NCBI GenBank assembly: GCA_963714015.1 | Contig: OY970223.1 | Coordinates: 832,001 to 896,000 of the forward strand | DNA length: 64,000 bases | Origin: Vulcanimicrobiota bacterium | GTDB taxonomy: Bacteria > Vulcanimicrobiota > Vulcanimicrobiia > Vulcanimicrobiales > Vulcanimicrobiaceae | Direction of reading: 5' to 3' | Shown here: piece after piece, positions 1 through 64,000 of the stretch | Layout: the number at the start of each line of letters is the position of its first letter | Position numbering within the stretch: the first letter of the stretch is position 1 | Made by a program: the position numbers and the translations under genes | Notes under the pieces: model-generated | Seen by the model: the letters and a program-made list of their open reading frames with translations, nothing else | What the model was told of the DNA's origin: nothing | The model's database searches: none

Positions 1-237
1 CCCCGCTGGTTCCAGACCCTCATAGTGATCCCGCAAGCGGTTCACGATTTCGCGCATCGCGTGGCCGATGAGGTAGGCCCTCCCCGGAAAACCCTCGCAC
101 TGGCGCAGAATCGCCCCAGACTCGAACACCGCCGCCATCTCGCCGAACAGCTGCAGTGCCTCGACTATGTCGCGTTCTCGCTTGTTGAGTAGCGCGCGGA
201 GGATGGAGATAGTCCCACCCAAGGACTCGTCCGGCAT
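1..237 (-). CDS. Hypothetical protein, N-terminal part (runs off the window start)
   Basis: Manual translation from ATG at 237 is open to base 1: MPDESLGGTISILRALLNKRERDIVEALQLFGEMAAVFESGAILRQCEGFPGRAYLIGHAMREIVNRLRDHYEGLEPAG. Helical and protein-like; not in the ORF track because no stop lies in the window. Confidence 0.55.
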   Translation of the reverse strand, partial: MPDESLGGTISILRALLNKRERDIVEALQLFGEMAAVFESGAILRQCEGFPGRAYLIGHAMREIVNRLRDHYEGLEPAG

Positions 238-637
238 GCCGTCTGTTTTTGCACTAACCACCACGACGAATCTTGCTTCGCACAATGCCGTGCCATATGC
301 CTCGCATCAGTTCATGTGTGGCGCACCGCTTTTGCTACTAGGAATTGGTCTAACGTCCGGTGTTCGGCGCGCTCAAAGCCGAGCGAGTGGCTCCAATCGA
401 TGATTTTGTGAATGCCGGCCATGAAGGCAGCCGCCGGCCCCCAGGCGCTATATCGTGAATGGAACGAGCACCCTGGTGCCTTTCGTTGACGCGGCGGGTT
501 CATCGACGCTACCATCGACGCCCTATGAGGATCCTGGATATTGGCCCCGAGAAGGCCCAACCAGCGGATTCGAATCCTGAGCAGGCGACGCACGCGCAGT
601 GCCCTATTAAGAGTGGCAAGGAGACGCACATAAGGAT

Positions 638-2090
638 ATGAGCGTCGGACGTGCCATCGCGTCACAGAACTTCCCACCCCTGTTCGGGCCTTATCACCGG
701 ACGGAGACTCTCGCTGCCCTGGCACTTCATGGACCGATGCCGGCACCGGCGCTGGAGCGCATTTTTTCGCTACAGACGTCCCGGAGTATACGTCGCGAAG
801 GCCGAATCGCGCCAAGATGCTGGTCCCGGTTCGAGCCGCGAAAGGCCAACTCGGGGGCACCACGGTGATCGGAGATCAACCCCCGGCTTCCGGTGCGTTC
901 GGAACTGGAAGACCTGCTCGGCGCGCTGCGCCGCCACCACGCTGTGCGGCCATGAGCAACCCGGTTCTTCCTATACAGATGGCGGCGTTTTTGGAGGGGC
1001 CACGCCCCCGAGGTAGATCTGGATTTCCTTTTTTGCAACGCGGGTCCGCACCCGGACGCTGGTGGTGCCGAGGGCGCTCGGTGGCGAGGAGACCACCGGA
1101 CGGCTACAGCGATCGGTTCTGAATTTTTTCTCCGGACGCGTCCGTGGAGCAGTCGTCGGATTCGTCGAGGATGGAATTCTGGAACTCGACGGGTAGACCG
1201 TGCGGTTCAACCAGCGCCTTACGTGGCTTAATGAGCTGTACGCGCTTTTGCACGCCTTGGGACATCTGATGGGCGACGTCGTCAGCCACGCACGCTCGGC
1301 GAATGACGAACGGCAGAACAATCCAGGACGATCCAGTGGTGAGCTATGGAACGCGCTTCCGCCTTTTCGGAAGCCGCGCAAACCAAGCGATGCTCGCATG
1401 CCTAGCCGCTTTCGGTCCCAAACGTTCAACGGCGCTTGCCGCCGTATCGGCGGTCAAAGATTCGACGGCGATCCATAGGCTTGTAAAAGCCGGCATCGTC
1501 TGCCGGGTACCGGGAGCCAAAGCCCGTGCCGGCGATTTCTATGCGCTCAACGCGGCACATCCGGTCTATTCGAAGCTCGAGCCGCTTTGCGCACCGACGC
1601 GATACTGGACGAAAGCCTTCCGTTTCGGCAACCGGGGTTGCTGTACGGACGGGCCGGACGGGTTCGAGGAGCGGCAGTCGTTTCCGCCACCCTATGAAAT
1701 CTTCGGAACCCAAAAGAAGGACGCCCGGGCCAACATTGTGGCCACTCTGGCGCACACCGAGCACGCCGAAGCCGATGCTGGCTCCCTTTCGCGCCTGCTC
1801 TCGGAGCACGAAAGCACCTCGATTTTGAAGGCGTTGAAACGGCTTGCGAAGCACGGCGCGCTCGCCAGACGGGAACTTCGTGGCCTCAATCTGTACCGCG
1901 TAAATCCGGATGAACGCGCCATGACGAACTGCTCGACCTGCTTTTTGCGATGGGTCGGGCATGGCCACGCGACTTCTCCGAGGGAGGCCAAGTCGAAGCG
2001 CGCCTGCATCCCCCTAGGCGGAACGCCATCGAACGCGCTCGCCGCACCGAGGCTGGTCGGCCCGCGGCAATGCCGGTTGCCGCGACATGA
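638..2090 (+). pseudogene. Tandem (four-repeat) winged helix-turn-helix protein, frameshifted and with an internal stop
   Basis: Four repeats of LFG..R..L..LA..G....L...G......(Y)..N..(HP)...EL..LL are recoverable across frames: LFGPYHRTETLAALALHGP...INPRLPVRSELEDLL; DFLF..VRTRTLVV...FVEDGILELDG*TVRFN..WLNELYALL; LFGSRANQAMLACLAAFGP...FYALNAAHPVYSKL; IFGTQKKDARANIVATLA...LAKHGALARRELRGLNLYRVNP...HDELLDLL. In-frame TAG at 1194-1196. Confidence 0.65.
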
Positions 2091-2117
2091 GCAAGTCTGC
2101 CCTGCCTCCCGTTCCGC

Positions 2118-2492
2118 ATGGTGCGTAGACCGAACAGAGAGCAAAGAAGACTTGGAAACGCAGGTGTTGCGTCAACGAACGGCGCGCGGCCGCCATCGAG
2201 CCCAACTTTGCTCTCACCCACGGCGCGCGTGCTCTTCGCCCTGACCGACGTCCCCCGTCAAAGCGCTACGTTAATTGCGGAGGCGGGGTGTGATCCCCAT
2301 ATCGGTCACCGGAGTCTGCGCCGCCTCATTCTTCTCGGCCTTGCGAAGCGAACCGCTATAGGGCAAATCCGGCTCGCCGAGCCTTCGCCGAATTCCGGAA
2401 TTTTCAAGGTCACATTTTTGGGGTCACCCGTCGAGCCCGGCTCCGCCTCGTATCGGCGAGCGGGGAATCTCACGTGTCTGTCGGCTATTTGA
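2118..2492 (+). pseudogene. Further wHTH-like (ArsR/MarR-type) fragment
   Basis: LLSPTARVLFALTDVPRQSATLIAEAGCDPHIGHRSLRRLILLGLAKRT has wHTH helix spacing; start is uncertain. Confidence 0.4.
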
Positions 2493-2662
2493 TCGACGGG
2501 GCCGGGCAGACGCCGCGTCATCTAGCCTGGTGCGGGCGCATCATCATCGCCGGCGAGAGCAGCGCGAAGGTGCCGATGGGATTGTGCTACTCTTGTTCAC
2601 CGGCAGCTCTGGGGGCCACCAGCGAACGACGCCGCGGCGTGAGCGCATCCAGTGAGACATCG

Positions 2663-2815
2663 AATACTTTGGCTTCAAGCTGCTATACGGTAGAATACTT
2701 TGGATTCACGCAGTAAAAGCGTAATACTTTGGATTTAGCCATTTCGTCTAGCTTAACCCAAAGTATTTCGAGTAGGGTAAGAAGATCTCTCGCCGCAGAT
2801 ACTTTGGGTTAGTGC
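2663..2815. repeat. Five copies of an AT-rich 13-18 bp motif RATACTTTGGNTT (four direct, one inverted)
   Basis: Direct copies at 2663-2675, 2694-2706, 2723-2735 and 2798-2810; inverted copy AACCCAAAGTATT at 2755-2767. Confidence 0.9.
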
Positions 2816-3259
2816 ACCGTCACGCTCGCCCAGACGACGTGCGGATGGAAAAGAGTCATGCGTAGGTCAACGTTGATCCTGTGGAGCGCTCCCGAGGGAG
2901 ACGCACTTTTCAAATATCGCAGGCGGTTTTCAGGTCTACCTTTTGCAAGTCGACGGCCGCGCCGAACATTTCGCACGCCTCGACCTAAATCGGAGGACGT
3001 TTACGCAAGATTCAGCCGGTATTTGAAGGACGAAGTATACCGATTGTTACGACGGTAGTTCAGCCGCAAACGGTTTGGCGACGGACGCCACAGTCTATCA
3101 GGACCTTGAGCGTGTTTTCGGACCTTCCGCTCGTAGACCGAGCAGAGCACGACGGCTCGGCCACATGACGCGGCCGTCCGTTAACGGCGAGCGTCGTCAG
3201 TAGCCGGTCCTCACATTCGCGTCGAAGAGGGGGGCGGTTCTTGGTCTGGCTTCCGCGCT

Positions 3260-3670
3260 ATGGGCTTGGTTCGCGAAATTGCAAAGGCAGCCCGGGACGC
3301 CCATTATATTGCAAGGCGCACGCGATATATCGATGTAGTCATTTATCGCCAAGGGCGTAACGATGCCGTCATTATAGAGGCAAAAAGCCTCGAGGAGGAC
3401 GACGCTGATCGAGCCAGATGTGCCATAGACCAGCTCCTACTTTACAGGTGCTTGCATGCCGAAATGTACGGTCAATCTGCTGGCCTTGTCGCAGCATTTA
3501 CGCGAAAACCTCGGTACAAGAGTTTTGATCTTACCGAGATTCTAGTGAAATGCGGCATTGGCGTTTTGTGGCGCGCAGACACTTCATTTAACGGGACTGA
3601 CTCGGCTCGACAATCCGTTTCATGGATTTTCGACCAACAACACGAAATAAACAGGCTCATTCAGGCGTGA
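3260..3670 (+). CDS. Putative PD-(D/E)XK restriction-endonuclease-fold protein (possibly N-terminally decayed)
   Basis: IDVV...IIEAKS followed by AIDQLLLY (Q-x-x-x-Y helix typical of this fold); visibly more AT-rich than its neighbours. Confidence 0.6.
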   Translation: MGLVREIAKAARDAHYIARRTRYIDVVIYRQGRNDAVIIEAKSLEEDDADRARCAIDQLLLYRCLHAEMYGQSAGLVAAFTRKPRYKSFDLTEILVKCGIGVLWRADTSFNGTDSARQSVSWIFDQQHEINRLIQA

Positions 3671-4224
3671 TGCTGTTTAGTAGTGACGAAAAGGCTCCTT
3701 CGCCGTCAACTCTTGTGCTCTCGAGGACCGTCAGTACGACTCAGCGTACTGGGTAGCCGGTAAAGTGGTCCAACGATAGATGCAGAATCAAAAGGCTCGG
3801 GCTCAAGGAGACCACCATGCGCAGTTGCTAGCCGGTGCACTTCGCTGCTACCGCGCGCATGTGAACGTTGCGAGCGGTTGCGCTCTCTTACAGCGCGCAC
3901 GGTGTTCGCACAACGCCGAAGATTCCGTCATTGTCGCTTGATTGAATGGCACGTGCCGGTGGTTACAGCATCGACTTGTCCATCATCCCGCCGAACGCCG
4001 CGCGAATACAATTTACCCTTCAAAGTTCGCACGCAACCCCGTCGCCGCATCTGGAATGTTAAGCTCCGGCGCAAGAGCGCAGGTGCGTCCGCGAGTCCCT
4101 CGCCGTCATAAGAAAGCCTCCGGTTTGAGCGCCGCGTAGGCTAGGCGCATTTGTTCCATCTCGATGCGCACGCTGTCCGCATCGATATGGTCGTACGCCG
4201 CGCCCGCAGCGGCGGCAAGCGCCA

Positions 4225-4581
4225 TCAAACATTGCTGTCGTCCGGGTCGATGTCGGCGCCGTTTTTGTGCGGCCCGAACAGCGCGATCGCTTCCAAGCGC
4301 TGGCGCAAAAACACCGGCATCGCGATAACGGGGCGCGCAGGACTGTCGGCCAAATCGCCGGCGTTCCAGCCGAGGTCGCTCAGGCGCAGCGTTTCCCGTT
4401 CGGATTCCAAGTGCAGCACGAGCGTGTCGTCCGCGGCAATCTCGCCGTTTGTCTCTTCATCCCAACCGAGCGCAAATTCGCGCACATATGCCCCCTTGCC
4501 GGCTCGCGATCCGAATCCGTCGACGTGATAAACGATCGCCAAGTTGGGCCGCATTTGCACCCGCTCACGCCCCTCTATCAT
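4225..4581 (-). pseudogene. Truncated GAF-like C-terminal fragment of the membrane-sensor family
   Basis: AMPVFLRQRLEAIALFGPHKNGADIDPDD parallels LLPLTVVGRVHGGIYVGARPHSQWYDPDD in the adjacent gene; it stops early. Confidence 0.55.
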
Positions 4582-4584
4582 CGC

Positions 4585-6345
4585 TCACGCCGGCGGCAGC
4601 ACGGGCACGTAAGGCGAAGGAAGCCGCAGCGCTTCGTCCTTGAGCCACAAAAGTGCGGCGGCGAGTTCCGCTGCAATGGTGCGCAATACGAACTGATCGT
4701 CCGGATCGTACCACTGACTGTGCGGGCGCGCGCCCACGTAAATGCCGCCGTGTACCCGGCCAACGACGGTGAGCGGCAGCAGTAGGCCATTTCGCGGCAG
4801 CAGCGTCTCGATGCCCCGCACGTCGACGGTGGCGTGCGTTCGGCGCAGCCGCATAAACGCAGGATCGTCTTGCGGCACCACTTCAGGTGCCCGTTCAAAC
4901 CCGTGTATCGCGTACGGAGTATAGACGCCTTCATCAAACCGGTAGATCGCGCAGGCACCTTTAAACGTGCGATAAATTTCACCGATTGCATGACGCGCGA
5001 GCGCATCGGGGTCATGGGCTTCCGAAAAATCTTCGACCATGGCGAGAAGCCTATCGTGAGCGGCTTTTTTCTCGCGATAGAGCGTGCGTTGAAGCCCGTT
5101 TTCAATGTGGCCGCCGATCCAGCGCATGGAGAGGCCGAGCAGAATCGGAATCGCGAAAGAGACGGCGATATTTCCGAACCGTCCGAGAAAGACGTGATCT
5201 AAAAACGATTCCGTAAGCGCAATGACGGCAACGATGACGCCGAGCAAGATCGCATACAGTGCGGCGCGGCTTACGAAAAAATCGAGGTCGTAGACGTTCT
5301 TGGTGAAAACGACGTACGCAACGGCAACGGGCATCACCATTATCGTGAGGCCAAGAGCGCCGTCGAAGGGCAAACTCAGATTCCACAAGCCGGTAACGAC
5401 CGCATCGACGGTCGGGCCGGAGAACGCAACAACCAATGACCAGAAAATGATGCGGACGGTCAAGGGTTGCCGCTGGCGTGGCTCGACCGACGCAAACCAA
5501 ACGGCGGCGAGAACGACGACGAACCCCAAGATGTATGCGATCGCCAGCGCGAACGCCAGCCCCGACTGCTGCGCATCGACATCGCCCACGAACATATAAC
5601 GGATCTCAAAGTAGCCGAAGACTGCAAGCAAGATCACGTTTGGCGCGTACAGCACCCGGAACGCCCACAGCGCAACCGGCGAAACTTGCACCGGCACGAA
5701 GCTCTCGGCAAACAAATAGAGCAGCACGAGCGACAGCGCAGTCGTCAGCACGGTTACGACCCACGACGCCACCGCGAGCGGTCCGATTGCAAAAAAGCCG
5801 TTGAACCCCCACATAAACGGCAGTCCTGAGATTGCAAGCGCCTCGAGAAAGAGCCCGCCGAGCAGCGAAGCGCGGTCCCGCCCACGCAGGAGCAACAATG
5901 CTCCGAAGATCGCCGAAAACACACTGAGCACGTCGCTCACAAGCGCAGACACACGATCGTTCCACGGCGCGCTCGTAGTGCGCCGAAGAATACGGACGAT
6001 CTTACCGTCGCGCTGATACGGAAGGCTAAACGTTTGCTCCGCGCCGACAGAGCCAAGCGTAACGTCGTCACCGCCGTTATAGCCCGAGACCGGCCCGCTA
6101 CCCCACAAATTAAAACGATAGCGTTCCAGCGGCGTCAACAATCGAAAATCCAGCACGTCTCCCGGGCGCAACCCGGCATCGCGTCCGGCTTTCGTCACGT
6201 GCGTCATCGTGAATACGGGCCAGGCTCCGCGAGACGACGATTCATATCGCACGATCGACCCTTGATTGAGGGTTCCAAAAATGCTCGCAACGACGAACAC
6301 GAGCGTCGCAACCGAGATGAGGGCCCCCACGACGGTACGGGTCAT
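4585..6345 (-). CDS. Membrane sensor: extracytoplasmic PDZ-like domain, multi-TM region, C-terminal GAF domain (no output domain)
   Basis: Start MTRTVVGALIS (signal/TM); AGLRPGDVL PDZ-like motif; about 8-9 hydrophobic segments; GAF-like tail. Confidence 0.75.
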   Translation of the reverse strand: MTRTVVGALISVATLVFVVASIFGTLNQGSIVRYESSSRGAWPVFTMTHVTKAGRDAGLRPGDVLDFRLLTPLERYRFNLWGSGPVSGYNGGDDVTLGSVGAEQTFSLPYQRDGKIVRILRRTTSAPWNDRVSALVSDVLSVFSAIFGALLLLRGRDRASLLGGLFLEALAISGLPFMWGFNGFFAIGPLAVASWVVTVLTTALSLVLLYLFAESFVPVQVSPVALWAFRVLYAPNVILLAVFGYFEIRYMFVGDVDAQQSGLAFALAIAYILGFVVVLAAVWFASVEPRQRQPLTVRIIFWSLVVAFSGPTVDAVVTGLWNLSLPFDGALGLTIMVMPVAVAYVVFTKNVYDLDFFVSRAALYAILLGVIVAVIALTESFLDHVFLGRFGNIAVSFAIPILLGLSMRWIGGHIENGLQRTLYREKKAAHDRLLAMVEDFSEAHDPDALARHAIGEIYRTFKGACAIYRFDEGVYTPYAIHGFERAPEVVPQDDPAFMRLRRTHATVDVRGIETLLPRNGLLLPLTVVGRVHGGIYVGARPHSQWYDPDDQFVLRTIAAELAAALLWLKDEALRLPSPYVPVLPPA

Positions 6346-6410
6346 GCTTGTCCGCTTCGACAAGCGTAGCAGAGAACCGCCTGGAAACGCGGCGTAATGC
6401 GCCCTTGAAT

Positions 6411-7472
6411 CTACACCCGGCCGTGCGCGGCGCAGGTCGCGAGGCTGCCGCCGAAGACGACGCCCAAGCCGCATTGCGAGCGAAACATCCGCCGGTTGTC
6501 GTGCGGAACGCCGCGTACGAAGGCGTAATCTTGATTGGTTCCACCCGGATGGCGGCGATGCATGTAGGCGATGAAGTTCTTGCCGCGGGCGAAGCGGTAC
6601 GGCCCTTGCGCTTCTCCGCCGCACGAACGGTCGAGATCGTCTTCGTTCGGATTGGTGTCGGCAGTACCGAGCAGATAGGTGACGTGCCGCTTGACGTACC
6701 GCGTTTCGAGCGTTGCCGCGGTGCCCCTGACGTAGGGCGGCGCGCCGGCGATGCCGTAGCGCCACTGGTTGAAGTCGGGGCAGTTGCGCTGCGGCACCGG
6801 ACGATCCTTGCTGAAATAAAAGTACGACGAAGGGTTGGCGATCACCAGGTGCACGGGGACGCTTCCCGCGGCCGGATCGAGCTGCGGCGCGTTGCCGACG
6901 ATGGCGTAGCGGTCGACGATCTGTCCTCCCGCGGAGTGTCCGGCGAGCACGATCTCGCGCATCTTCGGAAAATAGCGCTTGTCGGCAAGGCGCGCGATCA
7001 TCGCGTCAAACACCGCGTAGGTGCTGATCGGCGCGGGCGCGACGGCGGGCGAGCCTCCCGGCCATTTGGAATCCCAGTAGAGCGTGCGCGGTGAGACGTT
7101 ATGTCCCGCAAGATCTTCGCGTTCGACGAATTGCGGCGAGATGACGATCGTATTCGCGGCGTGCGCGTCGCGAGCGGCTTCCATCGCGGTGTCATAATAA
7201 TAATCGGCGTCGCGCAGCACACCGTGCACCATGATCAGCGCGCGCGTCGCGTTGCGATCGCCTTCGAGCCCCAAGTTGCCGTAATAGCGCGCGTATCCGC
7301 TGCCTTGCGGCGTGCGCACGAAAAACTGCCGCGGCGCCAGCACGCCCGAATTGTCGGGCTGCGGCGTTTCGGTCGCCATCGGCAGCGGCGCGGCCGCCAT
7401 GGCAAAAACGAGCGAAGGCAATGCGAGCAAGGCGAGCAGTTTCACGATCGATGTCTTCGACCGGAGGGGCAC
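6411..7472 (-). CDS. Secreted alpha/beta hydrolase (esterase-like)
   Basis: Signal peptide; MVHG oxyanion motif; GHSAGG nucleophile elbow; C-terminal VPH His. Confidence 0.85.
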   Translation of the reverse strand: MPLRSKTSIVKLLALLALPSLVFAMAAAPLPMATETPQPDNSGVLAPRQFFVRTPQGSGYARYYGNLGLEGDRNATRALIMVHGVLRDADYYYDTAMEAARDAHAANTIVISPQFVEREDLAGHNVSPRTLYWDSKWPGGSPAVAPAPISTYAVFDAMIARLADKRYFPKMREIVLAGHSAGGQIVDRYAIVGNAPQLDPAAGSVPVHLVIANPSSYFYFSKDRPVPQRNCPDFNQWRYGIAGAPPYVRGTAATLETRYVKRHVTYLLGTADTNPNEDDLDRSCGGEAQGPYRFARGKNFIAYMHRRHPGGTNQDYAFVRGVPHDNRRMFRSQCGLGVVFGGSLATCAAHGRV

Positions 7473-7739
7473 CGCTCCCCGGAGAATGTCGCGCCATGGT
7501 CGTACGCACCGTCCTCACCTTGCTGTGCTGCCCGACGTCGTCCATCGCGCCCCAACACCAACCGTTTACGCAGATCGCCGTCGCTTCTCGCCATGATACG
7601 TATCTGCCAGTCGGGCCGCAAAAGCACTGCGCAAAGCAGTGTACGTTCCGGCGCGGATGCGGTATCATCGACGGCCGTGTCAAACCTCGAGTACACGCTG
7701 AAGGCGAAGCACAGGTGGCGCCTTCGACATCATCAGATC

Positions 7740-8169
7740 AATCCGCACGCGCTTCAACGGCGGCGCGTTCTGGATGCCGGAATTCCGTGCTCTGCTGGAT
7801 GTGCTCGCATCGTATATGCCCGAGGTCGTCGGCCACGCGGTCGAGCAGCGGGGACACAGAATCTCCAGCAAGCGGGGCACGTCGCATTCCGCCGGGCAGA
7901 AGTTCCGTCTATTCGGCAGCCGCGTGAACCAGGCGATTCTGGCGTACCTGGCGGCGAACGGACCTGGCGGCAAGACGCAGATCATGGCGGCGGCGAACTG
8001 CGACGTGCCGGCGATCCGCCCGCTCCTTGAAGGTGCTGCCGGGACGGTCTGCGTCATCCCGGCACGCTCTGGCAACCGCGGTGATCTGTACTCGCTGAAC
8101 GCCCCCCATCCGGTGTTCGCGGAAATCCGCGCGCTGCTCCGGACCGAGGCGATCCGCAAGCAGACCTAG
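7740..8169 (+). pseudogene. Second, partial paralog of the tandem wHTH protein
   Basis: TRFNGGAFWMPEFRALLDVLASYMPEVVGHA...FRLFGSRVNQAILAYLAANGP...GDLYSLNAPHPVF aligns with 1200-1590 (VRFNQRLTWLNELYALLHALGHLMGDVVSHA...FRLFGSRANQAMLACLAAFGP...GDFYALNAAHPVY). Confidence 0.7.
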
Positions 8170-8231
8170 GCGCACCTTTTCGATCCATTGCGGTCAGCGC
8201 GCGAAAGCGACGGACGCGGGCGTCAACTGAA

Positions 8232-8283
8232 TAAACTTGAAATCATGCGACATCGAACAGCGGCGGACAATTAAACTTGAAAT
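8232..8283. repeat. Two exact 12-bp direct repeats TAAACTTGAAAT, 40 bp apart
   Basis: Copies at 8232-8243 and 8272-8283 in an otherwise GC-rich intergenic region. Confidence 0.8.
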
Positions 8284-8395
8284 AGTAAGCGGCCTTTTGA
8301 AGGCGCAGCATCGGCTATATGCAGCTTAACTAATAATCAGCGCGATATGACGGGCCGTCCTACGTGACGGCCGCACGCTCGACTGCACTAAAGGG

Positions 8396-8429
8396 CCTGC
8401 TACTGCCTAGTAGCAGGTAGTGCTATAGT
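8396..8429 (+). promoter_or_regulatory. Inverted repeat operator candidate next to an extended -10
   Basis: CCTGCTACT-gcct-AGTAGCAGG at 8396-8417, then TGcTATAGT at 8421-8429, upstream of the 8472 CDS. Confidence 0.5.
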
Positions 8430-8471
8430 GCGCATGCATGACGTTGCTGTCTTAAGATTTGGAGTTTTCCT

Positions 8472-9509
8472 ATGAATTCTCGCGCTTCGCTTCGGTCGAT
8501 CTCGCGCCGTGACGTTCTGGCTTTCGGAGGCGCCGCCGCTGCCGGCACAGTGCTGGCTGCTTGCGGCTCGCACGGGGTCGCCTCCGGACCCTTGAGCGAG
8601 CCCGACGATGCGGACCGGTCCATAGCTGCAGGGCGCTTGTCGATGGCGGAGATAACCTCGAATTCGACTGCTCCGCCGCCGTGGGTGCGCAAAACGATCG
8701 AAGACGTCATTCAAGCGCAAGGCACCGCGTCGAATGGCGTTTTTGCGATTGAGGTCGACCGCAAAGATATTCCAAACGTGCACCTGCGCGGCGTTCCGAT
8801 TCTTCCTTCATTCGAAATAAACGGGACGCTAAATTTCCAAAGCGTCGACGGCGGAGGCGGCAACGTGTTCACGAATTCCGATCTTTGCCTAAAAGCGGAC
8901 GAAATTGACCCGTTCATTTCACAACTCATCGATCACGACATCATCTTTCAGGCGGAACATCAGCACTTCTACGACTTCGATCCGCTCGTGTGGTTCATTC
9001 ACTTCCGCGCGTATGGGGATGCGAAACAGGTGGCGAGCGGCGTTAAGGCGGCTTTGAACGTTACGTCCACGCCCTTCCCGCAGACGCTCCCGAAAAATCC
9101 GACGACGCCGCTGCCCGCCGAGGAGATCGGTGATATTTTAGGTGCGGCTCCAAGCGTGAGTTCAAACGGCGTGGTCAATTATTCGATTCCGCGCGCGAAT
9201 CCAATGAGGCTCGGAAAATTTCAGATCAACCCGTATCTGAACATTATGACGCCCGTCTCATTCGAGCCCTTGGATCGTAGCGGCAAGACGGCCGCGGCCG
9301 TGCCGGATTTCGGCATGGTTGCCGATGAAGTACAAAACGTCGTGCGCTTGATGCGCTCGCGCCGATGGGACATCGGTTGTCTCTATAATCAGGAGACAGA
9401 CGAACACCCGCAGCTCGATTTTTCGCATCAGTTCAAGACCGGCGACCCCATCGCGCTGGCGCACGAAATTCGAGACGGCTTGAATCTGATGGACATGCGG
9501 TTCATGTAA
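8472..9509 (+). CDS. Tat-exported lipoprotein with duplicated DUF1259/DUF1529 (LppY/LpqO-like) domains
   Basis: SRRDVL twin-arginine motif; VLAAC lipobox; two repeats with metal-type motifs AEHQH..FIHF and LYNQE..FSHQ; GGAG SD. Confidence 0.75.
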   Translation: MNSRASLRSISRRDVLAFGGAAAAGTVLAACGSHGVASGPLSEPDDADRSIAAGRLSMAEITSNSTAPPPWVRKTIEDVIQAQGTASNGVFAIEVDRKDIPNVHLRGVPILPSFEINGTLNFQSVDGGGGNVFTNSDLCLKADEIDPFISQLIDHDIIFQAEHQHFYDFDPLVWFIHFRAYGDAKQVASGVKAALNVTSTPFPQTLPKNPTTPLPAEEIGDILGAAPSVSSNGVVNYSIPRANPMRLGKFQINPYLNIMTPVSFEPLDRSGKTAAAVPDFGMVADEVQNVVRLMRSRRWDIGCLYNQETDEHPQLDFSHQFKTGDPIALAHEIRDGLNLMDMRFM

Positions 9510-9892
9510 TGCATAAAATAAGTCTCGCTGCATTTTGCTTCACGATCTGTCTTGCAGGTTGCGGCGGCACCTCTTCGCCGGCACCGCGCGTGCCGCTGAC
9601 GCTTCGAGCTTCCGTGAACGGCGGCGCCGAAACCAATGTGACCCAACCAGCCGCCCTCAACTTGCCGAATATTGGGGAAGCCGGCATCGTTACGGCGTAC
9701 GAAGGCTCCGAACAAGTGTCGTTTTCGCTGACGCCCGCAGCGGCTTGCCTGAACGCCGTGACGATATCGCCGGCGGCTTCCTCGGCGCAACAGACCGTTA
9801 CCGCAACAGCTACGGGAGAATGCACGGCAAGTGCGGTGGCATCGGACGGTGAGACGGCAACTCTTTCCATTTTCTCCATGCCGCCCCCGTAA
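9509..9892 (+). CDS. Small hypothetical lipoprotein (Ig-like beta-rich)
   Basis: CLAGC lipobox; start overlaps the upstream stop (TAATG). Confidence 0.7.
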   Translation: MHKISLAAFCFTICLAGCGGTSSPAPRVPLTLRASVNGGAETNVTQPAALNLPNIGEAGIVTAYEGSEQVSFSLTPAAACLNAVTISPAASSAQQTVTATATGECTASAVASDGETATLSIFSMPPP

Positions 9893-10127
9893 TACAGGGA
9901 AGGACCCTCACGGCTTCCGAGGGACGGTACGGAGGCTGACAACCACGTCGTTCAAATCGGCGCGAACCGGCTGTTCAGAAGAGCGCGGGGCCGGCGTTTC
10001 GCAAATTTTACAACCCTAACGGGCTGAAGCGAACGAAGCCGCCGAACTATTTTGGTGTGAGTTGCGTTACGTACACGCAGCCGTCATTGCACGCGTCAGT
10101 GTGTAAGGAGAGCGGCTGATTTCGATC

Positions 10128-11651
10128 ATGCTCTCTCCGGCACGTTCATACGCCAACCCCGTTCAACGCGGCGACTATCCCGATCCGTCGGTTGTCCGCG
10201 TCGGGAACGAGTTTTGGGCCTGCACGACCTCCACCGAATGGGCCCCGCAGTTTCCGCTTTTGCGCTCGACCGACTTGGTGCATTGGAAGCGCGTCGGCGC
10301 CGTCTTCAACGAGCGACCGCAGTGGTCGCGCGGGAGTTTTTGGGCGCCGGAAATTTCTGCGCATCGGGGCCGCTTTTTCGTTTACTATGTTGCCGAGCAT
10401 GAAAGCGGCCCACTCACGATTGCCGTCGCAACGGCAGAACGTCCCGGCGGGCCCTACGTCGATCACGGGCCGCTTGTCGGACAGGCATCAGGCTCGATCG
10501 ATCCCACGCCCGTAACGGGAAAAGACGGCCGGCGATATTTGATTTGGAAGGAAGACGGAAACAGCCGCGCCCTTCCGACGACTATTTGGATTCAGCCCCT
10601 CAGCGCCGACGGTCTCCGGCTCGTCGGTGAAGCGCGCGTAATTTTGCGGAACGACGCGCCGTGGGAGGGTCCGGTCGTAGAGGGGCCGAGCGTCGTGCGG
10701 CGCGGCGAATGGTTCTATCTGTTCTATTCGGGAAACTCGTGCTGCGGCAAGAACTGCAATTACGCGGTCGGCGTCGCGCGTGCTCGTTCCGTACTCGGCC
10801 CTTGGGAGAAGTACGGCGGCAATCCGATTCTGAAGAGCAATTCGACGTGGCGTTGTCCGGGGCACGGCAGCGTCGTCGAAGCTGCGAACGGCCGCACGTT
10901 CTACCTTTACCATGCCTATTCCACAACAGATTCGATCTACGTGGGGCGACAAGTGCTGCTCGACGAGGTACGATGGAATGATGACGCTTGGCCCGCGATC
11001 AACGACGGCCGGGGTCCCAGTACGTTCGCGCGGCGTCCGTTCGACGGCCGGTCGAAATCCGAGGCGCCGGGCCATTTTTTCAGCGCGTTTCTACGGCGCC
11101 GGCTTTCTCCGGCATGGCAGTGGCCGCAAGGCCATCGTCCGCACATTTCGTTCAAAGCGTGGCGGCGCGGTGTCGTCGTGAGCTGCACAGGCGAATGTGA
11201 GGACGTCATTTGCAGTGTGCTTGCGCGGGGCACGGAAAGCACCACCTATCTCGCTGAAACGGCGATTGACGTGCGCACGCTCGCTCCGGGCGTGCAAGCG
11301 GGGATATGCGCGTACGGCGATTCGGAAAATGCCGCCGGCGTAGGGATTCGCGACGGGGAAGTGATCGTTTTCCGCCGTTCGCGCGGCAAGCACCGCTCGA
11401 TTTCTCGCATGCCAGTTTCGAAAGGCGCAACGGTGCGATTGCGCATGCAGGCAAACGGCGGCTACGAATTCACATTTGCAATGAGCGTAAACGGCATGCG
11501 GTGGACCGATTTGTCGCCGGCGCCGGTGCGCGCGCCGCACCTATGCCCGTGGGATCGCGGAATTCGCGTCGCGCTGACGGTCGGCGGAGCGCAAGACGCT
11601 TCGGCGCGATTCAAATGGATGCGAATTCGCAACAGCGCGTACCACAAATAA
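10128..11651 (+). CDS. Glycoside hydrolase family 43 with C-terminal beta-sandwich
   Basis: YPDPSV, WAPEI, IDP, VEGP and GHGS motifs of the GH43 five-bladed propeller. Confidence 0.9.
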   Translation: MLSPARSYANPVQRGDYPDPSVVRVGNEFWACTTSTEWAPQFPLLRSTDLVHWKRVGAVFNERPQWSRGSFWAPEISAHRGRFFVYYVAEHESGPLTIAVATAERPGGPYVDHGPLVGQASGSIDPTPVTGKDGRRYLIWKEDGNSRALPTTIWIQPLSADGLRLVGEARVILRNDAPWEGPVVEGPSVVRRGEWFYLFYSGNSCCGKNCNYAVGVARARSVLGPWEKYGGNPILKSNSTWRCPGHGSVVEAANGRTFYLYHAYSTTDSIYVGRQVLLDEVRWNDDAWPAINDGRGPSTFARRPFDGRSKSEAPGHFFSAFLRRRLSPAWQWPQGHRPHISFKAWRRGVVVSCTGECEDVICSVLARGTESTTYLAETAIDVRTLAPGVQAGICAYGDSENAAGVGIRDGEVIVFRRSRGKHRSISRMPVSKGATVRLRMQANGGYEFTFAMSVNGMRWTDLSPAPVRAPHLCPWDRGIRVALTVGGAQDASARFKWMRIRNSAYHK

Positions 11652-11665
11652 CAAAACGCTAAACC

Positions 11666-11692
11666 GTTTGGTGCTGAGCCGCCAAGGGGTAT
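11666..11692 (+). promoter_or_regulatory. SigB/SigF-type (general stress) promoter candidate
   Basis: GTTT (11666-11669), 17-nt spacer, GGGTAT (11687-11692), 35 nt before the glycosyltransferase start. Confidence 0.6.
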
Positions 11693-11727
11693 AGAAACCC
11701 ACCTATTATTACTTGCTACGGTGGGTT

Positions 11728-12846
11728 ATGATGCAGCGCTCGACGCCGATATTCTGCTTTTCGCACCTGCGCTGGGACTTCGTATACCAGCGTCCGCAAC
11801 ACATTCTAACGCGTCTGGCCGCAGACCGCGACGTCTACTACTTCGAAGAACCGGTTTTTGAAAGCGCCGTTGCGCCACAGCTTCTCGAAGAGCATCCGTA
11901 CGACGGCGTAACGGTTCTTCGCCCGCGTATGGAAGCGGGCGACTCCGAAAGCGTCGAGCACGTCCAGGAACGCTTGCTGCAATCGTTTGCCGCGCAGCGC
12001 GGCATTTCGCATCCAATCACTTGGTACTACACGCCGATGGCCCTGGGGTACACCCGGAATTTTGGACGTTCGACTTGCGTGTACGACTGCATGGACGAGC
12101 TTTCCATGTTCGCGTTCGCACCCCCGAATCTCGTGGAGCGCGAGCGCGAACTCTTGGGGCGAGCGGATGTGGTCTTTACCGGTGGCCGCAGGCTCTTCTA
12201 CAATAAGCGCAAGCATCACGGCAACGTTCGCTGCTTCCCCAGCGCCGTTGACGCGGCGCATTTTGCGCCCGGTTTGCGTTCGGAACCTTCGGAAATGGCA
12301 GGCCTTCCGCATCCGCGTCTGGGCTTTTACGGCGTGGTCGACGAGCGCTTCGATACGACGTTGCTTGCTCGAGCAGCAGACCTGCGTCCCCAGTGGCAAT
12401 TCATCATTATCGGTCCGGTCGTAAAGATCGATCCGGCCGCCTTGCCCCATCGGCCCAACATTCACTACGTCGGGCAGCGTTCGTACGACACTCTGCCCGC
12501 ATACCTCGAGCATTGGGATATTGCCATGCTTCCATTTGCATTGAACGACTCCACCCGGTTTATCTCGCCGACAAAAACGCTTGAATACCTGGCAGCGCAC
12601 AAGCCCGCCATCTCGACGCCCATCGCCGACGTCGTCGACCCGTACGGCGAAAACGGACTGGTTGCGATTGCCCGTAATGCTGAAGAATTCGTTGCGCTCG
12701 CCGAACGGATTTTGTCGGCCGGCATCGCGCCCGGCTGGCAAAAGCGAGTTGACGAGCTCGTTTGCGCAAACAGCTGGGACGCTGTGGCGGCCGGCATGAG
12801 CGCTGAATTGGAACGCATTGCGCTCGCCCAGGCCGTGGCGCAATGA
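11728..12846 (+). CDS. Glycosyltransferase (GT-B fold, GT4-like)
   Basis: FSHLRWDFVYQRPQH, VYDCMDELS and SPTKTLEYLAA, typical of GTs encoded beside glf. Confidence 0.9.
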   Translation: MMQRSTPIFCFSHLRWDFVYQRPQHILTRLAADRDVYYFEEPVFESAVAPQLLEEHPYDGVTVLRPRMEAGDSESVEHVQERLLQSFAAQRGISHPITWYYTPMALGYTRNFGRSTCVYDCMDELSMFAFAPPNLVERERELLGRADVVFTGGRRLFYNKRKHHGNVRCFPSAVDAAHFAPGLRSEPSEMAGLPHPRLGFYGVVDERFDTTLLARAADLRPQWQFIIIGPVVKIDPAALPHRPNIHYVGQRSYDTLPAYLEHWDIAMLPFALNDSTRFISPTKTLEYLAAHKPAISTPIADVVDPYGENGLVAIARNAEEFVALAERILSAGIAPGWQKRVDELVCANSWDAVAAGMSAELERIALAQAVAQ

Positions 12847-13958
12847 AATTCGATTGTCTCATCGTTGGGGCCGGCTTCGCCGGCTCTGTTCTTGCTGAGC
12901 GGCTGGCGCGCGACGCAGGCAAGTCGGTTTTGCTCGTCGATCGCCGTAACCACATCGGCGGTAACGCGTACGACGAATACAATGCCGAAGGACTGCTGGT
13001 CCATCGGTACGGTCCCCATATTTTCCATACGAACTGCACGGAGGTTTTCGGTTACCTAAGCCGCTTTACCGAGTGGCGCCCGTACGAGCACCGCGTGCTT
13101 GCGCGCGTCGGCGACCGGCTGCTGCCCATTCCAATCAATCTCGACACGATAAACGGCCTGTACGGTCTGAATCTGCGCGAAGACGAGGTCGAAGCCTTTC
13201 TCAGCGAGCGCGCCGAAAAAGTTCCGCGTATTCGCACCTCGGAAGACGCAGTCGTTGCGCGGGTCGGCCGGGACTTGTACGAAAAGTTCTTCAAATACTA
13301 CACGCGTAAGCAATGGGGCCTGGACCCCTCGGAGCTCGACGCGTCGGTCACATCACGCATTCCGGTGCGAACGGATCGCGACGACCGGTACTTTGGTGAC
13401 AAACACCAGGCAATGCCGCTACACGGATACACGCGCATGTTCGAAAACATGCTGGATCACCCCAACGTCCGGATCGAACTGGGAATCGATTACCGCAATT
13501 TGGGGAAGTCCGTACGGTACGACACGCTAATCTACACGGGACCGGTGGACGAGTTCTTCGATTTCCGGTTCGGCAAGTTGCCCTACCGGTCGCTGCGGTT
13601 CGAACACGTGACGGTCGACTCGGAGCAGCTTCAACCGGTCGCGGTCGTGAATTATCCGAACGAGCACCCTTACACGCGAATCACCGAATACAAGCATTTG
13701 ACCGGTCAAGCGCATCCGAAGACTGCCGTCACGTACGAGTACCCCCAAAACGAAGGAGATCCGTACTACCCGGTTCCGCGTCCGCAGAACGCCGAGCTGT
13801 ACGAGCGATACAAGCGTTTGGCTGACGCGCTGCCGGACGTGAAGTTCGTAGGCCGGCTTGCAACGTACCGCTATTATAATATGGATCAAGTCGTGGCGCA
13901 GGCGCTCACGACCTATGCCAAACTGCGGGGCGCGGAATCGTGGACGCAGGTGGCGTAG
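12843..13958 (+). CDS. glf: UDP-galactopyranose mutase
   Basis: GAGFAG FAD motif; HRYGPHIFHT; YTRKQWG; LPYRSL; PYYP; GRLATYRYYNMDQVV. Confidence 0.97.
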   Translation: MKFDCLIVGAGFAGSVLAERLARDAGKSVLLVDRRNHIGGNAYDEYNAEGLLVHRYGPHIFHTNCTEVFGYLSRFTEWRPYEHRVLARVGDRLLPIPINLDTINGLYGLNLREDEVEAFLSERAEKVPRIRTSEDAVVARVGRDLYEKFFKYYTRKQWGLDPSELDASVTSRIPVRTDRDDRYFGDKHQAMPLHGYTRMFENMLDHPNVRIELGIDYRNLGKSVRYDTLIYTGPVDEFFDFRFGKLPYRSLRFEHVTVDSEQLQPVAVVNYPNEHPYTRITEYKHLTGQAHPKTAVTYEYPQNEGDPYYPVPRPQNAELYERYKRLADALPDVKFVGRLATYRYYNMDQVVAQALTTYAKLRGAESWTQVA

Positions 13959-15328
13959 ATCTCTGGGGCGGCGTCGAGTGTACCGTTTGCCGCATCGGCG
14001 AGCGGTACGTCGACCAGACGATCGCGTCGGGTCACCACGTTCGGGCGGACGATCTCGACCTCATCGCGTCACTCGGCCTCACCCACCTGCGTTATCCGGT
14101 CCTTTGGGAGCGCGTCGCTCCCGAAGGGCTGCGGCACGCCGACTGGACGTGGACCGACGAGCGGCTGCACCTGCTGCGCGAGCGCAACATTACCCCGATC
14201 GTTACGTTGCTGCACCACGGCAGCGGACCGCGCGACACGAATCTGTTGGATCCGCTGTTTGCCGAGAAACTTGCCGAATTCGGCGGTGCCGTCGCCCGGC
14301 GATATCCCTGGCTTCGATATTTCACGCCCGTTAACGAACCTGGAACGACGGCGCGTTTCAGCGCGCTTTACGGCTGGTGGTATCCACACGCGCGGGACGA
14401 CCGATCGTTCTACACGGCGCTGATCAATCAAATTTCGGGCATTCGCAAGGCCATGGACGCGATACGGGCCCACATTCCACAGGCGCAGCTCGTTACGACG
14501 GAAGATCTCGGCAAGACCTATTCCACACCGTCGCTGCATTATCAGGCGGCGTACGAAAACGCGCGGCGCTTGCTTTCGTACGACCTGCTTTGCGGCACGT
14601 TGGACGAGAATCCGCAGATGCGCGCGCAGCTGGGCAGCTTTGGTTTTCCCATTGAAGCACTCGAGAAAGAACTGCGCTGCGAGCCGGCGATTCTAGGCTT
14701 TAATTATTACGTCACCGGCGAGCGCTGGCTCGACGAACGCCTTGATCTTTATCCGAACTCTATGCGCGGAGGGAACGGGCGCGACGAATACGTTGACGTT
14801 GAAGCAGTGCGAGTGCGGCGCGGAGCGGCGGGGGCACGCACCTTACTGCAGGAATGTTGGAACCGCTACCGCCGGCCTATGGCGATAATGGAAGCGCACT
14901 TGGCCTGCTCGCATGATGAACAGATCCGGTGGCTGCGCGATCTGTATTGCGACGCTGCCGGCTTGCGCCGGAGCGGCGTCGACCTCCGCGCCGTCACCGT
15001 ATGGTCTCTGCTCGGAGCGTTCGATTGGAACTCGATGCTTACGCGGCAAGACGGCTATTACGAGACCGGGGCGTTTGACGTTTCCGGCGGTGTCGTCAAA
15101 GAAACGCCGCTCGGTTCCTTCGTTCGCACTTTGGCGCGTGCGCCCGAACTCGCTCTGGCGCAGGTTCACGGCCAGGGGTGGTGGCGGCAGCCGGCGCGGC
15201 TGTCCTACGCCGAGCCGGAATCGGCTGCCTCAGCTGCCGGTCTCGAGGAGGGAAACGGTCACGAAGGAGTGGACCGAACGGCACGACTATGTGGCTCACA
15301 TGAAGCGCGAACGCAATTCACGGCATGA
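13940..15328 (+). CDS. Glycoside hydrolase family 1 (beta-glucosidase-like, glf-cluster type)
   Basis: LWGGVECT; LRYPVLWE; TPVNEP acid/base; GFNYY; IMEAH nucleophile region. Confidence 0.85.
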   Translation: MDAGGVDLWGGVECTVCRIGERYVDQTIASGHHVRADDLDLIASLGLTHLRYPVLWERVAPEGLRHADWTWTDERLHLLRERNITPIVTLLHHGSGPRDTNLLDPLFAEKLAEFGGAVARRYPWLRYFTPVNEPGTTARFSALYGWWYPHARDDRSFYTALINQISGIRKAMDAIRAHIPQAQLVTTEDLGKTYSTPSLHYQAAYENARRLLSYDLLCGTLDENPQMRAQLGSFGFPIEALEKELRCEPAILGFNYYVTGERWLDERLDLYPNSMRGGNGRDEYVDVEAVRVRRGAAGARTLLQECWNRYRRPMAIMEAHLACSHDEQIRWLRDLYCDAAGLRRSGVDLRAVTVWSLLGAFDWNSMLTRQDGYYETGAFDVSGGVVKETPLGSFVRTLARAPELALAQVHGQGWWRQPARLSYAEPESAASAAGLEEGNGHEGVDRTARLCGSHEARTQFTA

Positions 15329-15794
15329 AGGAGAGGTCGATGCCTCGCAGCGCATCGACCGCTTGATCGCAGAGATCCCGGACTGGCGCGCACAGACGCT
15401 CGCGGCGGTGCGAAAGAGCATTTTGGCGGCAGACCCCGAGATCGTCGAAGAATGGAAGTGGATGGGAAGCCCTGTTTGGTCTCGCGAGGGAATCATCGCC
15501 GTCGGAAACGCGCACAAAGAAAAGGTCAAGCTGACTTTTGCGAATGGCGCGAAGCTGGCCGATCCGCAGAAGATCTTCAACAATGGTTTCGGTGGAAGCA
15601 AGTGGCGGGCGATCGACCTTTTCGAGGGCGACAAAGTCAACGAACGCGCGCTCAAAAATCTTGTCCGCGCCGCTATCGAGTACAATCAAAGCCTCTCTAA
15701 AAAGAAGGTACCCGCGCGAAAACCGCAGGTCAGCCGAGCGAGTTCGCCGGATCGGCCTGCCGCGAAAAAATCGCGATCGCCAAGATCGCGCTGA
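15300..15794 (+). CDS. DUF1801 (YdhG-like) domain protein
   Basis: DWRAQTLAAVRKSILAADPEIVEEWKWMGSPVW...KVKLTFANGAKLADPQKIFN; start is uncertain. Confidence 0.85.
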   Translation: MKRERNSRHEGEVDASQRIDRLIAEIPDWRAQTLAAVRKSILAADPEIVEEWKWMGSPVWSREGIIAVGNAHKEKVKLTFANGAKLADPQKIFNNGFGGSKWRAIDLFEGDKVNERALKNLVRAAIEYNQSLSKKKVPARKPQVSRASSPDRPAAKKSRSPRSR

Positions 15795-16959
15795 CGCCTA
15801 CGGCATTCGAAATCCAGGTCAGCCGTTCGTTCAACGTCATGGAGCCCATGGAAACGCCGCCGAACGCGTGACCGATGGCCAGTTCCATCACCGCGCCCGC
15901 AAGAATGGCTCCGGCAATGAACAACGCGACGAACGTCCACGTAATTCGCGCCGGAAACGATTTCAAGTAGATCGCTATCAAAGGCGGAACCAGCAAGTCG
16001 CCATAGATAAATGACGTGTTTGCGCCAAGCGGAATTCCGGCATTGGCAAGAAACCGCGCGATGGGAACGTTACCCATGGAGCAAACGAACGTCAAGACCG
16101 CAATGCACAGGCCCAGCGCGAGAAGCAGAAGGTAGCCGGCGTATGGAATGCTGCCGACGAAATGCAGCGCGCCGGAAAGCCATTGCGGCGGGACGAGTGC
16201 GGCGGCAAATCCGGCAACGAGATAGCCGATCGCCAGTTCATTTCGTAGCATGAGGACGTCGTTCCAAGCCGTTTCGCGAACTTCGCGCCACGTTTGAGCA
16301 CGCTTGAGGGCCTGCCACCCTTTTGCACCGTTTGCGGATTCCGCACCCGCGATATATCGCGCGGGATCGGCGGAAAGGTCGAGCTGATGCTTTCTGCCGC
16401 ACGCGTAATATGTCCGGCCCGTATACTCTACGGCGAACTCCGGTTCGCCTTCCATGCCGCAGGCGGGGCACTCCGTCACGATGGTTCCATCGGGTGATCC
16501 GGGCGCCGGTTGCTCTAGGCGCAGCCTTTCCAGCTCCCCCGGCCGGAATGCGAGCGTGAATCCAAGAGCGACGACGGCAATGATAATCGCGCCTCCGAAA
16601 AACTCGGCGAACGCGAACCTCCACCCCAGCAGCGACCAGAACAGAATGAGGATGGCGACGTTCATGTTCGTCGACGAAATCAGAAACGCAAAGACGGCAC
16701 GGACGTCTGCGCCGCGCTGATAAAAACCTCGGGCCGCAGCCGCCGCGCCGTAAGAGCATGCGGAGGAGATGATACCGAAGCCGGCTCCGTTCAGTATTCC
16801 GCGAAGGTTCGGACCCAAGAAGCGCTGCATAGCCGAGGGCGTAAGGGCTACCTGAACCGTGGCGGAGATCAGGAAACCGAAGATCAAACCAAATAGGCTG
16901 TCCCATAAAAATTGCAGGGACTGAAGCAGTCCGGCGCCGATGGCCACAAGCACGATCAT
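15730..16959 (-). CDS. DUF318/ArsP-like permease with an internal YHS/TRASH metal-binding domain
   Basis: SSACSYGA and TFVCSMGNVPIA repeats of the DUF318 family; inserted CPACGM...EYTGRTYYACG...DPARY. Confidence 0.85.
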   Translation of the reverse strand: MIVLVAIGAGLLQSLQFLWDSLFGLIFGFLISATVQVALTPSAMQRFLGPNLRGILNGAGFGIISSACSYGAAAAARGFYQRGADVRAVFAFLISSTNMNVAILILFWSLLGWRFAFAEFFGGAIIIAVVALGFTLAFRPGELERLRLEQPAPGSPDGTIVTECPACGMEGEPEFAVEYTGRTYYACGRKHQLDLSADPARYIAGAESANGAKGWQALKRAQTWREVRETAWNDVLMLRNELAIGYLVAGFAAALVPPQWLSGALHFVGSIPYAGYLLLLALGLCIAVLTFVCSMGNVPIARFLANAGIPLGANTSFIYGDLLVPPLIAIYLKSFPARITWTFVALFIAGAILAGAVMELAIGHAFGGVSMGSMTLNERLTWISNAVGVSAILAIAIFSRQADPANSLG

Positions 16960-17021
16960 GCGAACGCCAGAACCAAAGACTTCCGGCGCGAGGTTGCACC
17001 TGTCCTTAAGGAGGGCCTGTT

Positions 17022-17408
17022 GTGTTTCCGCATTTGGCAAACTTTACCGACTACAACTTGTTGTTTCTGCGCCTAATGGCCGGCCTGGTCTTCACGTACA
17101 GCGGTTACAGCGACCTCAAGGATCCCGATGCGCGCAGCAAGAGCATCGAGATGTCCAAGAACTTTGCGCTCTTTCTCGGTGCGGCAGAACTGCTCGGCGG
17201 CATCGCGGTGATCGTCGGGTTTCTGGTTCAACTTGCCTGCATCGGCTTGGCGCTGATTATGCTCGGAGCAGCCCAAAAGAAGCTCTTCGTCTGGAAGACC
17301 GGCTTCTGGGGCAAAGACGGACTAGGCTGGAACTACGAACTGATCGTGCTGTCCATGGTGCTCGTGATCTTGTGCACCGACGGAGGCCGATTCATTCTGC
17401 TCGGCTAG
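17022..17408 (+). CDS. DoxX family membrane protein
   Basis: LLFLRL..G, ELLGGIAVIVG and GWNYEL...GGRF pattern; four TM segments. Confidence 0.85.
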   Translation: MFPHLANFTDYNLLFLRLMAGLVFTYSGYSDLKDPDARSKSIEMSKNFALFLGAAELLGGIAVIVGFLVQLACIGLALIMLGAAQKKLFVWKTGFWGKDGLGWNYELIVLSMVLVILCTDGGRFILLG

Positions 17409-17989
17409 GCGTTCGTCAAGTCGAGCAGCAGGCATTTTGCGCTCGCGCGGAAGCGGTTAATATCTCCGTACGTGCGAGCAACAAGCATTGCGCCCTCAAG
17501 CGATCCAAGCACGAGACGAGCACGCTCCTTCGCGGATTCGCGAAAACGCATCGTTCCATTTTTCCGTCCCGTTTCAAGTACCGCGGCGAGCCAGCGTTCG
17601 TTGACGTCGAAGAAGCGCTTGAGTTCGTCCTGCATCGTTTGCGGCAACGTCGAAAATTCCGCGGCGAACATTCCGCACAGGCAAAGGCGGTCGTCCACCA
17701 GGACGTCGCCATACAGCATCGCGTAGCGGCGCAGCCGCTCCGCTGGGTCTGTATACCGCTCCGCAATTCCCCCCAGCGCCGCCTCGAAATTGTCGCGGTA
17801 ACGCAGGATGAGCGCTTTGCCCAATTCACTCTTCGACGGAAAATGGTAGTGTAGCGCCGCTTTCGTGACGAGCAATTTTTCCGCGATATCGGCATAACTG
17901 AATCCGTTGAAGCCGCGCCGCTGCGCAAGCTCTTCGGCTACGTCCAGAATGCGCTCCGCGGCCCCGATCGTCCGGTTCTTTTGCTGCAT
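17405..17989 (-). CDS. TetR/AcrR family regulator (NemR-like, Cys-containing)
   Basis: RGFNGFSYADIAEKLLVTKAALHYHFPSKSEL HTH; CLCG in the C-terminal domain. Confidence 0.92.
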   Translation of the reverse strand: MQQKNRTIGAAERILDVAEELAQRRGFNGFSYADIAEKLLVTKAALHYHFPSKSELGKALILRYRDNFEAALGGIAERYTDPAERLRRYAMLYGDVLVDDRLCLCGMFAAEFSTLPQTMQDELKRFFDVNERWLAAVLETGRKNGTMRFRESAKERARLVLGSLEGAMLVARTYGDINRFRASAKCLLLDLTNA

Positions 17990-17990
17990 G

Positions 17991-18019
17991 TTGACTTTTT
18001 ACCTACTAGTAGGTAGAGT
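17991..18019 (+). promoter_or_regulatory. Sigma-70 promoter with a perfect 16-bp palindromic TetR operator
   Basis: TTGACT (17991-17996), 17 nt, TAGAGT (18014-18019); TACCTACTAGTAGGTA at 18000-18015, between the divergent TetR and cupin genes. Confidence 0.8.
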
Positions 18020-18081
18020 AACAAATACACACGGGACACTTCAAGCCCCTATTCCGCAGCCTCGTGAGAGAGGAAACGTAT

Positions 18082-18453
18082 ATGCAAGGGGTTCAGCAGC
18101 GCACGCACCACGGCTCGTTCGGAAAGCCGGACGAAGTACGCGAATTTGCGAAAGGCCGCGCAGAGATTCTTCAAATCGACGGCACCCCGATCGGCCGCAT
18201 GATCTTTCAACCCGGATGGCGCTGGTCGGTCGACCTCAAGCCCGTAGCGGGCACCGAGAGTTGCCGCGCACCGCATTTCCAATATCATGTTTCCGGAACG
18301 CTCGGCATCAAGATGGACGACGGCACCGAAATCGTGGCCAAGGCCGGCGACGTCACCTCGCTGCCGGAGGGGCACGACGCCTGGGTGATCGGCGATGAGC
18401 CGGTCGTGGTCGTCGACTGGTTCGGTGCGAGCAACTACGCACAAAAGGTCTAA
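18082..18453 (+). CDS. Cupin domain protein
   Basis: FQPGWRWS..KP.AGTESC..PH...GDV..LPEGHDAWVIGDEP; GAGAGG SD. Confidence 0.88.
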   Translation: MQGVQQRTHHGSFGKPDEVREFAKGRAEILQIDGTPIGRMIFQPGWRWSVDLKPVAGTESCRAPHFQYHVSGTLGIKMDDGTEIVAKAGDVTSLPEGHDAWVIGDEPVVVVDWFGASNYAQKV

Positions 18454-18482
18454 TTTTGCTCTCCTGTTCTTAGGAGGTTTAG

Positions 18483-18674
18483 ATGGAAACCAAGACGCGC
18501 AAGTACATCGACTGCCGTGATTTTCCGAGCGAAACCAATTGCTCGCTGACGATTGCCGGTGCCGAAGAGGAAGTGGTCAAGGCCGCAGTGGAGCATGCAG
18601 TCTCCAGTCATGGCCACTCGGCAGGTTCCGAACTGACCCGAACGATTCGCAGCGCGCTCCACGACGAAATGTAG
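18483..18674 (+). CDS. DUF1059 small metal-binding protein
   Basis: IDCRD.PSETNC...G.EEEVV.AAVEHAVSSHGH; AGGAGG SD. Confidence 0.88.
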   Translation: METKTRKYIDCRDFPSETNCSLTIAGAEEEVVKAAVEHAVSSHGHSAGSELTRTIRSALHDEM

Positions 18675-18733
18675 CGGACTAGTTCGCTCTCGCGCATCCA
18701 ATTTACGACCGCGATTCGGGCGAACGAGCCGGA

Positions 18734-21230
18734 TTAATCCTGCGTCAATATAAGCAGTTTGCCCGCGTGCAGGCGGATCTCGCTCAGATTGTGACCAGCA
18801 CTCTTGCTGCCATTCCACGCTTGTCCGCGCCTAGGCAAATCGTCGAGCGTAGCTAGATCGTCGTAAAGTGCGCTCGTCTGCACGACGCTGCCCTTTTCGT
18901 CCAGGAGCGCGAAAGCGATCGGCGTGTTCAGGAACGCGCGCGCTAGGAGCGCATTTTCGTCTTCGACTATGGTCACGCGGCCGCGCGCCTCGCTGATCAA
19001 TCGCTCGAGCTCGCTACCGCGCGCGCCGAGTTCCTCGTTCGTGGTGTTCAGCTCCTCAACTGTGGCTTGCAGCTCCTCGTTGAGCGTTTCCAACTCTTCG
19101 CTCGTGGCCTGCATCTCCTCGTTCAGCGTCTCGACCTCTTCGGCGGACGCTTCCGCTTCTTCGGCGGCGATGAGCAGACGCTCATTCATGTTGCGCAGCT
19201 CGGCGTTACTGCCGGTCGAGCTCGTTGTTGGCTTCGACCAGCGAGCGCTGCCGCTCGAGCAATTCGGAATTCTGACGCATGACGCGGTCGACGGACGTTC
19301 GCGCGGCCGCCCACTCCTCTTCCAATTGCTTGCGGTGCATGGAAGCCTTGGTGACGTCTTCGACGAGCAAGATGAGGCCGGTTATGCGTGAGTCTCGACC
19401 GCCGTCCCGCTCCGGATAGTAGGAGACCTGCAGATAGCGCGTCTGGTCGAGGGCCGAGTCTTTGAAAAGCAGTTCGCCGCGACCGTCTTTCTGACTTCGA
19501 AAGGCGGCGTCCAGCGCCGACTTGAGTTCCTGCGAATCGACGTTCGAGGCCAGGTGGATGAGATCGTCGCCGATGGCCTGCCCGTGAATGTTCAGAAGCA
19601 TTCGCGCGGCTTGATTGATCGCTTGGATGTCGTAATTGGCGTCGACGAATACGACGCCGATGTTTGACTCGAAGAGAAATGAACCCAAGCGTTCGGCAAG
19701 TGAGGAACGCTGGAGGCTCTCGGAAGTGCGATTCGGTAAGGGCGGCTGGCGTCGCGGCGGATCGCGCCGGATAATCCGCTCGGGAAGTGAAACACCTTCC
19801 GTAAATGCGGGCGTGGAGATCAGCAGCCGTTCACCTTGGCGCTGGAAGACTTTGAGCGCCGGGTTAATCGTACCGAAGAATTGCGGGAGGGGGTTGGTCG
19901 TTTCGGCTTTCCCCAGAACCAGATATCCGCCGTTGCGCAGCGAGAAGGCGAAGAGCCGGAGCGTACGCTGTTGGAGCTCCTTCGTAAAGTACATCAGCAC
20001 GTTGCGGCAGACGATCAGATCGATCCGGGTAAACGGTGCGCGCTGACCCAGATCGTACTCACCGAAAACACCGAGATTGCGGATGCGTTTCTTGACCTGG
20101 TAGGCATCGTCGATGCGGGTGAAATGCTTTGCCAACAGATCCTGCGGCATGTCCCGGAAAGCGCTGGCCGGATAGACTCCCCGCCGTGCAAAGACGATGG
20201 ACTCGGCGTCGAGGTCGGTAGCGAATATACGGATGTTCAATGCGTCGAGTTGGTCGCCCAAAATCTCGGCGATCAGGATCGCTATCGAGTAGGCTTCTTC
20301 GCCCGTCGCGCAGCCGGCCGACCAGATTCGCAGCTCCTGGCCGGTGCGCCGCGCTTCTGCGATGATCTCTGGGAGTGCGCTATCACGCAGGTACTCGAAC
20401 AGCTCGGGGTCACGGAAGAAGCCGGTGACCTTGATTAAGAACGACGTGATGAGCCGCTGGTAGGCGCCCGGGTTAGCGTTCAGATACCGCGTGTATTCCG
20501 CAAGCGTAGAGCAGTGCGCCGCCGCCATCAAGCGCGAAAGACGCCGGATTATCGTCGGCATCTTGTATTGCGTGAAGTCGATCCCGCTGCGCACGCGCAA
20601 ATGCGTTAGAAACGCGCGAAGCGTATCGTCGTCGAGCTGCGCTGACGCGCCGCCGGCGTCCGCGATCGAGCCGAGCAGCTGGCCCATGTTGTCGATATCG
20701 CTGACCAGGTCCACATTTACCGACGCGATGGAAGCTGGAAGCCCCGGATAAGCCGCAGTCGCCGGATCCTGAATAACCACGGTGCCGCCGGCTTGCTTAA
20801 CGGCCTGCGCGCCGGAAGCGCCGTCGGAACCCGTACCGCTCAAAACGACTGCAACCGCGCGCTCACCGAATGCACGCGCGGCACTCGTGAAGAGCAAGTC
20901 GATGGACGGCAGCGGATGAACGCCTTTATCGGCCGGTGTTGTTGAAACCGAGCGGTCGGATATTTCGACGTGCTGTCCGGCGGGTACAACGTAAATCGTA
21001 CCAGCCTTGATAGCCGCCGAGTCGGCCACGCTTACGACTTCCATGGAGGTGCATCCCTGAAGGATGGGGGCCAGGCGGCTTACCCGAGACGGATCCAGGT
21101 GCTGCGCGACCACGATCGGCGCTTCGAACGTGGCCGGGAGCGACCCAATCAGACGCTCGAGCGCATCTATTCCGCCGGCTGAGGCGCCAATGACGAAAAG
21201 CAGATGCTCGTTGGAGCGTTCTTCGGGCAT
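18734..21230 (-). CDS. CheB/CheR fusion with PAS and coiled-coil (one-base frameshift near 19217)
   Basis: GASAGG, QH and LSGTGSDG (CheB); IWSAGCATGEEAYS and CRNVLMYF (CheR). ORFs 19206-21278 and 18734-19189 join as NNEL/TGSNAELRNMNE...EELETLNEELQATVEEL if one base is removed. Confidence 0.88.
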
Positions 21231-21268
21231 CGCGTCACCTTCGGGTGTGCTATAGGAAAAACTTTCGG

Positions 21269-22252
21269 ATGGAAACATCGGCGCAGCGGCAGTTCGGAAT
21301 TGTCGTTATAGGCGGGTCTGCCGGCTCGCTCGAAGCCCTTCAACAAATCGTTGCGAATTTCCCGGACGACATTCCCGCGGCAGTCTTCGTAGTGACGCAT
21401 ATCCCGTCGGACACGGTTAGCGCGATGCCGCATTTGCTCAGCCGGCGGGGCGCGCTTTTCGCGACGCACGCAATCGATCGGGCGCCCATTAGTCCGGGGA
21501 AAATCATCGTGTGCCCGCCGGGCCATCATCTCGTTATCGAGCGCGACGTAATGCGCGTCGTGACCTGGGCTAAAGAGAACGGCTACCGGCCCTCGATCGA
21601 CGTGCTCTTCAGGAGCGCCGCCGAATCATACGGCAAAGCAACCTGCGCCGTATTACTTTCCGGCACGCTCGATGACGGAGTTGCAGGATTGCGCGCGGTT
21701 CGCGAGGCGGGAGGAGGAACGTTGGTGCAAGATCCGGCCGACGCCGCGTTCCCGGACATGCCTCGCAACGCTATTACGGCCAACGTCGCCGACCGCGCCC
21801 TACCCGCACCCGCGCTTGCTGAGGCTATCGTATCGTACGTCGAAACGGCGGTGGTCGAAGGCCGTGGCGGGCTCGTGCCTTTTGCGGCGCCGGACGAACG
21901 CCGCCAAGGCAAACCTTCCGTGTTTACGTGTCCCGACTGTAGCGGCACGCTTTGGGAGATGGAGGGGAAAGACTATCTGCGCTTCCGCTGCCGGACCGGC
22001 CATGCATATTCCGTCAACTCGATGATGGCCGTTCAGCGAGATGCGGTTGAGAGTTCGCTTTGGTCTGCGGTGCGGATCTTACAGGAACGCGGCGATCTGC
22101 TGCGCCGGCTTTCGCACCGGGCGCAGGCGCGCGGCGACTCCATCTCGGCCGATCGGTTCCAACGTCAGGCGCAGGAGCTGACCAACGACGAGATTGCGAT
22201 CCGTAACGCGCTGAGCGACGTCATCGCTCAGAGCCAGAGCTCGGCCGGGTGA
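21269..22252 (+). CDS. Stand-alone CheB-type methylesterase with C-terminal Zn-ribbon and coiled coil
   Basis: GGSAGS, VTH, RPSIDVLF and LSGTLDDG; CPDC...RCRTGH. Confidence 0.9.
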   Translation: METSAQRQFGIVVIGGSAGSLEALQQIVANFPDDIPAAVFVVTHIPSDTVSAMPHLLSRRGALFATHAIDRAPISPGKIIVCPPGHHLVIERDVMRVVTWAKENGYRPSIDVLFRSAAESYGKATCAVLLSGTLDDGVAGLRAVREAGGGTLVQDPADAAFPDMPRNAITANVADRALPAPALAEAIVSYVETAVVEGRGGLVPFAAPDERRQGKPSVFTCPDCSGTLWEMEGKDYLRFRCRTGHAYSVNSMMAVQRDAVESSLWSAVRILQERGDLLRRLSHRAQARGDSISADRFQRQAQELTNDEIAIRNALSDVIAQSQSSAG

Positions 22253-24465
22253 TCGCTGCAACGGCAATATCGACTGAGCCCGGCAGCGCGCTCGTGACCG
22301 CAGCCAGCGGATTAGGCGAAGATTCCTCGAGCTGCTTTTGAACGATCCGCACCAGCTCGGTCGATGCCAAACCAGCCTGCGACTCGTTTCCGTAAATCAA
22401 CGTCAACGTTCCCGGCCGCAGCCGCATGCGTCCAGTAAGCGCGTCCGTACGTTTTTGCGGGAGCGCAGCCGGGCCTCGACGGCCGATCTGCAGCGGCGCC
22501 GGAAACCCCAAGGCTGCGAACGTCAATCGCGACTGAGGGCCCGAGACGACTCCCGCAAATGCGGCGCGCAGTTCGATGCCCGCATTTGCTACGACCGCGC
22601 GCAAAAGGTCAACCTCGAGTTCGTCGCCGTGTTCGGCGGCGAGCGCGATCTCGTGCAGCATAGTTTCCGCGATTTCGAGTGATTCGTGGGGATCCGGCGC
22701 ATCCGCGGCGACAACGCCCACGCACTGATCCGCGCCGCCGATCGGGGACATCCGTATGGAGCACGTGGAGGCGTTTCCGCGATAGGAGTCGATCCGGCAG
22801 TCGCGCACCATCAGGTGCATCCAATGCGGCGCTTCCGAGAACACGCGCGTTTCCGCGCGGGAAAGACGCAACTGTAGAATGCTGAATGCGCGCGATGCGG
22901 ACTCGCACAAGGAGAGCATCGCTTCGAACTCCGCTTCGCTCAGTTGCCGCCGGCGGGTAAGCACGAGCATGTTCCCGACGACTCGCCCGGACTCCATTAT
23001 CGGAATGGACGCACCGGAAACGGGCGATAACGCGGCGAGGCCGTTTCGAGCCGTCTCGTCGTCGGTAATTTCGGAGTAAAAATCCTCGTCGATTTGGGAA
23101 CGCACGATTGCGCGGCCATCCAGGAACGTCGTCGGCACCACGTCGATCGCCGGCTTTTCAGATTCCGGCCGGTGCGCGCTGTAAAGATTTCCGGATGAAT
23201 CGAACATCTGCACGACGCAGCGGTCGGCTCCGATTTCGCACGCAGAGCGGCATACGGCGCGGGCGAGTTCCATGCCGTCCGCACATTGCACCAGTTGGGG
23301 CCAAAAGAATCCGACGGTAGAAACGAGCGATTGCCGGCGGCGTTTGGGAATGAGCCGAATCGTTTCTTTGATGACACGAAAGATCTCGTCGCGGGAGGCG
23401 GTTTGGGGAACGCGGCCGTCGACGAGCAGGTCGAGCTCCGCGTCGTCCTGTTCTCCGCCGAAGTAGATGATTGCGGCATGAGACGTTCCGGTTGCGTGCC
23501 GGATGGCCCGCAGGGCAGCGAGCGGCTTCATCGAGCCGGTACTGTCGAGCAGAACGACGTCGACGCGGCGCGCTTCCAGCAGCCCCCAAAGGTCGCCCAG
23601 GTTAGATGCCTTCGTGACCTGCCAGCCCCTGCGCGCGATCATTTCTTGCAGCGTCCGGCGCAATGCGGCGTCGCTGATGTGCAGCACGATGTCCGGAGCG
23701 GCCGGGAGCGGCGCGAATTTGATCGAGTCTACGTTGAATTGCCGCACCGCCGCTGCCGGATCGGCCGATGCGACCGCCAGCCCTTCTATCGTCCGGATCA
23801 GCAGATTCTCGTCACGCTGCAGCGGAGGATTTTGTCTGAGGGTCGCAACGACCACATAACGTTCACCGCTTGATAGGACGAACGGAACGGCGAGGCCGCG
23901 TCCTCCGCCGGCCGGATGCTTTACGACGCAGGCGCGACGGCGCGCGAAGAGCCGGTGGAGGGGCCATCGCTGCCAGTCTGCGTGTGTCTTCAAAAGGACC
24001 GCCGATGGCGCGCACCAGGACAAACGCTCCCGCGCTTCGCGAGAGAAAGAGCGCGCACGACGTAAACAGCTGCGGGCGAATGTCGTAAAGCATTTGCGCG
24101 AAGGACTGAACGTCGGCGACGGTAGCGTCGCGAGGATTTGCGCTGCGGACAATTGCCGGAAGCGCGTCGAACGTGCCTGTGCGGCTCCCTGCGCCGAGCT
24201 CAACGTAGACTGCGCGTTCCCCTGAAAATTGGAGCGGCGTGAACGTCCAGTTCGCTTCGCCGATTTGAACCGCAGAAGGTTGACCGTCTTCGTATGCGCG
24301 TTCTACCCTCAGATTGACGGCAGCGGGAAGTTCGCGCGGAAAAAGTGCGCGAAACGCTTCATTCGCGGCGATCGCCAGCGGCTGCCAGATACAACGCGGA
24401 GCGGCGCTGTCGAGCAACTGTTCGGCGAACGCCCGAAGCGGACTTAGGAGCGCCGGCGAAGACAT
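22221..24465 (-). CDS. Multi-domain signalling protein: GAF-like, receiver, GAF and degenerate SpoIIE/PP2C-like domain (frameshift near 23960)
   Basis: ORFs 23863-24465 and 22221-24203 fuse if one C of a CCCC run is removed (AAMA/LHRLFARR); VDVVLLD receiver; ALGFPAPL and LRPGTLTLIY resemble the SpoIIE fold. Confidence 0.6.
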
Positions 24466-24710
24466 GCCCCGTTTTGACGCAGAAATGCACCCAAGCGTTC
24501 CTGCGACACTCGGCGGAAGAGCTGACGTAAGGCAATCTCTATAACGGAACTTTCGCTAACCCGGTGTTCGTAAGCGATTCGTTTGAGCTCGCTGCCGAGG
24601 TCGGAAGACAAATTCACGGAAAACTTCAGAGCGTTTGCCGAGTTGCCCACCTCCGCCGCGAGTTGGCGTGGGTTGGGAGCGGGGTGAAGTGCGGTCGAAG
24701 AATGTGCCAT
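24444..24710 (-). CDS. Ribbon-helix-helix (CopG/Arc-like) protein
   Basis: KFSVNL strand, SDLGSELKRIAYEH helix, RVSESSVIEIALRQLF helix. Confidence 0.75.
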   Translation of the reverse strand: MAHSSTALHPAPNPRQLAAEVGNSANALKFSVNLSSDLGSELKRIAYEHRVSESSVIEIALRQLFRRVSQERLGAFLRQNGACLRRRS

Positions 24711-24882
24711 AGCAAGTATTATTGCATATCATCAGTCGTGCGTACTGCCGGCGCGGCGCGTTCGCCGCAAAATTTTTCCCGGCGAGAATGCAAGCGGTGC
24801 CGCCAACCAGCGGGCCGGTCGGCTGGAGCGGTAATCCTAAGTAGCATTAAGAGGCCGCTCCGCACGAGGAGAAAGGATCCGA

Positions 24883-25335
24883 ATGTATCAGGTCATCGTT
24901 TTCATTCACGTGCTTTCGGCAATCGTCGCGGTCGGATACAACGCGACGTACGTGGTATGGCTCACCCGCGGCGGCATGGAGCGCGCTCACCTGCTCTTTG
25001 CACTGCGAACGATCCGCTTCATGGACGCCAAGATCGCCAATCCCGCCTACGGGCTGCTGTTGGTAACGGGGGTCGCGCAAGTGATGCTTTCGCACCGCTC
25101 GTGGCATGAAGCGTGGATCGAATGGGCGATCGTCCTGTGGATCGTGCTTGCCGCTGTTGCCTACGGCGCCTATACGCCGGCGCTGAAGCGTCAAATCGCA
25201 ATCGTCGAAGGAGGTGACGTTTCGGGAGAACAGTATGCGGCTGCGAACCGGCGCGCGACGGCAATCGGTGCTTCGTTGATGGTTCTTGCGCTCGCTATTC
25301 TCGGGCTGATGGTATTCCGCCCCGGCGGAGCTTGA
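24883..25335 (+). CDS. DUF2269-like four-TM membrane protein
   Basis: FIHVLSAIVAVG N-terminus; LLLVTG; LMVFRP C-terminus; strong SD. Confidence 0.8.
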   Translation: MYQVIVFIHVLSAIVAVGYNATYVVWLTRGGMERAHLLFALRTIRFMDAKIANPAYGLLLVTGVAQVMLSHRSWHEAWIEWAIVLWIVLAAVAYGAYTPALKRQIAIVEGGDVSGEQYAAANRRATAIGASLMVLALAILGLMVFRPGGA

Positions 25336-25342
25336 CGCGCCG

Positions 25343-26242
25343 ATGCGCGTACTGCTGATCGTCAACGAAAAGTCGCGAAAGGGCGGCCGTGAGGGCGCAC
25401 TCGTCTGCAGCACGCTCGAAGACCTCGGGATTGACTGCTCGCAGGATGCCTCGGCGGAGAACGTTGATGCGGTAGTGGCGGCCGGCGGCGACGGTACGGT
25501 GATCTCCACGCTTCCAATTGCGATAGAGCGGGGCGTCCCCCTCGGCGTCGTGCCGCTCGGAACGTTCAACGACCTTGCTCGAACGCTCGGGATTCCACTG
25601 GACGTTCGGGGAGCGTGCGAAACGATCGCGGCAGGGGCCGTGCATGAAATCGACGCCGGCCGCGTCAACGGGTCGTATTTCGTGAACGAAGCGAGCGTCG
25701 GACTCTCAACGCGCATCGCGCGGCGCCAGACTCCGCAAGTCAAGCAGCGCTTTGGTTTGTTGGGAGTCGCTGCGACCGCGCTGCAAAGCCTGCGCGCCGC
25801 ACGTTTCTTTACGGTAACGTTGACGTATGGCGATGGTGCGGTCGAGCGGTTCCGGACGATACAGCTCACCGTTGCCAACAATGCGCGATTCGGCGGCATT
25901 ATGGAAAGGCCCGGCGCTTCGATCGACGACGGCTGGCTCGACCTTTACTCGATAGAGCCGCGCAACTGGCTGCAAGCAGTGCGCGTGGCCGGAAAAATTC
26001 TCGCGCGCGATCCAGACTCCGGCGAAGGTTTGCGGACCCGGCGCGCAGCGAGGTTTGACGTTTCTACAAACCACCGGCATCACGTCGCAGCCGACGGAGA
26101 AGCGGCCGGTTTTACGCCGGCCGTCTTTGAAATCGTTCCGAAGGCGGTCCGCGTCTTTGTGCCTAAGGCGGCCGGATGCGCTACAGAACCCTCGGACATT
26201 CCGGACTCAAAGTTTCAACCGTCGGACTCGGTTCCTGGCTGA
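25343..26242 (+). CDS. Diacylglycerol/lipid kinase family (YegS/DAGKc)
   Basis: VNEKS, AGGDGT, PLGTFNDLAR, VANNARFGG, DDGWLD and ADGE motifs. Confidence 0.92.
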   Translation: MRVLLIVNEKSRKGGREGALVCSTLEDLGIDCSQDASAENVDAVVAAGGDGTVISTLPIAIERGVPLGVVPLGTFNDLARTLGIPLDVRGACETIAAGAVHEIDAGRVNGSYFVNEASVGLSTRIARRQTPQVKQRFGLLGVAATALQSLRAARFFTVTLTYGDGAVERFRTIQLTVANNARFGGIMERPGASIDDGWLDLYSIEPRNWLQAVRVAGKILARDPDSGEGLRTRRAARFDVSTNHRHHVAADGEAAGFTPAVFEIVPKAVRVFVPKAAGCATEPSDIPDSKFQPSDSVPG

Positions 26243-27150
26243 CGTACGGCGGAAACGTCGGAGCGGACACGGCCCGTGCATGCGTGCTGCGCGCATGGGA
26301 GAAGGGCGTCAACTTCATCGACACCGCAAACGTGTACGCGCGCGGTGCAGCCGAAGAAGTCCTTGGACCGATCTTGCGGGAGCTGAACCGCGACGCGCTG
26401 GTTCTGGCCACGAAGGTGTACTTTCCGATGGGCGACACGGTGAACGAACACGGCCTCTCGCGTAAGCACATCCGCGACCAAGTGCATCATTCGCTGCGGC
26501 GCTTGAAAGTCGACTACATCGATCTCTATCAATGCCACCGCTTCGATCAGACGACGCCGATTGAAGAGACGTGTGAGATGATGAACGATCTCGTTCGATC
26601 GGGATGGATTCTCTACTGGGGCGTTTCGGAATGGAACGCGGATCAAATCTCGTCCGCGGTAACGCTGTGCCGCGCCCGCGGCTGGGCAGCACCGATCAGC
26701 AACCAGCCTCAGTACAGCGCGCTTTGGCGCCGCATCGAGCAGCGCGTACTGCCCACTTGCGAGGCGTACGGTGTAGGGAACGTCGTGTGGTCGCCGCTGG
26801 CTATGGGAATCTTAACCGGGAAATACACGGATGCGAAAAACCCGCCGCCCGGCACTCGCGCGGCCGGTTCGAACCGTGACATGATGGAGGACTACTTCAC
26901 CCAGCCCGTACTGGATGCCGTGGCGCAGTTGCGGCCGCTTGCCGAGAGCGCCGGTTGTACGCTCGCGCAACTCGCGCTTGCATGGTGCTTGCGCCGGCCT
27001 GCGGTCAGCAGCGTAATCGTCGGCGCGACAAAAGCACAGCACGTCGACGATAACGTCGGTGCCGCGGATCTGGCCGTCGATGCCGCAATCTTCGCACAGA
27101 TGGATCGTATGTTGGAGCCGGTCGCCCCGAGCGAACCGTATCTCAGTTAA
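26176..27150 (+). CDS. Aldo/keto reductase (Kv-beta-like)
   Basis: GLGSW, DTANVY, ATKV, DLYQCH, WGVSEW, NQPQYS and WSPLA motifs. Confidence 0.95.
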   Translation: MRYRTLGHSGLKVSTVGLGSWLTYGGNVGADTARACVLRAWEKGVNFIDTANVYARGAAEEVLGPILRELNRDALVLATKVYFPMGDTVNEHGLSRKHIRDQVHHSLRRLKVDYIDLYQCHRFDQTTPIEETCEMMNDLVRSGWILYWGVSEWNADQISSAVTLCRARGWAAPISNQPQYSALWRRIEQRVLPTCEAYGVGNVVWSPLAMGILTGKYTDAKNPPPGTRAAGSNRDMMEDYFTQPVLDAVAQLRPLAESAGCTLAQLALAWCLRRPAVSSVIVGATKAQHVDDNVGAADLAVDAAIFAQMDRMLEPVAPSEPYLS

Positions 27151-27156
27151 AAGCGC

Positions 27157-27300
27157 CTTAAAAAAGATTTGGGCTGACGATGGTGGAGGCATCGTCAGCC
27201 CTTCTTGCTGCACTCTACGAGGTTGGAGTCGAACGGGTTACTGACGTGGAGGACAACAGCCCGTTTTCCATCTCGCATGACTATCATGCGGATGAAACCT
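27157..27300 (-). ncRNA. Candidate structured RNA (3'-UTR sRNA or attenuator) with CCUCCAC anti-SD loops, ending in a terminator
   Basis: Minus-strand hairpins: UUUCAUCCGCAUGA-UAG-UCAUGCGAGAUGGAA; AACGGGCUGUUG-UCCUCCA-CGUCAGUAACCCGUU; GGGCUGACGAUG-CCUCCAC-CAUCGUCAGCCC, then AAAUCUUUUUU. G-U pairs are valid only on the minus strand. Confidence 0.6.
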
Positions 27301-27310
27301 TAAATGCGCC

Positions 27311-27481
27311 TTAATTCCAGTTTTTCAGCAGATTACCAACGCCTGAGACTTTTGGGCCCCAGCCGCTGAACGACGCCGTATCCGGCGTGTTCGACATGAC
27401 GCGCGCGATCGTAATCGTCGGACGCGTGTCGGCATCTGTCTGGGTCGTTATAGGCGCTTGCGCTTTCCTAGCGGTTTTCAC
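27311..27481 (-). CDS. Small protein (56 aa) with FxGWGPK motif, peptide A
   Basis: AAGGA SD 7 nt before GTG at 27481: MKTARKAQAPITTQTDADTRPTITIARVMSNTPDTASFSGWGPKVSGVGNLLKNWN. The track start at 27526 is an alternative. Aligns with 32535-32651. Confidence 0.65.
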   Translation of the reverse strand: MKTARKAQAPITTQTDADTRPTITIARVMSNTPDTASFSGWGPKVSGVGNLLKNWN

Positions 27482-27531
27482 AATTGAATCCTTTATGAGT
27501 TCGGGAACGCACACCGCGTGTTCCATTCCGT

Positions 27532-27635
27532 ACTGTACATCCGCTTCTACTGCGCGCCTACAACTTTTGTTTCATGCGATTTTGTCGCAGAACGCGCGAT
27601 GCGATTTCGTTGTGACGGTTTGAACTATTTCGTTG
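27532..27635 (-). promoter_or_regulatory. Candidate -10 and three spaced direct repeats upstream of peptide A
   Basis: TACAGT (minus strand, 27532-27537); ATTTYGTYG at 27579-27587, 27604-27612 and 27627-27635 (spacing 25 and 23 bp). Confidence 0.5.
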
Positions 27636-27803
27636 TTCGAGGTGTTATACGTTCACAGAAGACTCGTTCGAATCGTTATCGACTCTTGGCGGGGTGCGGA
27701 ACATCGGCCGCGTGGCAGCGTATAACGGAAGGAACCGCTGTTCCGGGCGCGGCGGGGCCCGGCGGCGGAGCCCGAGAACCGCACATGGGGAAGGAACGCG
27801 CTG

Positions 27804-29195
27804 ATGACCATTTATCGATTCGGCCCATTCCGGCTCGAGAAGGAGCCGTTGCTCCTGCGGGTCGGCGAAAGCACCCTGCCGCTGGGTCCCAAGGTCGTCG
27901 AAACATTGCTCGCGCTCATCGAACGTCCCGGCCAGGTCCTCTCCAAAGCGGACCTGCTGGCGCGAGTATGGCCCGAGGGGTACGTCGAGGAAGCGAACCT
28001 CGCGCAGAATATCTACGTCATTCGCAAGGCGCTGCGTTCGCACTGGGGTCAGTGTCCGATCGAAACCGTTCCGAGGCGCGGTTACCGTTTCTCGGCCCCG
28101 GTTACCACCGGCGACCTGGCCGCCCCGGCGCCGCGCAATCGCAGCCGGCTCTGGATGGGCGCCGGCGCAGCCGCGGTCTTTGCGTTGGCGGTCGCAGCGG
28201 GAAGCATCGGCGTGGCAAACTCTCGCGCATCTACGACCGCCAGCTTGTCCGAACCGGGCGCGCGGCTGTACTCCATGGGCAAGTTCTATTGGAATCAGCG
28301 CACAGCTTCTAGCGTCGTCAAGAGCGTTCGGTACTTCCAGGAAGTGATTCAAAGCGATCCTCATGACGCTCTCGGCTATGCGGGACTGGCGTCGGCATAT
28401 GCCATCGAGGGCGACTATCATTTCGGACCGCTGTCGAAGCCCCAAGCGTTTGCCCTCGCGTCCGATTACGCGCGCAAGGCGCTGAGCATCGACCCGCGGT
28501 CGGCCGAAGCGATGGCGGACATCGGTTTGGCGCAAGTGGACGCGGGCCACGAATCTGCCGGAGAGCTGTGGTTCCGGCGTGCCATTGCCGCCAACAACAG
28601 CTACGCGCCGGCGCATCAGTGGTACGGGATGTCGCTGCTGCAGCGCGGCAACGGCGCGGCCGCTTACCGGGAACTGCAGCGAGCCGCGAACTTGGATCCG
28701 GAGTCCGTTGCAGCGACGGACTGGCTCTCGCAAGCTGCTTACTTGTCACGACGCTATCGCGATGCCGTCAGCTACGCGCGTCAGACCCTGGATCTTTCAT
28801 CGCAGCGGTACGACGCTTACGGCACGATGGGGATGGCCTACGAGGCGCTCGGCGATTACCATAAAGCAATCGTTTCGTACGAAATCTTCGCGCGCAGTTG
28901 CGCCGCGTGTCAAGGCGAAGCGGCGGCACTGATGGCCCACGCGTACGCGGCGATTCACGATGATTCGGCGGCTGAAGCAGAGCTCAGCAAAGCTCGCGCT
29001 GCGATGGCCATGCAGATGGTCGATCCCGAGGACCTCGTCACGGCGCTGGTGGCGATGGGACGGCGCACCGAAGCGCTCAAGATGCTCGAAGACCATAAGC
29101 GGGCGCTCTTTCCCGGAGCGCTTGCGATCGATCCGCGAATGGATCCCGTACGGGACGACAAGCGTTTCCGCCTCTTCATCAAGGGTCCGGGCTAA
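27804..29195 (+). CDS. CadC/ToxR-like regulator: OmpR-type wHTH, TM helix, TPR array
   Basis: YRFGPFRL...LSKADLLARVWP..VEEANLAQNIYVIRKAL..IETVPRRGYRF; hydrophobic LWMGAGAAAVFALAVAAGSIGV; several TPR repeats. Confidence 0.92.
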   Translation: MTIYRFGPFRLEKEPLLLRVGESTLPLGPKVVETLLALIERPGQVLSKADLLARVWPEGYVEEANLAQNIYVIRKALRSHWGQCPIETVPRRGYRFSAPVTTGDLAAPAPRNRSRLWMGAGAAAVFALAVAAGSIGVANSRASTTASLSEPGARLYSMGKFYWNQRTASSVVKSVRYFQEVIQSDPHDALGYAGLASAYAIEGDYHFGPLSKPQAFALASDYARKALSIDPRSAEAMADIGLAQVDAGHESAGELWFRRAIAANNSYAPAHQWYGMSLLQRGNGAAAYRELQRAANLDPESVAATDWLSQAAYLSRRYRDAVSYARQTLDLSSQRYDAYGTMGMAYEALGDYHKAIVSYEIFARSCAACQGEAAALMAHAYAAIHDDSAAEAELSKARAAMAMQMVDPEDLVTALVAMGRRTEALKMLEDHKRALFPGALAIDPRMDPVRDDKRFRLFIKGPG

Positions 29196-29207
29196 GCGCT
29201 CGAATTC

Positions 29208-29660
29208 GTGACGGCGCGCTACTTGCAGGCCGCGCTCTCGGCACGGCCGCAGATCGCCGCTAGTCTGGAGCAGCATGAGCGTGCCGTAATGGAGACCGGC
29301 GACGTGCATCCCGTCACCAAGGAACTCTGCGCCGCCCTTTGTGCCGCCGTAAACTTTTGCACGCCGCTGTTGGTGGAGCACCGCGCGCGAGCGCGCGAAA
29401 TGGGCGTCAGCGTTGCGAAGTTGAACGATCTTTGGGAATTTGCGCGCAGCGCCGAGTACTCGAAGGAGGAACGCGCCGCCCTCGCAGCGGCGGTGGCGCT
29501 TTCGCGAGAACCTCGCGCGCTGCCGGCGGTCGTGTGGGAACAGTTGTGCGATGCGTACGACGAACCTTCGATTAGCGAGATTCTCTGCGTTATCGGCTGC
29601 GTCAATTACACTGCCCGGCTCGTGAACGCACTCGACAGCAAGCCGCGCGAACCGTCATGA
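29208..29660 (+). CDS. Carboxymuconolactone decarboxylase / AhpD-like protein
   Basis: KELCA...VNFCTPLLVEH; YSKEERAALA; EILCVIGCVNYTARL. Confidence 0.85.
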   Translation: MTARYLQAALSARPQIAASLEQHERAVMETGDVHPVTKELCAALCAAVNFCTPLLVEHRARAREMGVSVAKLNDLWEFARSAEYSKEERAALAAAVALSREPRALPAVVWEQLCDAYDEPSISEILCVIGCVNYTARLVNALDSKPREPS

Positions 29661-31088
29661 CGAAGCGGTAGCGCTCACCTGCGCCAGAACGCGCTCGGTT
29701 TTGATCATACGCGTGCCGGAGAATCGGTCTTGCAGGTACACGCGCGAGAAGGGGCTGAGCGGAATAATCAGCCACCACAGAAAAAATACGATCGTGTAAC
29801 GCCACAGACTCTGCAGAACGCGCGGCTGGCCGTATTCAACTGTGACGATGCGCGTACCGCCGATCATCATGCCTGCCGTCTGTCCGGTCAGGCCCACCAG
29901 CAATCCGAAGTACAGACACATCCAGATCGGAAGCATTGCCCCGGTGGCCTGCTCGCGGAAATCTGCCCACGTTAGGCCGCTGCTTCCGATAGAGAGGCCG
30001 TCGGTACGAACGGAAACGGAACCGATTCTAAATATCTCGTCCGAGCTCGTAACCGCCGCGTCGGCTTGCGGATGAAGCCCTTTGACGGTGATCCCCGGTT
30101 TATTCTTGACCGGCCCGGGCGTGACGCTGGTCGAGACGCCCGATGCGCCGGCCAGCGTCTGCACGACGGCGGTAACGACGATAAAGTCTATGACCACTGC
30201 CATACAGCGCCGCCACCAGCCGGCGCAGTCGCGCTTTGCCACGCGTTCTCCCCGCGTGGCCGCGGTTTCCAACGGCAGCTCCCGGCTCTCTTCGACGAAT
30301 CTCTGCTCGTGCGTGCGGTAGAGCTGCGAAGCGAAGAAATCACGCATCGCATCGATCCGTTTGGTCGCGTACGGCGTCGCCCCAAGCCACTCGCCCAGCC
30401 GCAGCACCGAATCGCTGCGGATCTCGCGAGACTGCTCCGCGAAGAGTCCCGGATCGACTTTGCGTCCGAATCCGTGAAACGATGCGATGACGATCGCCCG
30501 CATCGCTGCATCGAGCGAGCCGCAACAGAGCAGTCCCACGCGATCGCACGTCAGTTCCGTCTTGCGCAGCCACGCACCGAAGATCAGCGAGACGATGACG
30601 TTTTCGTTACCGTTCACGCTGAGCAGCGAGGTAAAGCGCGTATGCCCCGAGGCGATATGCCCGAGCTCGCGGCCGATCATGAATGTGAGCTCGTCATCCT
30701 TGAAGTGCTCGATCCAGTTGCTCGAAATCACGATCGAATAGGGATCTCCCAATCCCACGGTCAGGATCGGTACCTGCGGATCGTCGCGCACGAACACGAG
30801 CGGCATGGGTAAGCCGAGGGCGGCGGCGCAGCGCTTCGTAATCGAGAAAACGCGCGGATACTGCGCTTCGTGGATGCGCACGCTGCTTCCGACTAGGCGC
30901 CCGCGCGCGAGGGTGACGTAAATCATGGCGACGACGAGCAGTACGGCGATCTGCGATGGATGGACGTCTTCACGCAATACGAAGCCGATAAGAGCGGCTG
31001 CGGGCAGCGAGAAGAGCAGCGTCATCCAAAATGCGATATGCTCGCCGCGGTACGTGAGTGAAAGCGGGCCCTTGAAGAAATCGCGCAT
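29655..31088 (-). CDS. M48 (HtpX/Ste24-like) peptidase-fold protein fused to an RDD domain; HExxH altered
   Basis: ELTFMIGRELGHIASGH; WLRKTELTCDRVGL; C-terminal AGWWRRCMAVVID...GQTAG...LQDRFSGT (RDD). Confidence 0.85.
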   Translation of the reverse strand: MRDFFKGPLSLTYRGEHIAFWMTLLFSLPAAALIGFVLREDVHPSQIAVLLVVAMIYVTLARGRLVGSSVRIHEAQYPRVFSITKRCAAALGLPMPLVFVRDDPQVPILTVGLGDPYSIVISSNWIEHFKDDELTFMIGRELGHIASGHTRFTSLLSVNGNENVIVSLIFGAWLRKTELTCDRVGLLCCGSLDAAMRAIVIASFHGFGRKVDPGLFAEQSREIRSDSVLRLGEWLGATPYATKRIDAMRDFFASQLYRTHEQRFVEESRELPLETAATRGERVAKRDCAGWWRRCMAVVIDFIVVTAVVQTLAGASGVSTSVTPGPVKNKPGITVKGLHPQADAAVTSSDEIFRIGSVSVRTDGLSIGSSGLTWADFREQATGAMLPIWMCLYFGLLVGLTGQTAGMMIGGTRIVTVEYGQPRVLQSLWRYTIVFFLWWLIIPLSPFSRVYLQDRFSGTRMIKTERVLAQVSATASS

Positions 31089-31092
31089 CTGC

Positions 31093-32382
31093 TCAGGAAG
31101 CTCTATCCGCCGCTGCGGCGGGTTCTCGTTCTCGGCGAGTTGCGCGCAGCACCAACGGCGTCACCGCTATTAGCGTCAGGGCTACGGCGGCGTAACCGGC
31201 CGTGTAGCCGTACCACACGCCGTCCAAGCCGTAGCGCGCCGCCAGAATGCTCGCGCACGGAACGGCGACGAGCCACGCGCCCGCAAGGTTCACGATTGCA
31301 CTCCATGCGCTCTGGCCGTATCCGTCGAGTTCGGCGGCGATGACGTTTCCGATTCCGAGGGCGAACGCACTCCAACCCGCGATGAGCAAGCCCGATCGCG
31401 CCAGCTGCACCGTCTGCGGATCGTCGATGAACGCACTCAACAGCGGAACAGCGAAGAGGTACAGCGCGATGGCCAGGATACCGCCGATCGCAAGGTTCAA
31501 CCCCAGCGCAGTCCGCGTCGATCGGCGGCACGCCGCCGCGGTCGTTGCAAATACGAAGGCCGGAGTGGTGAGAACCGCAATGCCGAACGTCACGAGCGTG
31601 AATGCCGCACCGCCGCGCGCGCCGTAGCTGTTCGCGATACTTACGAGTGCGATCTCCGCAAGTGCCACGGCGAGATATTGAACGCTGCCGGGTAAGTCGA
31701 CGCGAAGCACTTCATTGATCGCCTGCGCACTCGGAAAAAACGATCGCAACGCCACGTCCAGGCGAAACTCCGTACGGTGAGCGTACAGCACGATGGATGC
31801 GCCGATCGTTACGATAAGCGTAGCGGCGAGGGATGAGATCGGAACGGACAACGCTCCGACGTGCAGAAATGCGAGCGAGACGAGATACAGCGCCGTGTAT
31901 GCCGCAGTCAGCGCGGGCGGCGCAACCGGATCGTGCAGGCCGTGCAAGACTGCGAGGTACATTCCGAACGCGAACGTCGCAGGAAGCGAGAGCGCGAGCA
32001 GTTCCGTATAAGGAAGCGCAATGCGAAGTTCGGCGTGCGAGACGTTGACCGCGCGAAGCAGCTCGGGCGCAAACAAAGCCCCCAACGCGCCAAGCACCAT
32101 GCCGGCAAAGATCGAACCCAGCACCGCTTGGGTGACGATCCGATGCAGCCGGTCCGTCTCTCCGGCAGCCTTGGCTCGCGAGACAGCGATCATTACGCCT
32201 GCGGAGCATCCCGAAAACAACGCGTAGCCCGCCGCTGCAAATGTTAGCGGAGCCGCCGCCGCGCCGAGGGCGTCGACGCCCAGGTGGCCCAGTACGAAGA
32301 GCGCGGCCGCATTGCCCCCTAAGAGAAGGGCTTGCGTGCCGAGCAGCGGCAACGAATAAAGTAAGACCTGCCGGAGCACCAT
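31093..32382 (-). CDS. MATE family efflux transporter (divergent)
   Basis: LGHLGVDALGA, ALPYTELL..SLP and LGLDGVW-like YGLDGVWYG; about 12 TM segments. Confidence 0.8.
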   Translation of the reverse strand: MVLRQVLLYSLPLLGTQALLLGGNAAALFVLGHLGVDALGAAAAPLTFAAAGYALFSGCSAGVMIAVSRAKAAGETDRLHRIVTQAVLGSIFAGMVLGALGALFAPELLRAVNVSHAELRIALPYTELLALSLPATFAFGMYLAVLHGLHDPVAPPALTAAYTALYLVSLAFLHVGALSVPISSLAATLIVTIGASIVLYAHRTEFRLDVALRSFFPSAQAINEVLRVDLPGSVQYLAVALAEIALVSIANSYGARGGAAFTLVTFGIAVLTTPAFVFATTAAACRRSTRTALGLNLAIGGILAIALYLFAVPLLSAFIDDPQTVQLARSGLLIAGWSAFALGIGNVIAAELDGYGQSAWSAIVNLAGAWLVAVPCASILAARYGLDGVWYGYTAGYAAVALTLIAVTPLVLRATRREREPAAAADRAS

Positions 32383-32446
32383 GCTCGCCTTTGAGTTGTA
32401 CCGGGGGCCTCTCCTTGCGGCCGTGAGAATTTTTCGCCCAAAGGGC

Positions 32447-32492
32447 TTGACATCACGTACTGATATGCTATTGTACTAGTGTACTAGTACAA
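32447..32492 (+). promoter_or_regulatory. Sigma-70 promoter overlapped by a palindromic YtrA-type operator
   Basis: TTGACA (32447-32452); TGcTATTGT (32466-32474); TTGTACTAGT-gt-ACTAGTACAA (32471-32492). Confidence 0.85.
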
Positions 32493-32534
32493 CAGCAGAT
32501 TGGTACTAGACGCCACCAGAGAGGTTCCACGAAC

Positions 32535-32651
32535 ATGACAATCCGCACCAACCGTCAAGTCCCCACCAGCCTCGGCGAAAACCGCCGTCCCGCCTTCCCG
32601 ATAGACCAGCAGTCCGGCAGCCTGTTCCTCGGCTGGGGCCCGAAGATCTAA
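32535..32651 (+). CDS. Small protein (38 aa) with FxGWGPK motif, peptide B
   Basis: AGAGG SD about 10 nt upstream; MTIRTNRQVPTSLGENRRPAFPIDQQSGSLFLGWGPKI; first ORF after the promoter; below the ORF-track length cutoff. Confidence 0.7.
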   Translation: MTIRTNRQVPTSLGENRRPAFPIDQQSGSLFLGWGPKI

Positions 32652-32665
32652 CCGGTTCAGCCATC

Positions 32666-33064
32666 ATGCCGGCAGTGCTTACGGTCGACCCGCGCAGCGG
32701 TGTTCCGATCTACCTACAAATCATCGAGCAGGTAAAACGTTCGGTAGCGCTCGGGGTCCTAGCGGCCGGAGAGCAACTGCCCACCGTCAAGCAGCTGGCA
32801 CTCGATTTGACCGTCAATCCAAATACCGTCGCCCGAGCGTACCGCGAGCTCGAACGGGACTCGATCATCGAAACCTCGCCGGGTCGCGGCTCCTTCGTCC
32901 GCGGTAACGGCACAGTCGAATCGGCGCACTCCGCTGCAAGCGACGTAACCGCAGAAGCCCTGATGCAATCCGTGCGCGAAGCCCGGTCGATTGGATTGAG
33001 CGCGCCGCATGTGCGAGCACTTTTCGAGTCCGCGCTGGCGCGGTGGTTTTCGGAGGAAAAATGA
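32666..33064 (+). CDS. GntR family regulator, YtrA subfamily
   Basis: PIYLQIIEQVK...GEQLPTVKQLALDLTVNPNTVARAYRELE...PGRGSFV with a short C-terminal domain. Confidence 0.95.
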   Translation: MPAVLTVDPRSGVPIYLQIIEQVKRSVALGVLAAGEQLPTVKQLALDLTVNPNTVARAYRELERDSIIETSPGRGSFVRGNGTVESAHSAASDVTAEALMQSVREARSIGLSAPHVRALFESALARWFSEEK

Positions 33065-33961
33065 GCATCACGATCGATCGCCTTACGAAACGGTACGGCA
33101 AGTTCACCGCGGTCGATGACGTGTCGATCGAGATCCCGAGCGGTTCGGTGTTCGGCTTACTCGGCCCCAACGGGGCGGGCAAGACGACGACCTTCAAATG
33201 CGCGCTCGGCCTTGCGTTTCCGACGTCGGGAATCGTGCTCTTCGACGGCAAGCCCCTTACGCCGCGTACTTTTGAGAATCTAGCTTACGTTCCCGAACGG
33301 AGCGTGCTGTGGGACTGGCTCACCGGGGCCGAGCATCTGGAGATGCAGCGTCTGACCTTTCGCCGCTTCAATGCAAAGCGCGCCGCCGAACTGATGGAGC
33401 TCTTCCAACTCGATCCGCGCAAGCGCGTCTCCAAAATGTCGAAAGGCATGCGCACGGCGCTTTCGGTCGTCATGGCATTCGCTTTGGAACCGGAGCTGCA
33501 TGGTGCTCGACGAGCCGACGAGCGGTTTGGATCCGATCAATCAGCGCTCGGTCCTCAAACTCATCATCGACGCGTCGGCGCAAGGCAGCACGATCGTTTT
33601 GTCGTCGCACCAAATCGGACAGGTGGAACGCGCCGCGGACCATATTGCCGTACTTAAACACGGTAAGGTTGCGCTCGCCGGAGCGGTCGACGATCTGAAG
33701 GCCGATTCAAAGGTAGTCGAAGTCATCTTTGAGTCCGAGGCAATGCCGCTCAACGGATTAGCCGAAGACTCCAGAATCACGCGTCTGGAGCGGACGGGGC
33801 GCATTCTGCGCCTCACGGTCAATGCCGGCAGCGAGTCCATCGCAAAGCAGCTTTCCAGTATGGGCGCACGATCGGTGCGCGTTGTGGACCTCAACCTGGA
33901 GGACATCTTCTTGAACGCCGTCGATCCGGGTTACGCCGCCGACGTCGTGGAGTCACGCTAA
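33061..33961 (+). CDS. ABC exporter ATP-binding protein (one extra base at about 33499)
   Basis: GPNGAGKTT Walker A; MSKGM signature; EPEL/MVLDEPTSGLDP Walker B split across frames; LSSH. Confidence 0.9.
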
Positions 33962-34980
33962 TGTACTACTACGTCGAATACATGCGCGCCAAGCGGGCGA
34001 TGCGCGTGATCGCGATCATTCTTGGCGTCATCGTGGTTGCGCTTGGTATCGGACGCATTTGGATGATGAAGTATCCTTCGCCCGAGTCGTTCGCTGCGAT
34101 GTTCGAGAGCACGTCCGGCGCGCATGTCACGCAGACGACCCTGCCCGGCGGAATGAAAGAAACCGTCGTGAACGATCCGGTCAAGCGGGTGCACACCGTC
34201 ATCGACCGTAAAGGCGATTATCTTCGGATCCAGTTCACGGAACCCGACTCGATCTACGAGCAGCAGCCCCACGACATCTTCTCGCCGGACGACGACCGCC
34301 AAACTGTGTCGGTCAACCACGGAATCGCGCACGGCACCTATTTGGTTCGTCAACACAACACCTTCGACGTGAGCGGCGTCCTGCAGATCTCGATGATCAT
34401 CGCCCTCATTACGGCTACACTGCTCGCGGCGCCGCTAACCAAGGAGAACGACGGCCATCTGGAACTCACATGGACCAAGCCGATCTCGCGAACGGCGTAC
34501 GCATGCGCGTGCGTTGCGGTCGACGCGGCAGCGATCGTCGTTTCTCAAATCTTCACCTTGGTCGTAGCCTTCTGCTGCTACTTGATGTTCGCTTCGCCTG
34601 AAATTCGCCTGACCTCAGTGACCGTCGTGCTGCTCTCGCTGCTCGGTCCTATCGTCTGGTACGCCATGATGACGGCTATCGGCGCAAGCGTCAAGCGCGG
34701 TCCCGGGTTGGTCATCGGGCTTTCGTGGGTCGCGTCGTTCCTCGTCTTCGGAATCGCCAAAGCTTCGGAAGATGCGCAGAGTTCGCTCGGTAGAGTGATC
34801 CATGCGATATCGCAGGGAGTCGCTTACCTCGATCCGCTGGCATACATTACTACGAACAACGGGAATTTCGCCGGCAACGGCGCCGTAACGACCGTTACGG
34901 AAAGCATCGCGGCGCTAATCGTTCTCGCAGTTCTCTACATCGTGTCTGCGGTGCTCCAGTGGCGCCGCGTGGAGGCGTAA
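33961..34980 (+). CDS. ABC exporter permease
   Basis: N-terminal TM, extracytoplasmic domain, KENDGHLELTWTKPISR coupling-helix motif, five further TMs; TAATG-coupled to the ATPase. Confidence 0.85.
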   Translation: MYYYVEYMRAKRAMRVIAIILGVIVVALGIGRIWMMKYPSPESFAAMFESTSGAHVTQTTLPGGMKETVVNDPVKRVHTVIDRKGDYLRIQFTEPDSIYEQQPHDIFSPDDDRQTVSVNHGIAHGTYLVRQHNTFDVSGVLQISMIIALITATLLAAPLTKENDGHLELTWTKPISRTAYACACVAVDAAAIVVSQIFTLVVAFCCYLMFASPEIRLTSVTVVLLSLLGPIVWYAMMTAIGASVKRGPGLVIGLSWVASFLVFGIAKASEDAQSSLGRVIHAISQGVAYLDPLAYITTNNGNFAGNGAVTTVTESIAALIVLAVLYIVSAVLQWRRVEA

Positions 34981-34985
34981 CTCAC

Positions 34986-35147
34986 ATGGAACTCTTTGGT
35001 ACCAACTTCTCGATCACGCTGGGAGCGTGGAAGCTGCGGTTCGTACTGATGCTCGAAGAAACCGATGATTTCAACCGCACAGCATCGACCGCGGCGCGGA
35101 CCCCGCACCACGTGCACGCCTCACAGGATCGTCGCGCTAACGTGTGA
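34986..35147 (+). CDS. Small hypothetical protein (53 aa) closing the GntR-ABC operon
   Basis: GGAGG SD inside the permease end; MELFGTNFSITLGAWKLRFVLMLEETDDF... Confidence 0.55.
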   Translation: MELFGTNFSITLGAWKLRFVLMLEETDDFNRTASTAARTPHHVHASQDRRANV

Positions 35148-36275
35148 AGGGCCGGCGTACGAGAAGCCGTCTTTGGTCACGCTATAAAAGAAGAGGTTCG
35201 GGTCGACCGGATCGCCGGTCGGCGCGAACAGAAAATCGCCGACCAAGGTATTGTAGGTCGTGCCCGGGGTCTGCAGCGCCGAAAGCGTCGAGAGACGGTT
35301 CATCGCGCCGGTCCGCCGCACGGCGGCTATCGCGATCTGCGCGGCGGCGTAACCGAATGCCGAGACGATCGTGATGTTCGACCGCGTGCGAAAGTTCATC
35401 AGCTGCTGGCCGGCGCCCGGAATGCGGTCGAGCGGCGGAAACGACGTCGACACGTACCCGCCCGAAAAGGCTTTCGCGTAGCGCTGCGGCGGGTCCATAT
35501 TATAGAATCCTTCACAGGCGCCGAATTTGCCGCCGTATCCTGCGGCCAGAAGGGCCGGGATCAGCGGTCCGAGCCGGCCGCTTTCGCCGCACAGAAAAAC
35601 GAAGTCTGGCGAACGCGCCATGACCCTCTTTGCTGCCGCGTCAAAATCGGGTTTGTCGCTTGGAAAGACGTACCCGTCGGCATTCAATTTGGAACTATGC
35701 GCTTGATCCGTAAATCCCGTCATGACGTCGCCGCCGTAAACACCATCTTGCGAAACCGCAATGGCCATCTTCGGGTGAAGACGCCCGTTGATGAAGCGCG
35801 CGAAGAGCTCTCCCTCGGTGTAATCTTTGGTCGGCAGACGCCAAACGACGCGATAGCCCCGCTGCGTGATCGCGTCGGCTGTCGTAGCCGGGACGATGAC
35901 CGGCATCCGCGAATTTGCAAATACCGGAAGCGCCTGCGCGATTTGATCGCCGTCGAATCCGGCGATCATCGCCAGCACTGTCGGATCCGATCCGGCGAAT
36001 TGCACGTTGTTGACGAGCTGCGAGTACAAGCCGGCGTTGTCGAAGGTGCGCAGCGAAAACGCGCTATTGAGCATCGGCGCGAACTGATTCGCGAAATCGA
36101 CCGCTATCTGCACGCCGGTGACGAGCTGCTGCCCGAGCGATTGATTTGGTCCTGAAAGCGGAGCATTTACGCCGATGCTGAGCGGCTGCTGAATTCCGCG
36201 GAACTGCGCGAGTGCCCGCGCCGGCTGCAGCGCCGCAGCCGCAACGCCGGACGCCAAAAAGGAACGTCGTTTCAT
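35121..36275 (-). CDS. Branched-chain amino acid ABC-type substrate-binding protein (LivJ/K-like, Tat signal)
   Basis: MKRRSFL twin-arginine motif; IGVNAPLSG; periplasmic binding protein type 1 pattern. Confidence 0.88.
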   Translation of the reverse strand: MKRRSFLASGVAAAALQPARALAQFRGIQQPLSIGVNAPLSGPNQSLGQQLVTGVQIAVDFANQFAPMLNSAFSLRTFDNAGLYSQLVNNVQFAGSDPTVLAMIAGFDGDQIAQALPVFANSRMPVIVPATTADAITQRGYRVVWRLPTKDYTEGELFARFINGRLHPKMAIAVSQDGVYGGDVMTGFTDQAHSSKLNADGYVFPSDKPDFDAAAKRVMARSPDFVFLCGESGRLGPLIPALLAAGYGGKFGACEGFYNMDPPQRYAKAFSGGYVSTSFPPLDRIPGAGQQLMNFRTRSNITIVSAFGYAAAQIAIAAVRRTGAMNRLSTLSALQTPGTTYNTLVGDFLFAPTGDPVDPNLFFYSVTKDGFSYAGPSHVSATIL

Positions 36276-36279
36276 GGCT

Positions 36280-37152
36280 TCATCTTAACGCAAACCCGGC
36301 CAGGGTCGTCACCAGGAAGACGACCGAAAATGCCATGTTCGCCGTGAACACCCGCTCGTTCAGGACGAAGACGTTGGCCGCCCGGTCGAAGAGCCGGTGC
36401 TCGTAGACCGTTAGGACGAGCACGGCGGCGACGCCGATCCAATAAACCGGGCCCGCGCCGGCGAGTACACCCGCCGCCGCAAGAAAGACTCCCATGAGCG
36501 CGTGCAGCACCATCGGTAACGACCGGCCGGTGCGCTCGCCGAACCGTGCCGGCACGGAGTTGATTCCCTGCTCGAGATCGATCGGCAGATCCATGAGGGC
36601 GTAGATCACGTCGAATCCGGCGACCCAAACGGTGACCGCCGCAAACAGCAGCACCGCCGGTACCGTAACGGTGCCGGTAATCCCGATGAAAGCTCCGAGC
36701 GGAGCGAGTGCGTCGACCGCGCCCAGTACGAAGTGCGTCATGAACGTGAAGCGCTTGCAGAGCGGATAGGCGAGCACGCCCAGCGCGGCGATCGGCAGCA
36801 GTTTGACGCAGAGCGGATTCAGCTCCCAGGCAGCGACGATAAGCAGCGCGAGCCCAATTACCATCGCCCAAAGCATGACGGCCGGCGACATCTGACCCGC
36901 TGCAAGCGCGCGGCGTGCGGTTCGTGGATTACGCGCGTCGATCTCCCGATCGAAGTACCGATTGGCGGCCATGGCTGCGGTTCGCGCACCCAGAACGGCG
37001 AGGGTAATCCAAACGAGCGCAAGGGGCGAAGGTACGCCGTGCGCGGCAAATACTGCGCCGGTATACGCGAACGGAAGCGCAAAAAGCGTGTGCTCGATGC
37101 GAATCTCTTTAAGGAAAAGGCGGGTGGTGCCCGACATCGTATTTACGCTCAC
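36280..37152 (-). CDS. mqnP: UbiA-family prenyltransferase of the futalosine menaquinone pathway
   Basis: IEHTLFALPFAY; ARTAAMAANRYFDREIDARNPRT; WVAGFDVIYALMD; coupled to a UbiD gene. Confidence 0.88.
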   Translation of the reverse strand: MSVNTMSGTTRLFLKEIRIEHTLFALPFAYTGAVFAAHGVPSPLALVWITLAVLGARTAAMAANRYFDREIDARNPRTARRALAAGQMSPAVMLWAMVIGLALLIVAAWELNPLCVKLLPIAALGVLAYPLCKRFTFMTHFVLGAVDALAPLGAFIGITGTVTVPAVLLFAAVTVWVAGFDVIYALMDLPIDLEQGINSVPARFGERTGRSLPMVLHALMGVFLAAAGVLAGAGPVYWIGVAAVLVLTVYEHRLFDRAANVFVLNERVFTANMAFSVVFLVTTLAGFALR

Positions 37153-38633
37153 GGCCCTTGCCCCGACCAGCTGTCGCTGCGAAGTGCCGAGCGCAGGCGA
37201 TCCATGCCGTATTCCTTCCAGCGCGAATCCACGAGCAATCGCGTCGCCTCATCCATTACCATGTCGGGCGGCCATTCGCGCATATAGCCTTCACTTGCGT
37301 CCTTGCGTGTTGCGTCGACGCCGATCTTCATTCCGAGCGCCGGCGTATAGGACGCGTGATCGAGATCGTCCACCGGGCCGGGCATCATGACCAGATCCCG
37401 CTGAGCATCCAAGTTGTTCAAAACGAACCAAGCGACTTCGCGCGGGTCCTGCACGTTGACGTCGCTGTCGACGATCACCAGCAGGCGCGTGAGCATCATC
37501 ATGTGACCCAGGCCCCAGAGCGCGTTCATCACTTTTTTGCCGTGCCCGGGATAGGATTTGCGGATCGAGACGATCGCCAGATTATGAAATCCGCCCTCCA
37601 CCGGCAAATTCATGTCTACGATTTCGGGGACGACCATTTGGAGCAGCGGCAGAAAAATGCGCTCCGTGGCTTTGCCGAGCCAAGCATCTTCCATCGGCGG
37701 CTTGCCGACCACCGTCGCCGGGTAAATCGGACTGCGGCGATGCGTGATGCACTGCACGTGAAACGTCGGATAGCGATCGGCCAAACTGTAGACGCCCGTG
37801 TGATCGCCGAACGGTCCTTCCACACGTAAATCCGTATTGTCGACGTAGCCTTCGAGTACGAACTCCGCATCGGCGGGAACCTTCACGTCGATCGTTTTGC
37901 AACAAACCAGTTTCACGGCCTTGCCGCGCAGCAGACCTGCGAACAGAAACTCGTCGACGACCGGCGGCAGCGGCGCCGTGGCGGCGTAGGTCAGTACGGG
38001 ATCTGCGCCGATTGCGACTGCGACGGGGATGCCGTCGCCCCATGCTCGTGCGTGCGCGCGCCCTTGTTTGTGTCGCTGCCAATGCATGGCGGTTTCCCGT
38101 TCATTGTAGACTTGCATCCGGTACATGCCGACGTTGGCGCGTCCGCCGTGCGGATCGTTTGTGATGACGAGCGGGAGCGTGATGAACGGCCCCGCGTCGA
38201 GCGGCCAAGTCGTCAGTACCGGAAGCGCGCGCAAATCGGGCTCGTGGATTACCACGTCTTGGCAGCTGCCGGCGTTCACCGTTTTTGGAATTGCCGAAGC
38301 CAGAGGCGCAAGGTTGAGCAGCTTGCCTATCCGCTCGACGGTCGTCGCGGGAATGGAGAAATCCATCAAACCGCGCAGCCGATCCGCGGCTTCGTCCAGA
38401 GTTTGCGTGCCGAAAACGCGAGCCATACGTGCGCGAGAACCGAATTGATTCGTCAGCACCGGAAAGCGCGATCCTTTGACGTTCGTAAAGAGCAGGGCGG
38501 GACCGCCGGATTTCACGACGCGGGCGGTGATCTCGCTGATCTCCAAATACGGATCGACGGCGGCGTCGATGCGATGCAGTTCGCCGGCGCGATCCAGGGC
38601 CTCGACGAAATCGCGCAGCGAATCGTAAGCCAT
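37149..38633 (-). CDS. mqnL: UbiD-family decarboxylase (menaquinone biosynthesis)
   Basis: WPLDAGPFITLP; NVGMYRMQV; MHWQRHK; EGPFGDHTG; VVGKPPMED. Confidence 0.9.
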   Translation of the reverse strand: MAYDSLRDFVEALDRAGELHRIDAAVDPYLEISEITARVVKSGGPALLFTNVKGSRFPVLTNQFGSRARMARVFGTQTLDEAADRLRGLMDFSIPATTVERIGKLLNLAPLASAIPKTVNAGSCQDVVIHEPDLRALPVLTTWPLDAGPFITLPLVITNDPHGGRANVGMYRMQVYNERETAMHWQRHKQGRAHARAWGDGIPVAVAIGADPVLTYAATAPLPPVVDEFLFAGLLRGKAVKLVCCKTIDVKVPADAEFVLEGYVDNTDLRVEGPFGDHTGVYSLADRYPTFHVQCITHRRSPIYPATVVGKPPMEDAWLGKATERIFLPLLQMVVPEIVDMNLPVEGGFHNLAIVSIRKSYPGHGKKVMNALWGLGHMMMLTRLLVIVDSDVNVQDPREVAWFVLNNLDAQRDLVMMPGPVDDLDHASYTPALGMKIGVDATRKDASEGYMREWPPDMVMDEATRLLVDSRWKEYGMDRLRSALRSDSWSGQGP

Positions 38634-38691
38634 CGCGGCCCATTTTGACACGGTTTGGAGTTGTCATGCCGGAGGCGGCGAAAGGGCCGCT

Positions 38692-39051
38692 ATGAAGATC
38701 TTTGCCCTTGCGCTGGCGCTAGCTCTGCCCGTTACCGCTCAGGGCGCCGTGACCGGCGCGCTGAACTCTGCGGTGAACGCCGTGCTGGATGCGGCCGGAA
38801 GCGCGAATACTCAGACGACAAAGGTCGTTCCGATCGTTACGGCCGCCGGCGCGCAGGCCGGATTCGCTCAGATCGTTGGGACGCAAAGGGCAGTCGAGCA
38901 TACCACGGCGGTAGTCGAGGTATCCGCGCCGTCGAGCGTCTCGATCATTGCGCTGATTCCGGTGAGCCGTATCGACGCGCAAGCCGGAACTTTCAACCGT
39001 GAATACGGCGTCGGCATAGACGCGCTCGTCAACTACAACGGAAAGGTTTAA
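38692..39051 (+). CDS. Secreted hypothetical protein
   Basis: Signal peptide; TKVVPIV..G..AQIVG and REYGVGIDAL beta-rich pattern. Confidence 0.7.
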   Translation: MKIFALALALALPVTAQGAVTGALNSAVNAVLDAAGSANTQTTKVVPIVTAAGAQAGFAQIVGTQRAVEHTTAVVEVSAPSSVSIIALIPVSRIDAQAGTFNREYGVGIDALVNYNGKV

Positions 39052-39053
39052 GC

Positions 39054-39344
39054 GTGCAGTTTTTGGCTATCATTCGCCGCCGGACCGAGCAGTTTTCCGA
39101 CGATCAGTTCGCTCCGATCTTGGAGCCCGAGGCCGAGGCGATTCGATCGCTGTACGCACAAGGGATCGTGCGAAACGTTTGGGGGCGCGAGGATGCGCTG
39201 GGCGCGGTAGTTCTTCTGGAATCGGAGTCGCTCGAGCGCGCTCAGGCGATCGTCGCGGGCTTCCCTTTGATGCAGAAGGGGATGCTGGAGCTGCAAATGC
39301 TCGTTCCGCTCAAAGGTTACAGAGGGTTCGGTCCTCGTTCATAA
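39054..39344 (+). CDS. Muconolactone delta-isomerase-like / dimeric alpha+beta barrel protein
   Basis: EAEAIRSLYAQGIVRNVW...GAVVLLESES...FPL...VPLKGYRGF. Confidence 0.7.
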   Translation: MQFLAIIRRRTEQFSDDQFAPILEPEAEAIRSLYAQGIVRNVWGREDALGAVVLLESESLERAQAIVAGFPLMQKGMLELQMLVPLKGYRGFGPRS

Positions 39345-39469
39345 AGGTGACGCAAGAGCAGCAGCTTGCATTCGGTCTCAGTTTCCGCAACACGGGACCT
39401 TCGCCTTCCCAAAACGAGATCGTGCCGCATGACGATTTCGTCTTATCACATGGAGACAATAGCGACGCT

Positions 39470-40312
39470 TTAAGCTTCGAAATTCTTCAGGATTAGCCGG
39501 TCGCGCAGGCGTTCAGGTAAAAGGGCGGCCATTCTGCGCTGCCATGCCGGAGGATTTCCCACAGTGTAGCGCGCACGCGGTTCCCTTGCAGTGAGCGCTT
39601 CATAGACGATCCGGGCGACCGTTTCAGGCGTGATTCCGGTGCGCTCTTCACGTTCGGTAACCCGCACGAGCCGCTCGATCGCCTCGCCGTAGCGTTCTAT
39701 CGCGACCCGCGGCGCCTTTGCGAGCAGATCGTCCTTACGCGCCCGACCCTTCGCCCAAATGGGTGTGTTGACGTTGCTTGGTTCAATGAGACTTACCGGA
39801 ATGGCGAACGGTGCGAGTTCCATGCGCATCGAGTCGGCGAGCGACTCGAGCGCGTGTTTGGAGGAAGCGTAGGGGCCGACGAACGGCGGCGCAATTTGCC
39901 CCGAAATCGAGCTCATGAAGACGATGCGGCCGTTGGCCTTGCGCAGCAGCGGAAGTACCGCTTGAGTTACTGCGAGCGCTCCGAAGACGTTCACCTCGAA
40001 CTGCTTCCGCAGTTCGTCCAGCGAAAGGTACTCCAGCGGTCCGGCGACGGCGATTCCGGCGTTGTTGACGACGCCTGCGAGCGGAATGTTTGCGGCGGCG
40101 ATTGCTTCCGCGGCGGCGGCGATCTGCACGGCGTTCGTAACGTCCAGCAACACCGGTTGAATATCCGCATGCGCTTGCCGCAGTTTTCCGGCATCGGCTT
40201 CGGCCCGCACGCCCGCAAAGACGGTAAAGCCTTTTTGCGCGAGCACCGTCGCGGTCGCGTAGCCTATACCCGTCGAGGCTCCCGTGATTAGTACGCTTTT
40301 TTGAGCATCCAC
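39470..40312 (-). CDS. Short-chain dehydrogenase/reductase
   Basis: TGASTGIG; NNAG; YASSK. Confidence 0.95.
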   Translation of the reverse strand: MDAQKSVLITGASTGIGYATATVLAQKGFTVFAGVRAEADAGKLRQAHADIQPVLLDVTNAVQIAAAAEAIAAANIPLAGVVNNAGIAVAGPLEYLSLDELRKQFEVNVFGALAVTQAVLPLLRKANGRIVFMSSISGQIAPPFVGPYASSKHALESLADSMRMELAPFAIPVSLIEPSNVNTPIWAKGRARKDDLLAKAPRVAIERYGEAIERLVRVTEREERTGITPETVARIVYEALTAREPRARYTVGNPPAWQRRMAALLPERLRDRLILKNFEA

Positions 40313-40429
40313 CGGTGGAGCATTGCCCGCAGCGGTTCAGGCGCCTTCCGAAGCAAGGGTCCGGCTTGAGGTTCCAGAAGCCCTTGGAACCAGACGCACT
40401 TGAGTCACTTCGGAAAGGAGATTCGGGTG

Positions 40430-40766
40430 ATGTTTCAAGGCAAAGCCTATGCGTTAATCTTTACGGGCTTATTCGCTCTTGGTACGATGCTTTCAGCGTG
40501 CGGCGGCAACGGTTCTCGGGCGCGTCAAGATCCGCCCGATCCCAAGCCGACAAAGAGTAATCCCATGCACCTTAGCCTCGCGCTGCAGCCGCAGCACACG
40601 TCAATCCTTCGTCAAGCCCTATACAATCTATTTGAATATGACGCCTCCGGCGAAAACGCCCGGCTGTTCTAAAGTGCACGGAACGATTACGTTAACGGGT
40701 AACGACGAAATCGGGGGTAGTCACAAAACTCCCCAGACCAATCTGGATTACTACGTCTGTCATTAA
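40430..40766 (+). pseudogene. Small lipoprotein, probably frameshifted near 40650-40670
   Basis: AAGGAG SD; MFQGKAYALIFTGLFALGTMLSAC lipobox; stop at 40672 with a plausible continuation KVHGTITLTG...YYVCH in another frame. Confidence 0.5.
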
Positions 40767-43462
40767 ACCTTAACGACACCGGACGGCTGCGCTTCCAAAA
40801 GTGACTCCGCAACGTTGCGCCATGAGTGTAGCTTTCGGCCAGCGGAAGCAAATTGATCGCAGGTTCGAATAGCCGTTAATTCGGGCTTGGAGGTCTCGAC
40901 GCGGTAGTGAGATGCCTGGCGAAGCTCGTCTGCAGTCGCCAAGAGTTCGGCTGCGCGCTCCGTTTCTTTCGTATAGGAGAACAATATGCCGAAGGTTTCG
41001 AGCGCCGGAATGACGAGCGACATTGTATTCTCCTGAAGCGCTAACGCAAGCGCCTCACGCGCATGCCGAAACGCCTCGTCTACTCGGCCCGAGCGAATCC
41101 GCAAAATCGCCAAATTTGCCAAAATGTCCGAAACGTCGATCGCGCTTGCGGCCCGGCGCTTTAACTCCAGCGCCTCAACGTAAAGTCTGTTCTGCCGATT
41201 CGGCGCTCCCGTGTTCCAGCTCTAAGTCGGCGTAGTGATTCAGAACCGATGCAAGATCGTCGAATCGCGAATGATTGCGGCAGAGCGCCGCGCTCTCTTC
41301 GAACAGCGTCCGTGCTTCTTCGAGGGAGCCGCGTTCGGACAGGATCGCCGCGCGATTCGTCGCGGAGACGACGACTCCATGTGGGTAGCCGCACCGGCGG
41401 AAACCGTCCAGCGCTTCGCCGTAAAGATCGAACGCTGCGTCCACGTTGCCGGTGTAGTGCTCCAGCACCGCAAGCGCGTGCAGCGCTTCGGCGGTGCCTC
41501 GCGCGTCCGAAAGTGAACGGTAAATGGTCAGCGACTCGGATGCGAGCGCACGCGCCGCATCGTAATCGTCCTGTTTCGTGGCAAATGTTGCGGCTCGCCT
41601 CAGCAGGGCTGCCTTGGACGCGGGCGTCAATGCATCACAGCCTAGCGCTCGTGCAAGCCAAGCCCGGCCTTCGCCGATTGCGCCGCGCAGCTGCCAAAAT
41701 GCGAGCATCGATATCAAGAATCGAGCCGCTCGTTCCTTATCCGGCCGGTCCCACGCCCAATTCAAAGCCGCTCGCATGTTCGGCGCTTCGCGCTCGATCT
41801 GATCCGCCGCGGGGCGGTCTTCTTCAGCGCCGCCGTGCCACCGCTGAGCCAGCGCTTCGAAAAGGACGCAGTGCCGTTCGGCCGTTTCATCGTAACTGCC
41901 GGCGGTTCGCAGCTTCTCGCCCAAAAATTGTCGAATCGGATCGAGAAAGCGATAGCGCGTTTCATCGCCGGACCGAACTGCATTGACGAGTGATTTATCG
42001 ACGAGCGAATCCAATGTCTCGGCGAAGGGCTCGTCAACGGACTGATTCCCGGCGATCGCCTGCCCCGCGGCAGCAGTAAAACCGCCCTCGAAAATGCTGA
42101 GCGGCAATACGGCGAGTCGTTGATCGTCGTCGAGCAAGCAGAAACTCCACTCAATCGTAGCGGCAAGAGTCCGTTGGCGCGGTGTCGCGGACGGATCCTT
42201 CGATGCCGGGATGGGAGCATTTGCGCGCAGCGCCGCCGCTAATTCTGCCGGCGAAAGTGACTGTGAACGCGCGGCGGCAAGCTCGATCGCGAGTGGAATG
42301 GCTTCCAACATTCGGCAAATCGCTGCGATTGCTTCTCGATCGCTACTCGAGGCAGGCGCGTTCGAGCGGTACTGCGCGCGCTGAACGAAAAGTTCTTGCG
42401 CGTCCGACGGCGGAAGCGGATCCAGGCGAACGATGCGCTCTCCCGTTAAGTGCGTCGGTTCGCGGCTGGTTAAGAGAACCGAAAGGCCGGCGCAGCTCTC
42501 CAATAAGTGAAGGACGGTTTTGGCAACTGCATCGATCAAATGCTCGGAACTATCGAGCAGCAGCAAAATCTGCTTGTGCCGTAAATGTTCGGTAAGGCTT
42601 TCAAGCAGCGTTCGGTTCGATTCTTCTTTTACGCCGAGCGTCGCCGCCGTTGCGGCAGTTACGAGCCCCGGATCTTGGATGTCTGCAAAGCGGATCAGGA
42701 AAGAGCCGTCTTCGTAGAGGGTCAACGCTTCTGCGGCCGATTGCAAGCCGAGCCTTGTTTTCCCGATACCCCCCGGGCCCGTTATCGTAACGAGCCGGTG
42801 CTCTTTGAGTGCGTCTGAAATCGTCCTTAGTTCGTCCGCGCGTCCCAAGAAGCTCGAAATTTGAGATGGAAGATTGTTCGGCCGTGAGTCAAGTGTCCGC
42901 AGTGCGGCGAAATCGGCTTGCAGATTTGGCGCCGCGAGCTGGTAGATCGTTTCGGGGTTCAGAAGATCCCGAAGACGGTGCGAGCCGAGATTGCGCAACT
43001 GCGCACCCGGCGGCAAGGTATCGCGCGCCAAAGCGGCAGCAGCGGCCGATACGAGGACCTGGCCGCCGTGGCCGGCCGCTGTAAGACGCGCGACGCGATT
43101 GAGAGTAGTGCCGGAGTACTCTCCCTGCTCGAACAGCGCATCTCCCGAGTGAATCGCCATTCGGACTCGCAGCGCGTCCAGTTCCGCAGGCCATTCCAAA
43201 GACCCGATTGCGCGCTGAGCTTCCAATGCCGCGCTGAGAGCGGCGGATGCACGCAAGAACACGCAACAGCTCTTCGTCACCCACGCGCTTGAAAACGCGT
43301 CCGCCGTTTTCCGTGACGGCGCGTTCGACGGCTTCATCCTGAAGGCGTACCGCGTCGCGCATGGCTGCGGGCGCCGACTCCCAGCGCCGCGAGTCTGCCC
43401 TCGATGTCGCTAAAGAGGAACGTTAGAACGCCGGTCGCGCCGGCATCAGTTCGATCGCTCAC
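40763..43462 (-). pseudogene. Class III nucleotide cyclase-like domain, NB-ARC/STAND ATPase and TPR protein, with three frameshifts
   Basis: GVLTFLFSDIEG, VFKRVGD, VRMAIHSG, NRVARL (cyclase); GPGGIGKT, LLLDSSEH, IPLAIELAA (STAND); TPRs. Shifts near 43395, 43270 and 41170. TGcTATACT extended -10 just upstream. Confidence 0.85.
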
Positions 43463-43591
43463 AGTTGCGGTCAGTATAGCAGACGCCGCTGGGGTTGACA
43501 TTCAAGGGTCTTTCGACGTACGAAGCCGTGCCCTAAGCCCTGCGGCAGTAAGCGCCAGGGCTGGGGATAGCACCGCCGGAGGGCAGCAGAA

Positions 43592-44740
43592 GTGAAGATC
43601 GTCGCCGTTTTCGGCCTTGTACTTTTTTTGAACGCCTGCGGCTCATCCGGTCCGGGCGAGGGTTCGTTTGACCCGCTGCAGCAGCGCGGCGACGGCACCA
43701 TTCCCGTAAAGCTCGGTGTCCCAGGCGGTGGTCCGTATCTCTATGGAACGACCTACCTCGATCCCGTGGTGAGCGTTTACAGTGAGGCTTCGAACGAATT
43801 CGTCGAACAGCTGCAGCCGGGATGTTCGCAGGCGACGCTCAATAGCGCCAAGCTCAGCCCCGACGAGTCGAAGCTTTACGTTGCCCAGTGGGGCAATGGG
43901 AATGCAGGCTGCGCGAATCAGATCACCGTGTTAGACACGGCGACGAATCAATTTGCCGCTGCTCTATCCGTGCCGCGCCGCTATACGAGGTTCTACGATT
44001 TGACGACGAACCATAGCGGCGCGGCACTCTACGCGTATTTCCTCAAAAACGACTCTCAGTACGACATCCTCGGCTTTTTCAATACGGCGTCACGTTCGCT
44101 CACTGCTACGCTGCAGATGCCTAGCTACTACTTGGATACGGCGGCCGTCCGTCCAACGAACGGATTCCTTTACGCGGCAGGCTATCGCTATGGGAGCCAG
44201 CCCAACACGTCGACGGCATACGTGGACGTTGTCGACCCCGTCATCCGTAAAATCGTCAAGAGTGTTTCCCTGGGAGGGACGACTTCCGAGGCGGCCGGCG
44301 ACGGATTCGACTCCTCCGGCGGCCATCTCTACGTTCACTACAATAATGCGTATCTCAAGAAGTACAATCCGAATGAAATTCGCATATTGAATCCGTCGAC
44401 CGGTGCGCAGGAGGGCGTCATCAACCTGCCCGATGCACTCTATGGAGTGACCGGCACGCACCCGGACATGTTGATTAGTGCTAAGAATCGTCTGTACATC
44501 AATAATGGCAATACATTGTACGTCTACGATCTGGGAACGCGCTCGAAGGCAGCGGCAATCCCAATTCCCACGACGGTTTCCGACAGCGGCATGGCCTTTG
44601 ACGCATCGCAGTCCACCATCTATTTGAGCTCGAAGCAGTACGTCTACGTTATCAGCACCGCAACCGACACGATAACCGGCAAATTCCTAACCGCCCCGAA
44701 TAACCCGCAATATACGCAGATCTGGCTGGCCGCCCAATAA
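43592..44740 (+). CDS. YncE/YVTN-like beta-propeller lipoprotein
   Basis: LNAC lipobox; LSPDESKLYVA, VLDTATNQF and VISTATDTIT blades. Confidence 0.8.
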   Translation: MKIVAVFGLVLFLNACGSSGPGEGSFDPLQQRGDGTIPVKLGVPGGGPYLYGTTYLDPVVSVYSEASNEFVEQLQPGCSQATLNSAKLSPDESKLYVAQWGNGNAGCANQITVLDTATNQFAAALSVPRRYTRFYDLTTNHSGAALYAYFLKNDSQYDILGFFNTASRSLTATLQMPSYYLDTAAVRPTNGFLYAAGYRYGSQPNTSTAYVDVVDPVIRKIVKSVSLGGTTSEAAGDGFDSSGGHLYVHYNNAYLKKYNPNEIRILNPSTGAQEGVINLPDALYGVTGTHPDMLISAKNRLYINNGNTLYVYDLGTRSKAAAIPIPTTVSDSGMAFDASQSTIYLSSKQYVYVISTATDTITGKFLTAPNNPQYTQIWLAAQ

Positions 44741-44755
44741 TCCGTGGCCGGAAAT

Positions 44756-44786
44756 AAACAGGCCCGCATTGCTGCGGGCCTGTTTT
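44756..44786. terminator. Bidirectional intrinsic terminator
   Basis: AAACAGGCCCGCA-ttgc-TGCGGGCCTGTTTT between convergent genes. Confidence 0.85.
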
Positions 44787-44794
44787 CAATGGCG

Positions 44795-47032
44795 CTATTC
44801 GCGCCGGCGCGGACGCCGCGGGCGGCGTGACTCGCCCCCGCCTGAAGGACCGTCCGAACCGCCGCCGCTGTGCGCGCGTTCGCCATGGTCGGCGCTGCCG
44901 TTGCCGGATACGCCGGCGCCTGCGAGCACCGCCTTTCGCGAGAGGTTGATGCGGCCTTGGTTGTCGATCTCCATGACCTTGACCATGATTTCGTCGCCGA
45001 CTTTGACGACGTCTTCCACCTTCTCCACGCGCGTGGGCGCGAGTTGGCTGATGTGGACCAAGCCTTCTTTGCCGGGCAGAATCTTCACGAACGCGCCGAT
45101 GTTGATGATGCGCGTGACCTCGCCCATGTAAGTCTCGCCGACCACGACGTCCTTCGTGATCGATTCCACGATGGCGCGCGCCTTCTCGGCGGATTCGCCG
45201 TCGAGCGAGGTGATGAACACCTTGCCGTCGTCCTCGATGTCGATCTTCTCGACGCCGGTGTCCTCGATGATCTTGTTGATGACCTTGCCGCCGGGCCCGA
45301 TGACGTCTTTGATCTTGGCGGGATTGATCTGCACGACAATCATCCGCGGCGCGAACTTGCTCAGTTCCTTGCGCGGCTCGGCGATCGTCTCGGCGAGCTT
45401 GTCGATGATGAAGAATCGCGACTTCTTCGCCTCGGCCATCGCCTCGCGAATGATTTGAATCGTGATCCCTTGGACTTTGATGTCCATCTGGATCGCGGTG
45501 ATGCCCTTCTTGGTGCCCGCGACCTTGAAGTCCATCTCACCCAGAGCGTCTTCCATGCCTTGGATGTCGGTGAGAATTCCGTATTTATCGCCTTTGAGAA
45601 TCAGCCCCATCGCAACGCCCGCGACGTGATCGCGGATCGGCACGCCGGCATCCATTAGCGCGAGCGTGCTTCCGCACACCGACGCCATGGACGATGAGCC
45701 GTTGGACTCCAGCACTTCGCTCATCAGACGAAGCGTATACGGAAAGTCTTCTTTCTTCGGCAGTACGGGAATGAGCGCGCGCTCAGCAAGATTGCCGTGG
45801 CCGATCTCGCGGCGGCCGGGACCGCGCATCGGGCGCGTCTCGCCGACCGAGAAGGGCGGGAAATTGTAGAAGTGCATGTAGCGCTTGTCTTCGAGCGCGA
45901 CGATGCCGTCTAAACGCTGCGCGTCGCTAATCGAGCCGAGTGTCGCAGCCGTGAAGACTTGCGTTTGTCCTCGCGTGAAAATGCCCGAACCGTGGACGCG
46001 CGGCACGTAGTGCACCTTGCACCAAATCGGACGAATCTCGTCCGGCTTGCGGCCGTCGGGACGAATCTTCTCGTCGACGACCATCGTGCGCAGCTCGTCC
46101 TCTTCCATCATCTTGATGACTTTGTTGAACTCTTTAGCCGTCGCCGGATCTTCCAGCAAAGCGCGGACGTTCTCGTCTTTTTTGCCGCAGCGCGCGATCG
46201 CTTGTTCGACGGTAATCTTGTCGAGCTCGGCTTCGCGTGCGAGCTTCTCGACGACCCGCATACCTTTGGCGACGTCGTCCTTGAACGCCTTACGCACGAA
46301 TGTTTCGAGGTCCGCATTCACTTTCTGAACCGGATATTCGCGTTTGGCTTTGCCGCATTTCTTCGCCAGCTCGTTGATCGCTTTGACGATTTTCTTGATC
46401 TCGCCGTGCGCGAACTCGACGGCGCCGAGGAAATCTTCCTCGCTGATTTCTTTTGCGCTGCCTTCGACCATCATGACGGCGTCTGCGGTTCCGGCGATGA
46501 CGATCTCCATGCCGCCGGTCTCGTACTGCGGCAGCGTCGGATTGCAGATGTAGTTGCCGTTTTCGTCGCGTCCGACGCGAACCGCGGCTACCGTTTTATC
46601 GAACGGAATATCAGAGACGGCGAGCGCCGCGCCGGCTGCGCACACGCCGATGACGTCGGCGTCGAGCTCCGGATCGATTGAAAGCACGGTCGCGACGACT
46701 TGTATGTCGTTGCGAAAACCGTCAGGGAACAGCGGACGAATCGGACGATCGATTTGACGCGAACTGAGCACCGCGTGCTCGGGCGGACGGCCTTCGCGCT
46801 TGATATAGCCGCCCGGAATCTTGCCGGCCGCGTACATCTTTTCTTCGAAGTCGCACGTTAAGGGGAAAAAGTCGATGCCTTCACGAGGTTTCTCGGAGGC
46901 GGTGACGGCGCAGAGCACGACGTTTTGGTCGCCATACCGGACTAGCGCGGAGCCATTCGCTTGCTTCGCTAGTTCGCCGGTTTCGATGACCATCGTGCGC
47001 CCGCCGATCTCAATGGATACGGACTCAGGCAC
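44795..47032 (-). CDS. pnp: Polyribonucleotide nucleotidyltransferase (PNPase)
   Basis: DFFPLTCD; RRE.GHG; ESNGSSSMASVC; DMDFK-like GEMDFKVAGT; KH and S1 domains. Confidence 0.98.
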   Translation of the reverse strand: MPESVSIEIGGRTMVIETGELAKQANGSALVRYGDQNVVLCAVTASEKPREGIDFFPLTCDFEEKMYAAGKIPGGYIKREGRPPEHAVLSSRQIDRPIRPLFPDGFRNDIQVVATVLSIDPELDADVIGVCAAGAALAVSDIPFDKTVAAVRVGRDENGNYICNPTLPQYETGGMEIVIAGTADAVMMVEGSAKEISEEDFLGAVEFAHGEIKKIVKAINELAKKCGKAKREYPVQKVNADLETFVRKAFKDDVAKGMRVVEKLAREAELDKITVEQAIARCGKKDENVRALLEDPATAKEFNKVIKMMEEDELRTMVVDEKIRPDGRKPDEIRPIWCKVHYVPRVHGSGIFTRGQTQVFTAATLGSISDAQRLDGIVALEDKRYMHFYNFPPFSVGETRPMRGPGRREIGHGNLAERALIPVLPKKEDFPYTLRLMSEVLESNGSSSMASVCGSTLALMDAGVPIRDHVAGVAMGLILKGDKYGILTDIQGMEDALGEMDFKVAGTKKGITAIQMDIKVQGITIQIIREAMAEAKKSRFFIIDKLAETIAEPRKELSKFAPRMIVVQINPAKIKDVIGPGGKVINKIIEDTGVEKIDIEDDGKVFITSLDGESAEKARAIVESITKDVVVGETYMGEVTRIINIGAFVKILPGKEGLVHISQLAPTRVEKVEDVVKVGDEIMVKVMEIDNQGRINLSRKAVLAGAGVSGNGSADHGERAHSGGGSDGPSGGGESRRPRRPRRRE

Positions 47033-47038
47033 GGAGTT

Positions 47039-47113
47039 CTCCTAGATTCTTGTACTTTTGTTCTTTAATATGAACCCGGCCGGTTCGGGGAGCCGGCGGG
47101 GATGACCTAGGAG
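47039..47113 (-). promoter_or_regulatory. pnp 5' leader stem able to occlude the SD
   Basis: Minus-strand CUCCUAGGU (47113-47105) pairs with AUCUAGGAG (47047-47039, contains the SD); inner GCCGG/CCGGC stem. Confidence 0.5.
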
Positions 47114-47165
47114 GCGGGCGCCAAAACTCTGCATTCTTAGCGCGATTCTGACGAAAGGCCGTTCC

Positions 47166-48887
47166 ATGAAGCGATTTTTGCCTACGCTTCTCGCATGTTC
47201 GCTTCTCGGTGCTTCAGGGCCGGGCGCGTCGTGGCGGCTCCAGCCGCCCGCGTCGGGGGCGCATGCCATGGTGGCGACAGCGCAACATTATGCGACAAAA
47301 GTTGGTCTCGAGGTTCTGCGCGGCGGCGGGAACGCCGTAGACGCGGCCGTCGCCGTCGGATACGCCTTAGCCGTCGTTCATCCGTGCTGCGGGAACATCG
47401 GCGGCGGCGGTTTCATGTTGATTCGCATGCACGGCGGACGCGAGCGTTTCATCGACTTTCGCGAGACGGCGCCTGCTGCAGCACGTTCGAACATGTACCT
47501 CGACGCGCACGGCAACATCGTACCGAATGCCAGCACGCGAGGCTATCTCTCGGCCGGCGTCCCCGGAACGGTGATGGGACTGGACCGAGCGCTGCAAGAG
47601 TTCGGCACGCGCTCGCGCGCAGCGATGATTGCCCCGGCGATCGCGCTCGCGCAAAACGGTTACCGGATCGATCCGGGCGATGCGGCGGTGTTCGCAGGCG
47701 CGGACGATCCTGCTGAAGGCGCCTACCGGTTTTCCGCGCAATCGAACGTGCGCGCGATCTTCATGGCGAACGGCCGTTTGCCGCAAAGCGGAGACGTTAT
47801 CGTTCAGCCGCAGCTCGCCGCCAGTTTGCGCCTCATTGCCCGCAGCGGCGATGCCGCGTTCTATACGGGACCGATCGCGCGCGCAATCGTCGATGCGAGC
47901 CGGCGGAGCGGCGGAATTCTGACGCTTGCGGATTTCGGGAATTATCGCGTTCAGGAACCAAAGCCGGTGCACTGCACGTATCGCGGTTATACAATTGCGT
48001 CGGCACCGCCGCCGAGCTCGGGCGGGACGACGCTGTGCGAAATACTGAATATTACTTCCGGCTATCCGCTTGGGTCGTGGGACTGGAACACGGTGAACAG
48101 CGTACATTACATAGTGGAAGCCGAACGCCGCGCATACGCCGATCGCAATACGTATCTGGGCGATCCTTCGTTCGTCAAAAATCCGCTCGGGCGGCTGCTT
48201 TCACTGCAATACGCGGCGCATCTGCGCTCGGAGATCGATCCGCAGCGCGCTACGCCCTCGGTTGACGTTCATCCGGGCCTTGGGCCGGTGGCGTTCGAGC
48301 ACAACGATACGACGCATTATTCGATCGTCGATCGCTCGGGCAATGCCGTCGCGGTGACGTACACAATCAACGACGATTTCGGAGCGCACGTCATCGCCGG
48401 AAAAACCGGATTCTTTCTGAACGACGAGATGGACGATTTCACGAGTAAACCCGGCGTGCCGAATCTCTACGGTTTGGTTCAGGGCGTCCGCAACGACATT
48501 CAACCCGGAAAGCGGCCGCTTTCGTCGATGGCGCCGACGATCGTTACGAAGAACGGCAGCGTGTTCATGGTGACGGGAAGTCCGGGCGGATCGCGCATCA
48601 TCACGATCACGCTAGACACGATCCAGAACGTGATCGATTATGGGATGAACGTTCAGCAAGCCGTAAATGCACCGCGCATTCACATGCAGTGGCTTCCGGA
48701 TGTGATCGAATACGAACCGGGAGCGCTTTTCACCGAGACGATAGACGCCCTAAACAAACGCGGATATTCGTTCCGGCAAGTTCCATCGTGGGGTACTGCC
48801 GAAGCGATCGTCATCGATCCGCGTACGGGAATCCGTTACGGCGGCGCCGACCGGCGTTCGCCGCAGGGACTCGCGGCGGGATACTGA
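47166..48887 (+). CDS. ggt: Gamma-glutamyltransferase (exported)
   Basis: GGNAVDAAVA; IGGGGF; IDFRE; TTHYS nucleophile; LNDEMDDF; PGKRPLSSMAP; GSPGG. Confidence 0.96.
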   Translation: MKRFLPTLLACSLLGASGPGASWRLQPPASGAHAMVATAQHYATKVGLEVLRGGGNAVDAAVAVGYALAVVHPCCGNIGGGGFMLIRMHGGRERFIDFRETAPAAARSNMYLDAHGNIVPNASTRGYLSAGVPGTVMGLDRALQEFGTRSRAAMIAPAIALAQNGYRIDPGDAAVFAGADDPAEGAYRFSAQSNVRAIFMANGRLPQSGDVIVQPQLAASLRLIARSGDAAFYTGPIARAIVDASRRSGGILTLADFGNYRVQEPKPVHCTYRGYTIASAPPPSSGGTTLCEILNITSGYPLGSWDWNTVNSVHYIVEAERRAYADRNTYLGDPSFVKNPLGRLLSLQYAAHLRSEIDPQRATPSVDVHPGLGPVAFEHNDTTHYSIVDRSGNAVAVTYTINDDFGAHVIAGKTGFFLNDEMDDFTSKPGVPNLYGLVQGVRNDIQPGKRPLSSMAPTIVTKNGSVFMVTGSPGGSRIITITLDTIQNVIDYGMNVQQAVNAPRIHMQWLPDVIEYEPGALFTETIDALNKRGYSFRQVPSWGTAEAIVIDPRTGIRYGGADRRSPQGLAAGY

Positions 48888-48925
48888 ACGCACTCCGCCT
48901 TCGCTCTTGTTTTGGGAGAATGATG

Positions 48926-49858
48926 ATGCGCGTCAACGTTGCAGCCGCTGCCCTTTGCCTCGCGGGCTTCACGGCCTGCGGTGGAGCGTTCGCCCCCACT
49001 CAAGTGTTGCATACGGCGGCGTTTCGCCAAGCGCAGCCGGCCGGAAGCGGTTGGAAGAGTCTCGCGCCGTTGCCCAAGGCGGTGTATCTGGCTGCAGGCG
49101 CCGCGACCGGTGGTAAACTGTATGTCTTCGGCGGCGAAACGTTTACCGGTCCGGCTTTCGTCTACGATCCCGCGACCAACGTGTGGTCGCACGAGCACGC
49201 GATGCCGGTCATCGAGCACGGTGCTTCGGCGCAAGCGGTGAACGGCACCATCTACGTGCTCGGCGGCTCCAACAAGAACGGCCCGAATAACGAGGTGCAG
49301 GCGTACGATCCAACGACGAACTCGTGGACCGCGCGCTCGCCGATGATCGCAGCTCGTTACACCGGTGCATCCGCCGTCGTGAACGGAATGATCTACGCGA
49401 TCGGCGGAGAGAACGATCGGAATCAAGTCGTCAGCTCGGCCGAGACGTACAACCCGGCGACGAACAAGTGGAGCGCGATTGCGTCGATGCCTGCCCCGCA
49501 GATGTGGCTCGGCGCGACGGCGGTCGGCAAAGTGATTTACGTGACGGGCAACGGCAAGCGATTCCTTTACGCGTACGACACTGCGACCAAGAAGTGGTCG
49601 GAGAAGACGCCGCCGCCCGTCAAACTCTTCGATCCCGGGCTCGTAACCCTCAAAGGGTTAGTCTATGCTATCGGCGGCGGCACGAACTCGGCGAACGTGT
49701 TTGCGTATAATCCCGCCACGGACAAATGGGGTCAAAAGCCTTCGCTGCCGGTAGACGTCTACGGACCAGCGGTCGGAACGATAAACGGCACGCTTTATGC
49801 CGCAGGCGGATCGGAGTCGCAAAACGCGGTGACCAACGTGGAGTCTTATACGCCCTAG
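48926..49858 (+). CDS. Kelch-repeat lipoprotein
   Basis: FTAC lipobox; six Kelch blades (LYVFGG...YDPATNVW and similar). Confidence 0.9.
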   Translation: MRVNVAAAALCLAGFTACGGAFAPTQVLHTAAFRQAQPAGSGWKSLAPLPKAVYLAAGAATGGKLYVFGGETFTGPAFVYDPATNVWSHEHAMPVIEHGASAQAVNGTIYVLGGSNKNGPNNEVQAYDPTTNSWTARSPMIAARYTGASAVVNGMIYAIGGENDRNQVVSSAETYNPATNKWSAIASMPAPQMWLGATAVGKVIYVTGNGKRFLYAYDTATKKWSEKTPPPVKLFDPGLVTLKGLVYAIGGGTNSANVFAYNPATDKWGQKPSLPVDVYGPAVGTINGTLYAAGGSESQNAVTNVESYTP

Positions 49859-49921
49859 CCGCGGGCCGGGAGGGCCTCCTTCGAGGTCAAATCCCGCAAC
49901 GGCGGGTAACAACTGCCTGTT

Positions 49922-50779
49922 ATGGAGAGTCTTTCCCCCAAGCGCCTGACCGAACTCAAAGAGCAGGCCAATCTCTGCCGTCAGGGGATCATCCGTTCGC
50001 TCCTCGCGGCGGGATCCGGACATTCCGCCGGACCGCTGGACATGGCGGACATCTTTACAGCGCTCTATCAGCACGTGATGCGCCACGATCCTAATAATCC
50101 GCAGTGGCCGGATCGCGACCGGCTGCTGCTTTCGTGCGGCCACATCACGCCGGTGCGTTACAGTGCGATGGCGTATGCGGGATATTTTCCGGTCGAAGAA
50201 TTGCTCACGCTGCGCAAGTTCGGATCGCGGCTGCAAGGTCATCCGGAGCGCGTGCGGCTGCCGGCGCTCGAAACGACGTCGGGTCCGCTCGGCGAAGGTT
50301 TGGCGCAGGGCACGGGCATGGCGCTCGCCGCGAAGATGGACGGTAAAGAATGGCGCGTCTACGTCGTCACGTCCGATGCGGAGCATCAATGCGGACTGCA
50401 TTGGGAAGCGGTGATGACTGCCGCAAAATTCAAGTTGAATAATCTGATCAACATCATCGATCGAAACTTCATACAGATAGACGGCAGCACCGAAGACGTG
50501 ATGCCGCTCGAGCCGCTCGCCGATAAGTATCGCGCGTTCAATTGGAACGTGCTCGAGTGCGACGGCAACGACATCGCGCAGTTCATCGCGACCGTCGGCA
50601 AAGCGCATGCATCGAAGGACAAGCCCAGCGTGATTATCGCGCATACCATCCCGGGCAAGGGCGTTGCGTATATGGAAGGCGATTACACTTGGCACGGCAA
50701 GCCGCCCAATAAAGATCAAGCCGACGAAGCGCTGCGCGAACTCGAAGCCGATCGGGAAAGGATCCTGGCCAATGCGTAG
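49922..50779 (+). CDS. Transketolase, N-terminal (TPP-binding) subunit
   Basis: GSGH; DRLLLSCGH; LQGHP; SGPLGEG; SDAE variant of the GDGE motif; TIPGKG; WHGK. Confidence 0.92.
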   Translation: MESLSPKRLTELKEQANLCRQGIIRSLLAAGSGHSAGPLDMADIFTALYQHVMRHDPNNPQWPDRDRLLLSCGHITPVRYSAMAYAGYFPVEELLTLRKFGSRLQGHPERVRLPALETTSGPLGEGLAQGTGMALAAKMDGKEWRVYVVTSDAEHQCGLHWEAVMTAAKFKLNNLINIIDRNFIQIDGSTEDVMPLEPLADKYRAFNWNVLECDGNDIAQFIATVGKAHASKDKPSVIIAHTIPGKGVAYMEGDYTWHGKPPNKDQADEALRELEADRERILANA

Positions 50780-51773
50780 CAACGTCTTGAACGGCGCCGC
50801 TGCAATGCACCTTGCCGATCTCGCCGATCCGAAGACCGTCAAGCAAGTTCCGACTCGCAACGGCTTCGGCGAAGGGTTGGTCGAAGCCGGAAAAGCCGAT
50901 CGAAACGTTATCGGCATTTGCGCGGACCTTTCCGAATCGACGCGCATGCTCGGCTTTAAAGAAGCTTGTCCCGATCAGTACATCGAGATCGGCGTTTCGG
51001 AACAGTTGCTCGTGGCGATGGCGGGCGGTCTCGCGAGCGTCGGCAAGATTCCGTGGATTGCCAGTTACGCGATGTTCAATCCCGGGCGATCGTGGGAGCA
51101 AGTTCGCACGATCATGGCGCTCAACGAGACCAACGTCAAGATTGCGGGCGCACACGCCGGCGTCTCCGTCGGACCCGACGGCGCGACGCACCAAGCGATT
51201 GAAGACATCGCCATCATGCGCGTCATCCCGCATATGACCGTCGTCGTGCCGTGCGACTCGGTGCAGACCAAGAAGGCCACGCTGGCGCTGACGAAGATGA
51301 ACGGCCCGGTATACTTGCGCTTTGCTCGCGAGAAATCGCCCATCGTGACGACCGAAGAGACGCCGTTCGAGATTGGCAAAGCACAGGTGCTTCGCGAAGG
51401 CAAGGACGTGGCTATCGTCGCCTGCGGAATTCTTGTGTACAACGCGCTGATTGCGGCGCAGCGTTTAGCCGCCGAAGGCATCGATTGCATGGTGATAAAC
51501 AACCACACCGTCAAACCGATGGACGAACCCGCGGTTATCGAAGCGGCACGCACCTGCGGTGCGATTGTGACCGTCGAAGAGCACCAAGTCCACGGCGGGA
51601 TGGGCTCGCGCGTCGCCGAGATCCTCGCTGCCAACGTACCCGTTCCGATCGAGTTCGTCGGCGTCAACGATCAATTCGGACAATCCGGCGATCCGGTCGA
51701 ACTCATCGAACACTACGGCATGGGAACGAAATCGATCATCGCGGCCGCCCGCAGAGTAAAATCGCGCAAGTGA
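50772..51773 (+). CDS. Transketolase, C-terminal subunit
   Basis: ADLSEST; GVSEQ; GPDGATHQAIED; GPVYLRF; VEEHQ. Confidence 0.93.
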   Translation: MRSNVLNGAAAMHLADLADPKTVKQVPTRNGFGEGLVEAGKADRNVIGICADLSESTRMLGFKEACPDQYIEIGVSEQLLVAMAGGLASVGKIPWIASYAMFNPGRSWEQVRTIMALNETNVKIAGAHAGVSVGPDGATHQAIEDIAIMRVIPHMTVVVPCDSVQTKKATLALTKMNGPVYLRFAREKSPIVTTEETPFEIGKAQVLREGKDVAIVACGILVYNALIAAQRLAAEGIDCMVINNHTVKPMDEPAVIEAARTCGAIVTVEEHQVHGGMGSRVAEILAANVPVPIEFVGVNDQFGQSGDPVELIEHYGMGTKSIIAAARRVKSRK

Positions 51774-51812
51774 TATACTTTTTGCGGAACTGCGCCCGCT
51801 TGTAACCAGCGC

Positions 51813-51848
51813 AAAAAAGAAGAAAGCCCGCTATCGAACGAGCGGGCT
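51813..51848 (-). terminator. Intrinsic terminator of rpsO
   Basis: AGCCCGCT/AGCGGGCT stem (51825-51848) with an adjacent A-rich tract (U-tract on the minus strand). Confidence 0.75.
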
Positions 51849-51871
51849 CTCTGTACTGAGTAACGAGAAAA

Positions 51872-52141
51872 TTAGCGGCGCAGACCCAAGTCGGAAATCA
51901 GCTTGCGGTAACGCTCGAGGTCCTTGTCCTGAAGATAATTGAGCAGGCGGCGGCGCTGACCGACTTGCAGCAGCAGGCCGCGGCGGCTGTGGTGATCCTT
52001 CTTGTGAATCTTCAGGTGCTCGGTGAGCTGATTGATTGACGCGGTCAGAATGGCGACCTGCACGTCGGCCGAACCGGTGTCCGACGACGAGCGGCCGAAT
52101 TTAGCGGCGATCTCCGCTTTTTGTTCTTTGGACAGGGGCAC
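51872..52141 (-). CDS. rpsO: 30S ribosomal protein S15
   Basis: [44 protein letters not shown]; 89 aa. Confidence 0.99.
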
Positions 52142-52223
52142 GTGTAAGAGACTCCTCGTTCAAGGATGGGCTCGCTTCCGGTACAGACTGGGAGTCCGTC
52201 CGGGCGACCGGGGAATCATACCA
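52142..52223 (-). promoter_or_regulatory. rpsO extended -10 promoter and structured leader
   Basis: TGgTATGAT (52223-52215); long hairpin at 52209-52168; GACUCC in the hairpin top is complementary to GGAGUC at the SD. Confidence 0.65.
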
Positions 52224-52260
52224 GAGGTTCCGGCGGACGCGCAACATAGCTAGGCGCCTG

Positions 52261-53103
52261 ATGGAGTTTTCTTACGAAAAACCGCTTGAGGGCGTCCGCG
52301 TTCTGGCGCTCGTAACGAACGTCCCCGGCCCGATTGCCGCCGCGAGCCTCGCCCGCCTTGGAGCCGAGGTGACTAAAGTCGAGTCGCCGGCGGGAGATTC
52401 CCTCGAACCGGCCGCGGCCCGGTGGTATGCCGAGATCGTGCGCGACCTGCGAGTGCTGCGCCTGGACCTCAAGTGCGCGTCCGCGACATTGCTTGCCGAA
52501 CTCGCCAAGGCGGATGTGCTGATCACCGCAATGCGCGCGCGTTCCCTCAAAGGTGCGGGGCTAGAATGGGGCGAGTTGCATGCAAAGTTTCCGCGGCTCG
52601 CTCACGTCGCCATCGTCGGCGAAGCGGCTCCGAACGACGATCGCGCAGGCCACGATTTGACCTATCAAGCACGCGCAAATCTCATTGCGCCGCCGGCCAT
52701 GCCGCGCACGCTTTTTGCGGATATGTTCGCGGCGGAACGGACCGTTGCGGCTGCACTTCTTGCGCTATACGAACGGGAACGAACCGGCGCCGGCAGCCGG
52801 CATGAGATCGCCATCGCGGACGGCGCACGTGTTCTGTCGGATCCCGTTCGCCATGGCCTCACTTCTGCGGAAGGTGCGTTGGGCGGCGGCTTTGCCGGGT
52901 ACGCGATCTATCGGACCGCCGACGGATGGATTGCCTTGGCTGCGCTCGAGCCGCATTTTCAACAGCGGCTCTTGCGCGCGCTCGATTTGCCCGCGATCGA
53001 TGCGGCAGCATTGCGTAAGCGCTTTGCCGAACGCGAGAACGCGTACTGGGAAATGCTCGCCGGGAAAGAGGATCTGCCATTAGCGACGATCGCCGCGCCG
53101 TAA
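52261..53103 (+). CDS. CoA-transferase family III (CaiB/BaiF)
   Basis: PLEGVRVL...PGP...LGAEVTKVESP.GD; LDLK; AGHDLTY; YRTADG...ALEPHF. Confidence 0.9.
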   Translation: MEFSYEKPLEGVRVLALVTNVPGPIAAASLARLGAEVTKVESPAGDSLEPAAARWYAEIVRDLRVLRLDLKCASATLLAELAKADVLITAMRARSLKGAGLEWGELHAKFPRLAHVAIVGEAAPNDDRAGHDLTYQARANLIAPPAMPRTLFADMFAAERTVAAALLALYERERTGAGSRHEIAIADGARVLSDPVRHGLTSAEGALGGGFAGYAIYRTADGWIALAALEPHFQQRLLRALDLPAIDAAALRKRFAERENAYWEMLAGKEDLPLATIAAP

Positions 53104-53120
53104 TCGTCGCCAGATCCGGC

Positions 53121-54257
53121 ATGAAGTTAGCGCACGTGCTCTGCTTCCTGGCATTGGCCGCTTGCAGCGCCTCACAAATGAGGGCAAGCGTTACAATGTA
53201 TAAGCCGTCAAGCGGTTCGACCCCCAGTATTCCCTTGGCACTGTCTTCGGGCACCGCGTGGTACGGGGATTCAAACTACACGACGATCGTCCCGTTTAAT
53301 ACCTTGACACATGCATTCGGAAAGCCGATTCCCGATCCGACCGTCATACCGTATAGCCATGCCGTCCTTGAGAATGCGTCCGCAAATGTCTTGACGGGAG
53401 CGCCGCTCGCACCGAATTCTCTCGCGCGCGACGCAGGCGGAAATCTCTGGGGAGTTGGATACGCCGACAAGCGATTAGGACTCTCTCAAGACGCTTCGAC
53501 TTCGGCAATCGTCGAGTACGATCCAGCCGGATCATCGCGCGCGTTCTCCATCTCTCCGCTTTATACGCCGGGGTCTCTCACGGTTGATGGCCCGAACGGC
53601 CCGCCCTGGTCTATGGTTTGGACAGATGGAACGACGGCCGCGGTGGTTCAGCTGAATGCAAACGGGTCGATTACACCCAAATTTACCGTCGCATCGAGTA
53701 AATTACCGGCTCAGTACTCCCTTGTGCGATATGCGAAGTTCGGAACGAACGGCATCGTTTGGCTGCTAAGTGATGAGGTTACTCACACAAGGATTACTCA
53801 ATGGGTATTGGGTTCTCACAGGACAACCCACATCTCGCTTCCGGTGCATGGCTATCCGGGGGGCGCAGCCCTTACGACTGCACCGGATGGTTCGGCGTGG
53901 GTAATCGCCCAAGAAATGTACGGCCCCGAACACGGTCCAACGCATTTCTATCGCGTAACACCCGCAGGTGACGTTACGACGTACGCGGTTCCCGCGTTGA
54001 ATTCGCGCAACACCAGCCCCGCAACAATATTTTGGGCGAACGGTTTCGTCTGGGGCGTAGCTACCACCGATTTCGGTCCGGATGTCGGCAACGCATATCT
54101 TCTTCGAGTCGATCCTTCAGGCACTGTTACGCAAGCAGCCGTCGCGAACGCACGCGGTGCGATTGCGGAAGTTGGGCCGTCCATTGCCGGCCCGGGTGAC
54201 GAAGCGTTCCTAAGCGGCTCGTCCGGAGCGCTTCCTGAACTCCACTTCGCGCCGTAG
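53121..54257 (+). CDS. Hypothetical beta-propeller lipoprotein (Vgb-like blades)
   Basis: LAAC lipobox; [19 protein letters not shown] and [11 protein letters not shown] repeats. Confidence 0.7.
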
Positions 54258-54334
54258 TCGACACCCCGCCGCCCCAAAAGATCGCGTGCGACGCGTTTGG
54301 ACCTTTAGAAGCATTCCCATGCGCCCGAAGCGCC

Positions 54335-54430
54335 TTGAATCTCGAAATCGCGATCCGCAAGGTGCTGCAGTGCGCGACCCTGCGATTCCAGGACATCGAT
54401 CTCTTCGAGGTCAATGAGGCGTTTGCCGGC
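54335..54430 (+). pseudogene. Remnant of a thiolase (acetyl-CoA acyltransferase) gene
   Basis: AIRKVL......[12 protein letters not shown] (54392-54427) is the thiolase C-terminal signature; the rest of the gene is absent. Confidence 0.75.
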
Positions 54431-54514
54431 GTCTGCCGGCGTGGATGCGCTACTTGCATGCGGACCGCATGGCGAACGCAACGATATTGGAACGACTGGA
54501 GTAGGCCGGCACTT

Positions 54515-55270
54515 ATGCAACTGAAAGACAAAACGTTTCTCATCACCGGCGGCGCTTCGGGCCTTGGAGCCGCGTGTGCGCGCGAATTCGCCGGCGCAGG
54601 CGCCAACGTCGTCATCTGCGACATCAACGAGCCGCGCGAGTCGCCCGATGCCTCGCGCGTGTTCTTTCAAAAGACCGACGTCACGAGCGAGCAGAGCGTT
54701 CAGAGCGCCATCGACGCCGCAACCGGTAAATTCGGCGGACTGAGCGGCGCAATCAACTGCGCCGGCATCGCTACGGCAGAGCGCGTCGTCGGACGAGACG
54801 GACCGCAGCCTTTAGATCATTTCAGCAAAGTGATCTCGGTGAACCTCATCGGCACGTTTAACGTGATCCGGCTCGTCGCCGCGAAAATGATGCAAACGAC
54901 CGTAGAACCGGGCGAAGATCGCGGCGTCATCATCTGCACGGCGTCCGTTGCTGCATTCGACGGTCAAGTGGGGCAGGCGGCGTATTCCGCGTCGAAAGGC
55001 GGCGTGGTTGCTATGACGCTGGCCATCGCTCGGGAATTTGCTCAGCATCAGATTCGCGTCATGAGCATTGCACCGGGCATCTTCGACACGCCGATGATGG
55101 CCGGTTTGCCCGAAGCCGCGCGTGAGTCCCTCGGCAAACAGACGCCATTTCCGGCGCGTTTAGGCCGTCCGCCGGAATATGCGGCACTCGCGCGTCACAT
55201 CGTCGAGAATCAAATGCTCAACGGCGAGGTGATCCGCCTGGACGGCGCAATCCGCCTCGCCCCTCGCTAA
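54515..55270 (+). CDS. 3-hydroxyacyl-CoA dehydrogenase type II (HSD17B10-like SDR)
   Basis: [61 protein letters not shown]. Confidence 0.93.
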
Positions 55271-55331
55271 CATCCGCAGATCTGCCGTGCGCTGAAAGCG
55301 GCAACGTGCTGCTCAGGATGGCCCGAGCAGA

Positions 55332-55712
55332 TTAGGTGTTTTTCACCGGAGTAGGCCGCCCTTCGCGGTCGATTGCAACCATGACGAACTTCCCAACGGT
55401 GGAAAGCCGCCTCTCCCCGGTGCCCGGAATCTCGCCCCATAGTTCGACTTCGACGGTTACCGACGTGCGCCCGACGGAAACGACTCGCGCGATCGTCTCG
55501 ACGAAATCTCCTTCGCGAATCGGAGATTTGAAGTCGACGCGATCGATCGACGCAGTTACGACGGGCTTATGGGCGGCGCGCATAGCGGCGATCGAAGCGA
55601 CGACGTCCATCATCGCGACGGCTTTGCCGCCGAAGAGCGTGCCGTAGTGGTTGACGTCCGTGGGAAAGACGATTTCGGTACGTTTCTCCACGATTGGTTC
55701 GGGCTGATCCAT
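55332..55712 (-). CDS. Acyl-CoA thioesterase (hotdog fold, YciA-like)
   Basis: VFPTDVNHYGTLFGG..MD; VVTAS; GRTS; FVMVAID. Confidence 0.93.
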   Translation of the reverse strand: MDQPEPIVEKRTEIVFPTDVNHYGTLFGGKAVAMMDVVASIAAMRAAHKPVVTASIDRVDFKSPIREGDFVETIARVVSVGRTSVTVEVELWGEIPGTGERRLSTVGKFVMVAIDREGRPTPVKNT

Positions 55713-55753
55713 CGGCGCGATGATTCCCTTTAGAAAGCGGGAATCCCACCCGC

Positions 55754-56524
55754 ATGGATCTGCAGATAAGAAATCGCGTTGCGCTGATCACGGGCGCGAG
55801 CTCGGGGCTGGGGCAAGCATGCGCATATGCGCTGGCGTCAGAAGGCGCGCGTGTAGCAGTTGCCGCGCGCCGCATGCCGGAGCTGCAGCAGACCGCTGCG
55901 CGAGCTCGCGAACTCGGCGCGGCGGACGCGGCCGCGTTTGCCGTCGATTTGACCGACGCTGCCTCAATCGATCGACTGGCGAGCGACGTGCGCGAAGCGT
56001 TCGGCGAGGTCGATATTCTCGTTGCCAACAGCGGCGGTCCGAAAGCGGGAACGTTCACGCAGGTATCGCCGGATGATTGGGACACTGCGTACCGCGGCGT
56101 GCTGCGCAGCCTACTGCAGCTGATCGACGGGGTGCTTCCGGGCATGCGCGAGCGCAAGTGGGGTCGCATCGTCGCGCTCACCTCAACGTCGGTAAAACAA
56201 CCCATCGCGACGCTGGCGCTCTCGAACATGTTCCGCACGGCTTTGGTCTCGGGTCTAAAAACGCTCGCTGGAGAAGTCGCCGGCGACGGCGTGACGGTTA
56301 ACGCGATCGCGACGGGCCGCATCGAAACCGACCGGCTGCGGTCGCTTTACGGCGGGAGCGATTCTGCACTGGAAAAGGCCGGAAAAGAAGTGCCTATCGG
56401 CCGCGTCGCGCAGCCGGATGAGTTTGCGCCGCTGGTCGCGTTTTTGTGCAGCGAGGGCGCGCGTTACATCACCGGTCAGACGATAGCCGTCGACGGCGGC
56501 CTCATTGCGGGGCTGTTCGGATGA
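55754..56524 (+). CDS. Short-chain dehydrogenase/reductase (atypical active site)
   Basis: [32 protein letters not shown]. Confidence 0.93.
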
Positions 56525-57038
56525 TCTGCGCAGGCACGGAATCGGGCGGCCGCAATTGACGCTGCCACCACGCCGTGTCGTGCCATTTGCCGAATTTGAA
56601 GCCCACGTTGCGATAGATTCCCACGAGTTCGAAACCGAAGAACTCGTGCAATGCGACGCTGGCGTCGTTGGGCAGGCCGATGCCCGCGAACGCGTTGTAA
56701 AATCCGCGGCCGGTCAGTTGCTTCAGCAGTTCTGCGTAGAGCGCTTTGCCGGCTCCCTTTCCACGAAAATTTTCGGCGACGTACACGGATGTGTCGACCG
56801 ACCAGCGATACGCGGCTCGGCTGCGATGTTGACTGCCGTATGCGTATCCGCATACGGATCCGGCGTATTGCGCGATAAGGTACGGGTAGCCCGCGCCGAT
56901 GCGCGCAATGCGTTCGCGCATCTCGGCTTCATCCGGAGCCGTCTCTTCGAAAGAGATGAACGTTTGCTCGACGATCGGCGCGTAGATTGCCGCGACGGCG
57001 GCCGCGTCGCCGGGCGTAGCCTGTCTAATCTCAAACAT
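56502..57038 (-). CDS. GNAT N-acetyltransferase, phosphinothricin/methionine-sulfoximine (YncA/Pat) family
   Basis: [50 protein letters not shown]. Confidence 0.93.
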
Positions 57039-57093
57039 AGCCTGCAAAAACCGTTGCGCCGCGCGCGGATACTGCGTAGCATAGGTATTCGGT

Positions 57094-57435
57094 ATGCTGG
57101 AGCCTTCGGATTCGCCTTCGTTTACTTGCCTTGCCCGCGCGGGAGACGTTCCGCCCGGCACAGGGCGTTCGTTTTCGCTCGGCCGTTACGAGATCGCGCT
57201 TTTCAACATCGGCGGTGACTTCTACGCGCTCGAAAACAACTGCCCGCATCAGGGAGGCCCGATTGCGGACGGCTGGCTCGAAGGCACCACGGTGACTTGT
57301 CCCTGGCACGGATGGTGCTTCGACGTGCCCAGCGGTAAGATGACGCTCGGAGACTTTGCGCGCGTCACCAAATTCGCGGTGCGGCGCGAAGGCGAAGACA
57401 TCTACGTGAGCAACGAACCGGTCGAGGTGCCATGA
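57094..57435 (+). CDS. Rieske [2Fe-2S] ferredoxin
   Basis: CPH...CPWHGWCFD motifs. Confidence 0.93.
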   Translation: MLEPSDSPSFTCLARAGDVPPGTGRSFSLGRYEIALFNIGGDFYALENNCPHQGGPIADGWLEGTTVTCPWHGWCFDVPSGKMTLGDFARVTKFAVRREGEDIYVSNEPVEVP

Positions 57436-57935
57436 GCGATCGCGCGGCGTGGGACGGCGTATTGGGGACCGCCGGCGGTCCCGAATTCGGCAAAGCATTA
57501 CAGGCATATGCGCAAGAACGTGACGTACAGATCGAACGTTTGGCGCAAGCATGCGAATTAGATGTTGGCACGTTTGAAGAAGTGCTGCTCGGCAACCGCC
57601 GCGTCGGCATAAGTGCGCTTGCGCGCATGATCGTGGCGCTGCGTTCGCGGCCGATCGAGTTCATGCAGCGCACCGGCATGCTATCGTTAGAGGTTTACGC
57701 CGCCGGCCTCGACCCATTGTACTTTTTACCGGACGGCCAGATCCGCTATGACGCGCGCATCTACATGCGCGAGATCAATCCGCGGCATCAAGTTCCTGAA
57801 GGCGACATGACCAAACGGAATCCCGCGCTGAAGACCCTCACCGAAGATTCGCTGCTCGACGCAACCGGCAAGGTCGAGCTCGAACTCGCATATCTTTTAC
57901 GTTTGGCGGTTCAGCACACGGGCGGAACGCTCTAG
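57432..57935 (+). CDS. Hypothetical protein with XRE/Cro-like N-terminal helical bundle
   Basis: FGKALQAYAQERDVQIERLAQACELDVGTFEEVLLGNRR..ISALARMIVAL; ATGA overlap with the Rieske gene; GAGG SD. Confidence 0.7.
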   Translation: MSDRAAWDGVLGTAGGPEFGKALQAYAQERDVQIERLAQACELDVGTFEEVLLGNRRVGISALARMIVALRSRPIEFMQRTGMLSLEVYAAGLDPLYFLPDGQIRYDARIYMREINPRHQVPEGDMTKRNPALKTLTEDSLLDATGKVELELAYLLRLAVQHTGGTL

Positions 57936-58071
57936 CTTCGACGCCATTAACGCCCGATGCGGCCCGACGAGGGCCGGACGGGCTCACCGACGGCCGGCTG
58001 CTTGTGCCCGGGCGCCGGACGGCTAAGCAAGCCAAACGGGGAAGAACGAGGGCGAGGAGAATCGTGGCCGG

Positions 58072-58635
58072 ATGCAATCAGTCGAAGGGAAACGTATCGC
58101 CGCGCTCGTCGGTGATGGTTATGAAGAAGCCGAACTCGTGGAGCCCCGCCGCGCGCTCGAGGAAGCGGGCGCCATTGTGACTATTGTCGGACTTGACGAG
58201 AAAGCGCGGCAGAAGATTCGGGGCAAGCGCGGCCTCGACGACGGCGGCTCGGTCCGGGCCGAGGAGCTGGTGGCCGACGTGACCGCCGAGGATTTCGACG
58301 CGCTGCTGATTCCGGGCGGGTCTTCACCCGACCATATCCGGATGAACAAGGAAGTACAGCGCTTCGTTCGCGAGTTCGATGCCGCCAAGAAGCCGATGTT
58401 CGTCATTTGTCACGGACCGCAGGTCTTGATTTCGGCGCAGATCGTGCGCGGTCGGCAGCTGACGGGAGTGAACGCGATTTCGGACGATATCCGCAATGCC
58501 GGCGGGCTGTACCGCGATCAGCCGGTCGTTCAGGACAGCAACTGGGTGACCTCGCGCACACCCGAGGATCTGCCGCAATTCAACCGCGCCCTGCTCGAGA
58601 AGCTCGCGACGGCGACGCCGGTACAGCCGGTCTAA
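58072..58635 (+). CDS. PfpI/DJ-1 family protein (type 1 glutamine amidotransferase-like)
   Basis: GYEEAE; DFDALLIPGG; ICHGP; VTSRTPEDL. Confidence 0.95.
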   Translation: MQSVEGKRIAALVGDGYEEAELVEPRRALEEAGAIVTIVGLDEKARQKIRGKRGLDDGGSVRAEELVADVTAEDFDALLIPGGSSPDHIRMNKEVQRFVREFDAAKKPMFVICHGPQVLISAQIVRGRQLTGVNAISDDIRNAGGLYRDQPVVQDSNWVTSRTPEDLPQFNRALLEKLATATPVQPV

Positions 58636-59225
58636 ACCTCCAGCGGGTCGTACCGCGCCAGCGCCTCGCCATATTGGCGAAGCGCGACAAAGCCGGCGAA
58701 AATGCAAACGCTCATCGCTAACGCGATGGGCGTTTTGCTTAGACCAAAGGCTGCGGCCGGCACGATGCACGCACTCGCGATCGCTCACGTACCGCGCTCC
58801 GGCCGAACGTACGGTGGCGGATAGTGCGATCAGTGCCGCATCGTTGACGGCAAACAGGCTCAGCGCAACCGGCTCGGCAGCCGCGATGCCCAAAGAATTC
58901 GGCGACGATCCAGTACGCCGCCACGGCGAGCGTGACCACGACGCACGGAACCAGCGCCGTTGCGCGCGCAAGTTCGCGACCGAAAAGCGGCGCACTTTGT
59001 TCGCAGAGTTCGATCTCGCGAAAGCGCCCGTAACCACGCTGCAGAAGCGCAACTGCGATCGCGCAGAGCGAGCCGAAGACGGCGCAGCCGACGAGTTGCG
59101 CGGCAGCGTCGTCGTAACGCTGCACGTAACCCAGCAAAGCGCACGCACTTATACAGAGCACCGCGATTTGCAGTTCCTTGTGCAGACCGCGTCGAAACGA
59201 TCGCTATCGTCGCTGCGCTGCGCAT
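58632..59225 (-). pseudogene. Membrane protein (putative permease partner), multiply frameshifted
   Basis: Hydrophobic segments spread over frames: ISACALLGY...SAPLFGRELARATALVP...; LSLFAVNDAALIALSAT; ...FAGFVALRQYGEALARYDPLEV*. Shifts near 59180, 58890 and 58785. Confidence 0.55.
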
Positions 59226-59788
59226 TACGCCCGTACCAGCCCGGCGGATTCAAATCGCTCCGCATCCTGGGATGAGACGTGCGTCGTAAAGATCGCGCAG
59301 TCTCCCGCCGCGCTTAGGATCTGTCGCGCATAGACCGCTTGCGGTCGATCCAAGACGAGGAGTTGCGGCGCGGCGAGCAACGCCCCGGCGAGCGGATATG
59401 CGAACTGTTCGTGCACGCCTTCCAGCATCGCGAGCAGCGAGCGTCCCCGCACGATGGCCTGTGCGCGAGGCAATCCCCACAATGCCGCGCGATACTCGAC
59501 GTACTTGGCAAAGGATGAGAAATCGTGCGCATGCGCTTCATGGGCTACGAACCCCGTTATGCTCTTGACTTGCACCGGCTGAATGCGCGGATCGAATGCT
59601 CCCACAAAGACCGTGCCTGCGGTCGCGCGCACCAGACCCGCCGCCATCATCGCAACAACGGACGCAGCGCGAGGGTCTCGACACGCGTAGGCGAGTTGCG
59701 ATCGTTCCGCCAATGCGAGCGTCACCGGTCCGGCGATGCGTTTTCCGCGGAACGTATACTCGGCGTCCCGCATTTCCAGAATTGCCAC
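59225..59788 (-). CDS. Degenerate ABC nucleotide-binding-domain protein
   Basis: ABC-like scaffold (AGLVRATAGTVFV, GFV, LAGALLAAPQLLVLDRP, IFTTH) lacking Walker A, the signature motif and the catalytic Glu. Confidence 0.7.
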   Translation of the reverse strand: MAILEMRDAEYTFRGKRIAGPVTLALAERSQLAYACRDPRAASVVAMMAAGLVRATAGTVFVGAFDPRIQPVQVKSITGFVAHEAHAHDFSSFAKYVEYRAALWGLPRAQAIVRGRSLLAMLEGVHEQFAYPLAGALLAAPQLLVLDRPQAVYARQILSAAGDCAIFTTHVSSQDAERFESAGLVRA

Positions 59789-59791
59789 CGG

Positions 59792-60895
59792 TTATTCCAC
59801 TGCCTGCAGCCGCGGATTGGGACGTTCGGGTCTTCCGACTTTATGACATTCGCGCCAAGCTTGGTCTTGCATCAAAGCGACGATGTCGGCGGTGAAGTCG
59901 AACTCTCCGGCGCGAGCGAAGAACGCGCTTCCCACGGCGTACGCGTCGACGGGAACGCGATCGCGCTGAAATTCACCGATCTTCTGCGGAGTGAATCCAC
60001 CGCTCACGACGATCTTTACGTTGCTGAATCCTTGCCCGTCCAATGCACGACGCACGTTGAAGACGAGCTGCGGATTGACGCCCGTGGGTTTGAACGTGCC
60101 CATCATGTTCCACAACGATTCGTCGACGAGCGTACCGGAGGTGTCGAGCCGCACGCCCCACAAACGGTCGCCCAAGGCACGCGCGACGGCAAGCGTCGTG
60201 CCGACGCAATCGTTGTCGAAGTCCACGAGCGAAATCACGTTAATGCCGGGATCGACGAATTCGCAAAATTTCTTGGTTGCGAGCACCGTGTCGCCGCCGT
60301 ACGCGGCGATCAGCGCATGCGGGACGGTTCCCATGCCCCGCGCGCCCCACCACTCCGCATTGGCATCGGTCGAGACGCCGAGCGCGCCGGATATGTACGC
60401 GGCGTAACCATCGCCGGTCTGCACCAAGTGATGATCGAAGCGCGCCGGAAAGAACAGCACTTGCTTACCCGCGGCAGCCTGCACGATCTCGCGCGCATTC
60501 GTGGCGATGCGCGTGCGCCGCGCCAGCACGCCCAAATAGCACGTCTCCAAATGTGCGAAAAGGGTGTAGTCGCCTTCGATCGTCAGCACCGTTTCGTACG
60601 GTTCGATCGGGTCGCCGTCGTAGAGGGCCTTTACCCGCAAGCTCGGCCAGCCTTCTTCCCAATCTCCCGAAGGCAAATGCCGGCCCGAGCACAAGCGTAA
60701 AATCGCGATTGCCTCGTCGATGCCGCAAAGAATGGAGCTGCCGCGCTGAAAGACTTGCATTCGCACTGCCGGCCGGTGCCGGTCGCGTTCCAGAATCTCG
60801 CGCGTACGGTTGAAGTACGCGTCCGAATAGTACCCTTCGCGCATCTTCTCGACGGGCAGATTAAAGATCTCCGCTCGCAGCCGCTCTTTTTGCAT
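59792..60895 (-). CDS. Nicotinate/quinolinate phosphoribosyltransferase-family protein
   Basis: YSDAYF; FPARFDH; GTVPHALI; LVDFDND; GVRLDTS; IVVSGG; YAVGS. Confidence 0.88.
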   Translation of the reverse strand: MQKERLRAEIFNLPVEKMREGYYSDAYFNRTREILERDRHRPAVRMQVFQRGSSILCGIDEAIAILRLCSGRHLPSGDWEEGWPSLRVKALYDGDPIEPYETVLTIEGDYTLFAHLETCYLGVLARRTRIATNAREIVQAAAGKQVLFFPARFDHHLVQTGDGYAAYISGALGVSTDANAEWWGARGMGTVPHALIAAYGGDTVLATKKFCEFVDPGINVISLVDFDNDCVGTTLAVARALGDRLWGVRLDTSGTLVDESLWNMMGTFKPTGVNPQLVFNVRRALDGQGFSNVKIVVSGGFTPQKIGEFQRDRVPVDAYAVGSAFFARAGEFDFTADIVALMQDQAWRECHKVGRPERPNPRLQAVE

Positions 60896-60979
60896 TCTGT
60901 ATGGTAATAGGACGTGGGAGGCGCCGGGTCTTGCCGGAACGGCGGACCGGGGGGCCGCAGCGCCGAAGCGTCGGCCCAG

Positions 60980-62707
60980 ATGACCAATACCGAGATCGCG
61001 CAGCTGCTGATGCGGATGCGCACGCTGATGGAACTCTCCGGCGAGTCGTTCTACAAATTCATGGCCTACGAGCGCGCCGCTTCGGCAATTGAAAACGCCG
61101 CGCCGCTCGGCGATCTCATCGCCGCAGGACAGTTGACCACGCTCCCCGGTATCGGCAAGTCGATCGGCGCCACGATCGAAGAGATCGCCGGAACGGGGAC
61201 GTGCGCATACTACGAGCAGCTGCAGCAGCGCTACCCGGCCACGATTTTTGAAGTGCTGGGGGTCTCAGGCATCGGCATCAAGACGGCCGCCATGCTGTTC
61301 GATCAATTCCAAATCGGTTCGCTCGCCGATTTGGAGCGCGCTATCGACGACGGCGTCCTCGAAGCGGCGCCGCGCATGGGGAAGAAGACCGTCGACAACA
61401 TCCGCCGCGGCATTCTCGCCTACCGCGGCCGGCAGCGCCGCACGCCGCTTGCACGGGCGCTGCGCACGGCGCGCGAAGTCATGGCGTTCCTGCAAAACGG
61501 GCCGCCGCTTCAACGGCTGACCTACGCGGGTAGTCTGCGCCGCGCGGAAGTAACGGTCGGCGACATCGACGTCATCTGCACGTCGGACGAAGCGGCCGCC
61601 GTCGTCGAGCGATTCGTCAGCTGGGATCGCGCGCGCGCCGTGCTCGCCGAAGGGCCCACCAAGGGCAGTATTTGGCTCGAAGACGGCTTGCAGATCGATC
61701 TGCGCGTGCTGCCCGATCATCTCTACGGAAACTTGCTGCAGCATTTCACCGGCAGCCGGGAGCACAACATCCAATTGCGCGAATACGCAGTGCGGCAGGG
61801 ACTGCGTGTGAGCGAGAACGGGATCTTGCGCTTGGAGAATGGTGAAGTGATCACGTGCCGCGACGAAGACGGCGTGTACGAAGCGCTCGGCATGCAGTAC
61901 ATTCCGCCTGAATTGCGCCAAGGCATGGGCGAGGTCGATTCGGCTTTACGCCGCCAGATTCCGCGCCTGATTGAATCGAGCGATATTTGCGGTGATTTCC
62001 ATATGCATTGCACGTGGAGCGACGGCCGGCAATCTTTGGAAGAAATGGTGCAAGCCGTCGCCAAGCGCGGATACCAATATCATTCGATCAGCGACCATTC
62101 GCAGGGGCGCGGGAATGCTTTCGGCTTGACGCCGGAACGCTTGCGGCAACAGCGCGAAGCGGTACGGGCAATGGGCGATCGCTACGGCGTGCGCACGTTG
62201 TGCAGCAGCGAGGTCGACATTCTGCCCGACGGATCGCTGGATTATTCCGACGAATTGCTTGCCGAATTGGATATCGTCATCGGCAGCGTGCATTCCGCCT
62301 TCAACATCGGACGCGACGCGATGACTGCGCGCTTGATTCGCGCCTGCGAGAATCCATACGTCTCCATTATCGGCCATCCTACGGGACGAATGCTGGACGG
62401 CTTTGCCGGGTACGACTTCGACTACGATGCGGTGTTTGCCGCGGCGGCACGGACGGGGACTGCACTGGAGATCGACGGGCAAGCGATGCGCCTGGATTTG
62501 CCTTCGGCATTAGCGCAGCGCGCAAAAACGTTCGGCGTGGTCTTTGCGACGGACAGCGACGCGCACGACGTAACGCACCTGGAAAATTTGGAACTTGCCG
62601 TATCGCAAGCGCGCCGAGCGGGCTTGACCAAAGACGACGTTCTGAACGCCCGCTCGCTGGAGGGCGTGCTCGCATTCGTGCGCGAAAAACGACAGCGCGC
62701 GGCGTGA
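60980..62707 (+). CDS. polX: DNA polymerase X with C-terminal PHP domain
   Basis: LPGIGK HhH; AGSLRR..VGDID; IDLR; HFTGS; IPPELR; PHP motifs HMH..WSDG, SDHS, GHP, DSDAH. Confidence 0.95.
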   Translation: MTNTEIAQLLMRMRTLMELSGESFYKFMAYERAASAIENAAPLGDLIAAGQLTTLPGIGKSIGATIEEIAGTGTCAYYEQLQQRYPATIFEVLGVSGIGIKTAAMLFDQFQIGSLADLERAIDDGVLEAAPRMGKKTVDNIRRGILAYRGRQRRTPLARALRTAREVMAFLQNGPPLQRLTYAGSLRRAEVTVGDIDVICTSDEAAAVVERFVSWDRARAVLAEGPTKGSIWLEDGLQIDLRVLPDHLYGNLLQHFTGSREHNIQLREYAVRQGLRVSENGILRLENGEVITCRDEDGVYEALGMQYIPPELRQGMGEVDSALRRQIPRLIESSDICGDFHMHCTWSDGRQSLEEMVQAVAKRGYQYHSISDHSQGRGNAFGLTPERLRQQREAVRAMGDRYGVRTLCSSEVDILPDGSLDYSDELLAELDIVIGSVHSAFNIGRDAMTARLIRACENPYVSIIGHPTGRMLDGFAGYDFDYDAVFAAAARTGTALEIDGQAMRLDLPSALAQRAKTFGVVFATDSDAHDVTHLENLELAVSQARRAGLTKDDVLNARSLEGVLAFVREKRQRAA

Positions 62708-63471
62708 GCGCGATTGCGACCGCTCGCATGTCGGGCTACAATGGTGAGACCGTCATTTTTGTGCACGGCGTGGGCTCGACGGCGGCCATTTGGGATTACC
62801 AATTAGAAGCGTTCCGGGATGAATATCGCTGCTTTGCCGTGGAACTTCGCGGCAACGGAGTACCGAAGCCGGAATCGCCCCCGGAATTCATCACGCGCGA
62901 AGGTTTCGTGGAGGACGTGCTCGCGGTCGCCGACGCCGCCGGCGCGCAGCGGTTTCATTACGTCGGCTGCAGTTTGGGCGGCGCGATCGGATTCGAGTTA
63001 TGGAAGAAAGTCCCGCAGCGTATCAAGACGTTGACGTTTGTGGGCAGCTTTGCGTGGTACCCGAACGCACAGCAATATGTCGAGAACGTGATTGCGAGCG
63101 CGCGTGCAGCCGGCACGATGGAAAACTTTGCCCGCGAACGCGTCAAGAAGATCGGCATGCCGCCCGGACGCCGCACCGGCGAGACGATCGATCAAATGGC
63201 GTGCAAGTCCGTTGAGTCGTACGTCGCTTCTACGCGCGCTACGTGGACCGGCGAGTACCGCGACACATTACCGGAGATTGCCGTCCCTACCCTCGTTATC
63301 TGCGGCGAACGGGACACGATCGCGCCCCCTTCGTTTTCCGAGGAGATCGCCGCTGCCGTTCCCGGTGCTCGGCTCGAAATTATTGCCGGCGCCGGTCACG
63401 TAACGAACGCAGACGCGCCCGAAGCGTTCAACCGCGTTCTCGAAGCATTCTTGAGCGAGCGGAGGCGATGA
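62704..63471 (+). CDS. Alpha/beta hydrolase
   Basis: FVHG; GCSLGG; PTLVICGERD; GAGH; GTGA overlap with the polX stop. Confidence 0.9.
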   Translation: MSAIATARMSGYNGETVIFVHGVGSTAAIWDYQLEAFRDEYRCFAVELRGNGVPKPESPPEFITREGFVEDVLAVADAAGAQRFHYVGCSLGGAIGFELWKKVPQRIKTLTFVGSFAWYPNAQQYVENVIASARAAGTMENFARERVKKIGMPPGRRTGETIDQMACKSVESYVASTRATWTGEYRDTLPEIAVPTLVICGERDTIAPPSFSEEIAAAVPGARLEIIAGAGHVTNADAPEAFNRVLEAFLSERRR

Positions 63472-63496
63472 GCGGCGCCGGGCGAACGGCTTGTAA

Positions 63497-64000
63497 ATGA
63501 GCCGCCGAACCGCGCGAATCGCAGCAGTGGCCGTGCTCACCGCGCTCGTCTTCATTCCGACGGGCGTCGACATGGCGTTGCCGTGGCATCCTTGGTCTTG
63601 GTACGGATTTTTCGTCGGCGGCGGTGCGGCGAACGTCGTCACCGCCGACGATGCGTCGCGGACTCAGGGCCTCGAGGTCGGCGACCGGCTCTTGACTCCC
63701 CTGCCCGCGGACGTCATGACGCGCGCGAGAACCTACGGTTTTACGCTGGCGCCCGAAGGGACGCCGGCGGTCGTTCGCGTGCTGCGTTCCGACGGCAGCG
63801 TCCGAACGTTGCGGATCGTCGCGAATACGCAGCCGCGCGACGTGTGGGACAACGTTTCCGTCGAGATTTTGAACGTGAGCACGTGGCTCTTCGTAGGTAT
63901 CGCGGCGGCGCTCGTGCTCGTGCGGCCGCGAACGGCGACCTGGGCGTTTCTCATTTTTGCAATCAGCCTGAGCACGCCGGGAATGCTGGCGTACGAGTAT
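63497..64000 (+). CDS. PDZ-like plus multi-TM membrane sensor, N-terminal part (runs off the window end)
   Basis: Manual translation is open from ATG 63497: MSRRTARIAAVAVLTALVF...GLEVGDRL...WLFVGIAAALVLVRPRTATWAFLIF; same layout as 4585-6345. Confidence 0.7.
   Translation, partial: MSRRTARIAAVAVLTALVFIPTGVDMALPWHPWSWYGFFVGGGAANVVTADDASRTQGLEVGDRLLTPLPADVMTRARTYGFTLAPEGTPAVVRVLRSDGSVRTLRIVANTQPRDVWDNVSVEILNVSTWLFVGIAAALVLVRPRTATWAFLIFAISLSTPGMLAYEY

Follow-up and report, generated by a model that had tools for sequence, protein, structure and literature searches.

A 56-aa open reading frame (ORF) on the minus strand of a Vulcanimicrobiota genome is followed directly by a run of hairpins, which raises the question of whether this region is simply the end of a small-protein mRNA or an RNA with a function of its own, and, if the latter, on which partner it would act. 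The window analyzed is a stretch of 64,000 nucleotides of DNA, and all positions given without a genome label refer to it.

Organization and predicted fold of the locus

On the minus strand from 27297 to 27160, 3' of the ORF stop codon, the predicted fold comprises hairpins H1 and H2, the 19-nt unpaired sequence CCUCGUAGAGUGCAGCAAG, a terminator with a 12-bp stem, and a U-tract, and with the weak 4-bp hairpin H3 (27229-27212) it recovers the series of consecutive hairpins that a preliminary description of the region had reported. The fold of 27153-27314 has an energy of -60 kcal/mol, compared with -40.5 ± 3.6 kcal/mol for shuffled sequences (n = 200, z = -5.4), none of which equaled it. Between the stop codon and H1 lies a linker (27298-27310, GGCGCAUUUAAGG) that includes UUAAAG; the sequence (U)UAAAG ahead of UUUCAU is kept in the alignments of relatives, and UUAAAG is possibly a processing site at which the transcript would be cleaved. 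H1 (27266-27297) has two helices of the form UUUCAU/CCGCAUG...CAUGCG/GAUGGAA, and H2 (27232-27265) begins with GGGCUG and displays CCUCCAC in its loop at 27252-27246. The 19-mer (27204-27222) is unpaired or weakly paired in the folds, and contains an anti-Shine-Dalgarno CCUC together with the seed proposed below.

The last element, at 27160-27201, has the GC-rich stem-loop and U-tract of an intrinsic terminator. Its stem-loop (27201-27171) consists of a perfect 12-bp stem with eight GC pairs and a 7-nt CCUCCAC loop (27189-27183), followed by AAAUCUUUUUU (AAAUCUUUUU in the terminator call), with the U-tract at 27165-27160. The GGGCUG start and the CCUCCAC sequence are common to H2 and the terminator, and both the pair of related modules and the uninterrupted terminator stem with its U-tract are thus as first described. 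The terminator is flagged on both strands, with the plus-strand call serving the convergent aldo/keto reductase gene. There are nine CCTCCAC sites in the window where 4.6 are expected, and since nine is reached by 4 of 100 shuffles, the motif count by itself shows nothing, and it is conservation that is informative. A tmRNA or T-loop relationship, considered for GUUCGACUCC, was dropped because there was no Rfam match.

Conservation and covariation of the RNA

Comparison of 26500-28200 with all 4227 Rfam families by cmscan gave no match at E ≤ 10 within 27153-27314. A covariance model of the RNA (R1) detected it, always as a single copy, in 37 of 151 genomes of Baltobacteraceae-type Eremiobacterota, representing 15 of 78 genera, and in 30/30 loci it is positioned directly 3' of the same small ORF. 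When an exact 16-mer was searched across all prokaryotes, 120 loci were found, of which 100 were tested and 12 match the RNA model; ten of these 12 are labeled Baltobacteraceae, Eremiobacteria/Eremiobacteraeota, or Vulcanimicrobiota, and two are labeled "bacterium" only. The remaining exact matches are mostly from unrelated phyla and are about as numerous as expected by chance.

When 30 sequences were aligned with MAFFT, pairing was possible for 85.2% of cells in the paired columns, compared with 72.6% in shuffles, and changes on both sides are found for 32 of 34 pairs. The covariation score is 0.420 against 0.203 for shuffled alignments, with none of 500 shuffles as high and with slid controls at 0.04-0.10. 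The preliminary description had made its reading depend on covariation upstream of the final hairpin, and this was found in both H1 and H2 (n = 30): the two helices of H1 are 96.1% and 94.2% paired, with both-side changes in 8 of 10 pairs, and H2 has both-side changes in all 12 of its pairs, with 86.3% of cells paired. The terminator stem also covaries. This comparative evidence shows the region to be a conserved structured RNA in which H1 and H2 are real RNA helices, and, as judged from the alignment, the 52-56-aa ORF and the RNA 3' of it form one conserved unit in part of a single Eremiobacterota family.

Constraint on unpaired positions is also evident in the alignment, which shows strong sequence conservation of the H2 loop CCUCCAC (columns C50-C56, CUCCACC, at least 90% conserved; n = 30) and of the unpaired CCUCGUAGAGUGCAGCAAG (columns C82-A96 invariant or at least 90% conserved; n = 30). 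By this measure it is the 19-mer, rather than the loops, that is the most conserved part of the RNA. The terminator-loop CUCCAC is present in 18 of the 30 sequences, with more distant sequences having unrelated short loops, and on this distribution it is specific to one clade. The place of the 19-mer as the most conserved part, the clade specificity of the terminator-loop motif, and a conserved promoter-like box upstream are all additional to the preliminary description. Partial versions of the element are found among relatives: in G083 the 19-mer is kept and H1 and H2 are absent, in G033 H1 and H2 are kept and the 19-mer and terminator are absent, and in G098, G027, and G168 the peptide locus has no RNA tail, with the reductase gene end present. 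These relatives seem to preserve intermediates, from peptide only, through peptide with H1/H2 or with the seed only, to the full set.

The small protein encoded upstream of the RNA

The ORF (27311-27481, minus strand) begins with GTG at 27481, preceded by the Shine-Dalgarno sequence AAAGGA, and ends with TAA at 27313-27311; the 71-aa form beginning with ATG at 27526 is probably an over-extended call. The start codon is at the aligned column in all 30 loci (24 GTG, 4 ATG, and 2 TTG), with an AAGGA-type Shine-Dalgarno sequence ahead of it, so that a conserved ORF with predicted translation and the structured RNA are carried by the same predicted transcript. Residues P21, F38, G40, W41, G42, P43, V45, and N56 are invariant; third-codon-position changes are visible in the alignment, and conserved residues exhibit synonymous variation.

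No Pfam family was found for the ORF or for any of its 30 homologs at E ≤ 10, DUF1127 being among those absent, and the ESM Atlas matches were all below 0.9 and to unnamed clusters. AlphaFold2, given 30 sequences, modeled the peptide alone with a pLDDT of 62, a pTM of 0.16, and no secondary structure, so that it is predicted to be disordered. When 1.84 billion representatives were searched with an HMM, 62 matches were obtained at E ≤ 0.001, and about 40 of these are small proteins of the same type. The others are repeat proteins of 437-1898 aa that match only profile positions ~30-48, and in the two that were examined (P0036 and P0064) the repeats have the form YTFAGW(S/T/N/D/A)P.V; we take this to be motif-level resemblance and reject homology. 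A RiPP or lasso-precursor identity was likewise rejected, there being no modifying enzymes in the conserved neighborhood and no ring-forming acidic residue. From these searches the small protein represents a new family restricted to Eremiobacterota. The family is not consistently basic. Its distribution is wider than that of the RNA, reaching class level with plain terminators, and the small protein is also the older of the two. The conserved neighborhood has an outer-membrane-protein-like gene upstream and reductase and lipid-kinase genes downstream.

A conserved promoter-like box and 5'UTR hairpin

Upstream of the ORF, on the minus strand at 27548-27574, is a promoter-like box of the form TGAAAC(AAA)-N17-AGTA, with TGAAAC at 27574-27569 and AGTA at 27551-27548. 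In the 30-locus alignment TGAAACAAA is invariant and GTA is at a fixed distance from it (TGAAACAAA-N14-(C/A)GTA); the box also occurs as TGAAACAA-N-CGTA in 10 of 20 further peptide loci, four of which are without the RNA. Extracytoplasmic function (ECF) sigma factors recognize promoters with a -35 consensus of (T/G)GAAC/GAAAC and a -10 consensus of CGT, separated by 16-17 nt, and the box presumably resembles promoters of the ECF/sigma-W type. The genome has 27 Sigma70_r4_2 genes above cut-off, and none of these 27 candidate sigma genes carries the box upstream, so that an autoregulated ECF sigma with a matching box was rejected. A genome-wide scan for TGAAAC-N16-18-NGTA gave 39 sites and no clear regulon. 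No internal promoter is proposed at the ORF end, because TTGAAA, present there in close relatives, is absent from more distant loci. The 5'UTR contains a hairpin of its own (27504-27524, minus strand; GGAACAC...GUGCGUUCC), for which compensatory variants are seen by eye (GGAACGC/GCGUUCC, GGAACAC/GUGUUCC, and GGAGCGCG/CGCGCUC).

An S53 peptidase lipoprotein mRNA as candidate target

A 14-nt perfect complement, UUCUUGCUGCACUC, is found at G000:359651, where it ends 17 nt before an AUG and adjoins the Shine-Dalgarno sequence UAGGAGG. The gene behind it encodes an 801-aa lipoprotein with PF09286, a pro-kumamolisin-type S53 peptidase domain, and it ranks second of 5736 crude 5' regions, at -29.6 kcal/mol (mean -15.3, SD 2.7). 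A 12-mer occurs in the same UTR of orthologs in G001, of the same genus, and G084, of another genus, and GUGGAG is found 19-27 nt upstream in all three of the S53 UTRs. In co-folds the 19-mer pairs with the box and Shine-Dalgarno sequence of the S53 5'UTRs, with ΔΔG values of -26.8, -18.7, and -24.2 kcal/mol. Two further lipoprotein genes (G061 and G002) also have the 12-mer in the 5'UTR; most of the extra 12-mer sites in relatives fall within coding sequence and look like chance.

When orthologous UTRs are compared, 8 of 21 sRNA-bearing genomes have a core of 8-9 nt and none of 11 without the sRNA does, and a 7-nt core is present in 11 of 21 bearers (thus absent from 10 of 21) and 2 of 11 nonbearers. 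In genus g60 the seed is GCAGCAGG and the UTR CCUGUUGCA, equivalent to one compensatory change. On the basis of these matches, all of which come from crude ORF calls and from related, nonindependent genomes, the S53 lipoprotein peptidase mRNA is the best candidate target. Genome-wide, 5' regions show no enrichment of the 8-mer CTTGCTGC, at 9/326 (2.8%) compared with 1.4% for permuted words (maximum 5.3%), and GTGGAGG shows none over other NNGGAGG words before start codons. Genus g74, which has neither sRNA nor peptide, carries UUGCUGCU ahead of the Shine-Dalgarno sequence of its S53 ortholog, and so the box may serve some other purpose. In addition, the S53 upstream site resembles an inverted partial copy of the 3' module of the sRNA, with a GUGGAGG-loop hairpin followed by the seed complement, and so the complementarity could partly reflect duplication history.

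Discussion

The reading that we consider probable, though with little to spare, is that the region is a base-pairing sRNA embedded in the 3'UTR of a small-protein mRNA, i.e., part of a dual-function transcript. The preliminary description had offered a transcript encoding both peptide and sRNA as one of its two readings, and this fits with the linkage of ORF and RNA in 30/30 loci, the covarying structure, and the near-invariant H2 loop and 19-mer. The features expected of an Hfq-type sRNA are present, namely a conserved single-stranded seed, a terminal hairpin with a U-tail, and Hfq in the genome (95 bits), which also encodes RNase E/G. Under this reading, transcription would start upstream of the ORF, with the conserved TGAAAC-N17-(C/A)GTA box acting as an ECF-sigma-type promoter, and the active RNA would be either the full-length mRNA or a product cleaved at the conserved UUAAAG|UUUCAU. 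The unpaired 19-mer would act as the seed, with CCUC pairing with GGAG/GAGG of the Shine-Dalgarno sequence and AGUGCAGCAAG pairing with a (C/U)UUGCUGCAC(U) box immediately on its 5' side, which would block ribosome binding; the CCUCCAC loops may add contacts to GUGGAG(G) sites. Repression of the S53 5'UTR would then depend on AGUGCAGCAA or CCUC. The predicted targets are the S53 lipoprotein peptidase mRNA and, in relatives, other lipoprotein mRNAs, and the module may represent an envelope-type stress response that lowers the synthesis of exported lipoproteins.

Several other explanations were weighed against the 3'UTR-embedded sRNA. It might be that the 3' end is purely cis-acting, with the hairpins protecting the small-protein mRNA from exonucleases and the last hairpin serving as a bidirectional terminator shared with the convergent reductase gene, with no target in trans. 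The terminator does score on both strands, in 28 of 30 loci it lies only a few bases from the end of the reductase gene, and any conserved helix would be expected to covary; however, stabilizing hairpins need neither invariant loops nor an invariant 19-nt unpaired stretch, and the 19-mer outlasts the loss of H1 and H2 in G083, while G033 retains H1 and H2 without the 19-mer and terminator. L030 and L041 also keep the RNA although they have no reductase gene, and the peptide-only loci manage without a tail, so that we regard a purely cis-acting role as unlikely. A still lower probability attaches to the H2 loop and 19-mer binding a protein, whether the small protein itself, Hfq, or another RNA-binding protein, such that the RNA would be a partner or sponge and would not pair with mRNA. 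The strict linkage of ORF and RNA is reminiscent of ccaF1-CcsR, where the small protein binds and matures the sRNAs (PMC8034643), and a peptide that is predicted to be disordered alone is in keeping with the many proteins that acquire their fold on binding a partner. Against this, the peptide family extends beyond the RNA, lacks consistent basicity, and has no known RNA-binding domain (Pfam, 0/30 at E ≤ 10), and the complementarity between the 19-mer and a conserved 5'UTR is extended.

The second reading in the preliminary description was an attenuator, in which H2 and the terminator would be mutually exclusive and read-through would run antisense to the aldo/keto reductase gene, which lies 10 nt beyond the U-tract. 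The CGUCAG of H2 and the CUGACG of the terminator arm are indeed both present and complementary in this genome, but the proposed exclusive fold does not hold up: when forced it has an energy of -41.2 kcal/mol compared with -52.4 kcal/mol for the minimum-energy fold of the 139-nt RNA, a cost of 11.2 kcal/mol, and the longest helix between H2 and the terminator arm is 2-9 bp in relatives and at most 5 bp in 19 of 30. Because the alternative pairing is so costly and is not conserved, the attenuator and its antisense read-through are not supported; H2 and the terminator moreover covary as independent hairpins, and no sensing element such as a leader-peptide stall site or ligand pocket is evident, leaving this reading very improbable. 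We place equally little credence in a functional RNA on the plus strand, i.e., a structured 3'UTR of the reductase mRNA with loops showing a Shine-Dalgarno-like GUGGAGG. The helices are sufficiently palindromic to form on either strand, the covariance model gives weak opposite-strand matches, and the plus-strand terminator call and tight reductase synteny (28/30) would agree with it. The G-U cells in H1 nevertheless outnumber A-C cells 20 to 5, which favors the minus strand (H2 is neutral, at 12 to 10), and the long U-tract is found on the minus strand only. The element also tracks the small ORF and not the reductase gene, occurring without the reductase in L030 and L041, and the reductase gene end occurs without the element in G098, G027, and G168.

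If the sRNA reading is extended to the whole locus, one possible picture, which we put forward tentatively and hold to be on the doubtful side, is a self-contained Eremiobacterota stress module in which an ECF sigma factor would drive one transcript encoding a 52-56-aa disordered protein and a 3'UTR sRNA, the latter silencing exported lipoprotein S53 peptidase mRNAs at the Shine-Dalgarno region through the 19-mer and the CCUCCAC loops. Such a module would be convergent with ccaF1-CcsR and sigma-E/MicL, its RNA tail having been added stepwise to an older small-protein gene, and it would be the first riboregulator, with the first sRNA-target pair, defined in the uncultured phylum Eremiobacterota. 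In a full-text literature search no regulatory RNA was found described for Eremiobacterota (WPS-2), and this RNA is not represented among the Rfam models. The locus, from an uncultured soil lineage, provides two new families, one of well-covarying RNAs and one of small proteins. It also gives a testable prediction that specifies the promoter box, the seed, and, in the target, the sites for compensatory mutation, and, as an independent case of a small-protein gene with a probable anti-Shine-Dalgarno sRNA in its 3'UTR, bears on how frequently 3'UTRs evolve into regulators.

The closest comparator in organization is ccaF1-CcsR1-4 of Rhodobacter sphaeroides, the "cuckoo" RNAs that are part of Rfam alpha-r14, in which the gene for a 71-aa protein is cotranscribed with 3'UTR sRNAs that each have two hairpins with a CCUCCUCCC loop motif and are bound and matured by CcaF1 (PMC8034643). 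Both loci combine a gene for a small protein, of 71 aa in CcaF1 and 56 aa here, with sRNA or sRNA-like sequence in the 3'UTR, present a C/U-rich anti-Shine-Dalgarno motif in hairpin loops, and end in a terminator. The CcsR promoter is that of an alternative, stress-type sigma factor (RpoHI/HII), and the ECF-like box suggests that an ECF sigma may act here. The preliminary description had linked the loops to the CcsR/cuckoo and alpha-r14 sRNAs, and membership in these families was not borne out by the Rfam and Pfam searches: the loops here are (GU)CCUCCAC(C), having only CCUCC in common with CCUCCUCCC, and the small protein is without the DUF1127 of the CIN1 subgroup. CcsR RNAs are generated from the 3'UTR by RNase E processing; the RNA here has the 3'UTR position in common with them, and the genome carries an RNase E/G gene. 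There is one RNA here with two motif hairpins and a long linear seed, whereas CcsR consists of four tandem two-hairpin sRNAs, and the phylum is Eremiobacterota and not Alphaproteobacteria. The resemblance looks like convergence rather than homology. MicL, a sigma-E-dependent envelope sRNA of enterobacteria, represses the lipoprotein Lpp (PMC4102768). The logic matches that proposed for the present locus, with an sRNA under the control of an ECF sigma factor reducing the synthesis of exported lipoproteins, and in both cases the sRNA is within or behind a protein-coding gene and has a terminator suited to Hfq. There is no relation in sequence or structure, and the MicL promoter is inside cutC, whereas the conserved promoter here precedes the small ORF and its sigma dependence and the lipoprotein target are suggested by motifs.

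In dual-function sRNAs such as SgrS/SgrT, RNAIII/hld, and SR1/SR1P, a single transcript has a base-pairing region as well as a conserved small ORF; unlike in these, the pairing part here lies entirely 3' of the ORF, from which processing may release it. Another group, including RsaE/RoxS and 6C, masks the Shine-Dalgarno sequence with repeated C-rich hairpin-loop motifs complementary to G-rich ribosome-binding sites. The C-rich loop motifs here are similarly exposed and repeated within the RNA, but there is no Rfam match to those families, and the strongest constraint is on the unpaired 19-mer, which has the anti-Shine-Dalgarno CCUC at its 5' end.

Organization of the small gene and its 3′ region

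The region corresponds, on the minus strand, to the tail of a small gene. Its promoter-like box (TGAAAC-N17-AGTA, 27574-27548) is followed by a 5′UTR hairpin (27524-27504), the Shine-Dalgarno (SD) sequence AAAGGA, and an ORF of 56 aa that runs from a GTG at 27481, placed by start-codon conservation, to a TAA at 27313-27311. Behind the stop lie H1 (27297-27266) and, 3′ of it, H2 (27265-27232), which has CCUCCAC in its loop (27252-27246), then an essentially unpaired 19-mer, CCUCGUAGAGUGCAGCAAG (27222-27204), and a predicted terminator (27201-27171, loop CCUCCAC at 27189-27183) whose 12-bp perfect stem and following U-tract, ending at 27160, are as the preliminary description had them. The convergent aldo/keto reductase gene (PF00248) has its stop at 27150.

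The ORF stands directly upstream of the RNA in 30 of 30 loci, with a start codon at the aligned position (24 GTG, 4 ATG, and 2 TTG) preceded by an AAGGA-type SD, a peptide consensus of ..RPTIS(L/F)..VI......SF.GWGPKV........WN, and third-position variation across the homologs, a pattern that argues for a real ORF linked to the RNA. The public form of the protein (P0001; 27311-27526, minus strand) has 71 aa and starts at an ATG inside the conserved 5′UTR hairpin, whereas the start position that all 30 loci conserve corresponds to the GTG at 27481. The small protein is predicted to be disordered, matches no Pfam family, and belongs to a family with about 40 small members among 1.84 billion representatives. 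Of 401 genomes in the phylum searched with a profile, 98 have it, in counts that include genomes flagged unpublished: 89/296 in the window's family, 1/5 and 7/30 in two sister families, and 0 in 18 other families. Its spread thus makes the peptide older and wider than the RNA. Its core SF(G/S)GWGPKV is similar, though over about 15 residues only, to the YTFAGW(S/T/N/D/A)P.V repeats of large cell-surface repeat proteins (P0036 and P0064), and we take this likeness to be a motif-level coincidence.

Upstream, TGAAACAAA with GTA at a fixed distance is invariant in the 30 loci, and of 20 further peptide loci, 10, RNA-less ones among them, have TGAAACAA-N-CGTA in front. The sigma-W (ECF) promoter consensus is TGAAAC-N16-CGTA, and from the match we infer that the conserved box is an ECF sigma-type promoter; of the 27 Sigma70_r4_2 genes that exceed the cut-off in the genome, none has the same box upstream. 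Upstream of this box (27604-27636, minus strand) there are two copies of the 10-mer ACAACGAAAT at a distance of 23 nt, and GTCAC-containing boxes (..GTCACGAAAT..CCGTCACA..) stand at this position in relatives; this is possibly a transcription-factor site. Three co-oriented genes in a row converge on the small gene (24883-27150, plus strand), for a DUF2269 membrane protein, a YegS-like lipid kinase (PF00781/PF19279), and the reductase, and most of the 30 loci keep the kinase and reductase genes in synteny. The gene upstream of the small gene is not constant: here it is a divergent neighbor (27804-29195, plus strand) with an N-terminal OmpR-type winged helix (PF00486, Trans_reg_C), then a hydrophobic segment predicted to form one membrane helix, and TPR repeats after it, a ToxR/CadC-like domain order, whose homolog holds the same position in 9/30 loci, and in other loci it is an outer-membrane-protein-like gene.

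Fold, covariation, and conserved sequence

The 162-nt region folds at -60 kcal/mol compared with -40.5 ± 3.6 in shuffles (z = -5.4). The CCTCCAC heptamer has 9 sites in the window against 4.6 expected, a number reached by 4 of 100 shuffles and thus not a significant over-representation, and the evidence that the RNA element exceeds chance is comparative, with the heptamer count adding none. Among 60 relatives searched at the DNA level, five genomes have full-length homologs (71-79% identity) and others have partial ones, and a covariance model built from 8 sequences, with rough E-values, found one copy each in 37 of 151 same-family genomes (15 of 78 genera), with a weak second match in one genome.

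The 30 best sequences, none from genomes marked unpublished, were aligned with MAFFT (alignment A4), not structure-fitted, and scored against a structure written from the same sequences. Paired cells amount to 85.2% versus 72.6% in shuffles, both-sided changes occur in 32 of 34 pairs, and the covariation score is 0.420 versus 0.203, with 0 of 500 shuffles as high and slid controls at 0.04-0.10, although these shuffle numbers overstate significance because the structure derives from the same sequences and the genomes are kin. Pairing is 96% and 94% in the two helices of H1 and 86% in H2; the terminator helices reach 65% and 79%, figures lowered by the 12 most distant sequences, whose register is shifted in this part, and the terminator covaries cleanly in the 8-sequence alignment. 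The independent pair types are many, in H1 for example CCGCAUG/CAUGCG, UCGUAUC/GAUACG, CCACACC/GGUGUG, and CCGUGCG/CGCACG, and such a range makes a convincing case for the helices.

The preliminary description stressed two related anti-SD modules; in this genome both are genuine, but of the two the H2 copy alone is universal, its loop columns (CUCCACC) being conserved at ≥90% in the 30 sequences, whereas CUCCAC in the terminator loop persists in the closer 18/30 only, the remainder having unrelated short loops. The strongest constraint is a linear unpaired stretch not singled out before, CCUCGUAGAGUGCAGCAA(G), which is invariant or ≥90% conserved.

Distribution and modularity

No Rfam family matches the region, and a full-text literature search turned up no article about small RNAs in Eremiobacterota. 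An exact 16-mer of the conserved stretch, searched in one genome per prokaryotic species, gives about the chance number of matches; when 100 of the 120 returned loci were tested with the covariance model, 12 fitted, ten of them titled Baltobacteraceae, Eremiobacteria/Eremiobacteraeota, or Vulcanimicrobiota and two just "bacterium," with no fitting locus from other named phyla. For one homolog of the ORF, NCBI gives a Candidatus Baltobacteraceae MAG as the source.

Among peptide loci other than the 30 aligned, tails are partial. In genome G083 the tail has only a duplicated CUCGUAGA...CUCGUAGAGUGCAGCAAC, without H1 and H2; in G033, and likewise in unpublished G021, it has H1 and H2 with the CCUCCAC loop, without the 19-mer and terminator; and in G029 its third element is a variant one. 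G075 and G126 carry CUCC-UUCA-GGAG in place of CUC-GUA-GAG, 5′ of AGUGCAGCAGG. The peptide is shortened and the RNA absent in G098, G027, and G168, and sister-family loci (G404 and unpublished G372 and G059) have a plain terminator behind the peptide.

Interpretation of the RNA element

The element has the architecture of a base-pairing sRNA: its 5′ part is structured, and a conserved unpaired seed and a U-tailed terminator follow. We lean, by a modest degree, toward a dual-function transcript with such an sRNA embedded in its 3′UTR. The genome encodes Hfq and RNase E/G, and a conserved UUAAAG|UUUCAU between the ORF stop codon and H1 fits the RNase E preference; cleavage there could free an sRNA of roughly 140 nt. 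A purely cis-acting stabilizer or bidirectional terminator, which we consider unlikely, would account for the last hairpin and for the reductase-gene synteny (28/30), but it leaves the invariant loop and 19-mer and the independent retention of modules unexplained. A protein-binding role for the RNA seems less probable again. The attenuator offered in the preliminary description fails on both energy and conservation and is highly improbable, and we give equally little credence to a functional RNA on the plus strand, since G-U cells exceed A-C cells in H1 (20 versus 5, indicating the minus strand; H2, with 12 versus 10, is neutral), the U-tract disfavors it, and the element tracks the ORF and not the reductase gene.

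For the embedded sRNA, the closest known system is ccaF1-CcsR1-4, in which a small protein is joined to 3′UTR sRNAs with anti-SD loops under a stress-sigma promoter (PMC8034643). The suggested kinship with CcsR/cuckoo and alpha-r14 RNAs was not borne out by motif, Rfam model, or DUF1127, so the element would be CcsR-like in its working, and not a CcsR member. The proposed logic also parallels that of sigma-E-dependent MicL and Lpp (PMC4102768).

A candidate target mRNA

The genome was scanned for complements of the 19-mer, using gene calls from crude ORF heuristics. It holds a single 14-nt perfect complement, UUCUUGCUGCACUC (about 0.2 expected by chance per genome, by our own estimate), which ends 17 nt before an AUG, adjoins the SD UAGGAGG, and precedes the gene for an 801-aa lipoprotein with a pro-kumamolisin activation domain (S53 peptidase). 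The site ranks second among 5736 crude 5′ regions, rank one being a doubtful ORF. Orthologs in G001 (82% aa identity) and G084 (47%, another genus) have the 12-mer CUUGCUGCACUC in the corresponding UTR, with GUGGAG 19-27 nt upstream in each. In the search of relatives for this 12-mer, whose counts include genomes marked unpublished, it also lies in UTRs of two other lipoprotein genes (G061 and G002), the remaining extra sites being mostly within genes. In predicted co-folds of each genome's own RNA and UTR, the 19-mer pairs with the box and CCUC/CUCC with the SD (ddG -26.8, -18.7, and -24.2 kcal/mol), and in G084 19 intermolecular pairs run through GAGG.

Across orthologous UTRs, an 8-9-nt core is found in 8/21 sRNA-bearing versus 0/11 non-bearing genomes and a 7-nt core in 11/21 versus 2/11, kin not being independent in either count, and genus g60 has a matching change (seed GCAGCAGG, UTR CCUGUUGCA). 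Counting against the target, genus g74 keeps UUGCUGCU though it has no sRNA, and ten sRNA-bearing genomes lack the core in the ortholog UTR; neither the 8-mer in 5′ regions overall nor GTGGAGG before starts is enriched. Because the site (G000:C1:359610-359664, in the window's own genome) looks like a partial, inverted duplicate of the sRNA 3′ module, with a GUGGAGG-loop hairpin, a U-run, and the seed complement, part of the complementarity may be historical. We therefore regard the S53 peptidase mRNA as a tentative lead, somewhat more apt to be wrong than right.

Two further "hairpin + CUUGCUGCACUC" sites occur in relatives, at G001:C16 and G166:C4. The S53 genes (G000:C1:359450-359660 and orthologous loci L155-L172) share a further conserved upstream palindrome of the type TAGGTGCAAAACGCACCTA / CTATATGCAAATTGCA, which lies about 90-130 nt ahead of the start, occurs in many genera whether or not they have the sRNA, and is probably a regulator site. 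At G000:C1:215358 (minus strand), CCUUGCUGCA immediately precedes the SD, UAGGAGA, of another lipoprotein gene (554 aa, lipobox LTAC), which ranks 17th among the crude target predictions.

Follow-up and report, generated by a model that had tools for sequence, protein, structure and literature searches.

Peptides A and B are genuine members of a small-protein family that is limited to one soil-bacterial lineage, and both are almost certainly real genes. As predicted from its sequence, the B-type carries an SD and is the first cistron of an operon that represses itself and encodes the peptide, a YtrA-type GntR repressor, an ABC ATPase and an ABC-2 permease; the A-type copies are monocistronic and separately controlled. 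Our preferred reading, a tentative one, is that the peptides are putative trans-acting linear-motif ligands of this repressor-exporter module. The window is the whole stretch of DNA analyzed, 64,000 nucleotides long. The elements of the two peptide genes are as follows.

27311..27481, minus strand: peptide A gene (A-type), GTG start, 56 aa, with motif invariance in 12 A-type sequences and a dN/dS of 0.34
27347..27370, minus strand: A motif codons for F-S-G-W-G-P-K-V, TTC AGC GGC TGG GGC CCA AAA GTC
27489..27494, minus strand: SD-like AAAGGA, 7 nt 5' of A's GTG
32519..32524, plus strand: SD-like GAGAGG, 10 nt 5' of B's ATG
32535..32651, plus strand: peptide B gene (B-type), ATG start, 38 aa, first cistron of the operon
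32625-32648, plus strand: B motif codons for F-L-G-W-G-P-K-I, TTC CTC GGC TGG GGC CCG AAG ATC

Both open reading frames lie where a preliminary description had placed them, and their translations are identical to the peptides quoted there. The motif codons differ synonymously (CCA/CCG, AAA/AAG) and an SD-like element precedes each gene (AAAGGA at 27494-27489, GAGAGG at 32519-32524), as that description had also reported. In peptide A, FSGWGPKV is internal and is followed by a conserved 12-residue tail ending in NWN; the C terminus of peptide B is LFLGWGPKI-stop. The claim that the two are alike along their length stood in part: pairwise BLASTP aligned nothing beyond the 8-residue motif (6/8 identical, E 2e-4 in a single comparison), but the family alignment recovers an R-P/T-x-hydrophobic block at constant spacing from the motif, and peptide B matches the family profile with an E value of 3.4e-17. 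The six-frame search that had been proposed found GWGPK in the 3,562,638-bp source genome only twice, in peptides A and B, alongside 17 occurrences of GWGP and seven of WGPK. Both sequences are present in a public collection as predicted proteins (source NCBI), B as 38 aa and A in a 71-aa form that begins at an upstream ATG at 27526. Because the open frame has no earlier start codon than A's GTG in two of the five relatives compared (G007 and G022), and because the AAAGGA box lies 7-8 nt 5' of it in 5/6 aligned genomes, we take the GTG to be the conserved start.

Family members are 33-74 aa long and share the core F-x-G-W-G-[P/V/I]-[K/R/S]-hydrophobic. Among the genomes searched, the family occurs only in a single class of the phylum, in records that bear the label Eremiobacterota or Vulcanimicrobiota. 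A 27-nt pattern for F-x-G-W-G-P-K-x-stop was found in 202 of 401 genomes of the phylum, while the backwards control gave one match; with the six-frame count of GWGPK, this rules out a chance occurrence. Of the 65 profile matches among 1.84 billion representatives, 64 had both a size of 33-74 aa and the motif. Full-length A-type matches occur in 15 of 37 own-family genomes (G000 counted), and the source genome holds three paralogues, namely A, B and a third copy. No match to the family was found in Pfam, NCBIfam, PADLOC, PDB or the literature. All 12 A-type sequences share F, G, W, G, P, K and V without exception; across the family this holds only for F, G, W and G, K being replaceable by R or S and P by V or I. 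Most copies have K in the penultimate position, some have R and a single one has S; the 120 family ORFs end in F (46), L (45), I (12), A (9) or V (8). For the A-type, dN/dS was 0.34 in the stated frame compared with 1.03 and 1.78 in the others (6 genomes). For the B-type, taken over the 30 codons that the search had not fixed, it was 0.29 compared with 1.76 and 1.78 (20 genomes of one genus), and nucleotide diversity at the three codon positions of the same genomes was 0.235, 0.202 and 0.466. These substitution patterns indicate that both types are under purifying selection in this frame. The earlier suggestion of protein-level selection on paralogous A and B is thus borne out, as is the expectation of homologous small ORFs in relatives.

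Across 45 family sequences the longest strictly hydrophobic run is at most 5 residues, with no membrane span, and neither a signal peptide nor a double-glycine leader was found in the family peptides. The median net charge is +2; the acidic C-type, which belongs to the sister family, has a net charge of -3 to -2. The AlphaFold2 model of peptide A has a mean pLDDT of 60.7 and a pTM of 0.17, and this lack of a predicted fold would be consistent with a linear motif. Family members are small, unstructured, non-membrane proteins in which F-x-G-W-G followed by [P/V/I]-[K/R/S]-hydrophobic is the sole invariant part. No gene follows the A-type, the C-type or the source genome's third copy, and the motif is kept in each.

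The remaining elements of the B operon are these.

32447..32474, plus strand: promoter TTGACA-16 nt-TATTGT with TG before TATTGT, 10/12 matches
32471..32492, plus strand: putative palindromic operator TTGTACTAGT-GT-ACTAGTACAA, overlaps both -10 and start region
32666..33064, plus strand: YtrA-type GntR repressor, 132 aa, start 14 nt past the B stop, no SD
33061..33961, plus strand: ABC ATPase, own SD GAGGAG, ATGA overlap with the GntR stop
33961..34980, plus strand: ABC-2-type permease, 339 aa, following the ABC ATPase

A regulated promoter had been suspected in front of B, and we find one that is conserved in 16 aligned B-type upstream regions and overlapped by a unique palindrome. The palindrome is conserved across relatives and is the genome's only site with 0-2 arm mismatches; the next-best site, with 3, lies 5' of a paralogous GntR-ABC operon. 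PF00392 covers residues 16-78 of the 132-residue GntR protein, 34 orthologues of which are 61-86% identical to it, and the ABC ATPase gene is split in the source genome by a one-base insertion near 33498-33500. Peptide and operon travel together: a B-type match is present in 20/20 own-family relatives with a permease orthologue (E 1.4e-29 or better, residues 1-339 covered in one or two pieces), and in genomes without the strict pattern each of the nine GntR operons has a peptide with a variant motif (GWGPR, GWGVK or GWGVSI). As previously noted, the GntR gene after B lacks an SD and is placed for translational coupling. Its start lies 3-33 nt after the peptide stop in 37/37 operon-type peptides, and the mean anti-SD pairing energy is -6.9 kcal/mol 5' of peptide starts, -3.8 5' of GntR starts and -2.4 at random positions. 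Because an SD-less start lies so few bases past the peptide stop, most of the repressor probably comes from ribosomes that have only just completed the peptide. We hold the operon, its putative operator and the coupling to be very probable.

The following elements surround peptide A.

27171..27201, minus strand: intrinsic-terminator-like hairpin with T-run 3' of A, 12 pairs, 8 of them G-C
27504..27524, minus strand: conserved hairpin in the A 5' leader (GGAACACGC / GCGTTCC), 9 pairs predicted, 6 genomes
27558..27574, minus strand: near-invariant box TGAAACAAAAGTTGTAG upstream of A, in invariant alignment columns
27804..29195, plus strand: divergent neighbour gene, Trans_reg_C winged-helix with TPR repeats (context)

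The terminator-like hairpin faces a convergent aldo/keto reductase gene, so A is taken to be monocistronic. In the leader hairpin, column pairs 80/103 and 84/99 each have one genome in which both sides changed and the pair was retained. No sigma-70-type promoter was found in 27100-27800; the box TGAAACAAAAGTTGTAG, with an invariant GTA 16-17 nt downstream, is a possible -35 of an ECF-type promoter. Since the operator is absent from A's promoter, A lies outside the GntR regulon. Within the own family the A-type sits in the same gene island as the B operon, standing alone at 3-12 kb from the B-type. A regulator like that of 27804..29195, whose product has a hydrophobic stretch taken by eye as a putative membrane span, sits between A and B in G001, G022 and G018 and in the unpublished genomes G030 and G021.

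Under the trans-acting reading, the module would recognize the shared tail, whether because the ABC-2 exporter takes it as cargo or because it modulates the contact between ATPase and repressor. Transporter activity would then set the amount of free YtrA-type repressor, by analogy with MbrRAB of streptococci. B would be the module's built-in peptide, made in fixed proportion to the repressor, and A would supply the same module from another promoter, probably of the envelope-stress type. Action in trans is suggested by retention of the motif in copies with no downstream gene (A-type, C-type and the third one), and autoregulation by the conserved, unique palindrome across the putative -10. With neither a signal peptide nor a membrane span in the peptides, export would depend wholly on the ABC-2 system. 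A single common target is an assumption, because the C-type is unlinked to the operon and has a net negative charge. Counting against this reading are the source genome's paralogous YtrA-ABC operon, which has no leader peptide, and the operator's absence from A's promoter. According to the preprint on MbrRAB (bioRxiv 10.64898/2026.02.18.706565), MbrR is a YtrA-like repressor that is captured by its ABC ATPase during bacteriocin export, and the authors state there that the system has no dedicated peptide. The B operon appears similar in its short YtrA-type GntR (132 aa), adjacent ABC ATPase and permease, palindrome at its own promoter and probable autoregulation. It differs from that description in that it encodes its own peptide, on which translation of the repressor would depend; its lineage is labelled Eremiobacterota whereas MbrRAB belongs to Bacillota.

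The same coupling invites another explanation, the chief alternative, which we consider possible but unlikely, in which the B-type peptides would be cis-acting termination-arrest leaders whose conserved tail holds the terminating ribosome from within the exit tunnel. The hold at the stop, after or instead of release, is likened to type II proline-rich peptides such as apidaecin holding release factors; dwell time would set repressor yield and thereby operon transcription, with the GntR start 3-33 nt on and the ATPase having its own SD. In the arrest leaders TnaC and SpeFL, which act at or near a stop codon (and in SecM, for elongation), a short ORF lies directly 5' of the gene it controls, and conservation centres on C-terminal residues set at a constant distance from the stall site. 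The B-type resembles them as a short ORF directly upstream of GntR with C-terminal conservation, but the A-type, C-type and third copy do not have this arrangement, TnaC, SpeFL and SecM are not known to have stand-alone paralogues, and no known arrest motif is like F-x-G-W-G-P-K. Conservation gathered in the last 8 residues argues for arrest, as does the stop of B-, C- and D-type copies, which lies exactly one codon beyond the basic residue. So does avoidance of TGA, which ends 3 of 120 distinct family ORFs (TAA 82, TAG 35) compared with 42% of long ORFs in the source genome. The fixed stop and rare TGA are more simply explained by constraints on translation termination than by trans action, which favours arrest, although TGA avoidance could equally come from an SD-like TAAGG/TAGGA made with the stop (one genus) or from a need for a non-leaky stop. 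The lack of an SD at the GntR start, next to an ATPase with GAGGAG and an ATGA overlap, also fits. Arrest would thus account for B but leaves the stand-alone paralogues unexplained: the A-type (internal motif, own terminator), the C-type and the third copy control no gene, and their motif is still selected. The existence of variants in which V or I replaces P and S replaces K argues against it as well.

PMC11347161 places apidaecin in the exit tunnel in nascent-chain orientation, with R17 contacting the release factor and the L18 carboxylate by the P-site tRNA. As given there, it needs a basic residue in the penultimate position, preceded by Pro, and an aliphatic C-terminal residue whose carboxylate is free; active variants have a net charge of +2 to +4, with P11 and R12 critical and P14 and H15 preferred. 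The family's P-[K/R]-[L/I/F/V/A]-COOH end and median charge of +2 are formally like P16-R17-L18, and on this description apidaecin's C-terminal P-R-L is formally closer than the RAGP of SecM, to which the motif had first been compared and which proved not specific. The likeness is formal only. Among the described tunnel contacts P11-R12 and P14-H15-P16, the family matches only the Pro before the basic residue, with G-W-G where apidaecin has P11, R12 and the preferred P14 and H15. In place of the described penultimate Arg, Lys prevails; the C-type is acidic and the A motif is internal. Apidaecin and the other type II proline-rich antimicrobial peptides, moreover, come from insects, are 18-19 aa long and reach their target from outside (PMC11347161). 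That the whole family is an endogenous bacterial counterpart of such peptides, its tail holding the terminating ribosome in the exit tunnel, is in our view very unlikely. Were it so, the B-type would sense termination dwell in cis and so set how much of the coupled YtrA repressor is synthesized, and stand-alone copies would act in trans on the cell's own or a competitor's ribosomes, A perhaps after loss of its 12-residue tail. Export or immunity would fall to the ABC-2 exporter, which would be induced by held terminating ribosomes.

The possibly ECF-like box upstream of A and the several genomes with 3-4 members outside the operon are also what would be expected if the peptides were small stress proteins acting on the envelope or another cell target independently of the transporter, co-transcription with the operon merely ensuring co-expression. 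We judge this quite unlikely; the tight linkage of the B-type to the operon suggests more than mere co-expression. The peptides would then be positional analogues of YtrG of B. subtilis, a 45-aa protein that ytrGABCDEF encodes as its first cistron. PMC13729164 describes YtrG as a functional part of that operon: 'small cells' require it for their integrity, and it preserves the integrity of the cell while the ytr operon is switched on. B is likewise a first cistron before a YtrA-type GntR and ABC genes (37/37 pairs), whereas monocistronic A is not. YtrG is described there as a single-span monotopic membrane protein with a basic N terminus; the family peptides are hydrophilic, with no predicted fold and no transmembrane helix (hydrophobic run at most 5, 45 sequences). 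Stand-alone paralogues and the F-x-G-W-G motif further set the family apart from YtrG as described.

A variable, leader-like N terminus joined to an invariant C-terminal block would also suit RiPP precursors or a secreted signal, with the GWGPK end as core and maturation enzymes encoded elsewhere. The ABC-2 system would export the product, and the membrane regulator nearby would perhaps sense it through its TPR domain; in several own-family genomes the ABC exporter, an M48+RDD membrane protease and the TPR regulator share one island. Trp-Gly-Lys cores are cross-linked in streptococcal tryglysins, which speaks for this reading. It is nevertheless highly improbable, and the earlier proposal of a RiPP is not supported: known maturase families (radical SAM, YcaO, Lan and others) were found in 0/95 neighbouring proteins at 20 loci, no maturase gene was found in 22221-36275 of the window, the motif tolerates R or S in place of K and V or I in place of P, and the peptides have neither a signal peptide nor a double-glycine leader. 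The M48+RDD gene, moreover, also occurs in genomes that lack a strict-pattern peptide, and in many cases it is unlinked (32/36 own-family relatives).

The preliminary description placed two motif-sharing micropeptides in the window, and re-reading the DNA gave the same positions and sequences:

27481 (GTG) to 27311 (TAA), minus strand: peptide A, 56 aa
32535 (ATG) to 32651 (TAA), plus strand: peptide B, 38 aa

In a six-frame translation of the whole genome (3,562,638 bp), GWGPK occurs twice, and these occurrences are ORFs A and B; GWGP and WGPK occur 17 and 7 times. The two peptides had been aligned along their length, of which the motif stands by BLASTP and the upstream part does not, the likeness there being weaker and visible only in the family alignment. 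Their eight motif codons differ at the third positions of Pro and Lys and also at the second and last codons. Both are already listed as predictions in a public protein collection, where B has 38 aa and A, started at ATG 27526, has 71 aa; AlphaFold2 gave no confident fold for A (pLDDT 60.7). As an observation, the first finding is confirmed, and its interpretation is partly supported.

Homologous small ORFs exist in relatives by both pattern and profile searches. A 15-nt DNA pattern encoding G-W-G-P-K matched 75 times, spread over 45 of 61 related genomes (backwards control, 19). A short ORF like those of the family was present at 19 of 30 fetched loci: in 17 of them exactly one codon separates Lys from the stop, one has three extra residues, and the last is A itself. 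The strict 27-nt pattern for F-x-G-W-G-P-K-x-stop was found in 202 of 401 genomes of the phylum, with a single match for its backwards control; by family, the counts were 183/296 for Vulcanimicrobiaceae, 18/30 for the sister family, 0/5 for a third family and 0/69 for all others. Profile searches recovered the peptides in 53 of the 61 relatives (32/36 in the own family, 19/19 in the sister family and 1/5 in the third) and, on a sample of the phylum, in 87/113, 9/15 and 0/3 for the three families and 0/69 for other families. A search of 1.84 billion representative proteins with the profile gave 65 matches at E up to 1e-3, 64 of them proteins of 33-74 aa with the motif and the remaining one a repeat protein; named relatives are labelled 'hypothetical protein', and one comes from a Candidatus Baltobacteraceae MAG. 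When 19 of the 64 parts of a collection of 185,579 species genomes were scanned with the DNA pattern, at least 46 family-like loci were present among the first 80 matches listed. Among those matches listed, 41 of the 46 were labelled Eremiobacterota/Vulcanimicrobiota-type, and the other five, on MAG contigs, 'uncultured bacterium' (2), 'bacterium', Acidiferrales and Alphaproteobacteria.

The family is a new and well-delimited one, in none of the libraries searched; consistent with the initial failure to recognise the motif, nothing was found in Pfam, NCBIfam, PADLOC or PDB sequences. A prfA match of one member (NCBIfam, E 0.24) was taken as noise, the best ESM Atlas score with B, 0.77, was uninformative, and 'GWGPK' was not found in the text of the papers searched. 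One soil-metagenome DNA sequencing run contains 0.32 of the sampled words, and the same search listed no RNA run for them. The sole match for a fused or longer form proved to be an over-extended ORF call, and a 175-codon frame in G016 (L056), with GWGPK before a signal-peptide-like stretch, had no family-profile match and was taken as chance.

Genomes marked unpublished (G010, G021, G023, G030, G031, G048 and G059) enter the counts for both DNA patterns, the relatives' profile, permease co-occurrence, the M48+RDD gene and the A-type, and the strict-pattern count also takes in G231, G248, G346 and G371. Conclusions are unchanged without them; publishing their data requires the depositors' permission.

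Matches in Myxococcales/Polyangiaceae MAGs were rejected as relatives: there an element occurs in many copies, sometimes several per contig, that reads F-W-G-W-G-P-K-T in one frame with no consistent ORF. By appearance the element is a dispersed repeat with no relation to these peptides. Its loci are:

First half: L101, L104, L116, L118, L120, L121, L130, L131, L141, L145
Second half: L146, L149, L177, L178, L184, L185, L192, L193, L201, L213

Selection on the protein, proposed at first from synonymous codon differences, was borne out by dN/dS, which is low in the stated frame only. For the B-type (20 ORFs of one genus, 30 codons outside the search pattern) dN/dS was 0.29, whereas reading these bases in the two remaining frames gave 1.76 and 1.78, and diversity at codon positions 1, 2 and 3 was 0.235, 0.202 and 0.466; for the initial 100 codons of GntR the figure was 0.10. 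The A-type value of 0.34, against 1.03 and 1.78 in the other frames, is rough (6 ORFs, dS > 1). Family members fall into four subtypes:

B-type, 33-43 aa: an R-[R/T]-P-x-hydrophobic-[P/R] block, then L-F-x-G-W-G-P-K-hydrophobic-stop
A-type, 53-56 aa, GTG start: R-P-T-I-T, F-x-G-W-G-P-K-V, a short variable stretch, then a conserved hydrophobic-hydrophobic-[K/R]-x-[W/F/L]-N end
C-type, sister family, 45-47 aa, standing alone: an acidic N-terminus, then G-P-D-T-S-I-F-x-G-W-G-P-K-L-stop
Third copy in this genome, G000:C1:1041335-1041451 (outside the window), plus strand, 38 aa, standing alone: ends F-G-G-W-G-I-R-F-stop

Full-length A-type matches are found in 15 of 37 own-family genomes and in none of the other two families. 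The third copy has an SD-like AAAGAGAG and is without a GntR gene downstream on its strand. Lys is replaced by Arg in 6 of 64 clusters and several operon copies, and by Ser in G026; Pro is replaced by Val in G008, G012 and G026. With these variants included, fewer motif residues are invariant. Median net charge is +2 for the B-type, +3 for the A-type and -2.5 for the C-type.

Peptide B had been placed behind a candidate regulated promoter, and promoter boxes with a conserved palindrome over the -10 agree with this:

32447, plus strand: TTGACA, followed by a 16-nt spacer and TATTGT preceded by TG, promoter of the B operon
32471-32492: putative operator overlapping the -10, a 22-bp palindrome TTGTACTAGT-GT-ACTAGTACAA

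The putative operator is kept in relatives from both families and is the sole such site genome-wide. The peptide stop precedes the GntR start by 14 nt in B and by 3-33 nt in 37 of 37 pairs. B has an SD, and the ATPase gene has its own GAGGAG and an ATGA overlap; mean anti-SD pairing was -6.9 kcal/mol at peptide starts, -3.8 at GntR starts and -2.4 at random positions, GntR-start pairing being mostly near background in 17 taxonomically spread pairs. These values uphold the suggestion that a GntR gene with no clear SD is translationally coupled, and since B and the ATPase have SDs and pairing is weak at GntR, the repressor alone is predicted to hang on the peptide's translation. A variant peptide was present in 9 of 9 GntR operons from genomes lacking the strict pattern, and 20 of 20 own-family relatives whose permease orthologue covers residues 1-339, whole or as two pieces (E 1.4e-29 or better), had a B-type match; relatives not being independent, this count indicates an association rather than serving as a statistical test. 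Taken at the level of sequence, these comparisons show that the peptides are real genes, B having an operon position behind a putative operator and ahead of an SD-less, apparently coupled repressor.

The strict stop position and the SD-less GntR start just 3' of the peptide would suit a termination-arrest leader, our main alternative for the B-type. Stop codons point the same way: 120 family ORFs (loci L001-L221) end in TAA 82, TAG 35 and TGA 3 times, whereas 42% of this genome's long ORFs end in TGA, their commonest stop; in one genus the stop and the bases after it read TAGGA or TAAGG. The end P-[K/R]-hydrophobic-COOH is also formally like the P-R-L of apidaecin, in which the Arg touches the release factor and the carboxylate sits next to the P-site tRNA (PMC11347161). 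Arrest leaves A, the C-type and the third copy unexplained, however, and we consider it unlikely.

As three of the four subtypes lack a downstream gene, the simplest common reading is that the peptides would act in trans as a linear motif. The sole co-occurring partner is the GntR/ABC-2 module; YtrA-type repressors are without a ligand domain, and a streptococcal member of the group is regulated through being captured by its ABC ATPase while peptide is exported (bioRxiv 10.64898/2026.02.18.706565). Together these points suggest, by analogy, that A, B and their kin may be ligands or cargo of the module, a reading we hold tentatively and at somewhat less than an even chance. Ligand or cargo and arrest could both be true for B. 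Prediction of a GntR dimer with peptide B gave scores of 0.01 and 0.00 (mark 0.32; alignments of 34 rows each), which lend the complex no support and count neither for nor against it.

The closest known system by position is YtrG, the 45-aa first cistron of the ytr operon, which PMC13729164 presents as a membrane protein. All peptides examined here lack a hydrophobic span, a defining feature of YtrG, and a YtrG-like protective small protein is quite improbable; a RiPP or signal precursor, an early suggestion from the motif as a possible conserved core, seems very unlikely. By module the closest is MbrRAB, stated in bioRxiv 10.64898/2026.02.18.706565 to be without a dedicated peptide, whereas the B operon encodes one. 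What this analysis newly contributes is the A-type paralogue with its island, the variants at the Lys (K/R/S) and Pro (P/V/I) sites, SD measurements, a bias among stop codons and the uniqueness of the operator.

The preferred reading of ligand or cargo would take in A, which is monocistronic and is followed by a 12-pair hairpin and T-run facing a convergent aldo/keto reductase gene. No sigma-70-type promoter was found before A, and a genome-wide palindrome search found no GntR operator at its promoter. Upstream lies:

Within 27504-27574, minus strand: near-invariant TGAAACAAAAGTTGTAG, with an invariant GTA 16-17 nt further on

In consensus this resembles an ECF-type promoter. The leader holding this TGAAAC...GTA box (27504-27574, minus) is better conserved than the peptide N-terminus. 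A hairpin of 9 predicted pairs lies 20 nt before the SD, two of which, each in a single genome, are kept although both partners have changed; Rfam gave no match to it or elsewhere in 27000-33200 (E up to 1). Of the 6 aligned genomes, 3 from two genera retain the GTACAGTAC close to A. The divergent neighbour encodes a regulator with a winged helix, a hydrophobic stretch and TPRs, and in the interval (27590-27660) short direct repeats (ACAACGAAAT..., AAATCGCAT twice) are seen by eye, which could be sites for it.

Within the own family, A and B share a contig and are 3-12 kb apart in G001, G007, G011, G013, G018, G022, G027 and G033, and also in the unpublished G021, G023 and G030; G021 and G030 supply two A-plus-B islands, including the most compact. 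Varying sets of genes lie between: the TPR regulator, a 740-1055-aa protein matching DUF5916 weakly, a gene of the CMD family, an M48+RDD membrane protease and a MATE pump. The protease was rejected as a dedicated partner: 32 of 36 own-family relatives have it, often unlinked, among them genomes without a strict-pattern peptide (profile matches there weak or none). Being far more widespread than the island, it is not counted in the system.

With no ligand-binding domain, how YtrA-type repressors sense is an open question, and to our knowledge in the only worked-out case the partner ABC transporter is the sensor, with no peptide of its own. Throughout a class of a mostly uncultured soil phylum, a conserved peptide gene precedes a YtrA-type repressor whose translation is predicted to depend on it, and the same genomes retain separately controlled paralogues that share its tail. 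Were the peptides ligands or cargo, a peptide built into a transporter-repressor switch would be new; were B an arrest leader, it would be one with a new motif; if neither, a well-defined uncharacterised small-protein family outside Pfam and NCBIfam is still described.

The ABC ATPase gene (33061-33961) is split into two ORFs by an extra C within 33480-33520, which falls after the codons of ...EPEL and before those of MVLDEPT..., just upstream of Walker B; an in-frame ATG opens the second ORF. In G001 the orthologue is unbroken and matches both halves at 77-78% identity. The ATPase is split elsewhere in G008, and permeases are seemingly split or fused in G013, G017 and G007; as these assemblies are all long-contig, genuine decay and indel errors are equally likely.

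The site next best to the putative operator, with 3 arm mismatches, precedes a paralogous YtrA-ABC operon outside the window (about G000:C1 3043413), which has a YtrA-type GntR (139 aa), an ABC ATPase and this operator-like palindrome. It has no leader peptide and is a natural point of comparison for the contribution of the peptide.
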